Shown: piece by piece, positions 1 through 64,000 of the stretch
Layout: every line of letters starts with the position of its first letter
How positions within the stretch are numbered: the first letter of the stretch is position 1
Origin: Pseudomonadota bacterium
GTDB lineage: Bacteria; Pseudomonadota; Alphaproteobacteria; Caedimonadales; UBA1908
Direction: 5' to 3'
Length of the DNA: 64,000 nt
Assembly (NCBI GenBank): GCA_020161545.1
Contig: JAIUNT010000004.1
Coordinates: 2,863 to 66,862, forward strand
Made by a program: the position numbers and the translations under genes
Notes under the pieces: generated by a model
Seen by the model: only the letters and a program-made list of their open reading frames with translations
What the model was told of the DNA's origin: nothing
Database searches by the model: none

Positions 1-231
1 ATGGCCGTGGTCGCGGTAAGCTGTAATGACGCTATCCTGGGGCGCAAGGCAAGCCTGAATGCCCACCACAACAGCCTCTTGCCCGATGTAGAGGTGACAA
101 AAGCCAGCAATCTGTCCCATGCCATAAAGCTGGGCGCACCGCTCTTCAAAACGGCGAATAAGCAGCATTTCCTTGTAAAAGCCAAGAAGCTCTTCTTTGG
201 TATGGGGGGTAGGGGATGTTTGTTTTTTCAT
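1..231 (-). CDS. pdhA: pyruvate dehydrogenase E1 alpha subunit, N-terminal 77 codons (gene runs off the left edge)
   Basis: Absent from the ORF track because there is no stop in the window. The reverse complement of 231..1 reads [77 protein letters not shown]. The block [12 protein letters not shown]...ITAYR.HG is the conserved N-terminal signature of ThDP-dependent E1-alpha. The plus-strand ORF 1..294 is its antisense shadow. Confidence 0.8.
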
Positions 232-260
232 GGCGTGCAGTCCCATGGTTTGTGCTCCTC

Positions 261-292
261 AAAGAAAAAGGGCTGGCGCAGGCCAGCCCTTT
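261..292 (-). terminator. rho-independent terminator downstream of rplS
   Basis: Perfect 10-bp inverted repeat aaagggctgg / ccagcccttt (267..292). On the minus strand it is followed by a T-rich run (ccagccctttttctttg). Confidence 0.55.
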
Positions 293-325
293 AAAGAGAT
301 TATCCTCGCGTAAGCAAAGAAACCC

Positions 326-727
326 TTACGCGTTTGCATCCGTGGACGCACTCGCTGCTTTCGCACGGGTATAGTCTTTCTTCTCAGCAATACGTGCGCT
401 TTTACCGCGACGATCACGCAGGTAGTAAAGCTTTGCGCGGCGTACATGACCGCGGCGTACAACTTCGATTTGAATCTTTGGTGAGTAAAGGGGGAAGACG
501 CGCTCAACACCCTCACCGAAAGAGATCTTACGTACGGTGAAGGAAGAGTTCAAACCGCTGTTCTTGCGCGCAATGCACACGCCTTCATAGGCCTGGGCGC
601 GCTCACGGTCACCTTCAACAACCTTCACGAGAACCTTGAGTGTATCCCCAGGTCCAAAATCAGGAATCGCACGACCTTCCGTCAGGCTTGCGAGCTGATC
701 CTTCTCAAATTGCTCTAACAAATTCAT
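326..727 (-). CDS. rplS: 50S ribosomal protein L19
   Basis: The 133-aa product starts [12 protein letters not shown] and carries the L19 block [31 protein letters not shown] trimmed the 182-aa track ORF to the ATG at 727, which lies just after the trmD stop. Confidence 0.95.
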
Positions 728-728
728 T

Positions 729-1439
729 TTATAGCCCTTTCTCATCCTCACCAGAGTCAGCATAAGCGTCCCACAAATCAGGACGGCGCACCTTGGTGCG
801 TGCAATTGCTTGCTCTGTTCGCCACTGGCGTACTTTCCCATGATGGCCCGACAACAAAACGTCTGGCACCTCACGTCCCTGCCACTGTTGAGGACGCGTG
901 TAGTGGGGGTATTCCAAAAGACCCTGGGAGAAGCTTTCTTCTTCCAAAGACTCCTGGGAGTTTAACACACCTGGAACGAGGCGCACACAGGCATCTAAAA
1001 GTACCATAGCTGCGAGCTCGCCACCAGACAACACATAATCGCCGATGCTGATTTCCTCAAAGTCCCATGCGTCCAGGACCCTTTGATCAACACCCTCAAA
1101 TCGTCCGCATAATAATCCGATGTTTTGTGCTTTGGCAAGTTCTTTCGCGCGTTTTTGTGTGAAAGGCTTCCCACTGGGAGATAAATAGATGAGGGCATCT
1201 GGTTTTTTCTCGCCGTAAGTGGCCATAAGCGCTTGATGAAGCACGTCTGGGCGCATGACCATGCCGGGCCCGCCCCCAAAGGGAGCGTCATCCACCGTCA
1301 CATGCTTATCCGTTGCAAAATCACGAATATTCACACACGACAAGGACCACAGGTCTTGGGAGAGTCCTCGCCCCACAACGGAGGCACCCAAGGGACCAGG
1401 AAAAAGCTCAGGAAAAAGAGTAAAGACAGTTGCTCTCAC
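729..1439 (-). CDS. trmD: tRNA (guanine37-N1)-methyltransferase
   Basis: 236 aa. Contains [25 protein letters not shown] and [13 protein letters not shown], which are typical TrmD blocks. It sits in the canonical rpsP-rimM-trmD-rplS order. Confidence 0.95.
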
Positions 1440-1440
1440 G

Positions 1441-1965
1441 TCAGTCTCCTTTACTTGTCAGGACAAAAGCTCTGTGGACCTCAAGATACCCTTTATCCAC
1501 ATCGACCATTGGGACGGCGTCTTTGTGAAAAGGCACCATGACCTCTTCAAGGGAGCCGTCGGCCGCTAGCACCAAAATGTCCCCCGCCCCAAAGTTCTCA
1601 ACACGCACGACGCGAAGAGACTGCCCTGTTTCCAAAATACGTGCTTCTAACCCCTCAAGGGAGTGGTAGTAATACCCATCATCTTCCCCGAGATCTGGAA
1701 GTAACTCTTTGGAACCATACAGCACTTTTGTCTGATGAAGCTTGCCGGCCTCAGGGGTGTCAATCCCAGAAAGCTTCACGATGAGGCGATCTTTTGAGGC
1801 CCCACGCACAGCTTCTAAGGTATAGGACGCGCCCCTTTCGTCTTCTAAAAGAATCCCCTTTTTTAGGAAGGAAGGGTCCTCCAGAAGACAAAAAGCTTTC
1901 AGCTCCCCACGGATACCATGGGGAGCTGAAAGTTTCAAAACACGGATTAACGCTTTGGACGACAA
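1441..1965 (-). CDS. rimM: 16S rRNA processing protein RimM
   Basis: 174 aa. The N-terminal GIRGELK motif and its position between rpsP and trmD support the call. Confidence 0.9.
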
Positions 1966-1970
1966 AGGTT

Positions 1971-2351
1971 TTACGCGTCAGCAGCCGGTGCTTCAGCCTC
2001 AGCCTTTGCTGCAGCTTCCTTCTCAGCCTTCTCGCGCAGGCGCTCTTGTGCTCTGGCCTTTGGCTGGGATTGCTTTGGATCTGTGTTGCGCTTTGGTGCA
2101 GCAATAAGGCCCTTGTCGCTCAAGAAACGTGCAACGCGGTCTGTGGGTAGGGCGCCGCTTGCCAACCAGTGGCGAATACGGTCCTCAACGAGGCGAATGC
2201 GATCGGGATGCTCCTTGGCAACCATGGGATTGTAAAAACCAACCTTTTCAATGAAGCGACCATCGCGAGGACTTCTGGAATCAGCCACAACGATTTGATA
2301 AAAAGGACGCTTTTTTGCGCCACCACGTGCCAAACGAATTTTCAAAGACAT
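1971..2351 (-). CDS. rpsP: 30S ribosomal protein S16
   Basis: Starts [42 protein letters not shown], a textbook S16 N-terminus. It has a Lys/Ala/Glu-rich C-terminal tail. Confidence 0.95.
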
Positions 2352-2372
2352 CTGTTTCTCCTTGTCTTTACA

Positions 2373-3731
2373 CTATTTTGGAGAACGGCCAAGAAGCGCC
2401 GCCAACCCATGGCGACGCAGACCCTTCTCCCCTAACTTATTCATACGCTTCATCATACCGCTCATCTCTGTGAACTGTTTGAGCAAGCGATTGACCTCGG
2501 GCACCGATGTGCCTGAGCCTTGGGCAATGCGTCTACGACAAGACCCATTGATCAATTTCACATTTATCCGCTCCTTTTTGGTCATGGAGCGGATTATGGC
2601 CAGCTGACGTGCGACCATTTTGTCGTTCATACCAGCGCTGGCCATTTGATCTTTTATTTTGCCGACCCCGGGCAGCATACCCATGAGTCCTCCAAGGCCA
2701 CCCATCTTTGAGACTTGCTCGAGCTGTTTGGCCATGTCGTTGAAGTCAAAGGACCCCTTGCGCGCCTTTTGGGCAAAGGCTTCAGCTTCCTCACGGTCAA
2801 GGGTTTGGGCCGCCTTTTCAACGAGGGTGACAATGTCGCCCATACCTAGGATGCGGCTGGCGATACGGTCTGCGTGGAAGGGCTCGATTTGATCAAGCTT
2901 TTCGCCTGTTCCCAGATACTTGATGGGGCGACCCGTGACCGCACGCATGGATAGGGTTGCGCCGCCTCTGGCGTCACCATCAATACGGGTCAGCGCCACA
3001 CCCGTCACGTCCAAGCGCTCGTGGAACGCACGGGCGGTGACGGCGGCGTCTTGTCCCGTCATGGCATCGGCAACGAGGAGAATCTCGCTGGGATTCAGGA
3101 AGTTTTTCAGCTGAGCGAGCTCATCCATGAGCGCTTCATCGATGTGGAGGCGTCCGGCCGTGTCCATGAAAAGGATGTCATAGCCCTCAAGGCGTGCACT
3201 TTCTAGGGCGCGCTTGGCAATGTCGCTGACGGACTCGTTTGCCTTAATGGGCAGGGTTGCAATACCCGTTTGCGCGCCAAGAGTCTCGAGCTGTTCACGG
3301 GCCGCTGGCCTATAAATGTCGGCAGACGCCATGAGGATCTTTTTGTTGTGCTGGGCCTTAAGTAAACGCGCAAGCTTAGCCGTCAGAGTCGTCTTACCAG
3401 CGCCTTGCAGGCCCACCATCATGATAACGGCAGGGGGCGCGACGGAAAGATTGAGGCTTGCGCCTTCTTCGCCCAAGGTCTCCACTAAAAGATCGTGCAC
3501 GATCTTGACGACCATCTGGCCAGGGGTAATGCTGCGCAGCACCTCTTGACCAACGGCGCGCTCGCGCACACGCTCCACAAACTCTTTGACAACAGAAAGG
3601 GCCACATCCGCCTCAAGAAGGGCGATGCGAATCTCGCGCAGGGCCAATGTCACATCTTCTTCGCTCAGCGCGCCGCGTTTGCGCAACCGGTCGAAAATGC
3701 TCCCTAAGCGATCTGTTAAACTGTCAAACAT
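2373..3731 (-). CDS. ffh: signal recognition particle protein Ffh
   Basis: Contains MFDSLTDRL, the P-loop GLQGAGKTT, DTAGR, and a Met-rich M domain (MGGLGGLMGMLPG). I trimmed the TTG at 3746 to the ATG at 3731, matching the canonical MFD.LT.RL start. Confidence 0.95.
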   Translation of the reverse strand: MFDSLTDRLGSIFDRLRKRGALSEEDVTLALREIRIALLEADVALSVVKEFVERVRERAVGQEVLRSITPGQMVVKIVHDLLVETLGEEGASLNLSVAPPAVIMMVGLQGAGKTTLTAKLARLLKAQHNKKILMASADIYRPAAREQLETLGAQTGIATLPIKANESVSDIAKRALESARLEGYDILFMDTAGRLHIDEALMDELAQLKNFLNPSEILLVADAMTGQDAAVTARAFHERLDVTGVALTRIDGDARGGATLSMRAVTGRPIKYLGTGEKLDQIEPFHADRIASRILGMGDIVTLVEKAAQTLDREEAEAFAQKARKGSFDFNDMAKQLEQVSKMGGLGGLMGMLPGVGKIKDQMASAGMNDKMVARQLAIIRSMTKKERINVKLINGSCRRRIAQGSGTSVPEVNRLLKQFTEMSGMMKRMNKLGEKGLRRHGLAALLGRSPK

Positions 3732-3908
3732 ATTTTTCCATAACAAAAAGCACCGGTGGGCGACACTCGCTGACCGGTGAATTAATCACAGCACTCTAGG
3801 CGGGTCGCGCGCTAAATGTCAAGACGTTTGTGCTTTTGTCTTAAAAAGACTGGGGAATTTCGTAAAAACACGTTATGATGGGGGCCAAATGACCCAGGGA
3901 GATTCTTC

Positions 3909-4691
3909 ATGCTGCACGAGTTATCGCACTTAATTTTACAAATCACCCGCGAGTATTTTGTGATTGGCTTTATCTCCGTGGGCTACTTAACCTGGCGCAA
4001 GGACGCTTTCTCCAGAGCCCTTTTTATTTTGCTTTTTACCATGCTCCTTAATCCCTACCTCAAGTCATTATTCCAGATTCCCCTGGATCCGGCCTTGGGC
4101 AAACAAGGATGGGCTTTTCCCAGTGGACACATGCAAACAACCTTTACCCTTTGGGTGTGGCTGGCGTGGGAGCTGCGCCACCGGATTTTTACGGTGGTGG
4201 CAAGCCTTGTGGTGGTGGGTGTTGCCTTTGCCCTTGTCCATGAGGGATACCATAACGTGAAGGACATTATGGGCGCCATTGGCTTTGGGCTAGCGACTCT
4301 TCTTGCGTACGCCTTTGTGTGCCGTGTGACACCCCAGGACAGGCATCCTTACTTAGGTGTCTTTATGGCGGCCATCGGCCTCTTCTTGATCTTTATCACA
4401 CCAGAAAACCTTCCCCATATGTGGATCGCCGAAGGGGCGCTTGTGGGCTTTTCCATTGGGTGGGCCATCTATCACGCATGGGATACAGATGATTGGCTTT
4501 TCAGGCGCCGCTACACCGTTGCGGCGGCCTTCCTTGGTATTGTTGGCCTCTATGTCCTGACCATTCCCCTCAAGGGTTATATGGGACCGGAAGGGCTGAA
4601 CTTTATCCGCTTTAGTGCCATTGCTTTTTGGGTGAGTCATGGGGCAGAGGCGGTTGTGTACTACATTCACCGCATCACGGGCCGCCTATAG
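3909..4691 (+). CDS. polytopic membrane protein, degenerate PAP2-type phosphatase motifs
   Basis: About 7 hydrophobic segments. The PAP2 C2 motif FPSGH is present and C3 is partial (H.....HNVKD fits HxxxD). C1 (K-x6-RP) and the SR of C3 are not conserved. The stop codon TAG lies inside the first MITE-like repeat. Confidence 0.5.
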   Translation: MLHELSHLILQITREYFVIGFISVGYLTWRKDAFSRALFILLFTMLLNPYLKSLFQIPLDPALGKQGWAFPSGHMQTTFTLWVWLAWELRHRIFTVVASLVVVGVAFALVHEGYHNVKDIMGAIGFGLATLLAYAFVCRVTPQDRHPYLGVFMAAIGLFLIFITPENLPHMWIAEGALVGFSIGWAIYHAWDTDDWLFRRRYTVAAAFLGIVGLYVLTIPLKGYMGPEGLNFIRFSAIAFWVSHGAEAVVYYIHRITGRL

Positions 4692-4834
4692 CCAACCCCT
4701 TTAAAATGATTATGTCGTCAGGCGTCGGGATAAGGCGTGCTCACTTACTTATATGTAAGCTCCGCGCGGCTTACCCTCGTCTTCCTAATACTCATTTGAA
4801 ATGCTTTTGGGCTATCAATTTATAGGTATTTAGC
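4686..4834. repeat. MITE-like palindromic repeat, copy A
   Basis: Begins ctatagccaacccctttaaaatg. It has an internal imperfect hairpin (cttac-ttatat-gtaag core) and ends aaatgcttttgg...ggtatttagc. It is collinear with copy B and with the reverse complement of 22871..22973. Confidence 0.6.
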
Positions 4835-4982
4835 CATATAGCGCAAACCCTTTAGAATGGTGATCGTGTCAGCTATCGGGATAAGTCGTATTCACTTATG
4901 CCTTTATAAGCTCCGCACCCTTCCTAACACTCTTTTAAAAATGCTTTTGTGCGTGCGTTTTATAAGTGTTTAGCTCTATATC
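4835..4982. repeat. MITE-like palindromic repeat, copy B (head-to-tail with A)
   Basis: Begins catatagcgcaaaccctttagaatgg and ends aaaatgcttttgtgcg...gtgtttagctctatatc. It has the same block order as copy A. Confidence 0.6.
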
Positions 4983-4992
4983 AGGACGACGC

Positions 4993-6390
4993 TTAGAGAA
5001 CGTCCACGTCAACGGACGGTTGATCTTTCTGGGTTGAGCCAGACTTGGGATGGGTCTCCTGCATAAACTTCAAAAGTCCAATGGAGATTACAAGGCACAG
5101 GGGCAAGAGGCTTAAGCCCACGCGGTAATCGCCAGCGGTGTAAAGGGGAATACCGTCTTTGTATTGGTGATCCCAGGTCAGCTCAATGAGAAAGCCGATG
5201 AAGGGATGGAAAGCGCCTGTGAGCATCACGATCATATTGATAAAGGCCGTTGAGACGCCACTCATGCTGCGGGGCATAATCTCGCAGATCACAGCAAAGG
5301 TGAGGACTTTTGCCGTATAGAAAAAGCCCGCGAGGAAGAAAAGGCCGTAGAACACATAGATATGTTGTGCTGGGTATAAAAGAATCCCTATGTAAACAAG
5401 GGCGCTGGCAACGGATCCCACATACATAGGAAAGCGCCGCTGGGTCATCATGTCGGACATGGTTGTGAAAAAGGGACTTCCCACTGCTGCACCCACAAAC
5501 ATGGCGGAAATGACCGCGGCCGCTTCTTTCTCAGACACCCCTGCGGCGTGCTGGACAAAGGGCACGCCCCAGGCGTCACCAATGATGGTGATGGGCATGT
5601 ACATGAGAGTGCCGTAAAGGGCGATAATCCATGTTTGGGGGTTGAGGGCAAGGGTTTTGATATCATGGAAGGGGTGACGGTTCTCAAGGAAGGGTTTGGC
5701 CTCATCCTTGTGAGAGTGAGCCTCGTCAGGGCTGCGCACAAAGGCGTAGCATAACATACCCACACCTACACCGAGCCCCCCTAAAAGCATATAGCTCACA
5801 CGCCATCCAATGGCGTCCACAAGCATACTTAAGGGTGCGCCCCCTGCACAGGCGCCCAGGGTCCCAAAGCCGATGGTCAAGGCAATGACATTTCCAAGGC
5901 GTGTAGGATGGAGCCAAAGAGTGCCCAGCTTCAAGGTCCCAATAAGCCCGCAAGCCCCCCCAACACCGATGGCAAAGCGTGCCACACCAGCCATGAAGAG
6001 GCCATTGGCGTGGGCAAACAGAAAGCACGAGAGGCCGCAAAGGCAAGCAGCAGTCGCCAACAAATAGCGTGGCCCTAAGCGGTCAAGGGTAATCCCTAAG
6101 GGAAGCTGCATGCCCGCATAACCCCAAGAATACCAGCTGACGACACCGCCAAAGGCAAGGGCGTCAATCATGAAAGCTTCCATGATTTCGTTGTTCATGA
6201 CATTGGGGGAAACACGTAAAATGAACTGGTAGGCGTAAAAAAGGGCGCCGCACATAATGATGCCCCAAATGGGACCTTCTTCTTTCCAAAGAGCTTTGGC
6301 TTTGAGGATAAAATCATGGTACGCAGATGCGGACATAGACGAAGGGGATGGCGATGGTGAGAGAGGTATGTTCTTATTTTTTTCAACCAT
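4993..6390 (-). CDS. MFS transporter
   Basis: 465 aa with about 12 hydrophobic segments. MFS motif A is present between TM2 and TM3 (GITLDRLGPRYLL). Confidence 0.85.
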   Translation of the reverse strand: MVEKNKNIPLSPSPSPSSMSASAYHDFILKAKALWKEEGPIWGIIMCGALFYAYQFILRVSPNVMNNEIMEAFMIDALAFGGVVSWYSWGYAGMQLPLGITLDRLGPRYLLATAACLCGLSCFLFAHANGLFMAGVARFAIGVGGACGLIGTLKLGTLWLHPTRLGNVIALTIGFGTLGACAGGAPLSMLVDAIGWRVSYMLLGGLGVGVGMLCYAFVRSPDEAHSHKDEAKPFLENRHPFHDIKTLALNPQTWIIALYGTLMYMPITIIGDAWGVPFVQHAAGVSEKEAAAVISAMFVGAAVGSPFFTTMSDMMTQRRFPMYVGSVASALVYIGILLYPAQHIYVFYGLFFLAGFFYTAKVLTFAVICEIMPRSMSGVSTAFINMIVMLTGAFHPFIGFLIELTWDHQYKDGIPLYTAGDYRVGLSLLPLCLVISIGLLKFMQETHPKSGSTQKDQPSVDVDVL

Positions 6391-6488
6391 ATCGCCGTAC
6401 TATTGCTCCGTTTTTAGGTTTATCCAAAGCCTGACACATCTTTCCTTTATACCTTGCCATGGGCCGTGTGTCAAAACCTCTGGCAAAA

Positions 6489-7058
6489 TCAGGGGTATTT
6501 AGGGGGAGATTTTTTAAGGAATTTTTGAAGAGTAGCGTAGGCTTGGTTGATGTTTTTCAAAGTTTCTTCGGCTTGCTTACATCCCTGATTCAGGTCCGGG
6601 TGGAAGCGCTTGGCCAGAATCTTATAGCGTGTTTTGAGGATGTCTTGGGTTAAGGGTGACGAAAGGTTCAAAACAGCCAGCGCCTCACGCTCTTGTTTGC
6701 CCATGGCGGGGTCAAGGGGCGTGCGTGTTTGCGCAGTCTCACCCAGGTCAATTCCCTCAAACACAAAGGATTTCCCAAAAGCAGCTCCCATGGCAAAGGG
6801 CCAAGTGGGGCGACACCAGGTTGTGTCACTACGCCGGGAGGCCTCAATTTCATCCTCCCCCATGTTGGCATAGTAGTTCCAGGAGGCGTTGTAAGCCTTC
6901 ACGTGCTCGAGACAAAACCAGTAACGTTCCTCAAGGCGACTGGCGGACCTGGGGGCGGGGTACGTTCCTTCCTCACAGCACTGGGCGTGCATACAGGAGG
7001 TCGTCTCCCGCTTAGGGCCTTCTTCCAAAAAGGGGTGGAGTTTATAGGCGCCGCGCAT
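6489..7058 (-). CDS. J-domain (DnaJ-like) protein
   Basis: C-terminal J domain with the HPD tripeptide (YKILAKRFHPDLNQG...INQAYATL). The N-terminal region is Cys-rich (WFCLEHVKAYNASWNYY). Confidence 0.8.
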   Translation of the reverse strand: MRGAYKLHPFLEEGPKRETTSCMHAQCCEEGTYPAPRSASRLEERYWFCLEHVKAYNASWNYYANMGEDEIEASRRSDTTWCRPTWPFAMGAAFGKSFVFEGIDLGETAQTRTPLDPAMGKQEREALAVLNLSSPLTQDILKTRYKILAKRFHPDLNQGCKQAEETLKNINQAYATLQKFLKKSPPKYP

Positions 7059-7069
7059 GAAAGCCTATT

Positions 7070-8023
7070 CTAGAAATGACACTCAGGATGGGATTCAATA
7101 TCCCTGGCGGCGTCTAGGGCTGCCATACATCCTTGTCCTGCGGCCACAACAGCCTGTCTGTAAAGACGCTCTTGTACGTCACCGGCGGCAAAGACACCTT
7201 CCACGTTGGTAAAGACCGTGCCCGGTGGGCATGTGATGTAGCCCACCTCATCCATATCGATCTGACCCTTAAAGATTTCTGTGGCGGGTTTATGTCCCAC
7301 GGCCACAAAAAGACCATCAAAGGCGTGGAGAGATTTCTCGCCCGTCTTTGTGTGGGTAAGCTCCACACCCGTCATGCGTAGGGGCGCTTCCTCGCCCTTG
7401 ATCTCGCTCACCACATGGTCCCAAAGGACACTGATTTTGGGGTGGGCAAAAAGACGCTCTTGGAGGATTTTTTCAGCGCGCAGTGCGTCTCGGCGGTGAA
7501 TGAGCGTCACATGGGACGCGTGATTTGTCAGGTATAGTGCCTCTTCCACGGCTGTGTTACCGCCACCTACGACGGCAACGTTTTTACCCCTAAAGAAAAA
7601 TCCGTCGCACGTGGCGCAGCCAGACACACCAAAGCCGCGAAATGTTTTCTCGCTCTCAAGACCAAGCCACATGGCTTGGGCCCCGGTTGCGATGATCACG
7701 CACCAGGCGATATAGGTTGTGCCGCCGGAGGTTTTACACACAAAGGGGCGCTTTGAAAAGTCGACACTTTCCACGTAATCATACACAATCTCGGCGCCCA
7801 CATGGGCCGCTTGGTCGCGCATCTGGTCCATGAGCCAAGGCCCTTGGATGGCCTCGGCAAAGCCGGGATAGTTTTCCACGTCCGTGGTGATTGTGAGCTG
7901 TCCGCCCGGTGTCATACCCGTTACAAGGATTGGATTAAAGCCCGCACGCGCGGCGTAAATGGCGGCGGAATATCCGGCCGGACCAGACCCAATGATGAGA
8001 ATCTTTGTTTTGCGTTCTTGCAT
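7070..8023 (-). CDS. trxB: thioredoxin-disulfide reductase
   Basis: 317 aa. Contains the FAD motif IIGSGPAGYSAA, the redox-active CATCDG, and the NADPH motif VVGGGNTAVEEA. Confidence 0.95.
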   Translation of the reverse strand: MQERKTKILIIGSGPAGYSAAIYAARAGFNPILVTGMTPGGQLTITTDVENYPGFAEAIQGPWLMDQMRDQAAHVGAEIVYDYVESVDFSKRPFVCKTSGGTTYIAWCVIIATGAQAMWLGLESEKTFRGFGVSGCATCDGFFFRGKNVAVVGGGNTAVEEALYLTNHASHVTLIHRRDALRAEKILQERLFAHPKISVLWDHVVSEIKGEEAPLRMTGVELTHTKTGEKSLHAFDGLFVAVGHKPATEIFKGQIDMDEVGYITCPPGTVFTNVEGVFAAGDVQERLYRQAVVAAGQGCMAALDAARDIESHPECHF

Positions 8024-8038
8024 GGTGCTTTGCCTTTT

Positions 8039-9940
8039 TTAAAATCCGAACATGTGATCCATACCAAGGCGACCTTGTGCGTCTTGTAGACCATGATAAC
8101 CAAACAGGCGGCAGGTGGTGTCTCTGATAATGATATAAGACCGTTCACCAGCTTTTTCGATGTCTTTTTGAGAGAAAATATCACTCACGCGCCAAAGACG
8201 TGAACCCCCACAAGGGATACGGAGTTCCTCGGTGGCCACGCATTCTCCTTGGGCATTATGCAGCATAAGGGATGTTTGTGACAAGCCGTGCCAGGTTGCC
8301 GATGCCGGATAGATGAGATGACAGAAGGCCTGTGTGCCTTGTGGACCCGTTGGCAGGAAGAGGCGGGTGGTCAGACCAGGAGGCGCCCCCCGGTAAGAAT
8401 GGGGCTGGGTTTTATAGGTCATGGCCGTATTATAAATATGGGATCCAAAGGATGTTTCCGTTTGGTGATGGGCATTTTCATAGCGGAAAAGGGCGTGTAG
8501 CCATCCGTCTGCCTCATCTCCCGCCTCAAAGTCATAGACAAGCTCCATATGACCATAGCCTTTGCCGGCCTCGTCCGGGACCTCCTTCAAAAGATCGTTG
8601 ACCATCAGGGCGCTTCTATGGTGCCTGGGCAGATTGCCAAAACGGTACTCGCCCATTTCATGGCCGTCGGCGCCGTAAATCAAAAGCGCCACGGGCAAGT
8701 GTTTTTGAGATCTGGCCATGGGGGTGGGCAGCACATGGCTCTCCCAGGTGTCCCAAGGCAAAAGGGGTGCGGGCAAAATGAAGCCTTTCCCAAAAAGGGG
8801 CGCCAGAGTTTTGATCTTAGGGTCTGGTGCGAGGTTTGTGCGCTCCACATTGGCGTGGGCAATGCGCCGCAGGCCTTTTCTGACCACCTCATAGCGGGGG
8901 CGCACGAAATACTTGCCTGCCATAATTTCAAGCTGGGCTGGCCAGTGGAGCTCAGGAAAAAGATCCTTCACATGGACGGCCAGGGTCCCAAAGGGAGGGA
9001 CTTCCTTATCCACGCCGCGCGCTTCTTCCTCACGCCCCATGGGGCTCAGGGTCACGGCGCCTGCCGGAATAGGGCAGGGGTGGCTATTTTGAATCCACAA
9101 AATCACGTCTTCTTCTTGGGTCGGGGCAGGAAGGCCCGCGTAATAATCGGCCGGCCAAGCGTTGGCGTCGTGGGTGCACGATAAGACCGTGCCATCATCG
9201 CTATAAATATCAAGGCCGTACTTCACGATGTCGTGACCAGCTGCGCCCACAATGTGGATGAAGAGCTGACCACAAAAGTCATCAAGACCAAAACGCTCCC
9301 TCACCACAGCGCTGTCGATCACGAAGGAGGAACCGGCCGCACCCAGTGATTCCTCCCATGTCGCCAGGTGTTGGCCACGCTCGTCCAAAAGGTGACACCA
9401 GGCGTGGGCGGGTTTGCCGCTGTAAGACGACCAATAGTTGGCGGTCATAAGACGCGTGTGGAGACCCTTTTCCTCGCGCAGGAAGGCAAAGTTGGTTGCA
9501 AAGTTGAGGGGATCAAGGTAGGCGCGCTGGTTTGTCAGCATCTCTTGGGGAAGGCGCAGCTCCTTGAGGGAAATGACCTCCACGTTCTTGCCCAAAAGCG
9601 TTTGAAGGTGGGACACAAAAAGGTCTTCCTCAAAGGACAAAATGAACAAAACTTTTGTGGCGGGGTCTAGCTGTGAAATGGGCTTCGTTGTGTAACCCAG
9701 GCGTTCCAGTCCCATGTCCTCAAAGCGTTGCACGTAGATGTGGGAGAAAGGAACGTCTTTTAGGGGGTGAATTTCACAAAAGGGCTCAAGCCACCCTTGG
9801 GGGTCGTAAAGGGCAATATGCTCGCACGCTGTGAGTCTTTGAATGAGAGCGTGGGCCCCCATGGCAACAAGGGGGTGCCCAATGGCTTTGAAAAAACTGT
9901 GCCCGCCCTTGAGGTGATCAAAGGTTTCAATACGAAGCAT
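8039..9940 (-). CDS. large conserved-looking hypothetical protein (633 aa)
   Basis: Long uninterrupted ORF with protein-like composition. I recognise no family. I prefer the ATG at 9940 (MLRIETFDHLKGG) over the track start at 10000, which overlaps the upstream gene by 37 nt. Confidence 0.6.
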   Translation of the reverse strand: MLRIETFDHLKGGHSFFKAIGHPLVAMGAHALIQRLTACEHIALYDPQGWLEPFCEIHPLKDVPFSHIYVQRFEDMGLERLGYTTKPISQLDPATKVLFILSFEEDLFVSHLQTLLGKNVEVISLKELRLPQEMLTNQRAYLDPLNFATNFAFLREEKGLHTRLMTANYWSSYSGKPAHAWCHLLDERGQHLATWEESLGAAGSSFVIDSAVVRERFGLDDFCGQLFIHIVGAAGHDIVKYGLDIYSDDGTVLSCTHDANAWPADYYAGLPAPTQEEDVILWIQNSHPCPIPAGAVTLSPMGREEEARGVDKEVPPFGTLAVHVKDLFPELHWPAQLEIMAGKYFVRPRYEVVRKGLRRIAHANVERTNLAPDPKIKTLAPLFGKGFILPAPLLPWDTWESHVLPTPMARSQKHLPVALLIYGADGHEMGEYRFGNLPRHHRSALMVNDLLKEVPDEAGKGYGHMELVYDFEAGDEADGWLHALFRYENAHHQTETSFGSHIYNTAMTYKTQPHSYRGAPPGLTTRLFLPTGPQGTQAFCHLIYPASATWHGLSQTSLMLHNAQGECVATEELRIPCGGSRLWRVSDIFSQKDIEKAGERSYIIIRDTTCRLFGYHGLQDAQGRLGMDHMFGF

Positions 9941-9963
9941 GGTGCGTGTCCTTCTCGAAAATA

Positions 9964-10539
9964 TTAAACGCCCTTCACGACGCGCATGACGCGTGTCCAC
10001 AAGGAAACGGGTTCAGGTGTTTTGCCTTGAACATAGGCCTCTATGGTGTCGAGCACTTCATGGTGATCCCACTCGGTGCCGCCCGTGAGGCTTCCAATCA
10101 AGTACCCTTTACGGTCAAGGATATAAGTAGTGGGTAGACCCTGGAGTTTTTCAGATGACGTGCTTCCTTCGCCACTTGTTTCAAAGAAAAGGTGGAAGCG
10201 ATCTTTGTCAAAGCCAGAGACAAGTTTTTTCGCGGTCTCTTTATGGATGGGGTCCTTACACACGGCCACAACCACGACATCCTTAGCGTCAAAGGACTTG
10301 GCTAGATTATCAAGGGATGGCATTTCGCGCACACAAGGTGGGCACCAAGTGGCCCAAAAGTTCAAAACCACAATGCGTCCCTTAAAGTCGCTGATTTTGT
10401 GATTTTTGCCTTCTGCGTCTTCCACCACAAAATCAATGATGCGGTCGGCGGGATGGGTTTTGTAACGCAAAAGTTGGGCGTTTGCGTGGGTGCATATGAG
10501 GGTGATGGCGAGTACTAAAGGGGCAAAGGTGCGACTCAT
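9964..10539 (-). CDS. TlpA-family periplasmic thiol:disulfide oxidoreductase
   Basis: Signal peptide MSRTFAPLVLAITLICTHANA and thioredoxin-fold motif NFWATWCPPC. The ATG at 10539 is preceded by GGAAGGA. Confidence 0.85.
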   Translation of the reverse strand: MSRTFAPLVLAITLICTHANAQLLRYKTHPADRIIDFVVEDAEGKNHKISDFKGRIVVLNFWATWCPPCVREMPSLDNLAKSFDAKDVVVVAVCKDPIHKETAKKLVSGFDKDRFHLFFETSGEGSTSSEKLQGLPTTYILDRKGYLIGSLTGGTEWDHHEVLDTIEAYVQGKTPEPVSLWTRVMRVVKGV

Positions 10540-10606
10540 GGGTTGTCCTTCCACGTATTTCTGCTAGCCTGTGCATAGTTGTAACAAGGTCTAAGCGAGA
10601 AAGACA

Positions 10607-10771
10607 ATGGAAAAAAACATCTTTATGGCCCTGGGGCTTTGCGTTGCCCTTTTGTGTACGGGGTGCGGGCGAAGAGGTGATCCCCTGCCTGTGCCAGGAA
10701 CTGAGAAATCCTATCCCTTAACGTACCCTGCCCCCGATGAAGAAGAGCCCGAAGAGACGCCCTGCCCCTAA
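10607..10771 (+). CDS. 54-aa lipoprotein, LptM/YifL-like
   Basis: Too short for the ORF track. Reads MEKNIFMALGLCVALLCTGCGRRGDPLPVPGTEKSYPLTYPAPDEEEPEETPCP. Lipobox L-C-T-G-C is followed by G.+G.L..P, as in E. coli YifL (LTGCGLKGPLYFP). Confidence 0.5.
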   Translation: MEKNIFMALGLCVALLCTGCGRRGDPLPVPGTEKSYPLTYPAPDEEEPEETPCP

Positions 10772-10846
10772 GGGCGCGTACGAGCGTCTTGTGCATGGGG
10801 GGGTGCCTGGCTTACTGTAGAGGAAGCAAGGACATGGAAAAATATA

Positions 10847-12811
10847 ATGGAGGCCCCCATGACAAGCGCCCTTTGGACGCCCACCGACAGCGCAGTGCAC
10901 GAGACTCAAATGTATGCCTTTATGGAGAGGGCGGGTGAGGCACGTGGTCGCCCTTTTAAATCCTATGAAGATCTGCGCGCTTGGTCCGTGGAAGAGGACG
11001 AGATGTTTTGGTCGCTCTTTTGGGATTTTGCGGGCATTACGGCGTCCCGAAAAGGCGAGGTTGTTTTTGAGGCGGGTGAGTCCTTTGAGCGGGGACGCTT
11101 TTTCCCTGGGGCGCGTCTTAACTACGCAGAAAATATGTTGAAGTCCGACATCAAAGGGGACGCCCTTGTATTTTGGCAAGAGGACGGAGAGCGCTCCAGC
11201 CTCTCCATGGAAGAGCTTCGCCACGAGGTGTCTCGCTTTGCCCAAGCTCTCAGGGCGGCGGGCGTGGGAGAAGGCGACCGGGTGGCAGCCATGGGGGGCA
11301 ACAGGCCAGAGATTCTCATTGCGCTTTTAGCCACAGCGAGCTTAGGCGCCATTTTTTCCTCATGTTCCCCCGATTACGGCGCAGCCGGTGTCCTGGATCG
11401 TTTTGGCCAGGTAGAGCCAAAGGTGCTTCTTGTGACCCAGGGATTTACCTACAAGGGTATTTATTTTTGCTGCAGGGAAAAGATTGCTCTCCTCCAGGAG
11501 AGTCTACCGAGCCTGGCAAAGGTCGTCCTCATCCCAAGTGTGAAGCAAGACCCCTGGTATGAAAGCGACCACAGCATAACCCCTTATGACGCCTTTTTAG
11601 CCCCCTTTGCGCCGCAGTCCCTGACCTATACCCAGGTTCCCTTTTCCCACCCACTCATGATCCTTTTTTCCTCCGGCACAACGGGCAAGCCCAAGTGTAT
11701 TGTGCATGCCCATGGTGGGACCCTTATACAGCATCTTAAAGAACATCGCCTCCACGCTGACGTGCGTCCCGGAGACGTGCTTTTTTACTACACCACCACT
11801 AGCTGGATGATGTGGAACTGGCTCGTGTCAGGCTTGGGGTCTGGGGCTACACTCATGCTCTATGACGGATCGCCCTTTCACTCGGGTCCAAATGTGCTCT
11901 TTGACTTTGCCCAGCACGCAGGGTGCACCCACTTTGGGGTGTCTGCCAAGTATCTGGACGCTCTCGCCAAGGACGGACAAACGCCCTCCCAAACCCATGA
12001 TCTGTCCAAGATCCGTATGGTCATGTCCACAGGCTCGCCCTTGTCTCCGGAAGGCTTTGACTACGTTTATACCAACATGACACCAAACGCCTGCCTTGCC
12101 TCTATTTCTGGTGGCACCGATATTGTGTCGTGCTTTGCCCTTGGCAACCCCATAGCCCCCGTGTGGCGGGGAGAGCTTCAAACCCGTGGTCTTGGGATGG
12201 CTGTGGACGTGTGGGATAAGGACGGCAAGAGTGTTGTGGGTCAAAAGGGCGAGCTTGTGTGCACAAAGCCCTTTCCCTCCATGCCTGTGTGTTTTTGGAA
12301 TGACCCCCAGGGTGCGCGCTATCACAAGGCTTATTTTGCCCACTTTCCAGGAGTATGGCGCCACGGCGACTTTGTGGAGCTGACCCCACACGGGGGTCTT
12401 GTGATCCACGGACGCTCCGATACGGTGCTCAATCCCGGCGGTGTACGCATTGGCACAGCCGAGATTTACCGCCAGGTAGAGCATTTGGACGAGGTGCAAG
12501 AAAGCTTAGTTGTCGCCCAACAGTGGCAGGGAGACGTGCGGGTGATTCTTTTTGTGAAGCTCAAGGACGGTGTGCTCTTAAACGAGGACCTGCGCACCAA
12601 GATACGTCTCCAGATTCGTGAGAACACAACACCGCGCCATGTGCCCGCCAAAATCATCCAGGTGCCCGATATCCCCCGCACAGGTAGCGGAAAGATCGTG
12701 GAAATGGCAGTGACCGATATCATTAACGGACGCGAGGTGGCCAACACGGACGCCCTGGCCAATCCCCAGTCTTTGGACTTTTATAAAGATATCGAAGCCT
12801 TACGCTCCTAA
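10847..12811 (+). CDS. acetoacetate-CoA ligase (acetoacetyl-CoA synthetase)
   Basis: 654 aa. Contains the AMP-binding motif FSSGTTGKPKCIVH and C-terminal IPRTGSGKIVE. The N-terminal LWTP... block and overall length fit the acetoacetyl-CoA synthetase subfamily. Confidence 0.88.
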   Translation: MEAPMTSALWTPTDSAVHETQMYAFMERAGEARGRPFKSYEDLRAWSVEEDEMFWSLFWDFAGITASRKGEVVFEAGESFERGRFFPGARLNYAENMLKSDIKGDALVFWQEDGERSSLSMEELRHEVSRFAQALRAAGVGEGDRVAAMGGNRPEILIALLATASLGAIFSSCSPDYGAAGVLDRFGQVEPKVLLVTQGFTYKGIYFCCREKIALLQESLPSLAKVVLIPSVKQDPWYESDHSITPYDAFLAPFAPQSLTYTQVPFSHPLMILFSSGTTGKPKCIVHAHGGTLIQHLKEHRLHADVRPGDVLFYYTTTSWMMWNWLVSGLGSGATLMLYDGSPFHSGPNVLFDFAQHAGCTHFGVSAKYLDALAKDGQTPSQTHDLSKIRMVMSTGSPLSPEGFDYVYTNMTPNACLASISGGTDIVSCFALGNPIAPVWRGELQTRGLGMAVDVWDKDGKSVVGQKGELVCTKPFPSMPVCFWNDPQGARYHKAYFAHFPGVWRHGDFVELTPHGGLVIHGRSDTVLNPGGVRIGTAEIYRQVEHLDEVQESLVVAQQWQGDVRVILFVKLKDGVLLNEDLRTKIRLQIRENTTPRHVPAKIIQVPDIPRTGSGKIVEMAVTDIINGREVANTDALANPQSLDFYKDIEALRS

Positions 12812-14425
12812 GCGGTAAATAAGGTGCGGCCCAAAGGTCTTTTCAAGGCGCGCGCCAGGAAAGACCTGGGTGAACGCACTTGCCCGCTTTTTCCACACAA
12901 CCACAAAGCCTTTTTGGGTTTGTGCGCCCTCGCTGCTCAAGAAAAGATCAGGCCTCACCGTTTGCCCAAAAAGCAAATCACTGCTTTGGCTGTCGATCAT
13001 GTGGACAGGACCTTTGAGATAAAAGGCCACGCCTGAGATGCGTTCATAGTCTTGATAGAAAAAAACTTGCTCCCTTTGGTCGGCAAGGTAGCGTCCCGTT
13101 GATTTTCCTGAAACCTCGTCCTCAGCCACAGGCATCATTTGTGCGCAAACCGTGAGCAGCATCGCCATGGAGAGATTGACATAAACGGGACCTGTGGGGG
13201 CTTTTTTGCGCCCCAAAAAAAGGATCCCAAAAAGCGCGAGTCCAAGAGCAGCCCAGCCCCCATAGGTGGCGCTTGAAAAATGCACGAGGTAGCGGGAGAA
13301 CTCGCTTAAAAGAACGCGCTCATTCATATGATCTGCCAGGAGCATCAGGGGCAGGAAGACGCTCAGGAGAAGGCCTATAAGCGCGCTCAGGCGAAAGGTA
13401 TTCTGGGAGGAGAGCTTTATGGCCAGCATCATGGCAAGACTTGGAATGGCCGCCATCAGGTAATAATTTGCCTTTGCTTGAGAGAGCGAAAAAAAGGCAA
13501 AAATGGTGCAAAAAGAGACGGCCATGAACACACAGAGGCTGTCACGGGGCTTATGCTTTTGAAAGAAAAACCGAGGCAGGAAGAATGTCCAGGGAAGCAT
13601 GTAAAGCAGGACGCGCCATGTGTAATAGGTGATGGGGCCGCTGTAATAATCCTTGGGCACGCGCTTGCCCAGAAAGCGCAGAACATGCTCGTTGATAAAA
13701 TAAAAGTGTGCAAAGGTCTCAAGCTTCAGGCTTGCAAGGATATGCCAGGGGGACGCTAGGGCCACAAAAAGCACAATCCCCCACGGGTCAAGGGGCATAA
13801 AGAACGAGGTGTCGTGATGGCGGGCGTGCAACCCCCAAAAAACACACCACACAAGGCCAATGAGCACAAGGGCCACAAGGCCCTTGGTCATGACAGCGCC
13901 GGCCACAAAGGCGTAAAGGGCAAGTTTGGGTGCGCGCGCTTTGGTTTTCCACCCCAGATAAAGGCTTAAAAGAGCGCCCGTTAGGAAAAATGTGAAAAGT
14001 CCGTCAAAGAAAATATTGCGAGAAAAAATCACAAATCCCAAGCTGCTTCCCAGGATGGTGGCGGTTATGAGGGCGCATTTCTCACCACGCAGGCGCGCCA
14101 TAAAAGCGGCGCAAAGGCTAGTCGTCAAAAGGCCCGCAAGGGCGGGAGTGAGCCGTGCAGCAAATTCCGTTGTGCCAAAAAGATGAAAGCACCCGCTCAT
14201 AAGCCAGTAAAGGAGGGGTGGCTTTTCAATATAGGGTACGCCGTTCACGCTTGGGATGATGAAGTTGCCGCTCATGAACATGTCGCGCGCAATGGTGGCG
14301 TAAAGGCCCTCATTGTTATCAAGAAGTCCGTAGGAACCCAGACCCACAAAAAAGAGTGCGGTGCACGAAAAGATGACCAAAACCCATAGAGCGCGCATCC
14401 ACATGTTTGACGAAGGGTGCGTCAT
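12800..14425 (-). CDS. ArnT/PMT-like (GT39/GT83) membrane glycosyltransferase
   Basis: 541 aa and polytopic. The N-terminal loop NEGLYATIARDMFMSGNFIIPSVNGVPYIEKPPLLYW is the typical ArnT-family signature. Confidence 0.8.
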   Translation of the reverse strand: MTHPSSNMWMRALWVLVIFSCTALFFVGLGSYGLLDNNEGLYATIARDMFMSGNFIIPSVNGVPYIEKPPLLYWLMSGCFHLFGTTEFAARLTPALAGLLTTSLCAAFMARLRGEKCALITATILGSSLGFVIFSRNIFFDGLFTFFLTGALLSLYLGWKTKARAPKLALYAFVAGAVMTKGLVALVLIGLVWCVFWGLHARHHDTSFFMPLDPWGIVLFVALASPWHILASLKLETFAHFYFINEHVLRFLGKRVPKDYYSGPITYYTWRVLLYMLPWTFFLPRFFFQKHKPRDSLCVFMAVSFCTIFAFFSLSQAKANYYLMAAIPSLAMMLAIKLSSQNTFRLSALIGLLLSVFLPLMLLADHMNERVLLSEFSRYLVHFSSATYGGWAALGLALFGILFLGRKKAPTGPVYVNLSMAMLLTVCAQMMPVAEDEVSGKSTGRYLADQREQVFFYQDYERISGVAFYLKGPVHMIDSQSSDLLFGQTVRPDLFLSSEGAQTQKGFVVVWKKRASAFTQVFPGARLEKTFGPHLIYRLGA

Positions 14426-14429
14426 TTGC

Positions 14430-15233
14430 CTAGAGCCTTAAGAGATCATTGATGGCTGTTTTGTGCCGTGTTTTCTCATCCACTTGCTTGATGAGAACGG
14501 CGCACTGAAGCGCCACCCCGCTGTCGCCGGCCATGGTGCCCGGCACCACAACGGCGTAGGCCGGGACGCGTCCATAGGTGACGCGTCCTGTGGCCCGCTC
14601 AACCAGTGGCGTGGAGGCGCCCATCTTCGTGCCCATGCCAATGACGGCACCTTCTTCCACCACAACGCCTTCCACAAGACACGCGCTCGCTCCCACAAAG
14701 ACGTGGTCCTCAATAATGACGGGACTGGCTTGGACGGGCTCCACAACGCCTCCTATCATGGCGCCTGCGCTGATGTGACACTTTTTCCCGATCTGAGCGC
14801 ACGATCCAATGGCCGCCCCCATATCAATGAGGGTCCCCTCGTCAATGTAGGCGCCAAAATTTGTAAAGCTGGGCATGAGGATACACTTGGGCGCCACATA
14901 GGTTCCGCGCCGTACAAGGGCCCCTGGCACCACACGAAAGTCAGCTTTTTCAAAGGTGGCCTCATCCCAGCCCTCAAACTTGCTGGGTATTTTGTCATAG
15001 CCCGTCATGGGAAAGGTCATGAGGCGTGTGGGGGTCAAAGGAAAGGACAACAGAAGTGCTTTTTTCAACCACGCTTGAGTATGCCAGGTGCCATTTTGTT
15101 TCTCGCACACACGAAGCGCGCCTCGGTCGAGATCAAGGATGATCTCTTGAAGGGCTTCGGGTAAACCAGGGTGGGGAGTGTTCTTATTCTCCCAAGCGGT
15201 TTCAACGAGGTATTTTAAAGGGGACATGGGCAA
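14430..15233 (-). CDS. dapD: 2,3,4,5-tetrahydropyridine-2,6-dicarboxylate N-succinyltransferase
   Basis: 267 aa. It has a left-handed beta-helix hexapeptide region (IGSCAQIGKKCHISAGAMIGGVVEP...) behind a DapD-type N-terminal domain. Confidence 0.88.
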   Translation of the reverse strand: MPMSPLKYLVETAWENKNTPHPGLPEALQEIILDLDRGALRVCEKQNGTWHTQAWLKKALLLSFPLTPTRLMTFPMTGYDKIPSKFEGWDEATFEKADFRVVPGALVRRGTYVAPKCILMPSFTNFGAYIDEGTLIDMGAAIGSCAQIGKKCHISAGAMIGGVVEPVQASPVIIEDHVFVGASACLVEGVVVEEGAVIGMGTKMGASTPLVERATGRVTYGRVPAYAVVVPGTMAGDSGVALQCAVLIKQVDEKTRHKTAINDLLRL

Positions 15234-15245
15234 TCTCCTAAAGTT

Positions 15246-15683
15246 CTATGAGGAAAGGGCGGGGGACGTGATCTTTGCCCCCAAGGTTGCGCCAATGCGC
15301 GCAAAGGTCCCGCGTGGGAGCTCTAAAGCGCCGACGACCTTTGTGGGCGAGGATATTGACGTGCGCGCAAAGGGAGTGAGCTCCCCCATCATCACAATGC
15401 GCCCATCCTGTGTGAAAAAGGCCAAGTCGAGGGCAAGGGGGGTATCTTTCATCCAAAACGTTGCCACGCGTTCTTTATCAAACAAGAAAAGCATGCCTTG
15501 GTGAGGCGCAAGGCGTGTGACACCCATGAGTCCTTTTCTTAAGGACGCTTCGTCCTTAGCAACAGCAACAGAAAAGGTTTCGCCGCCAAGGTCCAAGGGC
15601 GTGTCAAAGGTCAGGGCGCTGATACCACGCGCCCAAAGCGCGCACACCAAAAGGACGAAAAGGCACTTGCCTAGGGCGCGCAT
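15246..15683 (-). CDS. DUF192 domain protein (secreted)
   Basis: Signal peptide, then GLMGV..L....GMLFLFD......FWMKDTPLALDLAFF..DGRIV, the DUF192 pattern. Its ATG overlaps the rnhA stop (TAATG). Confidence 0.75.
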   Translation of the reverse strand: MRALGKCLFVLLVCALWARGISALTFDTPLDLGGETFSVAVAKDEASLRKGLMGVTRLAPHQGMLFLFDKERVATFWMKDTPLALDLAFFTQDGRIVMMGELTPFARTSISSPTKVVGALELPRGTFARIGATLGAKITSPALSS

Positions 15684-16156
15684 TACTGGCCGGCTTGTTT
15701 AAGGGTCTGTTGCATCATGATTTGCACGATGGCGCCGCGGGCCAGGACGTCAGCGCGTTCATTTTCCTCGTGTCCGCTGTGGCCCTTGACCCAAAACCAG
15801 CTGATGTCGTGGTTCGCGCACAGGGCGTCGAGCTCTTCCCAAAGGTCTTGGTTTTTGACCGCAGATCCAGAGGCCGTACGCCAGCCACTTTTCTTCCATT
15901 TGTGGATCCAGGAGGTAATGCCGTCCTTCAGATAAGTGCTGTCTGTATGCAGGCGTACTTGGTGCCGGCCCTCCAGCGCCTTAAGACCTTGGGTTGCGGC
16001 CATCATTTCCATACGGTTATTGGTGGTTTGGGGATCATTTCCCGCGAGCTCCTTTTCCGTGCCATCGGCAAAACGGATAATCACGCCCCATCCACCAGGA
16101 CCAGGGTTACCACTGCAGGCGCCGTCCGTGTAAAGATCAGCTAAAGGAAGGGACAT
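15683..16156 (-). CDS. rnhA: ribonuclease HI
   Basis: 157 aa. Contains YTDGACSGNPGPGGWG, TNNRMEM, and HTDS.Y...I..W. Confidence 0.95.
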   Translation of the reverse strand: MSLPLADLYTDGACSGNPGPGGWGVIIRFADGTEKELAGNDPQTTNNRMEMMAATQGLKALEGRHQVRLHTDSTYLKDGITSWIHKWKKSGWRTASGSAVKNQDLWEELDALCANHDISWFWVKGHSGHEENERADVLARGAIVQIMMQQTLKQAGQ

Positions 16157-16242
16157 GGGGAGAAAACCTTTCTTGTGAATATATACCCTTTATGCTTACC
16201 TTAAGGGCGATTGTTGGTCAAAGAGAATCAAAAGGAAGAAAG

Positions 16243-16482
16243 ATGGAAAAACCCGTGTGTCCCCAAAAAGCTCCTTACCGTGTAACCCTGGAAGAAGGCA
16301 AGACTTATTATTGGTGCACTTGTGGTCTGAGTGCCAAGCAACCTTTTTGTGATGGCGCCCACAAGGGCGGGGCGTTTTCGCCTCTCAAATGGGTGGCCGA
16401 TAAAACCCAAACCACGTCTCTGTGTGGTTGTAAAGCAACTATGCGCGCCCCTTTGTGTGATGGATCTCATATGCTAGAATAG
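16243..16482 (+). CDS. CDGSH iron-sulfur domain protein
   Basis: Two CDGSH-type motifs (C.C......PFCDGAH and CGC......PLCDGSH). I trimmed the track ORF to the internal ATG (MEKPVCPQ). Confidence 0.8.
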   Translation: MEKPVCPQKAPYRVTLEEGKTYYWCTCGLSAKQPFCDGAHKGGAFSPLKWVADKTQTTSLCGCKATMRAPLCDGSHMLE

Positions 16483-16514
16483 GGCGTTACAATAAAAAAC
16501 AGGGAGAAAAAAGA

Positions 16515-16880
16515 ATGATCATCAAAGGGTTACTTATGGGTGCGCTGTGTGTGGTGTTGCTGACCAAGGATGCGTGCGCATCATCTGAGAGTCAGCGCAA
16601 TGGGCTGCCCCAATCGTTTGTTGTAAGCCGGTTGAATGATTTTAAAAATGGGAGGCAAGTATACTTTCCGCCCGCCAAGCGCGCCTTTGAGAAGTGTGGA
16701 TGGCGTACGCTCCCGGCTGAGGATCATGTGGTGCGAGAGACACAAATCACCGAGGTCAATGAACCCGCCTCCCCAACGATTTACCAGAAATACTCCGCTT
16801 ACCAAACTTTCGAAGTGTTAGAGGCAGATTCACGCCTACACTATCAACTGCGAATTTGCGCCATCAAGCGCGGGGATTGA
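16515..16880 (+). CDS. hypothetical secreted protein
   Basis: Signal peptide MIIKGLLMGALCVVLLTKDACA. A GGGAGA sequence lies upstream. No family recognised. Confidence 0.5.
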   Translation: MIIKGLLMGALCVVLLTKDACASSESQRNGLPQSFVVSRLNDFKNGRQVYFPPAKRAFEKCGWRTLPAEDHVVRETQITEVNEPASPTIYQKYSAYQTFEVLEADSRLHYQLRICAIKRGD

Positions 16881-16941
16881 TATCCTCCTAGAGACGAAAG
16901 CCTTGCGTGCCCTTCCTAGAACGTGTATACCATGCGGGAAG

Positions 16942-17016
16942 GGGCGCATAGCTCAGCGGGAGAGCGCTACGTTGACATCGTAGAGGTCGCTGGTTCAATC
17001 CCAGTTGCGCCCACCA
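16942..17016 (+). tRNA. tRNA-Val (anticodon GAC)
   Basis: Hand-folded cloverleaf. Acceptor gggcgca/tgcgccc; D arm gctc-agcggga-gagc; anticodon stem ctacg/cgtag with loop ttGACat; T arm gctgg-ttcaatc-ccagt; encoded CCA. Confidence 0.9.
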
Positions 17017-17038
17017 TTTTTCCACTCGGGAGATCACC

Positions 17039-17497
17039 ATGTTCTTGCGTCTTGTATGTTTTTGCATGCTCAGTCTTACGAGTGTTTTTGCAAGTTCCCC
17101 GTCCGTATCCCTTGAAAAGCCCTGGGCCAGGCCCGCAGACATCGGATACAACAGCGCCGTTTACTTGCGCCTTGAAAATAAAGGAGACGCGCCCCTTGTG
17201 ATTGTGGGCGCTCTTTGTGACGCGAGCAAAAAGGTCGAACTCCACGAGACCGTTGAGGTAGAGGGCGTGTCCAAAATGATCCCCATGGACGCCGCCCATC
17301 CTTGGACGGTGACGCCCGGTGAGACGCTCCACCTCGCGCCCGGGGGCAAGCATGTGATGCTCATAGGCCTCACCCGCGCACTGGAAAACGGGGAAGAAGT
17401 CCTCGTCACCCTTCTCACAAAGGATGGGGACAAGATTGCGGTACGGGCGGCCATCCAAAAGGGGGCCGGCACCTGCGGAAGCTGTTGCGGCTCTTAA
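17039..17497 (+). CDS. copper chaperone PCu(A)C (DUF461)
   Basis: Signal peptide, then ..W.RP......AVYL.L.N.GD....L......A...ELHET......V.KM, and the GGKHVML (H.M) motif. Confidence 0.8.
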   Translation: MFLRLVCFCMLSLTSVFASSPSVSLEKPWARPADIGYNSAVYLRLENKGDAPLVIVGALCDASKKVELHETVEVEGVSKMIPMDAAHPWTVTPGETLHLAPGGKHVMLIGLTRALENGEEVLVTLLTKDGDKIAVRAAIQKGAGTCGSCCGS

Positions 17498-17589
17498 GGG
17501 TTTGTTAAGAATTTATTAAGGATTATGTGGTCCACTTTTGCGCCCCGGTATCCGGGGTTTGCTTGTTTGAGAGTCACTTAGGGCGATTT

Positions 17590-19404
17590 ATGAAGTTTTC
17601 ACAACGTTTCGTGGATGAGTTACGTCACAGACTGTCCATCGCCCAAGTTGTGGGGGCGAAGGTCAAACTTGCGCGCCGTGGCACAGCTGTTAAAGGATGC
17701 TGCCCCTTTCACCATGAAAAAACACCTTCATTCCACGTGTATGAAAAAGATGGCCATTACCACTGCTTTGGCTGTGGGGCCCATGGGGACGCCATTGATT
17801 TCGTGCGTTTGACCCAGAACATTTCCTTCGGAGACGCCGTGGTGGCCCTTGCCCAAGGGGCAGGCATGCCACTGCCTGTGGAAGACCCCCAGGAAACCAT
17901 TAAGGATACAAGGCTCGATGCCCTGCGTGCCCTGATGAAAGAAGCATGCAGCTATTTTCAGGCACAGCTTAAGGCCAGTGAAGGGTGGCGGGCCCGGGAG
18001 TATTTGAAGGCCCGCGCCGTTTCCCCTGACATCCAGGCGCGCTTTGCCCTTGGCTTTGCCCCAGAAGGGCCGGGTCTTATGGACCACCTCAAGGCCCGTG
18101 GGTTCACCCTTGCCCAGATGAATGAAGCGGGTCTTATTCTCGATGGCCGCGCCGTCAGATCTCGCTTTGGTGGACGGGTGATTTTCCCCATTTGGGACAG
18201 ACAAGGCCGGGTCATTGCTTTTGGTGGCCGTATTCTTGGGGAAGGCACGCCCAAATATCTGAACTCCCCAGAAACACCTCTATTCCATAAAGGACGCGAG
18301 CTTTACGCCCACCCACAGGCTTTTGCAGAGAAAAGTAAAGACGCGCCTCTTATTGTATGTGAGGGATACACAGACGCGCTGAGTTTATATCAAGCGGGAT
18401 ACGCCCGCGCGGTGGCGCCCCTGGGGACAGCGCTGACCCCTGAGCAAATTGCCCTTTTGTGGCGTATGTCCAGTGAACCCGTTTTGTGTTTTGACGGAGA
18501 CATGGCCGGACAAAAGGCTCTCGCGCGCGCCCTTGAGCGCGCCCTGCCCATCCTGAAGCCTGGATACTCCTTAGCCTTTGTGAGTCTTCCCAAGGGAGAG
18601 GATCCCGCAAGTCTTCTCGAGCGCGGTCAGGGGCGTCTGTTTGAGCAGCTTCTTGAGGCCAAGAAAACCCTCTCCCAAGCATTCTGGGACGGCTTTGAGG
18701 TCCGCCTTAAGGCCGCCAAAACCCCAGAGGCGCGTGCGCTCATTGAAAAAGAGTTCTTTGATACCCTTGCCACCATTACGGATGAAGGGGTGCGAGGACA
18801 CTACCGCCAAGAAATGAAGGACCGTCTTTTTACGTGGCAAAGAACCTCTTCGCGCAAGAAGACAAAACAGACTCAGCCCACCTCACCCCAGGGTGCGCGT
18901 GTACACGCGTCCCACATGCGGGCAAAGGCAATTTTGGTGACTTTTATCAATCATCCCACGTGGCTTTTGGATGAGTGTGAGGCGCTCATGACCCTGAAGA
19001 TGCCTACCCCTGCCCTGGAAAGGGTGCGCGAAGAGATTTTAGAGTGGGTCAGTGCGCAAAAAAAGCTTGACGCGCACGCTTTGAAGGCCCATCTGAAAGA
19101 GGGGGGACTCCATGAGGCGATGCACGACCTCTTCTCCCGCGATATTTATTTGCATGCCCCTTTTGCAAAGACGGCAGCGACCCAGGCGGAAGTAGTGACC
19201 GGGTGGCGCGGTCTTCTGGAAAGTTGGCATCTTTTGGAGGAAGGACTTGGCGAAGTTCTGTCTTGGAAAAACACGCTAAGCACCGATTTGAATCCACACA
19301 CATGGTCCCAGGTGCGTCGTTTGCGCACCTCCATGGAAAAGCATTATGAACAGCTCACCCAAGAAGGTGAGCCCAATTTAGAAAGGCTGGAAGGATCAGG
19401 ATGA
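17590..19404 (+). CDS. dnaG: DNA primase
   Basis: Zinc ribbon [30 protein letters not shown] and Toprim motif [12 protein letters not shown] trimmed the track ORF to the ATG at 17590 ([12 protein letters not shown]). Confidence 0.95.
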
Positions 19405-21422
19405 CCACCGTACCCTCAAAAAAAACCGACGCCCCTGAAGAGCAAGGTGAGACCCTTGCAAAAAAAAGAGGAGATCTTAAGCAGGTCCTTAAGAAGCTGA
19501 TGGACCGCGGTAAGGAGCGGGGATACCTTACCTATGACGAACTCAATGACGCCCTTCCCCAGGATCAGATGTCCTCTGAGCAAATCGAGGACGCCATGGC
19601 CGTGATTACGGACATGGGCATTGATATTGTTGACGCGGAAGAAGAGGCAGAAAATCCATCTGAATTAGGCGTGGAGGAGATCGGCGCCGAGAGTGAAGAA
19701 TCCGACAGCGGCAACTTGCGTGACGAAGATGGATCGGGCCGTACCGACGACCCTGTGCGTCTCTACCTGCGCGAAATGGGCCGCGTTGAGCTTTTGTCCC
19801 GTGAAGGTGAAATCAAGATCGCCAAGCGCATCGAGCAAGGGCGCATGGAAATGATCGAAGCCATTTGCGAAAGCCCTTTGACCATTCGTGCCATTATTAA
19901 CTGGCGCGATCAAATCCTTGAAGACCAAATTTTGCTGCGTGACGTTGTGGATTTGGAAGACATGCACGCGGCTGCCAACTTTGACGGTGAAGAAGGAGAC
20001 GAGGACGTTGTGGGGGAGATCTCCCTAGACGTGCCCGCAGCTCCCGCGCCAAAGGAAGAAAAAGAGGAAAAAGCCCCAAAGGACGATAAGGAAGAAAAGG
20101 CAGAAGGCGCGCCGGAAGAGGAAGAAGGCGTCGAGGAAGATGAGGATGACACTGGTCAGTCTTTGGCTGCCCTTGAGGAAAGCTTGAAGCCTCAGATCCT
20201 TGAGACCTTTGAGCTCATCGCCCAGACCTACGCTCAGTTCCATGACCTGCAAGTGGCCCGCCTTAAGGATTCTCATGAGGGACGTGCGCCCACTAAGGAC
20301 GCGGACAAGAAGTTCAAGGCCCTCAAAGAGGCCCTTGTGGAGCTCATGAGCAGTGTGCGCCTTAATAGCTACCGCATCGATATTTTGGTTGAGGATCTTT
20401 ATAACCTGAACCGCAAGCTTGTGGGCTTAGAGGGTAAGCTTTTGCGCCTGGCCCAAGACAGTGGCATCAAGCGCGAAGATTTCCTGAAGTCTTATTTTGG
20501 TCAAGAGCTGAGCCCAGACTGGCTTGAGCATGTGGCCAAAAACACTGCCAAAGGTTGGGTGAACTTCATTGAAAAACACAGCTTGGAGGTTATTACCCTG
20601 CGTGAGCGTATTGCCGAAATTTCCGTGGAGTCAGGACTCAATATTGCGGAGTTCCGCCGTATTGTGACGGCTGTGCAAAAGGGTGACCGTACGTCCGCTA
20701 AAGCTAAGAAAGAGATGATTGAAGCGAACCTGCGCCTTGTGATTTCCATTGCTAAGAAGTACACAAACCGCGGTCTGCAATTCCTTGATCTTATTCAAGA
20801 GGGTAACATCGGGTTGATGAAGGCCGTGGATAAGTTTGAGTACCGTCGTGGTTACAAGTTCTCCACCTATGCCACATGGTGGATTCGCCAGGCCATTACA
20901 CGCTCCATCGCGGATCAGGCGCGCACCATTCGTATTCCTGTGCACATGATTGAGACCATTAACAAGCTTGTGCGCACGTCCCGCCAGATGCTCCATGAGA
21001 TTGGCCGGGAGCCAACACCCGAGGAGCTGTCTAAAAAGCTTCTTATGCCCATTGATAAGGTACGTAAGGTGCTGAAGATCGCCAAGGAGCCTATTAGCCT
21101 TGAGACCCCCATTGGGGACGAGGAGGATGGGTCTTTGGGCGACTTTATCGAGGATAAGAACGCGGTTCAACCCCTTGAGTCAGCCGTAAATGCGAACCTA
21201 CGTGAGACCACAACAAGAGTGCTGGCAAGCCTCACACCCCGTGAGGAGCGCGTTCTGCGTATGCGTTTTGGTATCGGCATGAATACGGACCATACCTTGG
21301 AAGAGGTGGGTCAGCAGTTCTCAGTCACACGTGAGCGTATTCGTCAGATTGAAGCTAAGGCCCTGCGTAAACTCAAGCATCCGAGCCGCTCACGCAAGCT
21401 GCGCAGCTTCTTGGATAACTAA
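19401..21422 (+). CDS. rpoD: RNA polymerase sigma factor RpoD
   Basis: Regions 2-4 are fully recognisable ([52 protein letters not shown]; [27 protein letters not shown]). An acidic non-conserved insert is present. There is a 4-nt overlap with dnaG. Confidence 0.97.
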
Positions 21423-21444
21423 GCGTACCACGTTCAAAAACAAA

Positions 21445-21476
21445 AAAGCCCTGGGTTTGTCCCGGGGCTTTGTTGG
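21445..21476 (+). terminator. rho-independent terminator of rpoD
   Basis: Hairpin aaagccctggg-tttgt-cccggggcttt followed by tgttgg. Confidence 0.6.
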
Positions 21477-21477
21477 C

Positions 21478-21844
21478 ATAGGCCCCGAACGAGACACCGC
21501 TGCGGCTAAGGCCTTAAAAATGGCAGCAATATGGCTGCCCTTGAAGTCTTCACTAAAGACCTTCCTCAGGAAGAAAAGGTTGAGATCAGACACAACAAGT
21601 ACAGGAACAACCTCATGGAACAGGACCATAGGTTCATCAAGAAACCCACGCGGCCTATGTTGGGATTCAAGAATTTCTTTTCAGCTAAAGCCATGCTTTC
21701 TGACATCGAGAACATTCGCATGATTCAAAAAGGACAGATTCTGGGACAAAAGCGTCTCAATCTGCTTTCAACAATTTTGGGGCTCTAATGGCGTAGTGTA
21801 TCCGACGCACAGTCATAGCTTCCACTCACACATGCGACAAAACC
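21478..21844 (+). mobile_element. truncated IS6-family element (3' third of the transposase plus terminal inverted repeat)
   Basis: ORF 21531..21788 reads ...VEIRHNKYRNNLMEQDHRFIKKPTRPMLGFKNFFSAKAMLSDIENIRMIQKGQ. This is collinear with the IS26 Tnp26 C-terminus (VEHRQIKYRNNVIECDHGKLKR...LGFKSMKTAYATIKGIEVMRALRKGQ). The sequence acatgcgacaaaacc, ending at 21844, is the reverse complement of an IS6-type IR (GGTTTTGTCGCATGT; compare GGTTCTGTTGCAAAGT of IS257). The N-terminal two-thirds and the left IR are missing. Confidence 0.7.
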
Positions 21845-21969
21845 AAGCTCATAGCGCCATGTGTTTCTTTTGGAGGAGCTCTACTCTAAGCGCGCGAACG
21901 AGTGGGAAGAGTCTGGTATCGCAGTTTGCCTACAGATACCAGACCTGCTTGTGAGATGGGTTTTATAAC

Positions 21970-22257
21970 CTACTTTTTATTTTTCTTTGCGTCGGCGATC
22001 AATACATCCCATTGTCCCATGCCTGAACCGTACTTCATAAACTTTTGGCCCAAGTCGTTGATGTTTGCAAATCCCTTGTGTGACCACTCATTTTTGAGAG
22101 CCTCCAGCTTTTCCACATCTCCATTGTCAAAGGCCTCGTAAAACTGACTTCGAAACTCAAACCAAGGGTCTGGTTGTTCTGAATGGGTTGCGTCCGTACT
22201 TGAGAAAACGCACGCAGGAGTGAGTGCACAAAGCATTGCTGTAAGAAGGACTTTCAT
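21970..22257 (-). CDS. small secreted hypothetical protein
   Basis: Signal peptide MKVLLTAMLCALTPACVFS. It lies in a lower-GC patch. No family recognised. Confidence 0.45.
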   Translation of the reverse strand: MKVLLTAMLCALTPACVFSSTDATHSEQPDPWFEFRSQFYEAFDNGDVEKLEALKNEWSHKGFANINDLGQKFMKYGSGMGQWDVLIADAKKNKK

Positions 22258-22870
22258 TATTTTACCTTTCCGTGGTTGGATAATTGCAGGCTATGAAATT
22301 ACATCTCTAAATGGTTAAAAAAAATTAAAAAAGACGAATTTTTGAACCACTGGCGCAAAAATCAGGGTCTATTCCAACAAAGGTACCAAAATCACTACAA
22401 GGAATTCTCTTCTCTTAAACTCGGTCGGCATGCGCATTTCTAAGCTGTTTGATGCGATCTGCCGGGAAGTATCGGTAGAATGCAGTGCAACCAATTTTGG
22501 GCTGAACAATGACATCTCCGACAAAAGGATAGTTTTCAGTATCCTTGAGCATGGCCTCAGCATTTGTTATATATTTTGTTCACTCATGTCTTTGGCTCTA
22601 CCTCCTCTGCGGCCCCGTTTATTGGCGGCGGCAACCGTTGTATCGATATTCTGAGTAAGAACCTTCAATGCATTTTTTCTTTCATTGATATGACCAACAA
22701 TTTTAATCGTCTGGGCCAGGAATCGGTGTACGTAAAATGGCACGCATTTCTTCACGTATCACAAAAAGCGAATGGGAACACCCAGTCAACTGGCGTTTCT
22801 CGCTCGATAAAAGTCGCGCTGCCAATGATGCCGTTGTCGAAGCCATGGATCGAATGGAACTACCGAACCT

Positions 22871-22973
22871 CTATAGCTAAAGCACTTTAATTTCGGGACA
22901 GGATGTGAGGCAAGCGACGTGTATAGGTATACACGAGCGACGCATCCCGAAATTATAAGGGGTTGGCTATATG
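22871..22973. repeat. MITE-like palindromic repeat, copy C (inverted relative to A/B)
   Basis: The reverse complement reads atatagccaaccccttataatttcggga...tcccgaaattaaagtgctttagctatag. It has the same termini as copies A/B (tatagccaacccctt... / ...aa[at]gcttt..agc.ata). Nested inverted repeats are tttcggga/tcccgaaa and cgtgtata/tatacacg. Confidence 0.55.
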
Positions 22974-23140
22974 GTCGGAATAATGACGTGCTTCACACAA
23001 TGAGTGACGGTCAGAAATGTGAGGTGTGCGGCGAAAGCCTGCACAAAAGCAGCTCCTTCAAATATTTTGGGCAGGGACAGGGCGGCTCTTCCGATACCTA
23101 TGTTGGGACGGACCCCTTTTTGTATGAAACAAACACTCAC

Positions 23141-24514
23141 TCAGTCATCTGTTCTCAGGCGTCCCGATTGCTTGAGCTCATTCTCCGCCATATTACGGAT
23201 GTCGCTGGCGCGCAGGCGAGCTTCTTTAGATTTGAGGGACTTAAGCGCGCGCCCCGCCTGATCATAGGCGGCTTGGTACTGCTCCACGCACACGGCTTCT
23301 TCAGCTAAGCACAGGGCTGCCATGGCGGTGTTGTGCTGCTTTCCGTAAGCCACCGCCAAAAAGCGCCAAGCAGAGGGGTTTTCGGGCTCCAGGATCAAGG
23401 ATTTCTCCAGGTGCTTCTGGGCGGCTGGGTAATGGTGAGAAGCGCCTTCTAACATGGCCTGGGCGCACAGCATGCGCAAGATCGCGTCTTTGGGACGCAG
23501 GGATACGGCCTGCCCGTAGGCATGGACGGCTTGCTCAATTTGGCCGCTTTCAAAGGCGATTTGTCCCTCCAGGTCCCAGTATGTCGCGTCACGGGGATGG
23601 GCACTTGTGAGGGTCTGGGCAAGGCCCAGTGCCTCTTTCCCGCGTCCGAGTAAAAAGAGGGCGGTTGCACGCATGAAACGCCCTTTGTCTGAATCGTCAC
23701 GGGCGTAGGTGCGCAGGGTTGTTTCGGGTGGATCAATAAAGGCATGAAGCTTCATGCGCATGCGCTCAAAATTCTCATCAAAACTGGGAGGAAGGGCGCC
23801 GTCTGGATGTTCGATGGTTGCCCGCTCAAGAAGGGCCACACGGTCCTGGGACAAGGGGTGCGAGCGGCTGTAGGGGTCTTGCTGGGCACTTGAGAGAAGT
23901 TCTTGACTGGCCAGCACCTTCATGAAGGATTGGAGCCCTTCCACGGGCCAATGGAGACGGTTCAAAAACCGAACTGCCGCCTGGTCCGCAGACGCCTCTT
24001 GGCCCCGGGAGTAGTGCATCATGGCGTTTTCAGCCATTTGCATGCCGCCCGTCAGGATTCCGGCGCCCGCATCCCCACCGCCTGCCGCAATGGCTGCCCC
24101 GCCCAAAAGGGCGGTTGCCATGGCAATGGCCGTGGCCTTTTTCATCATTTCCTCACGCCGGGCGATGTGTCCTGCGGCTATGTGACCCGTTTCGTGGGCC
24201 AAAACACCAATGAGTTCACGCGCATTTTTAGCGCGCAAGATGAGGCCAGTGTTCACAAAAATGCTGTAACGGGTGGTGGCAAAGGCATTGAGTTCAGGGT
24301 CTAGGATGACGTAGAGATGCATTTTTTCCGGATCAAGGCCAGCTGCCTCAAAAATTGGGGCGGCAAAATCGTGGAGGGCGCCCTCCACCTGGCTGTCACG
24401 GATGAGAGATCCGGTTTTGAGGCCTCTGGCATGTGTTGGGGCGGCCCCCCATAGGAGCACCGCCGCCAAAAAGGCACTTGTGTAACGCGCTAGTCGAGCA
24501 ACCTTTTCCACCAT
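23141..24514 (-). CDS. M48-family zinc metalloprotease with TPR domain (BepA-like)
   Basis: Signal peptide, HETGH zinc motif (LAHETGHIAAGH), and a C-terminal TPR-like region. Confidence 0.85.
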   Translation of the reverse strand: MVEKVARLARYTSAFLAAVLLWGAAPTHARGLKTGSLIRDSQVEGALHDFAAPIFEAAGLDPEKMHLYVILDPELNAFATTRYSIFVNTGLILRAKNARELIGVLAHETGHIAAGHIARREEMMKKATAIAMATALLGGAAIAAGGGDAGAGILTGGMQMAENAMMHYSRGQEASADQAAVRFLNRLHWPVEGLQSFMKVLASQELLSSAQQDPYSRSHPLSQDRVALLERATIEHPDGALPPSFDENFERMRMKLHAFIDPPETTLRTYARDDSDKGRFMRATALFLLGRGKEALGLAQTLTSAHPRDATYWDLEGQIAFESGQIEQAVHAYGQAVSLRPKDAILRMLCAQAMLEGASHHYPAAQKHLEKSLILEPENPSAWRFLAVAYGKQHNTAMAALCLAEEAVCVEQYQAAYDQAGRALKSLKSKEARLRASDIRNMAENELKQSGRLRTDD

Positions 24515-26712
24515 GTTTTTTCCTTGTCTTGTTCTTCTCGTGCCTGGGCGTCTTCATGGAAGACAGGAGAGTTGGGGTCAAAGGAGGCCGCAATGGTTGT
24601 GCTTGGGAAGGCGGGCCCTGAATCTTGGGAGGCCAAAACCGAGGACTGGGTTGTCTCTTGCCCTTCAGACGCCGCTCCACCCTGGTCAGGTGTGTCTTGG
24701 CGGCTCTTATCCCTATTGCGACGGTTGGCGCGCCTGCGCATACGGCGCTTGCGGGACTCGGAAGGCGATTGAGAGGCGTCTGTCCCGTCCTGTGTCACCT
24801 GAGAGGTGTCAGCGCTTTCTGTCTCAGCTTTCTTCGGTGCAGGCTCAGGGCGTGGAGCATCTTCACGGGGCATGTCTTGGCGCTCGCGGGGTTCTCTGTC
24901 ACCTGGGCCCTTACTGCGATCACGCCTACGTTTGTTACCGCGCTCCGGGCGGGGCTCCTTAGGCTCACGGGGTTGAGGCTTTGCTTCCTTGGGCTCCTCA
25001 CGTTCCTCACGCTTTTGAGGTGCGGGCTCTTCCTTTGGCGCAACCTCAAGGGCGCCAGTGGGGGAGGGCACCAATACCGAGACAGAGCATGCATGGGACT
25101 GGGGTCCTGCTTCTTCAAAGACAACGCGAATGCCATGGCGTGTCTCCACATCCAAAAGGGCATGGCGCTTTTGGTTCATGACATAAAGAAGCACCTCGTG
25201 GGGGAGCTTCAATGCCAGGGTGGCGCCTGGATTGCGCAGACCCGCGTCCTCCAAAATGCGCAGGGCGCTCAGTGCCAGAGACTCCGTTGAGCGAATGTAG
25301 CCCGTTGCCTGACAGTGTGGGCAAGGGTGAGCGCTTGTCTCCAAAAGGCTTGGTGCTAAGCGTTGTCTGGACATCTCCATCAGACCAAAGGGGCTGATGC
25401 GTCCCATTTGAATGCGCGCCCGGTCATCACGGAACGCTTCGCGCAGGCGCCTTTCCACGGCCGCAACGTTGCGTGGTTCGTCCATATCGATGAAGTCGAT
25501 GACGATGAGGCCCGCCAAATCACGCAGGCGTACCTGTCTTGCAATTTCCGTGGCAGCCTCAAGGTTGGTCTTGGTGGCCGTTTCCTCAATGTGGCGCTCG
25601 CGCGTGGCGCGCCCAGAGTTAATGTCAATGGATACAAGAGCTTCCGTTGGGTGAAGCACAATGGATCCACCCGATGGAAGGCGCACCTCCGCCTCATACA
25701 TATCGTCAATTTGCTTTTCCACCCCGTATTCATGGAAGAGGAGGGCACGGTCACTTTTATAGCGCTGAACACGCTTGCTGTGGCTGGGCATCAAAGACTT
25801 CATGAAGTCCTTGGCGGTTTTATAGCCCTCTTCACCGCTGACAAGCACTTGCTCAACGTCCTTGGAGTAAAGGTCCCGCACGGCACGCTTGACGATGTCG
25901 TCTTCGCTGTGGACCAGGCTTGGGGCAATGGAGGTAATGGTCTTCTCGCGAATGCTGTCCCACAGGCGCATGAGATATTGACCGTCACGCTTGAGCTCGG
26001 CGCGTGTGCGCTCACGCCCTGCGGTGCGGATAATGAGCCCCATGCCATCGGGCACATTAAAAGCTTCAAGGATCTGGCGCAGCCGCTTGCGATCAGCTGG
26101 ATTCGAAATCTTGCGTGAAATCCCACCGCTGCGGGGAGAGTTGGGCATGAGCACACAGTAACGACCAGCCAAAGACAAATAAGTCGTGAGCGCCGCACCC
26201 TTGTTGCCACGCTCTTCCTTCACCACCTGCACAAGGATGATTTGGTTTTTCTGGACCACTTCCTGGATTTTATAGCGGCGGTGCAAAGAGGGGCGTTTGA
26301 CGGTATCTTCTTCCTCATCGTCAGATGGGGGCAGATCTCCGCCAAGGGATGACACACCTTCGTCATCGGAAGGCGCTGTGTGTGCGGCCTTGTCCTCATC
26401 GTCCTCGTCAAGGACATCGGACGGGGCGGCAAGCTCAGCTTTTAAAGCTTCGCGGTCCGCAACGGGAATACGAAAGTAATCGGGATGGATTTCACCAAAG
26501 GCCAAAAAGCCGTGGCGCCCCCCGCCATAATCCACGAATGCCGCCTGGAGGGACGGCTCAACGCGCATGATTTTCGCGAGGTAAATATTACCCTTAACGG
26601 TTTCCTTTGTGGAGCTCTTGAATTCATAATCAACAAGCAGCCCCTTCTCATCAAGCAACGCAACCCGTGTTTCTTCGGGATGCACCGCATCGATTAACAT
26701 TTTCTTTGACAT
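24490..26712 (-). CDS. rne: ribonuclease E
   Basis: N-terminal MLIDAVHPEETRVALL..., an S1 domain with an acidic insert, and the catalytic core (SIVLHPTEALVSIDINSGRAT; GLIVIDFIDM). The C-terminal half is an Arg/Pro/Glu-rich low-complexity scaffold. Confidence 0.95.
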   Translation of the reverse strand: MSKKMLIDAVHPEETRVALLDEKGLLVDYEFKSSTKETVKGNIYLAKIMRVEPSLQAAFVDYGGGRHGFLAFGEIHPDYFRIPVADREALKAELAAPSDVLDEDDEDKAAHTAPSDDEGVSSLGGDLPPSDDEEEDTVKRPSLHRRYKIQEVVQKNQIILVQVVKEERGNKGAALTTYLSLAGRYCVLMPNSPRSGGISRKISNPADRKRLRQILEAFNVPDGMGLIIRTAGRERTRAELKRDGQYLMRLWDSIREKTITSIAPSLVHSEDDIVKRAVRDLYSKDVEQVLVSGEEGYKTAKDFMKSLMPSHSKRVQRYKSDRALLFHEYGVEKQIDDMYEAEVRLPSGGSIVLHPTEALVSIDINSGRATRERHIEETATKTNLEAATEIARQVRLRDLAGLIVIDFIDMDEPRNVAAVERRLREAFRDDRARIQMGRISPFGLMEMSRQRLAPSLLETSAHPCPHCQATGYIRSTESLALSALRILEDAGLRNPGATLALKLPHEVLLYVMNQKRHALLDVETRHGIRVVFEEAGPQSHACSVSVLVPSPTGALEVAPKEEPAPQKREEREEPKEAKPQPREPKEPRPERGNKRRRDRSKGPGDREPRERQDMPREDAPRPEPAPKKAETESADTSQVTQDGTDASQSPSESRKRRMRRRANRRNRDKSRQDTPDQGGAASEGQETTQSSVLASQDSGPAFPSTTIAASFDPNSPVFHEDAQAREEQDKEKTWWKRLLD

Positions 26713-27074
26713 AACAACTCCTCATGCCCGTGACAGGCATACTTAAATCAAGGAGTTATGAGAGGCCTTTCTTTTTCTCTGTTTGCCGCGCAGGAGGCGC
26801 AACATCACCCATGCAGGCGCGCAATGAAGCACGCGCTCGGCGTGAAAGCCAAGTCCAGGGTGAATCGCACCATGTTACGTCCAGTTTAAAAGACATCACA
26901 ACTCTTACCAAAACACGCACACGAAGGGCTAAAAAACGCCTAAGTGCTTGTGGTTAAACTTCTACTTCTCCAGGGTACACAGATATGGCGCGAGAGACAA
27001 TCCCTTTTAATAATTTCTTAAGACACTGGAAAGGAATTGACGGGTTCTTTTTTGTGAATTAGTATGCGCGCCCT
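26713..27074 (-). promoter_or_regulatory. long untranslated leader/promoter region of rne
   Basis: A 362-nt non-coding gap lies upstream of rne. Long structured rne leaders that mediate autoregulation are established in E. coli. Structure here was not verified. Confidence 0.3.
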
Positions 27075-28121
27075 TTAAGCGGTATCGCTGTTGAAAATGT
27101 GAAGACTGACCTGGTCATCATCATGGGTAAAGGGGTGCACCTTGAGCCATGAGGTCCACCCAAGGGTTGTCTTGGCCCCTATTTTTGTTTTTTCCACGTC
27201 GCTGGCGCGCATAACAAGGCGTATATCAAAGCTATGTTCGGTCCCAAGATAAAAGCGGATCAGCTCGCACAGTGCCGTGAAGGCTCTTCCGCCGTCGGGC
27301 AGAAACGCCCGAAAACGTTTGTCATCAAGAGGGCCCAGTTGCACACTGATGCGACTACGTGTGTCCCAGAACTTATCCCCGATGGAGGCGTCCTCTCCTA
27401 GGGTTTGAAAACGCCCCGCGCGCCCAATGCAGGTTTGCTCTTCCGGGGGGATATTAAGCCACTGTCCACAAAAGGGCGTGACACTCACGGGGACATTGAA
27501 ATAGTGGGAGAGAAAAATCTCAAGACCAGATGTTGAGCGGGGCGATTTCCACAGAAGGCCCGCGTAGTATAAAAGACCGCGATCGGGCACGCTCATGCGA
27601 TTTCTAAAAGCGTCCCCGCCGATACCTAAAAATGAAAAAAGAATCTGGGCAAAGGCCGTTTTATCAGGGGGCTGCGTTGCTAGACCTACCCAGTATTTTT
27701 TACGGATACGGTGGAAAATAGACAAAAGGCGATGGTTGAAGATGTCGAGGAAATCACGAAAGGCTGTGTCGCCAGAGCGTACGCGCTCCATGAGAAGCTC
27801 AGAAAAAGGCATGGGTAGGGGGCCGTTCGGGCCCGCAAGTCCTAAAAAGTTGATACTCATTTGACAGGGGTATTGGCGGTCCTTACTTAAGGGCGGTGTG
27901 AGGGAGAAAAGGTCGCTGGGAGGATAGGAGTGCGACACGCGCGCGCTAATGGACAAGGCCTCATTCTCGGGAACAGCATCTCGCCCAAGCTCAGTCGCCT
28001 TCGGAAAGGCAAGCTCAACCAGCTTCACCGCCTGGTGAAATTCAAAATAATAACTGGTCGCAAACAGCTCCTCAATTACACAAGGACGCGGTTTCCGGCT
28101 GTGGGCTTCCATGTTTTCCAC
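27075..28121 (-). CDS. tssG: type VI secretion system baseplate subunit TssG
   Basis: 348 aa. Contains YYFEFHQAVKLVE (canonical F.FFQAVRLLE), INFLGLAGPNGPLPMPFSELL, and FLDIFNHRLLSIFHRI, the hallmark TssG (ImpH/VasB) blocks. It overlaps tssF by 46 nt. An ATG at 28112 is an alternative start. Confidence 0.85.
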   Translation of the reverse strand: MENMEAHSRKPRPCVIEELFATSYYFEFHQAVKLVELAFPKATELGRDAVPENEALSISARVSHSYPPSDLFSLTPPLSKDRQYPCQMSINFLGLAGPNGPLPMPFSELLMERVRSGDTAFRDFLDIFNHRLLSIFHRIRKKYWVGLATQPPDKTAFAQILFSFLGIGGDAFRNRMSVPDRGLLYYAGLLWKSPRSTSGLEIFLSHYFNVPVSVTPFCGQWLNIPPEEQTCIGRAGRFQTLGEDASIGDKFWDTRSRISVQLGPLDDKRFRAFLPDGGRAFTALCELIRFYLGTEHSFDIRLVMRASDVEKTKIGAKTTLGWTSWLKVHPFTHDDDQVSLHIFNSDTA

Positions 28122-29929
28122 GTTCCTTTATAACGATTATTAAGCACTTCCAACTGGGTAAAGGTATTGACCGAGGCAAAAAGGGAGAAGAAATGATTCA
28201 ATACAGAGGCAAAAACAAAAGCGCCTATATCGTGATACTCGTCCTGACCAAAGGTCAGGGTAATTTTAGTGCCCTGGGCAAATCCGCGCCACGCGTCCAC
28301 CCCAAATCGGCGCGTGACAAGTGTGGTCGACATGTCTGTAATGGCATCAAGTTCAGGAATTGTGCGCTCACGTTCAATGTTTGCATAAAGGCGAATGACC
28401 TCTTTAAGGGCGCGCAGGGCCCCCTCTCCCCCTGAAAGGGCAAGGTGGTTTAGGCTCAGTTGCGAAATGAGGCGCCACTGGGTCTGTCCGTCCCTGGGGG
28501 GATAAATTTGCTTTCTGGGGCGATCAAGGACAAAAATTCGTGTGACGGGAATTTTATCCTCCGCGTGTAGCTGTCCGCCGGAGGGGATTTGCTCAGCGAG
28601 ATTTCTGTTGGTGCACAGGCTCCTGGCAAAGATCGTATGGGTTACGGGTTTGAGGGGCGTGAAATCAAAATCCACAAAGGACAGATGCATATCTGTTCCT
28701 GTCATGCCCTGGCGATCTGACTCCGTGCGCCGGGCGTGCCAAAAAGATTTATGCCCTTTTTCAGATAGCTGGTGGTTATAGCTAAAGTAAGGCATGAATT
28801 TTTCGACCTCTTTTTCTTGATCAATGGCTGCACTGACCTCAAGAATAGAGTGAATTTCCGTGGTTTTTTCGGCCTTAAGATCGGGGATCAAACGGTATTC
28901 AACGCTGCGATGATCCAGGCGAATGGGCTCAGTGATCTTATGGAAAAGGTTAATGATGGGGGCGCAGTGAAGCAGAAAGTTCATGGCGCTGACGTCACGC
29001 ACATTTAAGGGAACTTCCTCACAAAAAGCAAAGTAAAGATCAATTTCCGCCGCGTCTTGGGACAAAGATGGGTGGACAACGTCCATGAAGAAGAACTTCT
29101 CAGGATAATGGAAGTATTCCATGAGGAGTCTATAACCTGGGTGCGCATGCTCCGGGAATGGCAGAATGGCTTCGTCTTGCTCAAAACCGACGGGGCGCAC
29201 ACTTGAGGCGGGAATATTTTGGACAAGGGGACCAACAGTTGGCGCTGCTCCTTGAAGGACCACCTTCACGTCTTGTGCAAAAATGCCCTCATAAAGCGCA
29301 TTTTTCACCAAAGGGTTGCCCGCAATATGAAAACGCAGCTTTGCGAGGCCCATGTCTTTAAAGGTGCCCGTGTGGGATTTAAGGCGAATACGCAAGGTGC
29401 GTGAGGACCCAAGAGCCGCAGCCAAGGCGGTATCGAGGGTGCTTGTTTCCAGTAGGGTGGCGTCCAGAACACTCACGGGCGCAAGTTCAAGGTCATAGCC
29501 CGTGCGAAAGGAACACACCTCACCCGTTGCAGCGCGGGAGAACACCTTTGCGTGCTTGGGCACCGTCAGGGGAGAGGTAATCTTGCCCTGGTTTTCGGGA
29601 AGTTCAAACTGCGCAATGGCAAAGGAGGGGATGGGGGCGACAAATTGTGGGTACAGGACCCCTAAGAGCGCTTCCGTAAAACGCGGATACTGATCATCCG
29701 TATCATGCTGTAGCCTTGCTGTAAGATAGGCAAAGGACTCCAGAAGCCGCTCCACATGGGGGTCGCTTGATTCAGCCGCTCCCACATCAAGACGTCTTGC
29801 GATTTTTGGGTACTCTTGGGCAAAGCGTGCGCCAGAGCGTCGCAAATAGGTGAGTTCTCGCTGATAATAATCAAAGAAAGGGTCTAATTTTTGCACCGTT
29901 TCCTCCCTACTTTTCCAATAGTTTGCCAT
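28076..29929 (-). CDS. tssF: type VI secretion system baseplate subunit TssF
   Basis: 617 aa. Contains FDYYQRELTYLRRSGARFAQEYPKIARRL, DPHVERLLESFAYLTARLQ, and ALLGVLYPQFVAPIPS, the hallmark TssF (ImpG/VasA) N-terminal blocks. A GTG at 29896 preceded by GGGAGG is an alternative start. Confidence 0.9.
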   Translation of the reverse strand: MANYWKSREETVQKLDPFFDYYQRELTYLRRSGARFAQEYPKIARRLDVGAAESSDPHVERLLESFAYLTARLQHDTDDQYPRFTEALLGVLYPQFVAPIPSFAIAQFELPENQGKITSPLTVPKHAKVFSRAATGEVCSFRTGYDLELAPVSVLDATLLETSTLDTALAAALGSSRTLRIRLKSHTGTFKDMGLAKLRFHIAGNPLVKNALYEGIFAQDVKVVLQGAAPTVGPLVQNIPASSVRPVGFEQDEAILPFPEHAHPGYRLLMEYFHYPEKFFFMDVVHPSLSQDAAEIDLYFAFCEEVPLNVRDVSAMNFLLHCAPIINLFHKITEPIRLDHRSVEYRLIPDLKAEKTTEIHSILEVSAAIDQEKEVEKFMPYFSYNHQLSEKGHKSFWHARRTESDRQGMTGTDMHLSFVDFDFTPLKPVTHTIFARSLCTNRNLAEQIPSGGQLHAEDKIPVTRIFVLDRPRKQIYPPRDGQTQWRLISQLSLNHLALSGGEGALRALKEVIRLYANIERERTIPELDAITDMSTTLVTRRFGVDAWRGFAQGTKITLTFGQDEYHDIGAFVFASVLNHFFSLFASVNTFTQLEVLNNRYKGTWKTWKPTAGNRVLV

Positions 29930-30026
29930 AAGAAAGGTCCCCGTACTAGAGACTTGATGGAGGCGCAGACATACGTGGCCTGGGAGTACACCGTTTTAGG
30001 AAGGCGCACCGTGGCTTTTGAAGACC

Positions 30027-31088
30027 TTAGAAGCTGGACCGTGAAAGAAAGTCCAAGGCTGTTTGAGGGTCCCAAGCTTTGTCCTCAAGGCACTGCTTTA
30101 AAAGAGATTCGAGTCCCATACATACGGCGTGTTTGGAGACTTCTTCACCAATGCGCAAAGAAGCATAAGCCTTGTCTTCCAGAAAATCTGTCACAATGCG
30201 TCTTTGGTCATCCCACAAGGCAAGGTGCAGCTTTTGTGCAGGGGTGATGTGGCCGAGAATGAGGTTTTGAGCCAGAAAAAGACTTGCCTGTCTTGCTTTG
30301 TTTCTGTTGTCGCAATAAATGACGCCTAAGGAAAAGGTGAAGCCGTCTCTTCCCGCCTGAAATTCAATACCATCCCTTGCAAAACAGTGGCTTCGTTCAA
30401 AGGATATCCCCGCGTCTTCAAGGCACTTATGTGTGTAGAGTATATTGGCTTGAGCATAAGGGCGATTGGTGAGGCCCACAATTTGGTAGCCCGCATCACT
30501 CAGCCGCGTGAGGTGGTTTTGAATACCATCTTCCATGGTTTCGCGTGTCTGGAAGAACAAAGGGTTTTTAAAATGATCCACATGGGGGCTGCCCAATACA
30601 CGGCTGATATTGTTTAATTCAGACGTCTCAAGGGCGGGTGTTTTAAAAAGCTTCCCTTTTTTGCGTGCGAGCTCTTCAAAACTCCCATACCCACTTCGGG
30701 AGACGGCTTGTTGCACAAGGCTGGTATTCTCTAATAAGCTTGTTCTCCAAAAACGGACCATCCCTTCAAAAAAGAGGGTTTCGTCCAAGTCCACAAAAAG
30801 CACCTTCAACTCTGCATCTTCGGGCGTTTGCGCGAGCGTCACATTTGCTGCTTCTTCCACAGAAAATGCAACGGACACGAGCGCAGGTGAGGTGTGGGTC
30901 CCGTGTTCTGCTACAATGGCGCTTAGGGTGTCCTCACAAATGGATTTCTTCAGCGACGGATCGACGTGGTCCAGTATTGATCTTTGATAGTTTCTCAAGA
31001 GCTGTCTGGCGTGTGAATCATCGCACTGGGTGCCATAAACAGCCGTATGCCCAAAGGTCATTAAGAGTATGATGATAAGTGCTCTCAT
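30027..31088 (-). CDS. secreted HAD-superfamily-like protein
   Basis: Signal peptide MRALIIILLMTFGHTAVYG. HAD motif I is VLFVDLDETLFF (DxDxT), motif II-like is QIVGLTNR, and motif IV-like is LALWDDQ. Confidence 0.6.
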   Translation of the reverse strand: MRALIIILLMTFGHTAVYGTQCDDSHARQLLRNYQRSILDHVDPSLKKSICEDTLSAIVAEHGTHTSPALVSVAFSVEEAANVTLAQTPEDAELKVLFVDLDETLFFEGMVRFWRTSLLENTSLVQQAVSRSGYGSFEELARKKGKLFKTPALETSELNNISRVLGSPHVDHFKNPLFFQTRETMEDGIQNHLTRLSDAGYQIVGLTNRPYAQANILYTHKCLEDAGISFERSHCFARDGIEFQAGRDGFTFSLGVIYCDNRNKARQASLFLAQNLILGHITPAQKLHLALWDDQRRIVTDFLEDKAYASLRIGEEVSKHAVCMGLESLLKQCLEDKAWDPQTALDFLSRSSF

Positions 31089-31266
31089 GGGGTGAACCTT
31101 ACGTTAAAAGACATCTCCCTCTACCTTAATTTGTACACAGGGACAATAGAGACTGCACTCAACAGGCTTGTTTTAATCGAAGACGTATTTCCTTAATCGT
31201 CAAAAAATAATTGACTCTTAGAAAATAATAAAGCGTATAATTGCTGTGATAACACGGGAGGAAGTC

Positions 31267-32388
31267 ATGATAAGAAACATTATAATTCAATTGTCTATTT
31301 TGTTTGTAACAGGACCTTTATGGGCAAGTGCCATGGGCGGGGACACTTTACCGACTGATATGGAAGAGCCCAGTGATCACACTTTACAGCGCACAATTGC
31401 CGACGTTCTGGCGCGCGATCCCCATGCGGATGTCAGCGACCTTCTGCCGCGTGAGGAATTCTCACAGACAGCTCCTTCTTCCGTCCCCATTGTCGTGACC
31501 TTCCAAACAACCGTAAGCGATGAGGAGTTCGCAAGAGCCCTTGATCGTCAGCTGAATATGGAGCCGAGCCGCCATCAAGAAGAGGGCGATGCAGGCCTTG
31601 CGCGCGTGCTTCAAGAGCTTGAATCACCCGCCATGCCGACACCCCTGGTTATACCTGCCGCGGCACATGTAAGTTCTCAAGAAGCCCAGAGTGATGAGGT
31701 GCTGGCCAGGCATCTTGAGGGTACCTTAAACGGGGAACTAAGTGGTGGTACACAAGAAGAGGGTGATGCGGCTCTTGCGCGCAAGCTTCAAGAGCTTGAA
31801 GCGCCACTCATGCTGGAGATGCGATTAGAGGAGGCTGATCAAGCGCCTTACGCGGCCATGCGCCGTGACTTTCTTGCCATTCAACACGGTCAGGACGTCC
31901 ATGCCATGACGCGGGCTTTTGCAAAGGCCCATTACGGATTTCTTAAAAGCATTGAAGAGAAGTATTTTGGTTACACAAAGGATTTGGACGCGCTACGCAT
32001 CGCACATGGGCGTGATCAGTTTCTTGAGGACTGTAAAACAGATGCAAAAGCCGCACATTTAGCGTCCGATGCCTTTAAGGCAAAGACCGCTCTTATGACG
32101 GGACTTCTTGAGGGGAAGAAGGGTTTGTGGAACCCTGGGGCTATTGACGTAGACGGGGAAACGGGCCTGTCTCTTCGCGAAGTCTTTGCCCGGGTTTATC
32201 TTTTTGCCCTCAGGCGCGATGAGGCGCAAGCGGCAGCCTTCTTTGCGCGCCATGGTGAGACCCGTCCACATTTAGAAAATTTTGGATTTTTCTGTGACAA
32301 GCTCGCTGAAAACGTGAGCGAAGGTGGTGGGTGTCACGCGGGCATCACGGGGCGTTTGGTGTACACTTTTGCGTACTTTTTAACATAA
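31267..32388 (+). CDS. secreted hypothetical protein with four acidic-LAR.L helix motifs
   Basis: The ATG at 31267 is preceded by GGGAGG. Signal peptide MIRNIIIQLSILFVTGPLWASA. The motifs are SDEEFARALDRQLNME, EEGDAGLARVLQELES, SDEVLARHLEGTLNGE and EEGDAALARKLQELEA. Confidence 0.6.
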   Translation: MIRNIIIQLSILFVTGPLWASAMGGDTLPTDMEEPSDHTLQRTIADVLARDPHADVSDLLPREEFSQTAPSSVPIVVTFQTTVSDEEFARALDRQLNMEPSRHQEEGDAGLARVLQELESPAMPTPLVIPAAAHVSSQEAQSDEVLARHLEGTLNGELSGGTQEEGDAALARKLQELEAPLMLEMRLEEADQAPYAAMRRDFLAIQHGQDVHAMTRAFAKAHYGFLKSIEEKYFGYTKDLDALRIAHGRDQFLEDCKTDAKAAHLASDAFKAKTALMTGLLEGKKGLWNPGAIDVDGETGLSLREVFARVYLFALRRDEAQAAAFFARHGETRPHLENFGFFCDKLAENVSEGGGCHAGITGRLVYTFAYFLT

Positions 32389-32466
32389 AGTGCGTCTTGC
32401 CTTGTGGGGCGCGGGTAAGTTTGTCTAAACTGGCGGCCATGACACGACTGAGGAGAACTGGTTATC

Positions 32467-33192
32467 ATGTCAACGCCTTGTGACAAACTTGCCCAGGCTT
32501 ACCATTTGGCGGCCGCCCTGAAGCTTGATGATACGATCTTTACCCATATATCGGTGAGGGAGGGAGAGCGGTTCTTCCTTCCCCCCTTTGGGGTGTTGTT
32601 TGAGGAGGTGACCCCTTCCTGCCTTGAGGGGCTTTCACTTGACGCGGACCACGGCTCCACTAATTTAGCCGGCGCCATTCTCCACGGCGCCGTTTATAAG
32701 GCGCGCCCTGATGTGGGGGCGGTTGTCCATTTTCACAGCCCCAACGCACTGGCCGTGTCATGCCTTAAAGGGGGGCTCGCGTTTATTTCCCAGTTCTCCA
32801 TGCTCTTTTACGGGCGCATTGGATACCATGCGTTTGAGGGGATATCCCTTGACCGGGACGAGCAATCGCGTCTTGGGGAAAGCCTTGGGAATCACAAAGC
32901 GCTTCTTTTACACAATCATGGTCTTCTAACGGTGGCGCCCACACTGCCGGAGGCCTTTATGCTGGCGTATTATTTGGAGCGTTCCTGTGAGGTGCAACTT
33001 TTGGCCAGGCAAGGGGGAGAGGAGTTTACCTGGCCCTCCCGGGACGTGTGTGAGCATACGGCTGCCCAGTTTGAGGGGCCTGAGCGCGCGTCTCTTACAA
33101 AAGCCTATGACGCTTTACTGCGGCGCGCCCGCCGCCAGGGCTTCTTGGAGTTTGAGCAGATCAAGCCAAGCCAAACGCTTTTGGCCGGGTGA
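32467..33192 (+). CDS. class II aldolase/adducin-family protein
   Basis: 241 aa. Contains HGAVYKARPDVGAVVHFHSPNALAVS and LLHNHGLLTVAPTLPEAF, which are typical of this family. Confidence 0.85.
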   Translation: MSTPCDKLAQAYHLAAALKLDDTIFTHISVREGERFFLPPFGVLFEEVTPSCLEGLSLDADHGSTNLAGAILHGAVYKARPDVGAVVHFHSPNALAVSCLKGGLAFISQFSMLFYGRIGYHAFEGISLDRDEQSRLGESLGNHKALLLHNHGLLTVAPTLPEAFMLAYYLERSCEVQLLARQGGEEFTWPSRDVCEHTAAQFEGPERASLTKAYDALLRRARRQGFLEFEQIKPSQTLLAG

Positions 33193-33954
33193 GCGCAAGA
33201 GGTAGGCGGGGTGAAAAAGCACGCATGTGGGAATGGGCGCCTCAAGTCCGGGGCAAGCGTAGCTATGCCACCGGGTGCGCAGGGTCATGATCCCTTCTTT
33301 GGTTTGCAGGAGGGTCTTGGCGGCCGTGCCCCCCAGGAGCACCAGAAAGCGTGGTTTGATCAAGGCAATATGTCTCTGGATAAAGGGCAGACACAGGGAC
33401 GTTTCCAAGGGGCTCGGCTGACGATTGCCCGGTGGGCGCCAGGGAATGATGTTACTGATATAGACGTTCTTTTGCCGTGTGAGGCCAATGGCGGCCAACA
33501 TTTTATCCAGAAGTTGGCCACTGACTCCCACAAAGGGAAGCCCCTGACGGTCCTCATCCGCTCCCGGCGCCTCTCCCACGCACATGACGTCTGGGGTGCG
33601 TGCATTGCCCATACCAAAAACTGTGTGGGTGGCGGTTTGTTTGAGCTCACACCCGTCAAAGGCCTCCATGAGGGCGCGCAGCTCTTCAAGGGTGGCGGCT
33701 TTCGATGGATCGGGGGCTTTTGTGGAAAAGGAAGGCACTGTCCTTAAGGGCATGGCCTGATGGGGTGTCTCACCCAGCGGCGCAGATGTGCGCGCCGTGG
33801 GAGGCGGCGTCTGCGTCTGTGGTGCACGAAAAACAAAGGCTTCTTTTTGAAAGGTGCGCTTATCTTGAGGGGTCAGGCTCAAACTTTCGTCAAGACCCCA
33901 CAAGGCTTGGAGTGAGAGGGCTTCATAAGGAAAAGGCTCCTTATCCCGTGACAC
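33115..33954 (-). CDS. family-4 uracil-DNA glycosylase with N-terminal extension
   Basis: Contains GEAPGADEDRQGLPFVGVSGQLLDKML and the C-terminal HPAYLLRSP..K..AW.DL. The roughly 100-aa N-terminal extension is common in Alphaproteobacteria. Confidence 0.9.
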   Translation of the reverse strand: MSRDKEPFPYEALSLQALWGLDESLSLTPQDKRTFQKEAFVFRAPQTQTPPPTARTSAPLGETPHQAMPLRTVPSFSTKAPDPSKAATLEELRALMEAFDGCELKQTATHTVFGMGNARTPDVMCVGEAPGADEDRQGLPFVGVSGQLLDKMLAAIGLTRQKNVYISNIIPWRPPGNRQPSPLETSLCLPFIQRHIALIKPRFLVLLGGTAAKTLLQTKEGIMTLRTRWHSYACPGLEAPIPTCVLFHPAYLLRSPGQKRLAWLDLLKLQEALAAGAPQ

Positions 33955-33957
33955 GGA

Positions 33958-34500
33958 TTAATCCCAAAAACGCTTGGCAATCTCTTCCACAATAATGTCA
34001 CAGGTGACATCGGGGACACGGTTGTCACAGTCAACGCGGAAATCAGCCTTCTCATAAAGCGGGTAGTACTCGGAAATATAACGCTCGAGTGTCTCCTTCT
34101 TATCGCCTGTTTCCAGCTGAGGACGGTGTGAGCGGCCCACAACACGGGGATAAAGGGTCTCAAAAGACGCATAGAGCCACACGGAAAAAGACCCGTTCAA
34201 GATGAGCTCACGGGTTTCCTCGTCAATGAAGGTCTCAACGCCTGTGGAAATGACGTGGGGCTCTTCACTCAAAAGGCGCGTGACAACACGGCGCTCGGTG
34301 TCGCGGAAGGCTTTTTCCCCATACCAGTTGTAAATATCAGACACGCTGCAGCCTGCCGCTTTTTCAACTTCTTGGTCGGAATCTTTAAAGTCAACGCTCA
34401 GGCGCTTGGCAAGTTTGCGACCGACGCTTGTCTTACCTACACCCATCATGCCAACCAAAACCACCGACTTGGGCAGCTTCGTTAGACCTAACATAGCCAT
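33958..34500 (-). CDS. aroK: shikimate kinase
   Basis: P-loop VLVGMMGVGKTSVGRKLAKRL, then DSD..VE, then FRD.E. I trimmed the track ORF to the ATG at 34500. Confidence 0.9.
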   Translation of the reverse strand: MAMLGLTKLPKSVVLVGMMGVGKTSVGRKLAKRLSVDFKDSDQEVEKAAGCSVSDIYNWYGEKAFRDTERRVVTRLLSEEPHVISTGVETFIDEETRELILNGSFSVWLYASFETLYPRVVGRSHRPQLETGDKKETLERYISEYYPLYEKADFRVDCDNRVPDVTCDIIVEEIAKRFWD

Positions 34501-34615
34501 TGGTTCTCGTTTCCTAGTCTTAAATAGAATCTTGACACAGACGGCGCTCACCATCTTCCATGTCATTCAGTTATCATATACTGTGGCCCAAGATGCAAGA
34601 GGGAGTTGTAAAAAG

Positions 34616-34759
34616 ATGACAACGACGATGAAAATGTTATGGGGTATTTTGGCCCTTGCTTTGGTGGCCGCCTTGGTGATCTTGTCCATGTGGAATATTC
34701 CGGCGCCGTCGGGAGAGGTGCGCAAAGTCATTACAGTGAAGGACTTGGGGCGCCCTTGA
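34616..34759 (+). CDS. possible 47-aa single-TM protein
   Basis: Reads MTTTMKMLWGILALALVAALVILSMWNIPAPSGEVRKVITVKDLGRP. It ends 2 nt before the xerD ATG. The only support is the hydrophobic helix and tight spacing. Confidence 0.35.
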   Translation: MTTTMKMLWGILALALVAALVILSMWNIPAPSGEVRKVITVKDLGRP

Positions 34760-34761
34760 AG

Positions 34762-35703
34762 ATGGAGGCGTTGCCCACCCTTTTGTCACAGCTTGCTCTT
34801 TTTTTGGAGATGATGGTGGCAAACAAGGGCGCGGCTGCCCATACATGTGAAAGCTACCGACGGGACCTTCTTCATTTTTTTGAGATAAGTGGCGCAAAAT
34901 CCCCGGATGATCTAGACACAAAGCGGGTCACGGACTTTTTGGCATGCCTAGAGGAAAAGGGTTACGCTCCATCTTCCCGCGCACGTAAGATGTCGAGTTT
35001 GCGTCAATTTTGCCGGTTTTTAGTCCTTGAAGGTGTCCTAAACCAAGATCCCACACGCTTGCTTGAGGCGCCGCGGCGCGCCCGCCCCCTACCAAAGATC
35101 GTTTATGAGGCTGAGATGCAGGAGCTTTTGCATACGGCCCACGCAGGAGATGATCCTGCTGACAAGCGTCTTGCCCTTTTCTTAGAGCTCCTTTACGCCA
35201 CGGGACTTCGCGTGAGTGAGCTCATTACGCTGCCCGCACAACCCTTTGTGCGCCTGAAAGAGGCCCGTGTCTTAAGAGTCATTCCTGTCATGGGAAAGGG
35301 CAAGAAGGAGCGTCTCATCCCCCTTCCTCCCCAGGTATTGGACGCTGTGCGCGCGTATTTGCCCGTGCGGGGATCCTTTATCGCAGGTGGGGATAGCCCC
35401 TGGCTTTTTCCCTCTCCTTCGGCGGCGGGGCATATCACGCGCCAGCGGGTGAATCAGCTTATAAAAGATCTGTGCGTGCGGGCTGGCCTGGATGCAACAA
35501 AGGTTTCCGCCCATGTGCTGCGCCATGCCTTTGCCACGCACCTTTTGAGCCACGGCGCTGATTTGGTGAGTGTACAAAAACTCCTGGGGCACGCTGATTT
35601 GGGTACGACCCAGATTTATACCCATGTGATGGGGGATCACTTGCAAGAATTTATTCAGGCCCATCATCCCCTTAATAGGCAAGACACCAACACGGACGCA
35701 TAA
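34762..35703 (+). CDS. xerD: site-specific tyrosine recombinase XerD
   Basis: Contains ATGLRVSELITL and HVLRHAFATHLLSHGADLVSVQKLLGHADLGTTQIYTHV (R-H-R-Y catalytic set). I trimmed the track ORF to the ATG at 34762 (MEALPTLLSQ). Confidence 0.9.
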   Translation: MEALPTLLSQLALFLEMMVANKGAAAHTCESYRRDLLHFFEISGAKSPDDLDTKRVTDFLACLEEKGYAPSSRARKMSSLRQFCRFLVLEGVLNQDPTRLLEAPRRARPLPKIVYEAEMQELLHTAHAGDDPADKRLALFLELLYATGLRVSELITLPAQPFVRLKEARVLRVIPVMGKGKKERLIPLPPQVLDAVRAYLPVRGSFIAGGDSPWLFPSPSAAGHITRQRVNQLIKDLCVRAGLDATKVSAHVLRHAFATHLLSHGADLVSVQKLLGHADLGTTQIYTHVMGDHLQEFIQAHHPLNRQDTNTDA

Positions 35704-35780
35704 GCCATGGACGCGCGCGCCAACTCAGTATATGAATGGAGGATCCCTTTGGTTGAGATGAGTGTGACGGGGTATTTTCT

Positions 35781-37172
35781 TTGACGACACGGACCTATGT
35801 GCGCTGGACCTCCGGCGCCCTATGCCTGATAATTGCGTGTGCCATTGCCGTGACGGATTATTATCGTCACCGGGAAGTAGCCCAGCTCACGCCAGCGCCT
35901 CCTGCGCCCCCACCCCCGCCTGTGAAGGTTGTTGAGGAAGAGGTTGAACCCACAGGTCCCGTGGATGAAACCCTCCAAGTCCTTAAAGGGGACACCCTCT
36001 CCAGCGTCCTTTTGCGCGCCAAAATTGACCAAACCCAAGTTCATGACGCTGTGGAGGCTCTCACAAAAGTCTTCAATGCCAAAGACTTGCGCCCAGATCA
36101 TCAGCTGTTTGTGACGTACATGCCTCCCAAAGAAAAGGGAGGGGATAGGGATCTCCTGAGTCTTTACATTCGCCCCTCCATTGAGTGCGAGATTACGGTA
36201 GAAAAAGGGGATGATGGATCTTACCGCGCTCAAAAAGAGGTCAAAAAGCTCATCAAGACGACCCAGATTGCCAAGGGTGAGATCAAAGAGAGTCTCTTTT
36301 TAGACGCGAAGAAACTCAAGGTCCCTCCCAAGGTCATCACCGAGATGGTGAAGGTCCTCAGCCACGACGTGGACTTCCAGCGTGACTTTCACCCAGGCGA
36401 CACCTTTGGACTTGTGTACGACACTGAAAAAGACCCCGAAGGACTTTTGGAGCGTCCGGGGCAACTGTCCTTTGTTTACCTGAAACTAAAGGATAAGGAG
36501 CTGCGTTTTTATAACTTTAAGCCACGCAGCAGTCCTCCCGGCTACTATGACCTGAAGGGCTCAAGCACACGTAAGGGACTACTTCGTACACCTGTAGACG
36601 GCGCGCGTCTTTCCTCAGGCTTTGGCAGCCGACGCCATCCGGTCCTTGGGTACCGCAAGGATCATAAGGGCGTGGACTTTGCCGCGCCCATAGGGACCCC
36701 TGTCATGTCCGCAGGTGATGGCGTCGTGGAAAAAGTGGGACCCTTTAGCAGTTATGGCAACTATATCCGTGTGCGTCACAACAGTGAAATCTCAACGGCC
36801 TATGCGCATCTCAGTCGCTTTGCGACGGGTCTTCGTCCAGGCAAAGCTGTGCGTCAGGGACAGATTATTGGATACATTGGCATGACGGGGCGCACCACGG
36901 GACCGCATCTCCATTACGAGCTCATCCGTTTTGGGAAGCAAGTGGATCCAAAACACGTCAAGACCATGCCAGCAGGCAAACTAGGCGGGGCCGATCTGTC
37001 TGCCTTTAAGGCGCTTGTGGCCAGCATCAATAAGCGCTTTGAGGCGTACAAGCCCCCTGTGCAGCCCGCGGAAGAGCCCGATGACGCTGAGGCCTCCACC
37101 CCGACACCTGCGGCAGAGAATGATGTGCCAACATCGGACGAGCTTCAAAAGGCGGATAGCAAAAAAGTGTGA
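35781..37172 (+). CDS. M23-family metallopeptidase
   Basis: C-terminal HKGVDFAAPIGTPVMSAGDGVV...GNYIRVRHN...TAYAHLSRF...GMTGRTTGPHLHYEL. An N-terminal TM anchor and Pro-rich linker are present. The TTG start is uncertain. Confidence 0.88.
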   Translation: MTTRTYVRWTSGALCLIIACAIAVTDYYRHREVAQLTPAPPAPPPPPVKVVEEEVEPTGPVDETLQVLKGDTLSSVLLRAKIDQTQVHDAVEALTKVFNAKDLRPDHQLFVTYMPPKEKGGDRDLLSLYIRPSIECEITVEKGDDGSYRAQKEVKKLIKTTQIAKGEIKESLFLDAKKLKVPPKVITEMVKVLSHDVDFQRDFHPGDTFGLVYDTEKDPEGLLERPGQLSFVYLKLKDKELRFYNFKPRSSPPGYYDLKGSSTRKGLLRTPVDGARLSSGFGSRRHPVLGYRKDHKGVDFAAPIGTPVMSAGDGVVEKVGPFSSYGNYIRVRHNSEISTAYAHLSRFATGLRPGKAVRQGQIIGYIGMTGRTTGPHLHYELIRFGKQVDPKHVKTMPAGKLGGADLSAFKALVASINKRFEAYKPPVQPAEEPDDAEASTPTPAAENDVPTSDELQKADSKKV

Positions 37173-37178
37173 TGGGAG

Positions 37179-37255
37179 TGGCGCGCCCTGCAGGATTCGA
37201 ACCTGCGACACTCGGCTTAGAAGGCCGATGCTCTATCCAGCTGAGCTAAGGGCGC
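37179..37255 (-). tRNA. tRNA-Arg (anticodon TCT)
   Basis: Hand-folded on the minus strand. Acceptor gcgccct/agggcgc; D arm gctc-agctggata-gagc; anticodon stem tcggc/gccga with loop ctTCTaa; T arm gcagg-ttcgaat-cctgc; encoded CCA. Confidence 0.9.
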
Positions 37256-37354
37256 GTGAGGCATACTCTATCCCAAACATGCCTCTTGGTAAAGACTCAT
37301 GCACAAGGTGCACAGCATTTTAAAATCTTTCTGCCCGTGTGTTTCGGTGATGTT

Positions 37355-38836
37355 TTATTTTGGGACCCCCGCGTGGTCTTCTATTGCACGCCTAAGCGCT
37401 TGAAGCCTTTGAATTGGATCAACAATGTCTGCAATGCGTTCCAGGTGTGTATTATCTATACCTTCTAATACACTTTCTAATATACCTCCTAAAATAGTGG
37501 AAGGCATCCTGATTTCACCCTTAAGAAGTCGAACGTAGATATTCACATTTTGCGCCGTAATGTGCTGGGCGCGCAAAGCATGTGCGCGCGCGCTAGGCTC
37601 AAAACCCGCCGCGGCAATGAGGGCAAGCCGCTCGTCAGACACGTCTTCGGCGGCTTCTAAAAGTTCGTCAATCGCCAACAAGCCCCGAGAAAGCCGAACG
37701 TAGATATTCACATTTTGCGCCGTAATCTGAGCAGCGCGCAAGGCAAACAAGCGATTTGAAGGCTCAAACCTTGCTGTGGCAATGAGGGCAATCCGCTCGT
37801 CGGGCAGGCCTTTGGCCACTTTTAAAACCCATTCTTTTTGGCATCCATTTTTAAGAAGTAGGGCGTAGTCCTTGGCATTTTGCGCCGTAATCTGATCAGC
37901 GCGTAAAGCACACGCACGATCGTCTGGCTCAAAGCCCGCCGCGGCAATGAAGGCAAGTCTCTCATCAGAAACGCCTTCGGCGGCTTCTAAGAGTTTGTCA
38001 GGTTGATACATATTCATAAGAAGTCGAACGTAGTCCTTGGCATTTTGCGCCGTAATCTGATCAGCGCGCAAAGCACACACACGATCTTTTGGCTCAAAAC
38101 CCGCCGCGGCAATGAAAGCAAGCCTTTCGAGGTGCACATGTTCTGTGGCCTGAAGAAAGGTGTCTGTGTCCGAGACACCGTTAAGAAGTACGGCGTAGCT
38201 TTTCGCGTTATCCTTTGTGATGCGACTATCTGTGAAGACCTTCGCCATCACCTCCTGGGGAAACTGGGCCCCTACAATAATGTTCACCCTTTCATCGGAA
38301 GCTTGTATTGATGCATCAAGGATTTCTTGCACATAACGAGGATTGGTGACACGCTCAAAAATCCTGACATACCGAGAGACATTGTGCTCATGAATAAACG
38401 GGGCCTTCAAAACCGCGATGTGTGCTGCCCCCACAAAACCAGCGTTTGCGATGAGTATGAGCTTTTCAAGCGTCACCTCACGGGCGGCTCGCAAAAGTTC
38501 GACTACATTGAGGGCATCTTTGGCAAGTTTCACAAGAGGTGGTGTGTTTTTTTCATCAATAAAATCATAGATTTGTATCAATTCATCTAAATCGTATTCT
38601 AGATAACTATTTTTTTTGAAGAGCAGCTTCTCTTGATTTGTATCACAGGATTCCATTTCCGCAGGACCCCTGCAGACGGCCTCGGGTGTATCATTGTTTG
38701 TATCCACTATTCCAACGGGTACACTTGACGCGGCATGGGATCTATCCGGGTCATTGACATCAAAGGGCACTGCTTGGGTACAAGTATTCCATAGGCATGT
38801 TGCCGCCAAAATCTGCATGGGGCATTTGAAGTACAT
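37355..38836 (-). CDS. tandem-repeat protein (about seven 55-aa repeats), probable signal peptide
   Basis: The block ERLAFIAAAGFEP..R..ALRA..ITAQN...YV.LL recurs at aa 237, 292, 347 and 402 (exact 55-aa period). Degenerate copies start at about aa 124, 182 and 466. Confidence 0.7.
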   Translation of the reverse strand: MYFKCPMQILAATCLWNTCTQAVPFDVNDPDRSHAASSVPVGIVDTNNDTPEAVCRGPAEMESCDTNQEKLLFKKNSYLEYDLDELIQIYDFIDEKNTPPLVKLAKDALNVVELLRAAREVTLEKLILIANAGFVGAAHIAVLKAPFIHEHNVSRYVRIFERVTNPRYVQEILDASIQASDERVNIIVGAQFPQEVMAKVFTDSRITKDNAKSYAVLLNGVSDTDTFLQATEHVHLERLAFIAAAGFEPKDRVCALRADQITAQNAKDYVRLLMNMYQPDKLLEAAEGVSDERLAFIAAAGFEPDDRACALRADQITAQNAKDYALLLKNGCQKEWVLKVAKGLPDERIALIATARFEPSNRLFALRAAQITAQNVNIYVRLSRGLLAIDELLEAAEDVSDERLALIAAAGFEPSARAHALRAQHITAQNVNIYVRLLKGEIRMPSTILGGILESVLEGIDNTHLERIADIVDPIQRLQALRRAIEDHAGVPK

Positions 38837-38970
38837 CGCGCGTTCCTGAGTTAAAAAATAGCTCTAAGTCATTCCTATGAGATAAAATATAAGAAGTCAA
38901 ACACCCTGTCTGCCGCTTGCCATTTATATGGTTAAGGATTTATAAAATAGCTCTTTTTTGCTGAGTGCGG

Positions 38971-41742
38971 TTACTCCCATATACTGATGCGGTCGGTCTT
39001 TCGTTGAAAGGCGGACGCAAAAGATTTTGTGCGTGCCCGCAAAAGGATCAGGCGTCCCTCAGGGGTGCGGGTGTACACAAGGTCTGCTTGCCCCACGTAT
39101 CGCTGCCACCGCTTTACAAAAAACGTCGCGTGCTCTTTGTTTTGACCCATGAGGGCGGGGACGCTGTGGTAATTTGTGCGCAGGAAAGTTCCTATTTTGC
39201 TTGTATGAACTAGAAGGTAGCGCGGGCTTTCAGGGGGGCTCAGGAGCTCTTGCATGGCGTCTAAAAAGACTTTGCGCTCGAGGGCGGTTGCGCCCTCAAG
39301 GCCGCAGTAAAGAACGCCCATTTTGTCTTTCATGACCTGAACGCGCAGATTTTTGGGATTTGTTTTCACAAGATCCATGTTCTGTAAGGTTTCAAGCACC
39401 GCCCAGGCTGCCTGCTTCATGGCGCCTTCAAGGGTCCCGTTACGCACAAAAAGAAAGAGGGCTTTAAGGAGCTTAGGAAGGGCCAGAACACCTGCAACAC
39501 CCAAGGATAGGGCAAGAAAGGCCAAGGGATTTTTTGACCCGCGCCCGGCGCCCAAAATGTGACTTGCCCAACTGCCTCCCCAAATCAGCGCGTTTAGGCA
39601 AACGGCCTTGAGTGTGTGGGCGTAAACAAACCCCATGGGTGCGTAGGTGGCCTCAAGTTTTTCACGCATGTTTGGCTTGGGGCTTGCCCCCTCCAAGGCG
39701 CGGTGCCACATCTGGGATAAAGTATCTCGTTTCCTGGCCCTCATAAGCGTTGCCTCATTGAGACGTGCAACGCCATTTTTCGACCAGTTTACCTTGGACA
39801 AATCAAGACGCTTGAATCCATTTTCAATGAGATAGGGCCGTCCATAAGACACGCCTTCAAAGGCACGAAAGCGTCGGCGCAGAAGGGTGACGTCCTCGCC
39901 AATATGCTCCTGAATTTCATCGAATGTATTGATTTCTTTGGTGGTGCCCCGCTCACCGAAAAAGGAATCCTCTTGCCTGTCAAGGGGCACAGGATCAATG
40001 GTGGCCAGGTGCCAAATGTGGGACGTTTTATGGGGGCCCTTGGCATGGGTACGAATGGCCCGCCCGCGCATTTGGTTGGAGAGCATATAGGACCCCACGT
40101 GGCTGGCAAGGATCAAGGTATTGAGACTTGGCGCGTCCCATCCTTCGCCCAAAAGCGCTTGGGTGCCCACCAGCGCCTGGATGGCACCCGCTTGGAAAAC
40201 CTCCGTGATCAGCTGCACAATTTTTTGTTTCCCAACCCCGCGCATTTGAACGTTTAAATACGCTCCGTCGTGGGGGGTGGGGGTGCATATCAAATGACTT
40301 GGATCAAGGCCCGCCTCGGCTGCAATGCGCTCAAGTACAGGGCGTGCGCCCCTTGGTATCAACACAAGGGATCCCGTGAGGAGGCCTAGCTTGAGGTCCG
40401 CAAGACCCAGGCGGCGCAAGGATTCAAAGATGGGCACAACGCCAATTTTTTGAGGGGGTGAGAGATTTTCCGGATGTCGCGGCAGTTCATCTGCGCGGAT
40501 GTAGTCAGCCAGAATCACCATGCGCAAGTCTTGCCCGAGGGCACCGTATTCGGCCCGTGTGATCTGGGCGATGCTCTCAAGCTTGCCAAGGCTGGCCGCC
40601 AGCATTTTGCCGATCTTGCGCGCGTGGTCAATGGTAACCTGGTGGCGCTCGGTAGCGCCAATGCGGGAGAGATCCTGTCGGATGGGCTCAAGAACATCTT
40701 TGTGCGCCTCGAAATGTGACGCATGTGTGTAAAGGACGTTTGTGAGGAGGGTTTCCAACCACTGGGGCGTCATCGGGGGTGGGGCCTCTTTGCCTGTGGC
40801 CAGGATTTTGGCCACGTCCGGGTGTGGCTTGCGCCCGCTGGCGTTGAGAAAGATGACCATGGCAGAGAAAAATGCGCTGTCCCCTAAAATGTCTTCCACG
40901 TGTGTGAGGGGTGTGCGGACCCAGGGATGGGTGGCAAGGACCTCCACAAAAGAGTTATTCCTCTTAAGATTTTGAAGAAAATGAGAGATTTCTTGTTTGA
41001 ACTGTGTGAGTTTTTCGCGCTCCTTACCCACAGGCAAAGAAAAGTGGATATAGTCTTGGTGGGGGCATAGATCCCCCGCCTTCACAAGCTCCGGCACGCT
41101 GATCTCGGCGTCGATGGGGCCGCAAAGCGCCTCATACTTTTGCCACTGGGCGTACTCCACATCATAGGGAGGCGTCGCGGTGAGGGAGATAATACCTGGT
41201 TTTTGAAGGGCCGCCTCAAGTTTTGTGAGCGCTTTCCACCACTCGTTGCGCAGATGATGGGCCTCATCCAAGATGAGCGTGCCAATATTTTGGGCGATGA
41301 GGCCTTTGATAATCTCTTTTTCCCGTGCGGGATTTGTTTTGCCAGATGCGCTCTTTTCTTCGTCTTCTGGGTCAGCCTCCTGCGCGTCTAGCGCTTCCCC
41401 TGCCCCGCAAAAAGCCGCGTGTAGCGCTTGATAGGTGATGACCGTCAAGGGCCTTGGGCGCCGTGCGTCTGTGGAAATCCAATCGAGGTGAGGCGCGCCC
41501 CGTGGCAAAAACAGGGACTGCAGGCGCTCTATCCACTGATTGCGGATGGTGAGTGTGGGCGCTAAAATAAGGGTCGGCTTTGCGCGCCTACGCATGAGCT
41601 CCAACCCTAAAACCGTTTTGCCCGATCCAGGGGCTGCCACAATATTGAGACGCCTTTTTGTGAGGTTATCGCCGTGCTCCTCAAGGACGCGCGCTTGATA
41701 ATCTCGCCATTGTCCTTGAAAGGTCATGTGTGAAAAGGTCAT
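38971..41742 (-). CDS. SF2 (ResIII/DEAH-type) helicase with hydrophobic segments and unassigned C-terminal domain
   Basis: 923 aa. Motif I is AAPGSGKT, motif II is LILDEAHH, motif III is SLTATP, and motifs V/VI are LLGEGWDAPSLNTLILAS...SNQMRGRAIR. About 330 aa are inserted between the two RecA-like halves. Two hydrophobic stretches (AVCLNALIWGGSWASHILGAG and LAFLALSLGVAGVLALPKLLKALFLFV) precede a roughly 150-aa C-terminal domain. Confidence 0.85.
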   Translation of the reverse strand: MTFSHMTFQGQWRDYQARVLEEHGDNLTKRRLNIVAAPGSGKTVLGLELMRRRAKPTLILAPTLTIRNQWIERLQSLFLPRGAPHLDWISTDARRPRPLTVITYQALHAAFCGAGEALDAQEADPEDEEKSASGKTNPAREKEIIKGLIAQNIGTLILDEAHHLRNEWWKALTKLEAALQKPGIISLTATPPYDVEYAQWQKYEALCGPIDAEISVPELVKAGDLCPHQDYIHFSLPVGKEREKLTQFKQEISHFLQNLKRNNSFVEVLATHPWVRTPLTHVEDILGDSAFFSAMVIFLNASGRKPHPDVAKILATGKEAPPPMTPQWLETLLTNVLYTHASHFEAHKDVLEPIRQDLSRIGATERHQVTIDHARKIGKMLAASLGKLESIAQITRAEYGALGQDLRMVILADYIRADELPRHPENLSPPQKIGVVPIFESLRRLGLADLKLGLLTGSLVLIPRGARPVLERIAAEAGLDPSHLICTPTPHDGAYLNVQMRGVGKQKIVQLITEVFQAGAIQALVGTQALLGEGWDAPSLNTLILASHVGSYMLSNQMRGRAIRTHAKGPHKTSHIWHLATIDPVPLDRQEDSFFGERGTTKEINTFDEIQEHIGEDVTLLRRRFRAFEGVSYGRPYLIENGFKRLDLSKVNWSKNGVARLNEATLMRARKRDTLSQMWHRALEGASPKPNMREKLEATYAPMGFVYAHTLKAVCLNALIWGGSWASHILGAGRGSKNPLAFLALSLGVAGVLALPKLLKALFLFVRNGTLEGAMKQAAWAVLETLQNMDLVKTNPKNLRVQVMKDKMGVLYCGLEGATALERKVFLDAMQELLSPPESPRYLLVHTSKIGTFLRTNYHSVPALMGQNKEHATFFVKRWQRYVGQADLVYTRTPEGRLILLRARTKSFASAFQRKTDRISIWE

Positions 41743-41821
41743 GTAGTGGTACCAGGTTATGTGTGTAACAGATTATAGCGAAACCTTTATCTTTTAGGGA
41801 GAGATTGGGTATCCCTTGCGT

Positions 41822-42457
41822 TTATTGCCTCAAACGTTGAAGTGATTTTTCCAAATCCTCATACGACCAGGTCAGCATTTCTTGAAGCTTTGACCAGTCT
41901 TCTTCTCGTACCTCTTTCAGGGTATCTTGAAATTGATCACGCACGTTTGCGGCGTAGGCACGCCATAAAGTTGCGCGCTCATAATTTTTGGGTGTCCCAC
42001 CGTATAACAGGGCATAAACCTGAGCCATCATAAGTGCAATTTTATCAGGACTGCATTCCTCAGGGTTGCGCCGCGCGACCCACCATTTCAACTCTGCGGC
42101 CGCAAGCAGATGGGCTTCAAAAGTGTATGGGGATGTTTTTCTCATTTCTTCAAAGGCTGCAGTTAAAAGGGGCAAAACGGTTTCGTCATACACCTCTTTT
42201 GGTGTGTCTTGTGGTGCTTGCCCAAATGCCATAACTGCTTTCGCATAGAGGGGAAGGACGTCCTTAACATTTTGGATTCTATAGAGTTTTTCCAACATAG
42301 TCCCAAGGGATTCTTGTGCGCGTTCCAGATCGTTATGGTAATAAGCCCGCCACACGGTGATTTCGTTTGGCGCAATGTCGTCAAAGGCGCAAGCATAAAC
42401 ATTTTCAAGAAATGAAAGAGTTAACAACACTAAAACAGAGATTTTTCGCGAGATCAT
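41822..42457 (-). CDS. secreted helical hypothetical protein
   Basis: Signal peptide MISRKISVLVLLTLSFLENVYA. The ATG is preceded by AAAGGAG. No family recognised. Confidence 0.6.
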   Translation of the reverse strand: MISRKISVLVLLTLSFLENVYACAFDDIAPNEITVWRAYYHNDLERAQESLGTMLEKLYRIQNVKDVLPLYAKAVMAFGQAPQDTPKEVYDETVLPLLTAAFEEMRKTSPYTFEAHLLAAAELKWWVARRNPEECSPDKIALMMAQVYALLYGGTPKNYERATLWRAYAANVRDQFQDTLKEVREEDWSKLQEMLTWSYEDLEKSLQRLRQ

Positions 42458-42597
42458 ATTTTACTCCTTTCATGCGACTGAGGTGTGAGTCCGGGCGCTG
42501 TCACGCTGTGCACAGATCTGTTATCTAGGTGATCCTCAAGGACGCGTGCTTGAGAGTTTTGCCATTGCTCTTGAAATGAAAACTGTTTGAACATCAT
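42454..42597 (-). pseudogene. eroded copy of the helicase 5' end (47 codons), overlapping the start of the downstream gene
   Basis: Reads MMFKQFSFQEQWQNSQARVLEDHLDNRSVHSVTAPG..., versus MTFQGQWRDYQARVLEEHGDNLTKRRLNIVAAPGSGKT in the full helicase. The DNA is roughly two-thirds identical by eye (ctcaaggacgcg[t/c]gcttga...gccattg..cttgaaa). The stop TGA overlaps the ATG of the 211-aa gene (ATATGA). Confidence 0.55.
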
Positions 42598-42703
42598 AAA
42601 CGTTTGAAAATAACCGTGAGCGCAACCCTATCATAAAAGATCCCATGGGCGAGATTATTTCATGCTAAGATACTGGGGAGAAAAACAGGATAAAGGGAGC
42701 AAC

Positions 42704-42979
42704 ATGCATAAGCGCCCCATTTCTTTCTTTAAAAGGCATCCGTTCTTAACATTTTTGGCCATGTTTGTGGCCGCGCTGTTTTTCGGGCTTTCGTCCTACA
42801 ATCTTTTCTTTTTGATTCACCAGAATTTGTCCCTCATTACCCAGCATGGGGTGATGGCCCTTATGGACGGCGCGTTCGCACAGCTTTTACAACTTGTGGC
42901 CAACGGATTTATCGCGCTTTTGTCCTACGTTCTTTTTAAAATTGGTGAAAAAATTTTGGTGGAACATTTCGCCAAATGA
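42704..42979 (+). CDS. small two- or three-TM membrane protein
   Basis: The ATG at 42704 is preceded by AAAGGGAG. Hydrophobic segments are FLTFLAMFVAALFFGLSSYNLFFLI and LLQLVANGFIALLSYVLF. Confidence 0.5.
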   Translation: MHKRPISFFKRHPFLTFLAMFVAALFFGLSSYNLFFLIHQNLSLITQHGVMALMDGAFAQLLQLVANGFIALLSYVLFKIGEKILVEHFAK

Positions 42980-43205
42980 ATGCCATTTTGGTTGTGAAAA
43001 GCTCTTCTTTGTGAAAAAGCGGTAATCCTCACACAGTATGATCATGTTAAAAACAAGTGATTTTCTCTGAGTTGAGTTCTCTTTACGTGTCAATCAACTT
43101 CAATTTAATTAAAAATAAACAAAAATTTAAACTTTGGGCATTTTTGGTCTTGCGCGAGGGAGATTTTTTCCCTATTCCTACTAAGGTACTGACAAAACGC
43201 GAGAG

Positions 43206-43772
43206 GTGTGGGTGACGGGTTTAATTCTTCCAGACGTTTCGAGACGGTCTTTTTTAAAGACAGGGCTTGTGGTGGGTGCAGGACTCACCTTTGGTGTGCC
43301 AACCCTTTTAAAGGCGGCTCCTTTGGTTGAGCGCAAACTCTATCTCTATAACCAACACACGGGCGAGTGGTTCAAGCAAGTATACAAAGCGGCGGGCGAA
43401 TATGATCCTGACGCGCTCAAGCTTTTGTCCCATATCATGCGTGACCGCCGTACGGGCAAAGAGCACCCCATGAACCCGGCGCTCTATGATCTTCTTGATA
43501 AGCTCCATACACCCTTTGGCAGCCACAGACCCCTTGAGCTTGTGTGCGGCTACCGCAGCGAAGAAACCAACAAGAAATTGCGCTCAGCCGGACGTGGTGT
43601 GGCCAAAAACAGTCTTCACATGTCGGGACGCGCGGTGGACGTACGCCTGCAGGGTGTGAAGCTGTCCAAACTGCGCGACGCGGCTAGGAGTCTGCGCCTG
43701 GGCGGTGTTGGTTTCTACCCCAAATCTAACTTTGTCCACGTGGACATCCGGGAAAAGCCTTATTACTGGTAG
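43206..43772 (+). CDS. DUF882 (YcbK-like, peptidase M15A fold) protein with Tat signal
   Basis: Twin-arginine motif SRRSFLKTGLVVGAGL. The C-terminus reads HMSGRAVDVRL.G......L...A..L..GGVGFYPKSNFVHVDIR. Confidence 0.8.
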   Translation: MWVTGLILPDVSRRSFLKTGLVVGAGLTFGVPTLLKAAPLVERKLYLYNQHTGEWFKQVYKAAGEYDPDALKLLSHIMRDRRTGKEHPMNPALYDLLDKLHTPFGSHRPLELVCGYRSEETNKKLRSAGRGVAKNSLHMSGRAVDVRLQGVKLSKLRDAARSLRLGGVGFYPKSNFVHVDIREKPYYW

Positions 43773-43840
43773 GCTTTCACTCGCCCCGCATTTTTGCTAG
43801 GCTTGGTGCACGTGAGTCTTTATAACAGCAAGGCAATGGA

Positions 43841-45112
43841 ATGGGTGATCTGTCCCACCTGACGGAAATCGCGCTGGTTGTGTCTGTGGCGCTGGCGTGC
43901 GGTCTTTTCTTTGAACGGTTCAAGCAACCAGCGATTCTGGGCTATATTCTGGCCGGAATCCTCTTGGGGCCATCTTTACTTGGACTCGTGCACGACCGCG
44001 CGGCCGTTGAATCCTTGGCTGAACTTGGCATTCTCATGCTGCTCTTTCTTATCGGGATGGAGCTTGATCTGCGCGCCCTCAAGGAAGTGTGGCTTGTCAG
44101 CTTGCTGACCACCCTATTCCAGCTGGGTGTGAGCCTTCTGGTGCTTGTCGGCCTGGGAAAGGTCTTTGGCCTACCCTTCGGTTTGTCCATCGTGCTGGCG
44201 TGCGCCCTGGCGCTCAGCAGTACGGCGGTTGCCATCAAGATGCTTGAAAACATTAATGAGCTTTCCACGCAAACGGGGCGTTTGACCATCGGTGTGCTCA
44301 TTGCCCAGGACTTGGCCATCGTACCCATGATCCTTATCCTGAAAGGTATGAGCGGCGGTTCATTAAGTCCACTCATTGCTGTGAAGGTGCTTTTTGCCAT
44401 GGGGCTTTTGGGGGCCCTCATTTGGTACCTCAGTCGCAAGAGCCGCATTCACATTCCCTTTGTTAAGGTGGTGGCTGAGAATTCCGATCTGACGCCATTG
44501 GCGGCTCTGTTGTTTTGTTTTGGGATGGCCGTTGTGGCGGGTGTCATGGGGCTGTCGGCTGCGTACGGGGCGTTTCTAGGTGGCCTTGTCCTTGGCAACA
44601 CGTCCGAGAGCCATACCATGCTCAAAGTCACGCGTCCCATCCAAAGCGTCCTGATGATGGTGTTTTTCCTGTCCATCGGGCTTTTGATGGATCTGGGGTA
44701 CATTTGGGATCATTTGGTAAAGGTCTTGGTGCTCCTTGCCTTTATTACCATCGGAAAAACGGCCCTCAATATCTTCATTCTCCATGTGCTGCGCCAGCCC
44801 TGGGAACAGGCTTTCTTATCAGGTCTTGTGCTGTCACAGATGGGTGAGTTTGCCTTTTTATTGGCCACAGTGGGGGAGGAAAGCGGCCTGCTTGGCGACG
44901 ACGGTAATCGCCTCATCGTATCTTTGGCCGCCTTGTCCCTGGCGCTGAGCCCCTTCTGGATGATTGCCGCCCGGCGTCTCCATGACGCGGCGCCCCAGGG
45001 CATCAGCACCCTGAATCAGCTCTTCTCCCTTATTTTTGGTAAGGAAATCAGAGCACTTTCACGCATGGCAGACCGCTTGTCAGGTGACAAGGACCCCTCT
45101 TCCGATGCCTGA
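43841..45112 (+). CDS. cation:proton antiporter (CPA2/Kef-type membrane domain)
   Basis: 423 aa and polytopic. The N-terminal QPAILGYILAGILLGPSLLG is typical of Na+/H+ and K+/H+ exchanger family proteins. Confidence 0.85.
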   Translation: MGDLSHLTEIALVVSVALACGLFFERFKQPAILGYILAGILLGPSLLGLVHDRAAVESLAELGILMLLFLIGMELDLRALKEVWLVSLLTTLFQLGVSLLVLVGLGKVFGLPFGLSIVLACALALSSTAVAIKMLENINELSTQTGRLTIGVLIAQDLAIVPMILILKGMSGGSLSPLIAVKVLFAMGLLGALIWYLSRKSRIHIPFVKVVAENSDLTPLAALLFCFGMAVVAGVMGLSAAYGAFLGGLVLGNTSESHTMLKVTRPIQSVLMMVFFLSIGLLMDLGYIWDHLVKVLVLLAFITIGKTALNIFILHVLRQPWEQAFLSGLVLSQMGEFAFLLATVGEESGLLGDDGNRLIVSLAALSLALSPFWMIAARRLHDAAPQGISTLNQLFSLIFGKEIRALSRMADRLSGDKDPSSDA

Positions 45113-45743
45113 TTTTTCCTTTGAAGACCGCCATGGCGCCCACGTGGCAGGTGTGGACGAGGTAGGGCGTGGTCCTTGGGCCGGCCCCATTGTTGCGGGC
45201 GCAGTGGTGTTTGAGCGAGGTGCCGTGTGTCCAAAGGCGCTTGCCCTTTTAAAGGACTCAAAAAAGATGACGGCACGGGCGCGTCTTAAAGCCAGGGACG
45301 CCCTTTTTCAAGAGGCGGAAAGAGAGCATCTGTGGTTTTGTCTGGGTGAGGCCAGTGTAGAGGAAATTGATGCCCTCAATATCCACCAGGCGACCTTGCT
45401 TGCCATGGCGCGGGCCGTTGAGGGGCTTGCACGGGCGCCTTCCTATTTGTTGGTAGACGGGCTTTTTGTGCCTAAAGGGTCCGTACCAGGCCAACCCCTT
45501 GTGAAGGGTGACGATAAAAGCCTGTCTATTGCGGCGGCTGCCATTCTTGCAAAGGTTGCAAGGGACGCGCTGATGGCGGATTTGGCCAGCGCTTTTCCAG
45601 GATACGGCTGGGAAAAGAACGCGGGATATGGCACAAAAGCCCATCAAGAGGGCTTGGCTCTCCACGGGGTAACGCCCCACCATAGACGATCTTTTGCCCC
45701 CATCGCAAAGCTTATATCTCAAGATACTTCACGCGCAGCGTAG
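45105..45743 (+). CDS. rnhB: ribonuclease HII
   Basis: Contains VAGVDEVGRGPWAGPIVAGAV and DSKK(M)T. The ATG overlaps the antiporter stop (ATGCCTGA). Confidence 0.9.
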   Translation: MPDFSFEDRHGAHVAGVDEVGRGPWAGPIVAGAVVFERGAVCPKALALLKDSKKMTARARLKARDALFQEAEREHLWFCLGEASVEEIDALNIHQATLLAMARAVEGLARAPSYLLVDGLFVPKGSVPGQPLVKGDDKSLSIAAAAILAKVARDALMADLASAFPGYGWEKNAGYGTKAHQEGLALHGVTPHHRRSFAPIAKLISQDTSRAA

Positions 45744-45747
45744 CGCC

Positions 45748-46800
45748 TTATTTCAAACTGTTCATGTCGATCACAAACCGGTACTTCACGTCCGAGCGTA
45801 ACATACGTTCATAGGCCTCGTTGATTTTGTCCATGGCAATGACCTCCACGTCGCAGGTGATATTGTGTTTGCCACAAAAATCGAGCATCTCCTGGGTTTG
45901 GGTAATGCCGCCAATGACTGATCCCGCCACAGCTTTGCGTCCCATGATGAGGGAGACGCTGTTCACCCCTGGCTCAAGGGGGCCAAGGTAGCCCACCAGT
46001 GTGAGCGTACCGTTCACATCCAAAAGTCCCACATAAGGGTTGACGTCATGGGCGTAGGGAACGGTGTCCAGGATAAAATCAAAAGAGCGTGCGTGTTTTG
46101 CAAAAGCGTCGCTTTGTGTGGTGACTAAGATCTCATGGGCACCAAAACGCTTGGCGTCCTCGGCCTTATGAGGTGAGCGGGTGAGTAGCGTCACGTGCGC
46201 TCCCATGGCACTGGCGAATTTGATCCCCATGTGGCCAAGACCCCCGAGTCCCACAACACCCACACGCGTGCCGGGCCCAACCCCCCAGTGTTTGAGGGGT
46301 GAATAGGTGGTAATGCCTGCACACAAAAGGGGCGCCGTTTTTTCAATGTCCAGGGAGTCTGGCACGCGTAACACGAAGCGGTCCTTAACCACAACGCAGG
46401 TGCTGTATCCGCCATAGGTGTTGGTGTGGTCGATGCGGTCCGTGCCGTTGTAGGTCATGGTGGCACCCTGGACGCAGTACTGCTCCAGGTCTTTTTTGCA
46501 GGACGCACACGCGCCGCACGCATCCACCATACAGCCAACCCCCACCAAATCACCGGCTTTGAAGGTTGTCACCCCTTGTCCCACCGCGCGCACGCGCCCG
46601 ACAATTTCGTGTCCCGGCACCATGGGATACTTGGACCCTGGCCAATCGGCCTTTGCGTGATGGATATCCGAGTGGCACACACCACAGTGCGTGATGTCGA
46701 TGAGGACGTCGTCGGCGCGTAAATCTCGCCTTGAAAAATCAAAGGGGCCAAGGGGATCTTTTTCGTTGAAGGCGGCAAAGCCCTTTGCAGGAATGTTCAT
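45748..46800 (-). CDS. zinc-dependent NAD(P) alcohol dehydrogenase (CAD/YahK-like)
   Basis: Contains CGVCHSDIH, GHEIVGRV, a structural-zinc Cys cluster (C..C..C.......C), and GLGGLGHMG. The ATG at 46800 is preceded by GGAGAT. Confidence 0.9.
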   Translation of the reverse strand: MNIPAKGFAAFNEKDPLGPFDFSRRDLRADDVLIDITHCGVCHSDIHHAKADWPGSKYPMVPGHEIVGRVRAVGQGVTTFKAGDLVGVGCMVDACGACASCKKDLEQYCVQGATMTYNGTDRIDHTNTYGGYSTCVVVKDRFVLRVPDSLDIEKTAPLLCAGITTYSPLKHWGVGPGTRVGVVGLGGLGHMGIKFASAMGAHVTLLTRSPHKAEDAKRFGAHEILVTTQSDAFAKHARSFDFILDTVPYAHDVNPYVGLLDVNGTLTLVGYLGPLEPGVNSVSLIMGRKAVAGSVIGGITQTQEMLDFCGKHNITCDVEVIAMDKINEAYERMLRSDVKYRFVIDMNSLK

Positions 46801-46976
46801 GGGGATCTCCGGGTGTGTGTGGATCATGAAAAGGATAGGGACAAAACCTTAATAAAAACTTAAATGTATGTTGAGAGGGCCCAGATTATATGGGCTAGGC
46901 GTAGTTTTCTTGCGCTAGGCGCCTAGGTGTGGTTAAAGAAAGTAGACCTTCCTTCTTTTTTCAGTTTGACACGCCC

Positions 46977-49844
46977 ATGACGACAAAACCTCCCCTTTTT
47001 GGCCTTCAAAATCTCAGTGTACGCGGCGCGCGCGAGCATAATTTGAAAAATGTGCATGTGGAGATCCCCAAGGGAAGCCTGACGGTGATCACGGGCCTGA
47101 GTGGATCAGGAAAATCCTCCCTGGCCTTTGACACCATCTACGCCGAAGGTCAGCGGCGTTATGTGGAGAGCTTGTCGGCGTACGCGCGCCAGTTTTTGGA
47201 GCTGATGCCAAAGCCCGATGTGGACAGCATTGAGGGGTTGTCTCCGGCTATCTCCATTGAACAGAAAACCGCCTCACGTAACCCCCGCTCAACGGTGGGG
47301 ACCGTGACGGAAATCCATGACTACTTGCGTCTTCTCTATGCCCGTGTGGGGGTGCCGTACTCGCCTGTAACAGGTCTGCCCATCGAAAGCCAAAGCGCTA
47401 GCCAAATGGTGGACCGTCTCATGGAAAAGACAGATGGTACAAAGCTGTATCTGCTGGCCCTCATTGTGCGCGGACGCAAAGGAGAATACAAAAAGGAGCT
47501 CCAGGACCTGCGCAAAAAAGGCTTTGAGCGCCTCAAAATTGACGGCGCTTTCTACACCTTTGAGGATCTGCCTACCTTAGAGAAAAACATCAAGCACACC
47601 ATCGACGTGGTGGTGGACCGTGTGGTTGTACGCCGTGAAAACGCAGACGAGCTGCGGGTGCGTTTGTCTGGCAGTGTTGAAAAAGCACTCTTACTCTCCG
47701 ACGGTCTCTTGGGTGTGGAAGAGATGGACACCCAGGAGGTGCAGATCCTGTCCTCGAAGTTCTCATGCCCTGAGTCTGGCTTTACCTTGGAGGAAATAGA
47801 GCCACGCCTCTTTTCCTTTAACAGCCCCTATGGGGCGTGCAAAACCTGTGAAGGGCTTGGGGTGCGCACAAGTTTTGCCCCTGAAAAGGTGGTGCCCAAC
47901 CGCGCGCTCACCATTGATAAGGGAGCCATCGCGCCGTGGTCCGGTGGCTTTTCCTTTTACTATAACCAAATTTTGAAGGCGGTCATTGTCCACTGTCAGG
48001 ATGACCCCTCCTTGCCCTTTGGAAAGCTCTCGCCCAAAACCCAGGAGATGATCCTTTACGGCAGCGGGCGGGAGAAGATCTCCATGTCCCTCCAGATGAC
48101 CGCCGACGATCCTAAAAAGCGCCACACGACCCATAAGGCCTTTGAAGGGGTGATTCCCTCCCTAGAGCGCCGCTTTTTGGAGACAGACAACCCCAAGCGC
48201 CGGGAAGAGCTGGCCCACTTTCAAAATACCCAGGTGTGTGACGCCTGTGGGGGTACAAGGCTGCGTCCAGAGGCCTTAGCCGTGAAGGTGGCAGGACTCC
48301 ATCTGCCCCAGGTGAGCGCTCTGTCCATAGAAAACGCCCTTGCCTGGGCCAAGGATTTGAGCGCGCATCTGACCTCTTCCCAGAACCAAATTGCCGACAA
48401 GATCGTGAAGGAGCTTGTTGCAAGGCTGGGGTTCTTACAAAGCGTGGGTCTTGGATACCTGAGCCTAGACCGTGGGTCAGGTACGCTATCAGGGGGCGAG
48501 TCCCAGCGTATTCGCCTGGCCTCCCAAATTGGATCGGGGCTCACAGGTGTTCTTTACGTTTTGGACGAGCCTTCCATTGGTCTCCATCAGCGCGACAATG
48601 ACCGCCTCCTTGCCACCCTCACCCACTTGCGCGACTTGGGCAACACGGTCTTGGTGGTAGAGCATGACGCCGACACCATCCGTACGGCAGACTTTATCTT
48701 GGACATGGGGCCAGGGGCGGGTGTGCACGGCGGCGAGATTGTGGCCCAGGGGACTCTTAAGGAGATTCTCGCCTCCCCCCAGAGCCTAACGGGTGCCTAT
48801 TTAAGCGGCACTAAAGAAGTGCCCGTGCCAGACACCCCTCGCCCAGGGAATGGGTCATTTTTAACGATCAAGGGCGCGCGGGGAAATAACCTTAAAAACG
48901 TGGACGCGACTTTTCCCCTTGGGACATTTACGTGTGTGGCGGGCGTGTCCGGGGGCGGCAAGTCTACCCTTGTGGTGGAGACGCTCTACAAAGCCCTTAA
49001 TCAGCATTTTGGCATTGGGGACGAGGCGCCCCTTGCCTTTGAAAGCCTTTCAGGCGCCGAGCACATTGATAAGGTGATCGATATTGATCAGTCCCCCATC
49101 GGGCGCACGCCGCGCTCGAACCCGGCGACCTATACGGGTATTTTTGGCCCCATTCGCGACTGGTTCGCGGGGCTTCCCGAGGCCAAGGCACGCGGATATG
49201 GTCCCGGGCGCTTTTCCTTCAACGTGAAGGGAGGGCGCTGCGAATCGTGCCAAGGGGACGGCGTGACCAAGATTGAGATGCACTTTTTGCCCGACGTGTA
49301 CGTAGAGTGCGAGCAGTGTCAAGGTCGGCGCTATAACCGGGAGACCTTGGACATTCACTACCGCGGCAAATCCATTGCGGACGTTCTGGATATGACCGTG
49401 GAAGAAGGCGCGCTCTTTTTCGACGCGATCCCAAGTCTGCGCGATAAGCTCAAGACCCTGGAAGGGGTGGGACTTGGATATATCCAGATTGGCCAGCGTG
49501 CAACGACCTTGTCGGGAGGCGAGGCCCAGCGCGTGAAGCTGGCCAAGGAGCTTATGCGGCGCGCCACCGGTAAAACCCTCTATATCTTGGACGAGCCCAC
49601 AACGGGTCTCCACTTCGAAGATGTGCGCAAGCTCTTGGAGGTGCTTCACCGCTTAGTGGACCAAGGCAACACCTTGGTTGTTATTGAACATAACCTGGAC
49701 GTGATCAAAACTGCAGACTGGGTTCTGGATCTAGGACCCGAGGGCGGCGACGGGGGAGGCCTTCTTGTGGCCACGGGCACCCCCAAGGAGCTTGCAAAAA
49801 ATTCTAAAAGTGTAACAGGGCCTTACCTGAATCCGCTTCTTTAA
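46977..49844 (+). CDS. uvrA: excinuclease ABC subunit A
   Basis: Contains [28 protein letters not shown], a second ABC module [10 protein letters not shown], and zinc-finger Cys pairs. I trimmed the track ORF to the ATG at 46977. Confidence 0.97.
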
Positions 49845-49848
49845 AGAA

Positions 49849-49880
49849 AGGTGCGCCGCAACCTCTCTTGCAGCGCGCCT
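49849..49880. terminator. hairpin between convergent uvrA and the 404-aa paralog gene
   Basis: Hairpin aggtgcgccgcaa-cctctc-ttgcagcgcgcct with one mismatch. A homologous hairpin follows the second paralog (51358..51385). Confidence 0.5.
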
Positions 49881-49892
49881 ATAAATTTTGGG

Positions 49893-51107
49893 TTACTGAT
49901 TTTGTTCTTGAGGAATGACCATGGTCACAAGGGCCGCGTTCACAAGCCTATTGCTTAAGAAGCTGAGGTTGGGCGCGATATTCACACAGGATGTGTTGTG
50001 TGCGGTGTAGGGATAAATGCCCCCATAAAGAGGTACATTGGACCAAATGCCACCGCGCCGGCCATCATCCTCGCGCAAATATGTCTCGACGTTTTCTGGG
50101 ACAGTGTCAAACAGAGGCCTGGGGTTGAGCATTGACACCGTTTGGTCGCCAGGATGCGCATGGGTAAAGGTGCTTAAGATGACGCGCTTGATGTGCCCAC
50201 ACCCAGACAAAAGGTCCATGGCCTGGGCTTCTTCATCTTCTGCCAGAACAGGAAGCTGCAGGGTCTCGAGGCGGGTAAGCTTTGGCAAGATTTCCTTGAG
50301 TGTCTCAAGAAGGGAGCAGGGCGCGCCCCTTTTCGTGAAATAGGAGCCGTCTCTGCTGATAGCCAGGGAGCGCAGATTTTCAAAGGCGCCGATGGCTTTG
50401 AGGTGCTCTCCTTTGGCCTGTGGGGAGTAAGGCAAATCAGGCTCCCAAGCAATATCTTGGGTCACAATATGGTGTACGTCCTCAATGCCTTCTAAAGATG
50501 CACACAAAGATGTCACGAGGAGTGCATAGGGTTTAAGACAAGGATTGCATTCTTTGAAAAAACAGTTCCACCTGAAAAATGCAAAATCTTCAAGTTGTTG
50601 GGGGAGAGCGTCCGGGTAGGCCGTTACAAACGCGCCAGTGAATTGCCCTGGTTCTTGGGACCCAAGATTTTGCATCCACATGTCCCACTGAGCCTCAAAG
50701 GCGGCGCGCAGGACATTTTGCGCCTTGGAGAACTGATAAATTTTTTGATGCAATTCGGGCGAGATATCGTCCGTCGTCATAAGGTGTAAGCGCTCTTTTT
50801 CTCTTTCACCTACGGAATCATCACTTTTTCTATCTGCAAGCCATGCGCGCGTATGATCCAAAAGTGCTTCATGGGACATGCCCCCGAAGGCGCCAGAAGA
50901 CTTGAAAATGCCCTCGAGGGCCTCCTCCCATGACTGTGCGCCTGGAGCGTATTTGCTCACAAAGTCCAAGGTGAACTTGTGAGCCGCCAGGGTGCGAACG
51001 GACCCGTATTCTTTGTCATGGGGTATTTCACAGACGTCCTTGGAGGAGCCATGACAAGGCGCGGAAAACAGAAAGGGTAAAACAAATAGAAAGCGCAATT
51101 TTTTCAT
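49893..51107 (-). CDS. secreted hypothetical protein, tandem paralog 1
   Basis: Signal peptide MKKLRFLFVLPFLFSAPCHG. It is collinear with paralog 2 along the whole length, for example AHKF.LDFV.K, ISPEL..KIY.FS.AQN.LRAAFE.QW, and LLETLKEILP.L..LETLQLPVL...E..A.DLLSGCGH.K.VILS. Confidence 0.7.
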   Translation of the reverse strand: MKKLRFLFVLPFLFSAPCHGSSKDVCEIPHDKEYGSVRTLAAHKFTLDFVSKYAPGAQSWEEALEGIFKSSGAFGGMSHEALLDHTRAWLADRKSDDSVGEREKERLHLMTTDDISPELHQKIYQFSKAQNVLRAAFEAQWDMWMQNLGSQEPGQFTGAFVTAYPDALPQQLEDFAFFRWNCFFKECNPCLKPYALLVTSLCASLEGIEDVHHIVTQDIAWEPDLPYSPQAKGEHLKAIGAFENLRSLAISRDGSYFTKRGAPCSLLETLKEILPKLTRLETLQLPVLAEDEEAQAMDLLSGCGHIKRVILSTFTHAHPGDQTVSMLNPRPLFDTVPENVETYLREDDGRRGGIWSNVPLYGGIYPYTAHNTSCVNIAPNLSFLSNRLVNAALVTMVIPQEQNQ

Positions 51108-51357
51108 AGATTTTTCTCCACATGTTTGGATGTTTGCCAACGTTGTCTCTGGCGCATAAATATAAGCAAAAAGTGTGCCAGTCGTTTTAATTTTCGATAA
51201 GTATTTTTTTTGAATGATATTAAGATTTTCTTTCTTAAGTTCTTGTTTTATTTCTTATTATATATGCAAGAGAGGGGTAATCGTTGCGCAATAGGGGACT
51301 GTATCGCCCGCGGCAGTCCAGTAAGCATTTCGCCCAGATTCGGTTCAATGGAAAGAA

Positions 51358-51385
51358 GCGCGCCGCAGTGGATGTTGCAGCGCGC
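51358..51385 (-). terminator. hairpin downstream of paralog 2 (duplicate of the 49849..49880 hairpin)
   Basis: Hairpin gcgcgccgca-gtggatgt-tgcagcgcgc with one mismatch. Confidence 0.45.
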
Positions 51386-51406
51386 CCATAAGTCTAAAGT
51401 AGCGTC

Positions 51407-52606
51407 TTATTGTTGCTCAATGGCTAAATCAAGAAGGGCGCTGTTCACATCCCAGCCACTGAGAATATCGAGGCAAGGTGCCACAGGTATGTAGGATTTC
51501 GTGTGGGGTGCGTAAGGGTAGACGCCTCCACGCCTTGGTGCCACGGACCAAGTGCCTTTCATTAGATCGTCTTCATCACGCAGGTACGGCGCCACACCTT
51601 CTGGCAGGGCGTCAAACAGGACTTCTGGATCAAGGGTTTCCTGGGCGCCTTCAGGCTTATCCATAAAGCGGCTTAGAATCACTTGTTTCAAATGACCGCA
51701 TCCGGACAAGAGGTCTTTTGCTTGATCTTCTTCCCACACACCAAGGACGGGAAGTTGAAGGGTTTCAAGGCTGGGCAGGTGTGGCAAAATTTCTTTCAGG
51801 GTTTCAAGAAGGGGCCAGGGCTGGACACTTTTTGTGAAGTAAGACGGCGCTCTGACGAGAAGGAGTGTACGCAGATCTTTGACATTCTTCATCTCCTGGA
51901 GGTGCTCGCCCTTCAGCTGGGACATATAAGGCAGACCTGTTTGGGTCGCAATATCTTGCCGGACGATATGGCGCGCGGCCTCTAGGCCCTCCAGGGACAT
52001 GCACAGGGGTGCACCAATGAGAACATGGGGGGTGAGGGTAGGCTCCCACTCCCTGGTGAGGGCTGGCATCACATAAAATGAAAAATCCTCAAATGTGTTG
52101 GGCAAAGCCTCTGGGTAGGCAAGCAAAAAGGCTGCACAGAAGGCACCTGGCTTTTGGGGGCCAAGATGCTCCATCCACGCATTCCACTGCACTTCAAAGG
52201 CTGCGCGTAAGGTATTTTGGGCATTGGAAAACCTGTAAATTTTGCGCTGAAGTTCAGGGGAGATATTTTGCGCCTTTAAGCCGGGCAGCTTTGCATGTTG
52301 CATCAGACCGGTATTGCGATCTGATTTCCTCTCTTCAAGCCAGGTGCGCGCATAGTCCTCAACATCCTCTTGGCACAGGGATTTTTTTGGGAGGTGTGCG
52401 TCAAAGATTTTTTCTAAGGCGTCCTCCCATGTCTGGGCATATGCGGCGTGTTTTCTGACAAAATCCAGCACGAACTTGTGGGCGGTCCTGACACGCAGGG
52501 AGGTGTATTCCTTTTCTTGCGTTGCGTCTGCGATTTCGCCCAACGATCCGTGGGACGGCGTTAGAAGCAGAAATGGGAGTATGAGTAGTAAGCAGAATTT
52601 TTTCAT
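51407..52606 (-). CDS. secreted hypothetical protein, tandem paralog 2
   Basis: The ATG at 52606 is preceded by AAAGGAGAA and opens a signal peptide MKKFCLLLILPFLLLTPSHG that aligns with the paralog 1 start. The 538-aa track ORF is an artefactual 5' extension. Confidence 0.7.
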   Translation of the reverse strand: MKKFCLLLILPFLLLTPSHGSLGEIADATQEKEYTSLRVRTAHKFVLDFVRKHAAYAQTWEDALEKIFDAHLPKKSLCQEDVEDYARTWLEERKSDRNTGLMQHAKLPGLKAQNISPELQRKIYRFSNAQNTLRAAFEVQWNAWMEHLGPQKPGAFCAAFLLAYPEALPNTFEDFSFYVMPALTREWEPTLTPHVLIGAPLCMSLEGLEAARHIVRQDIATQTGLPYMSQLKGEHLQEMKNVKDLRTLLLVRAPSYFTKSVQPWPLLETLKEILPHLPSLETLQLPVLGVWEEDQAKDLLSGCGHLKQVILSRFMDKPEGAQETLDPEVLFDALPEGVAPYLRDEDDLMKGTWSVAPRRGGVYPYAPHTKSYIPVAPCLDILSGWDVNSALLDLAIEQQ

Positions 52607-52704
52607 GGGTTTTCTCCTTTTTTGTGATGTGCCTTTTTTGTTTGAGGCAGGCATACAAATGCAAGAAGTAGACCATTTTGATGGGACACAAGATAAGCGC
52701 TTAT

Positions 52705-53838
52705 TTACGAGGCGCTTTTTTGAAACCACGCCGCAAGGGGCTCCCAGATAAGGGACGGGGCGCGCTTGGACGCAAAGGTGCCCACGTGCCCCATGGCGGG
52801 GGTGAGGGGAGTTGCGCCGAGAAACGAGGCCAGGGACAGGGTGCATGCACTTGGCACAATGCGGTCCAGTGTGGGGGCAACCATGAAGGTGTTTTGGAAG
52901 AAATCCTTCCTTAAGGGTGTTCCCAAAACCTGGTTTGTGTTGAAAAGCGTGTTTCGGGTATAAAAGGTGTCTACACATTCTTTCAGCAGGTCCCACTGAA
53001 GGGGGCGCAAATCGCATAGCCACGCCTCAAGACGGGCAAACAAAGGGTCCACGGGCCCTGAACCTTTGCCAAGCTCCTGGTATTTACGCTGGATGGCGCG
53101 GGGCTCCAGAAGGTGAAAAGGTAACTGCAGGGCCCAGGAGGGGGCAAGGTCCTTTGCCTGGGGAAAGGGTTTCTCAAAAAAACGGGTGCTCAAGGGAAGA
53201 GTGCACCTTTGAAAATCCCAGGGCGTTGCAAAAAGAGCTGCACCAGCCAGGGGGCTTTTCAGCTGACCGGCGCCGGCCAGAGCAAGAAGTCCACCCATGC
53301 AAAAGCCGCCCACAAAGAGGGGGGAACGTGTGTTTTCTTGTGCAAAGCGCAGCACCTTTGCGGCCGCGTTCGCGTAATCCAAAAGGATCGGACTTTTACC
53401 TAAGGGCGCTCGCCAATCCACAAAAAGACTCTCCACACCGCGTGTTTTTAAAAAGCCTGCCAAAGAGTGACGGGCATCGAGATCAAAAATGTGAGAGGTG
53501 TTCAGGAGTGAGGGCATCCACACACAGGTGGCCATCGGTGTGGCTAGCCTATTTTTTTGGGCGTACAAACGCGCGAAGGGACTCTCCCATAGGAGAGCGC
53601 GCTTAGGAGTTTCAAGGGTTTTGAGTGCCTCGTGGAAGCGGGCCACACCCTGATAAAAATCTTGGGCGCGCTGGGCGGCTTGGGCCATAAGATTTGTACT
53701 TTGATCCTTGTAAGATCCGCCGCTAAGGCGTGCAAGGGAGGCCCACGCAGCTAATGTGCTTGAGGCCATGTGTTGTGTGTGTAGCTGAATAAGAAAGGGG
53801 TGAAGGGTTCCCCCATGCGCCTTACTCACTCGCTTCAT
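52705..53838 (-). CDS. PHA-synthase-like alpha/beta hydrolase
   Basis: Contains the lipase-box variant G-x-C-x-G-G (VGGFCMGGLLALAG) that is characteristic of PhaC. The size fits class III/IV-like enzymes. The start is uncertain (53838 or 53769). Confidence 0.65.
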   Translation of the reverse strand: MKRVSKAHGGTLHPFLIQLHTQHMASSTLAAWASLARLSGGSYKDQSTNLMAQAAQRAQDFYQGVARFHEALKTLETPKRALLWESPFARLYAQKNRLATPMATCVWMPSLLNTSHIFDLDARHSLAGFLKTRGVESLFVDWRAPLGKSPILLDYANAAAKVLRFAQENTRSPLFVGGFCMGGLLALAGAGQLKSPLAGAALFATPWDFQRCTLPLSTRFFEKPFPQAKDLAPSWALQLPFHLLEPRAIQRKYQELGKGSGPVDPLFARLEAWLCDLRPLQWDLLKECVDTFYTRNTLFNTNQVLGTPLRKDFFQNTFMVAPTLDRIVPSACTLSLASFLGATPLTPAMGHVGTFASKRAPSLIWEPLAAWFQKSAS

Positions 53839-53980
53839 CTTCTCCAGGGACACCTTGGGCGAGGGTCGCCATGGTTGCATGGCACAGGTCCACAAACTTA
53901 TCCTGAAGCTCAGGATTGAGCAGGGTTCTGCTCATGATATCTCCCCAGAAATCCAAATATTTTGACGTTAAGTCGTCCAT
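53822..53980 (-). CDS. possible 52-aa ORF overlapping the 5' end of the PhaC-like gene
   Basis: Not in the ORF track. Reads MDDLTSKYLDFWGDIMSRTLLNPELQDKFVDLCHATMATLAQGVPGEDEASE. Two frames are open across 53822..53895. Confidence 0.3.
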   Translation of the reverse strand: MDDLTSKYLDFWGDIMSRTLLNPELQDKFVDLCHATMATLAQGVPGEDEASE

Positions 53981-54069
53981 GCGTGTACCCCCTTTTATCA
54001 TCTGCGATCACGACTATAGACGAGTCGGGGGCATGGGAAAAGCCCCCTTGATCGTGCGCCTCTTCCTGC

Positions 54070-55173
54070 TTACTCCTGGGTAAATTTGTTGTAATGAGCG
54101 TTATAGAATACTTCCTTAAGAAGTGTTAACAGGGGTTTATTTTCTTGTGTCAGGTTCATAAGTGGTGGCGGCATTTTTGCGGCACGCGCAATGATATTAT
54201 GTATTTGCAGCGATGTTAATTTATACGCGTCTTCTTGAGACGTCACGAAGGTTTTCCAAGAAAAGGGCACTTGATATATTGGGGGTGTCAAAAAGGCTTG
54301 AAGGATGCTCATCACAATAGGCCTATCAGATTCTTGAAAGTTTTTAAGGCGGGTCAGAGTGTTTCTTAACTGCCGAAGTTTGCCTTGATCTTCAGGAGAA
54401 AGAGTCGCCACGTAAGTGTTGTTATGCAACGCACTGGAACAGCGGCTCTTTAGTGCGCTTAGGGAGCCATCGTACAGGTTCGTTGCCAGCGCTATGCCTA
54501 GGTAGTTCCAAGCTTCGTCTGTCTCTATGCTCGCTAAGGTGAGATGGGGTAATACCTTCTCTCCAAACTGTGTGTGGGTGTTTGGTGTTGTGTACGCATG
54601 GGACGCTGAAGGTGATGCCGCGTTAAAAGCCGCAGGTAAAGGAGCTGTCTTATGAATTTTGAAGTGTATGAGCAGGGGGTCTGCGGGTGTTTTTTGAGTT
54701 TTTTCTTGCTGTTGCGTATGTTTGTTGACCCTATCGGCTGCATTCTTCAGGCATTGCAGCGTATGGGTGAGGGCGTTGGGAAACGTGCCCTTTTTTTTTA
54801 AGATGGCGCGACATCTACTGAAAAGAAGGCTTGGGCTTCCTTGAAATTCTTTGGCAAGCATTTGTGCAAATTCTTCCCATTTTTGAGGTGTTTCAGGACA
54901 GTGATGTGCCAGATATGGTGTGAGCGCGCTCAGGAAACGGGTGATACTTTCTTGTGTGAGAGATTCACGGTGATGAAGGGTATAAGGACGTGTTTCTGGT
55001 AAGGAATCTGCTACTTTTGGTGCCGTAGATGCTCGGCCTGCAGGGGGCTCTTGCGCGCTGGTGGGGGCCACGTGTCTCAATGACAGAAGGGTCAGTGCAG
55101 CATCGGCCAGCAGCTCATCACTGGCATGGAGGTTGCAGGTACACAATAGGAGAAAGAGGATATATTTGTTCAT
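54070..55173 (-). CDS. secreted hypothetical protein with internal repeats
   Basis: Signal peptide MNKYILFLLLCTCNLHA. The repeated block W..[FL]...LA.....GS.S.L.SRC...L occurs at aa 99 and 222, with a weaker third copy at about aa 306. Confidence 0.6.
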   Translation of the reverse strand: MNKYILFLLLCTCNLHASDELLADAALTLLSLRHVAPTSAQEPPAGRASTAPKVADSLPETRPYTLHHRESLTQESITRFLSALTPYLAHHCPETPQKWEEFAQMLAKEFQGSPSLLFSRCRAILKKKGTFPNALTHTLQCLKNAADRVNKHTQQQEKTQKTPADPLLIHFKIHKTAPLPAAFNAASPSASHAYTTPNTHTQFGEKVLPHLTLASIETDEAWNYLGIALATNLYDGSLSALKSRCSSALHNNTYVATLSPEDQGKLRQLRNTLTRLKNFQESDRPIVMSILQAFLTPPIYQVPFSWKTFVTSQEDAYKLTSLQIHNIIARAAKMPPPLMNLTQENKPLLTLLKEVFYNAHYNKFTQE

Positions 55174-55287
55174 TTAATGTCAAAAAATAAAAAATTGAAA
55201 CCCAAGTCCGCATTAGAGGGTTTTTTGTTTTGTGTCAATATGGTCTTATTGGTGTGTTTTATGGATATTCGGTGTGAGGTGTGGAAA

Positions 55288-64000: not shown

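Follow-up and report, generated by a model that had tools for sequence, protein, structure and literature searches.

Two genes for baseplate wedge subunits of the T6SS, tssF and tssG, overlap on the minus strand of a 64-kb window, the window being the whole stretch of 64,000 nucleotides that was analysed. The longest open reading frame of tssF (28076..29929) encodes 617 aa and that of tssG (27075..28121) 348 aa; as originally predicted, both are full length and free of internal stops, and the hallmark motifs quoted for TssF and TssG are present in both. Profile searches likewise assign both products, over their full length and above curated cut-offs, to the proposed families. TssF matches Pfam PF05947 with 613 bits (cut-off 25, profile positions 4-608 of 608) and the TIGR03359 equivalog with 609 bits (cut-off 260, full length), and TssG matches PF06996 with 308 bits (cut-off 24.6, profile positions 4-304 of 304) and the TIGR03347 equivalog with 296 bits (cut-off 143). 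EAEC TssG (PDB 6GIY chain C) aligns to the window protein with E = 1e-15. Both genes carry a TssF or TssG annotation in GenBank, where the 606-aa record MCA0369723.1 is already named TssF.

The likely start of tssF is GTG 29896, giving 606 aa, because a Shine-Dalgarno-like GGGAGGA (29901..29907, minus strand, read from the sequence) lies 5 nt upstream of it and because this start agrees with the GenBank record and with orthologues. ATG 29929 has no Shine-Dalgarno-like site, and the shorter form is used by both the ENA gene call (locus L089) and PGAP. For tssG, ATG 28112 is the likely start, giving 345 aa. With these starts the end of tssF covers the beginning of tssG by 37 nt (28076..28112, minus strand), an overlap found identically in the called genes of five relatives (L001, L002, L003, L005 and L006); the 46 nt given in the original prediction holds for the longest frames only. 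Such an overlap suggests that the two genes may be expressed as one unit. Scanning for promoters and terminators near the pair returned counts no different from shuffled expectation.

Measured on the longest frames, gaps of 97 nt to the upstream ORF (30027-31088) and of 362 nt between tssG and rne downstream (24490-26712) bound the pair, both as first reported. The earlier statement that tssE normally sits directly upstream of tssF also holds, since, of 67 canonical loci with a tssE gene, 60 have it within 150 nt upstream. That the window contains no other T6SS gene was borne out by two kinds of search: Pfam scans found none among its ~55 ORFs of at least 90 aa, and custom-built HMMs for TssA, B, C, E, K, M, Hcp, VgrG and ClpV, applied to the six-frame translation with filters off, gave a best E of 0.43. 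For TssL, TssJ and PAAR, the search consisted of the Pfam scans of ORFs no shorter than 90 aa. The window thus shows no further core T6SS gene within 28 kb of the pair on one side or 34 kb on the other.

Stand-alone pairs in related genomes

The arrangement recurs well beyond this contig. ORFs of 88 loci were clustered and the cluster representatives labelled by Pfam, and a stand-alone overlapping tssF-tssG pair was found in at least 16 Holosporales-type relatives, that is, in every one examined (L001-L009, L012, L018, L027, L036, L038, L040 and L049, with no other T6SS gene within ~10 kb). These relatives include Ca. Caedibacter, Paracaedibacter, Odyssella and Finniella, and in each the pair sits in its own, different housekeeping context. 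Each of the remaining 70 loci retrieved has one or more additional core T6SS genes close by.

In a neighbour-joining tree of concatenated TssF and TssG (66 taxa, 932 columns), the window and the 16 other isolated loci are monophyletic with a bootstrap of 100/100, the window being nested inside the group. It groups with L001 and L002 (100/100), the former carrying a TssF 90% identical to that of the window, and shares the clade with Ca. Caedibacter acanthamoebae (49% identity), Ca. Paracaedibacter symbiosus (45%), Ca. Odyssella and Ca. Finniella. A comparison of synteny among relatives had been proposed together with the original prediction; besides the recurrence of the isolated pair, it reveals the gene order tssG-rne-M48 in the window, L001 and L088. 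Judged from these sequences, tssFG appears to have parted from tssE and the other T6SS genes only once, and the isolated pair to have been passed on stably throughout a deep clade.

Canonical clusters of the type tssE-tssF-tssG(-tssK), such as EAEC Sci-1 (6GIY, 6N38), share the full-length TssF and TssG architecture with the window but differ in gene context, as the window pair does not stand beside tssE, tssBC, hcp, clpV, vgrG, tssK or tssM. Two loci from Rhodospirillales MAGs are partly split: L023 resembles the window in having tssF-tssG without tssE, tssB, tssC or hcp in ~10 kb upstream, and for L013 the upstream sequence amounts to 105 nt, too short to judge the presence of these four genes. 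Unlike the window, both L013 and L023 have clpV and vgrG after tssG and fall outside the isolated clade.

Selection and the TssK-docking loops

Both genes are constrained as strongly as the neighbouring housekeeping genes. Against the closest relative, L088 (dS ~0.25), tssF has a dN/dS of 0.037 and tssG one of 0.054, and the values for rne (0.042), M48 (0.049) and rpoD (0.019) serve as comparison; the pattern against L001 is the same, and the estimates come from these two relatives only, because dS against L003, L005 and L007 is saturated. Purifying selection on both genes, which the original prediction had suggested looking for, is thus evident. In each of the six orthologue pairs checked, which span 45-98% identity, the frames are uninterrupted.

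TssG binds TssK trimers through two loops with hydrophobic plug residues, in EAEC M228, L236 and M242 in the first and L308, L319 and M325 in the second, of which L236, M242, L308 and L319 have been shown to plug into TssK (PMC6300606). In loop 1, window L241 (EAEC L236) is leucine in 15 of 15 isolated-clade TssG sequences, and window I247 (EAEC M242) is leucine or isoleucine in 14 of 15. EAEC M228 falls on a column that is not conserved (window R234), but in the nearby I232 column the residue is always leucine, isoleucine or methionine. The alignment to the EAEC chain ends before loop 2, whose positions were assigned by residue spacing; on that mapping, I314 is leucine, isoleucine or methionine across the isolated clade, L320 and W325 never vary, and L326 is either leucine or isoleucine. 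This pattern matches that of 51 canonical TssG sequences, and column entropies correlate between the isolated clade and canonical clusters (rho = 0.72 for TssF and 0.64 for TssG). Judging by alignment and spacing, the hydrophobic residues predicted to dock TssK are retained in window TssG, and both the loop positions and the site-wise conservation resemble those of EAEC Sci-1.

These data bear directly on the second of the three readings first offered, that the pair is all that is left of a vanished T6SS; the two genes would then be non-functional or decaying. The absence of any other T6SS gene from the 64 kb is compatible with it, as is the loss of the T6SS by Holospora among the Holosporales noted in a review. 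Decay is nevertheless contradicted by dN/dS values at the level of rne, M48 and rpoD, by the intact frames of all orthologue pairs, by the maintenance of the pair throughout a deep clade in which dS is saturated, and by the conserved TssK-docking residues, so that this reading is now highly unlikely. Similarly little credence is due to the idea that the higher-GC and apparently less reduced lineage formed by the window, GCA_013822015.1 and GCA_002337525.1 kept only a TssF-TssG wedge capable of binding TssK-like partners, while its sheath, tube or membrane complex disappeared or gave way to something else, so that the pair would work in a non-canonical apparatus.

Flanking ORFs and host lineage

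Two lineage-specific ORFs with N-termini resembling Sec signal peptides, at 30027-31088 and 31246-32388, lie beside tssF. The one nearer to tssF had been described as a Sec-signal, HAD-like gene, a description that stands for the Sec-like N-terminus and lacks Pfam or NCBIfam support as to HAD. A HAD-like identity is plausible, since four HAD motifs (D100xD102xT104, T207, K264 and D293-D294) are invariant in its three homologues. Structure prediction from the three-sequence alignment was unusable (mean pLDDT 34.7).

In the third of the original readings these secreted proteins were candidate non-canonical partners of a TssF-TssG wedge, which would then work independently of a T6SS. Both ORFs do adjoin tssF in the window and in L088, and the T6SS of Holosporales has been called "probably non-standard" in a review. 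However, L088 is the only relative to share this arrangement: the ORFs are absent beside tssFG in L001, in spite of its 90%-identical TssF, and in every other isolated locus, and only three homologues were found among 5.8 billion proteins. Their dN/dS values of 0.30 and 0.16, against 0.04-0.05 for tssFG, correspond to a 3-8 times faster evolution. TssF and TssG are cytoplasmic baseplate proteins, whereas the Sec-like N-termini imply that the flanking products would be exported. No gene family beyond TssF and TssG co-travels with the pair across the 18 isolated loci, leaving no third component common to them, and the TssK-binding loops and site-wise constraints match those of the canonical T6SS. 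A separate module of this kind is therefore very improbable indeed.

GC content is ~0.53 in the host and 0.36-0.43 across the remaining isolated loci, and the tssFG region, at 0.51-0.52, is close to the window mean of ~0.53. GCA_002337525.1 carries a TssF 65% identical to that of the window together with one of the nearest UvrA proteins outside the window's small clade; window UvrA itself is 67-69% identical to both Rhodospirillales and Nucleicultricaceae-labelled MAGs, evenly. What points to Holosporales as the order of the host is the T6SS gene tree and the arrangement of the pair. Close relatives bear the NCBI labels "Proteobacteria bacterium" and "Ca. Puniceispirillum sp.", and relatives of the ~53% GC lineage have been found in marine metagenomes. 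GCA_002337525.1 appears less reduced than classic endosymbionts.

Local GC, the shared tssG-rne-M48 order and the agreement between TssF and UvrA support vertical inheritance of tssFG, as far as sequence comparison can indicate. Least credible of all is a recent horizontal acquisition in which a foreign T6SS fragment landed next to rne by chance: T6SS clusters are often mobile and the contexts of tssF-tssG differ between genomes, but the GC of the region departs little from the window mean, the tssG-rne-M48 order is kept in three genomes, the TssFG tree places the window with GCA_002337525.1, which is also among the nearest by UvrA, and the isolated arrangement has a single origin at 100/100.

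Interpretation as a probable part of a dispersed T6SS

Very probably, the pair is one module of a dispersed T6SS such as has been reported from Holosporales-type alphaproteobacterial symbionts. The first of the original readings, a T6SS scattered round the chromosome, gains support from the recurrence of the pair, from the clade it belongs to and from the published state of the group. Midha et al. 2021 (PMC8163844) described a stand-alone [tssG-tssF] module within a dispersed T6SS with the same layout as in the window, and in Ca. Bodocaedibacter the dispersed modules are all transcribed (PMC8163844). As in the window, the dispersed systems of Ca. Bodocaedibacter vickermanii, Paracaedibacteraceae and Caedimonadaceae (PMC8163844) have an overlapping tssF-tssG that stands by itself between housekeeping genes and lacks an upstream tssE. 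Two differences deserve mention. The known dispersed systems comprise three or more other modules, whereas that of the window is known from tssF-tssG alone within the 64 kb read; and symbionts with dispersed systems have 36-43% GC, in contrast to ~53% in the window host, whose relatives look less reduced.

By analogy with the known cases, we infer that other T6SS modules would be present elsewhere in the source genome, and that TssF and TssG probably assemble as in solved T6SS baseplates. The overlapping genes would then be expressed as one unit and their products would form a (TssF)2-(TssG)1 heterotrimer, in which each of the two TssG loops would dock one TssK trimer. Together with TssK and TssE this heterotrimer would constitute a baseplate wedge. 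Six such wedges would assemble round the VgrG hub, the resulting structure would attach to the TssJLM membrane complex, and the attached baseplate would start polymerisation of the Hcp tube and the TssBC sheath.

The finding is ordinary in the sense that a stand-alone tssFG is the published normal layout of the Holosporales-type group. As a discovery it carries little weight: the genes are already annotated in GenBank, and the literature already gives a [tssG-tssF] locus standing by itself as a hallmark of the dispersed T6SS. What it adds, modestly, is the apparent single origin of the isolated pair and the reach of this arrangement into a sparsely sampled lineage of ~53% GC with less reduced-looking relatives, which could help to establish when the T6SS was scattered with respect to the adoption of life inside host cells.

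The tssF-tssG pair and the rest of the window

The two minus-strand ORFs assigned to tssF and tssG in the original prediction are confirmed by Pfam and NCBIfam equivalog matches above cut-off. The product of the longest tssF frame (28076-29929, 617 aa) matches T6SS_TssF end to end with 613 bits and TIGR03359 with 609 bits (cut-off 260), and that of the overlapping tssG frame (27075-28121, 348 aa) matches T6SS_TssG with 308 bits and TIGR03347 with 296 bits (cut-off 143). TssF is already annotated as such in GenBank (MCA0369723.1), and the predicted gaps of 97 nt between tssF and its upstream ORF and of 362 nt to rne are correct. Starts were refined using orthologue comparison and ribosome-binding sites. 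Translation of tssF most likely begins at GTG 29896 (606 aa), which is preceded by GGGAGGA 5 nt upstream and is also the start chosen by PGAP and by an ENA gene call. For tssG the likeliest start is ATG 28112, giving a 37-nt overlap that is identical in the related loci L001, L002, L003, L005 and L006.

Pfam scans of about 55 ORFs spanning the window returned, apart from tssF and tssG, no T6SS gene, only housekeeping families (trmD, ffh, trxB, dapD, rnhA, dnaG, rpoD, M48 peptidase, rne, aroK, xerD, M23 and M15 peptidases, rnhB, uvrA, ychF) and many family-less ORFs. As a check for small or miscalled genes, ORFs were clustered from 88 sequences (the window, 86 TssF loci and one annotated-plasmid locus), and HMMs were made from nine recurrent tssF-neighbour families with Pfam-confirmed representatives: gp25/TssE, Hcp, VipB/TssC, VipA/TssB, ClpV, VgrG, ImpA/TssA, VasE/TssK and IcmF/TssM. 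An unfiltered search of the six-frame translation gave no match in the window better than E = 0.43 for these nine, against scores of 400-780 bits for TssF and TssG. Both approaches bear out the claim that the pair stands without other T6SS genes in 64 kb.

The closest related locus, L088 (GCA_013822015.1), lacks three segments and is otherwise collinear with the window at 92-94% DNA identity. These segments (21454-23116, 37303-38967 and 41722-42519) each hold an unassigned ORF with a signal-peptide-like N-terminus (21970-22257; 37355-38836, 493 aa; 41822-42457), a pattern suggesting that secreted-protein genes were inserted or deleted in particular strains. Two tandem paralogue pairs (49893-51140 and 51407-53023, 415 and 538 aa, 50% identical; 59549-61087 and 61071-62726, 512 and 551 aa, 51% identical) have no Pfam match in any of their four ORFs; at least one member, 49893-51140, has a signal-peptide-like N-terminus, and the pairs are probably lineage-specific secreted protein families. 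At 24490-24514 rne shares 25 nt with the M48/TPR peptidase gene downstream of it, and the overlap has the same length in L001 and L088. A borderline Rfam match to 'ffh sRNA' (3745-3779, minus strand; 35.1 bits, just over the gathering score of 35) falls at the 5' end of ffh, and tRNA-Val(GAC) and tRNA-Arg(TCT) lie at 16942-17016 and 37179-37255.

Isolated pairs in relatives and the host lineage

Six relatives carry tssF-tssG alone, with other T6SS genes absent within about 10 kb and a different housekeeping neighbourhood in each: L088 (TssF 98% identical), L001 (90%, Logan SRR22250823), L002 (65%, GCA_002337525.1), L003 (52%, JGI metagenome), L005 (50%, Logan), which has a TLC ATP/ADP translocase gene at the same locus, and L006 (45%, Ca. 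Paracaedibacter symbiosus). Among the matches listed from GTDB species representatives, the isolated pair also occurs in Ca. Caedibacter acanthamoebae (49%), Caedibacter sp. 38-128, Ca. Odyssella sp., Holosporales bacterium UBA11393, Ca. Finniella inopinata and several Alphaproteobacteria/Proteobacteria MAGs. The other 70 loci (Acidobacteria, Pseudomonas, Azospirillum, Myxococcota and others) each have at least one further core T6SS gene nearby; tssE is present in 67, and in 60 of these no more than 150 nt separate it from the tssF that follows, in agreement with the predicted canonical order. In a neighbour-joining tree of concatenated TssF+TssG, with relatives taken from among the matches listed in the GTDB scan, the 17 isolated loci (window included) form one clade with bootstrap 100/100, and the window, L001 and L002 group at 100/100. 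This monophyly argues that tssFG became separated once, in what appears to be a single event inherited since.

Other arrangements were also seen. A Thiomargarita sp. MAG (L026, DYRG01000026.1) has a full-length tssF (9962-11782, 777 bits) with neither tssG nor any other T6SS gene across its 17-kb locus; left out of the tree, which required both proteins, it may represent an independent instance of a baseplate gene standing alone. In two Rhodospirillales MAGs (L013 and L023) clpV and vgrG follow tssF-tssG. In L023 the roughly 10 kb before tssF contain no tssE, tssB, tssC or hcp, so that its locus would be partly split while falling outside the isolated clade; the 105 nt of upstream sequence in L013 is too short to judge.

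The source MAG, in which the window lies on a 67,593-bp contig, is labelled 'Proteobacteria bacterium' at NCBI. UvrA places the organism in Alphaproteobacteria, with a few close relatives at 75-98% identity followed by even values of 67-69% to Rhodospirillales and Nucleicultricaceae-labelled MAGs, and GC is about 52-53% in the window, L001 and L088 against 36-43% in other isolated loci. Given these even identities and the GC gap, membership of Holosporales proper is held as likely, not more. Vertical inheritance of tssFG is favoured by GCA_002337525.1, which is near by TssF and, beyond the window's own clade, also among the nearest by UvrA. That genome, found in a Tara Oceans marine metagenome, carries carAB, LysR regulators, a PHB depolymerase and Tad-pilus parts; the sub-lineage that it forms with the window, L001 and L088 may be less tied to hosts than classic Holosporales are. 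The NCBI label of L088 (PNJU01000004.1), 'Candidatus Puniceispirillum sp.' (SAR116), may be wrong, since its TssF is nearly identical to that of the window, whose TssF+TssG falls inside a Holosporales-type clade.

Flanking genes, selection and TssK docking

The possibility that TssF-TssG forms a wedge with non-canonical partners, such as the flanking secreted proteins, is disfavoured. Both candidates, 30027-31088 upstream of tssF and the divergent 31246-32388, flank tssF in L088, but in L001 galU-, ugd- and pgm-type genes take their place. Their dN/dS values are 0.30 and 0.16, against 0.037 for tssF and 0.054 for tssG, and their N-termini resemble Sec signal peptides, in contrast to the cytoplasmic TssF and TssG. 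Across the isolated loci, moreover, the pair travels with no third gene family. Judged by sequence, the two ORFs look like ordinary fast-evolving secreted lineage proteins rather than dedicated partners. Neither has a Pfam or NCBIfam match. For 30027-31088, a set of 5.8 billion proteins yields just three homologues, namely its own record (MCA0369724.1, LCH26_01290), a copy in L088 at 83% and a fragment at 54%. Its description as HAD-like lacks a family match but agrees with four HAD-phosphatase motifs invariant in these three (D100xD102xT104, T207, K264, D293-D294), behind a signal-like N-terminal segment; its AlphaFold model (pLDDT 35) is unusable.

The values for tssF and tssG, obtained against L088 (dS about 0.25, unsaturated), lie in the housekeeping range (rne 0.042, M48 0.049, rpoD 0.019), as expected under purifying selection, and the ranking is unchanged against L001. 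Park et al. 2018 (PMC6300606) showed that two TssK trimers bind to a pair of loops in EAEC TssG, the contacts being M228, L236 and M242 in loop 1 and, in loop 2, L308, L319 and M325; binding is lost when these positions are changed to arginine. In the window TssG, aligned to the EAEC chain 6GIY_C at E = 1e-15, L241 and I247 correspond to L236 and M242 and are conserved as hydrophobic in the isolated clade and likewise in canonical clusters; M228 aligns to a non-conserved column (R234), with I232 in a hydrophobic column nearby. Loop 2, which falls where the EAEC chain no longer aligns and was therefore mapped by spacing, has I314, L320, W325 and L326 in conserved hydrophobic columns. Together with the site-wise conservation shared by isolated and canonical proteins (rho = 0.72 for TssF, 0.64 for TssG), these columns suggest that both proteins are still fit for a standard baseplate. 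The idea that the genes are the last survivors of a lost T6SS is rejected in view of this selection, the hydrophobic docking columns and the intact frames of all orthologues checked.

A probable dispersed secretion system

The remaining reading, a T6SS scattered around the chromosome, is supported by the isolated clade and by a published layout. In Ca. Bodocaedibacter, tssF/tssG (CPBP_00125/00126), tssE alone (CPBP_00258), vgrG (00353/00355), tssA (00937) and tssB, tssC and hcp (00985-00987) lie apart, with RNA-seq reads listed for each (Midha et al. 2021, PMC8163844). From clade membership, selection and this literature we infer that the source genome holds the other modules, and the window pair is very probably part of such a scattered T6SS. 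A T6SS is conserved across almost all sequenced Holosporineae, Holospora being the exception, and is regarded as the prime candidate for host interaction (2025 review, PMC11909080). Viewed against the published layout, the supposed orphan pair would belong, as a single module, to a type of dispersed T6SS that is already known.
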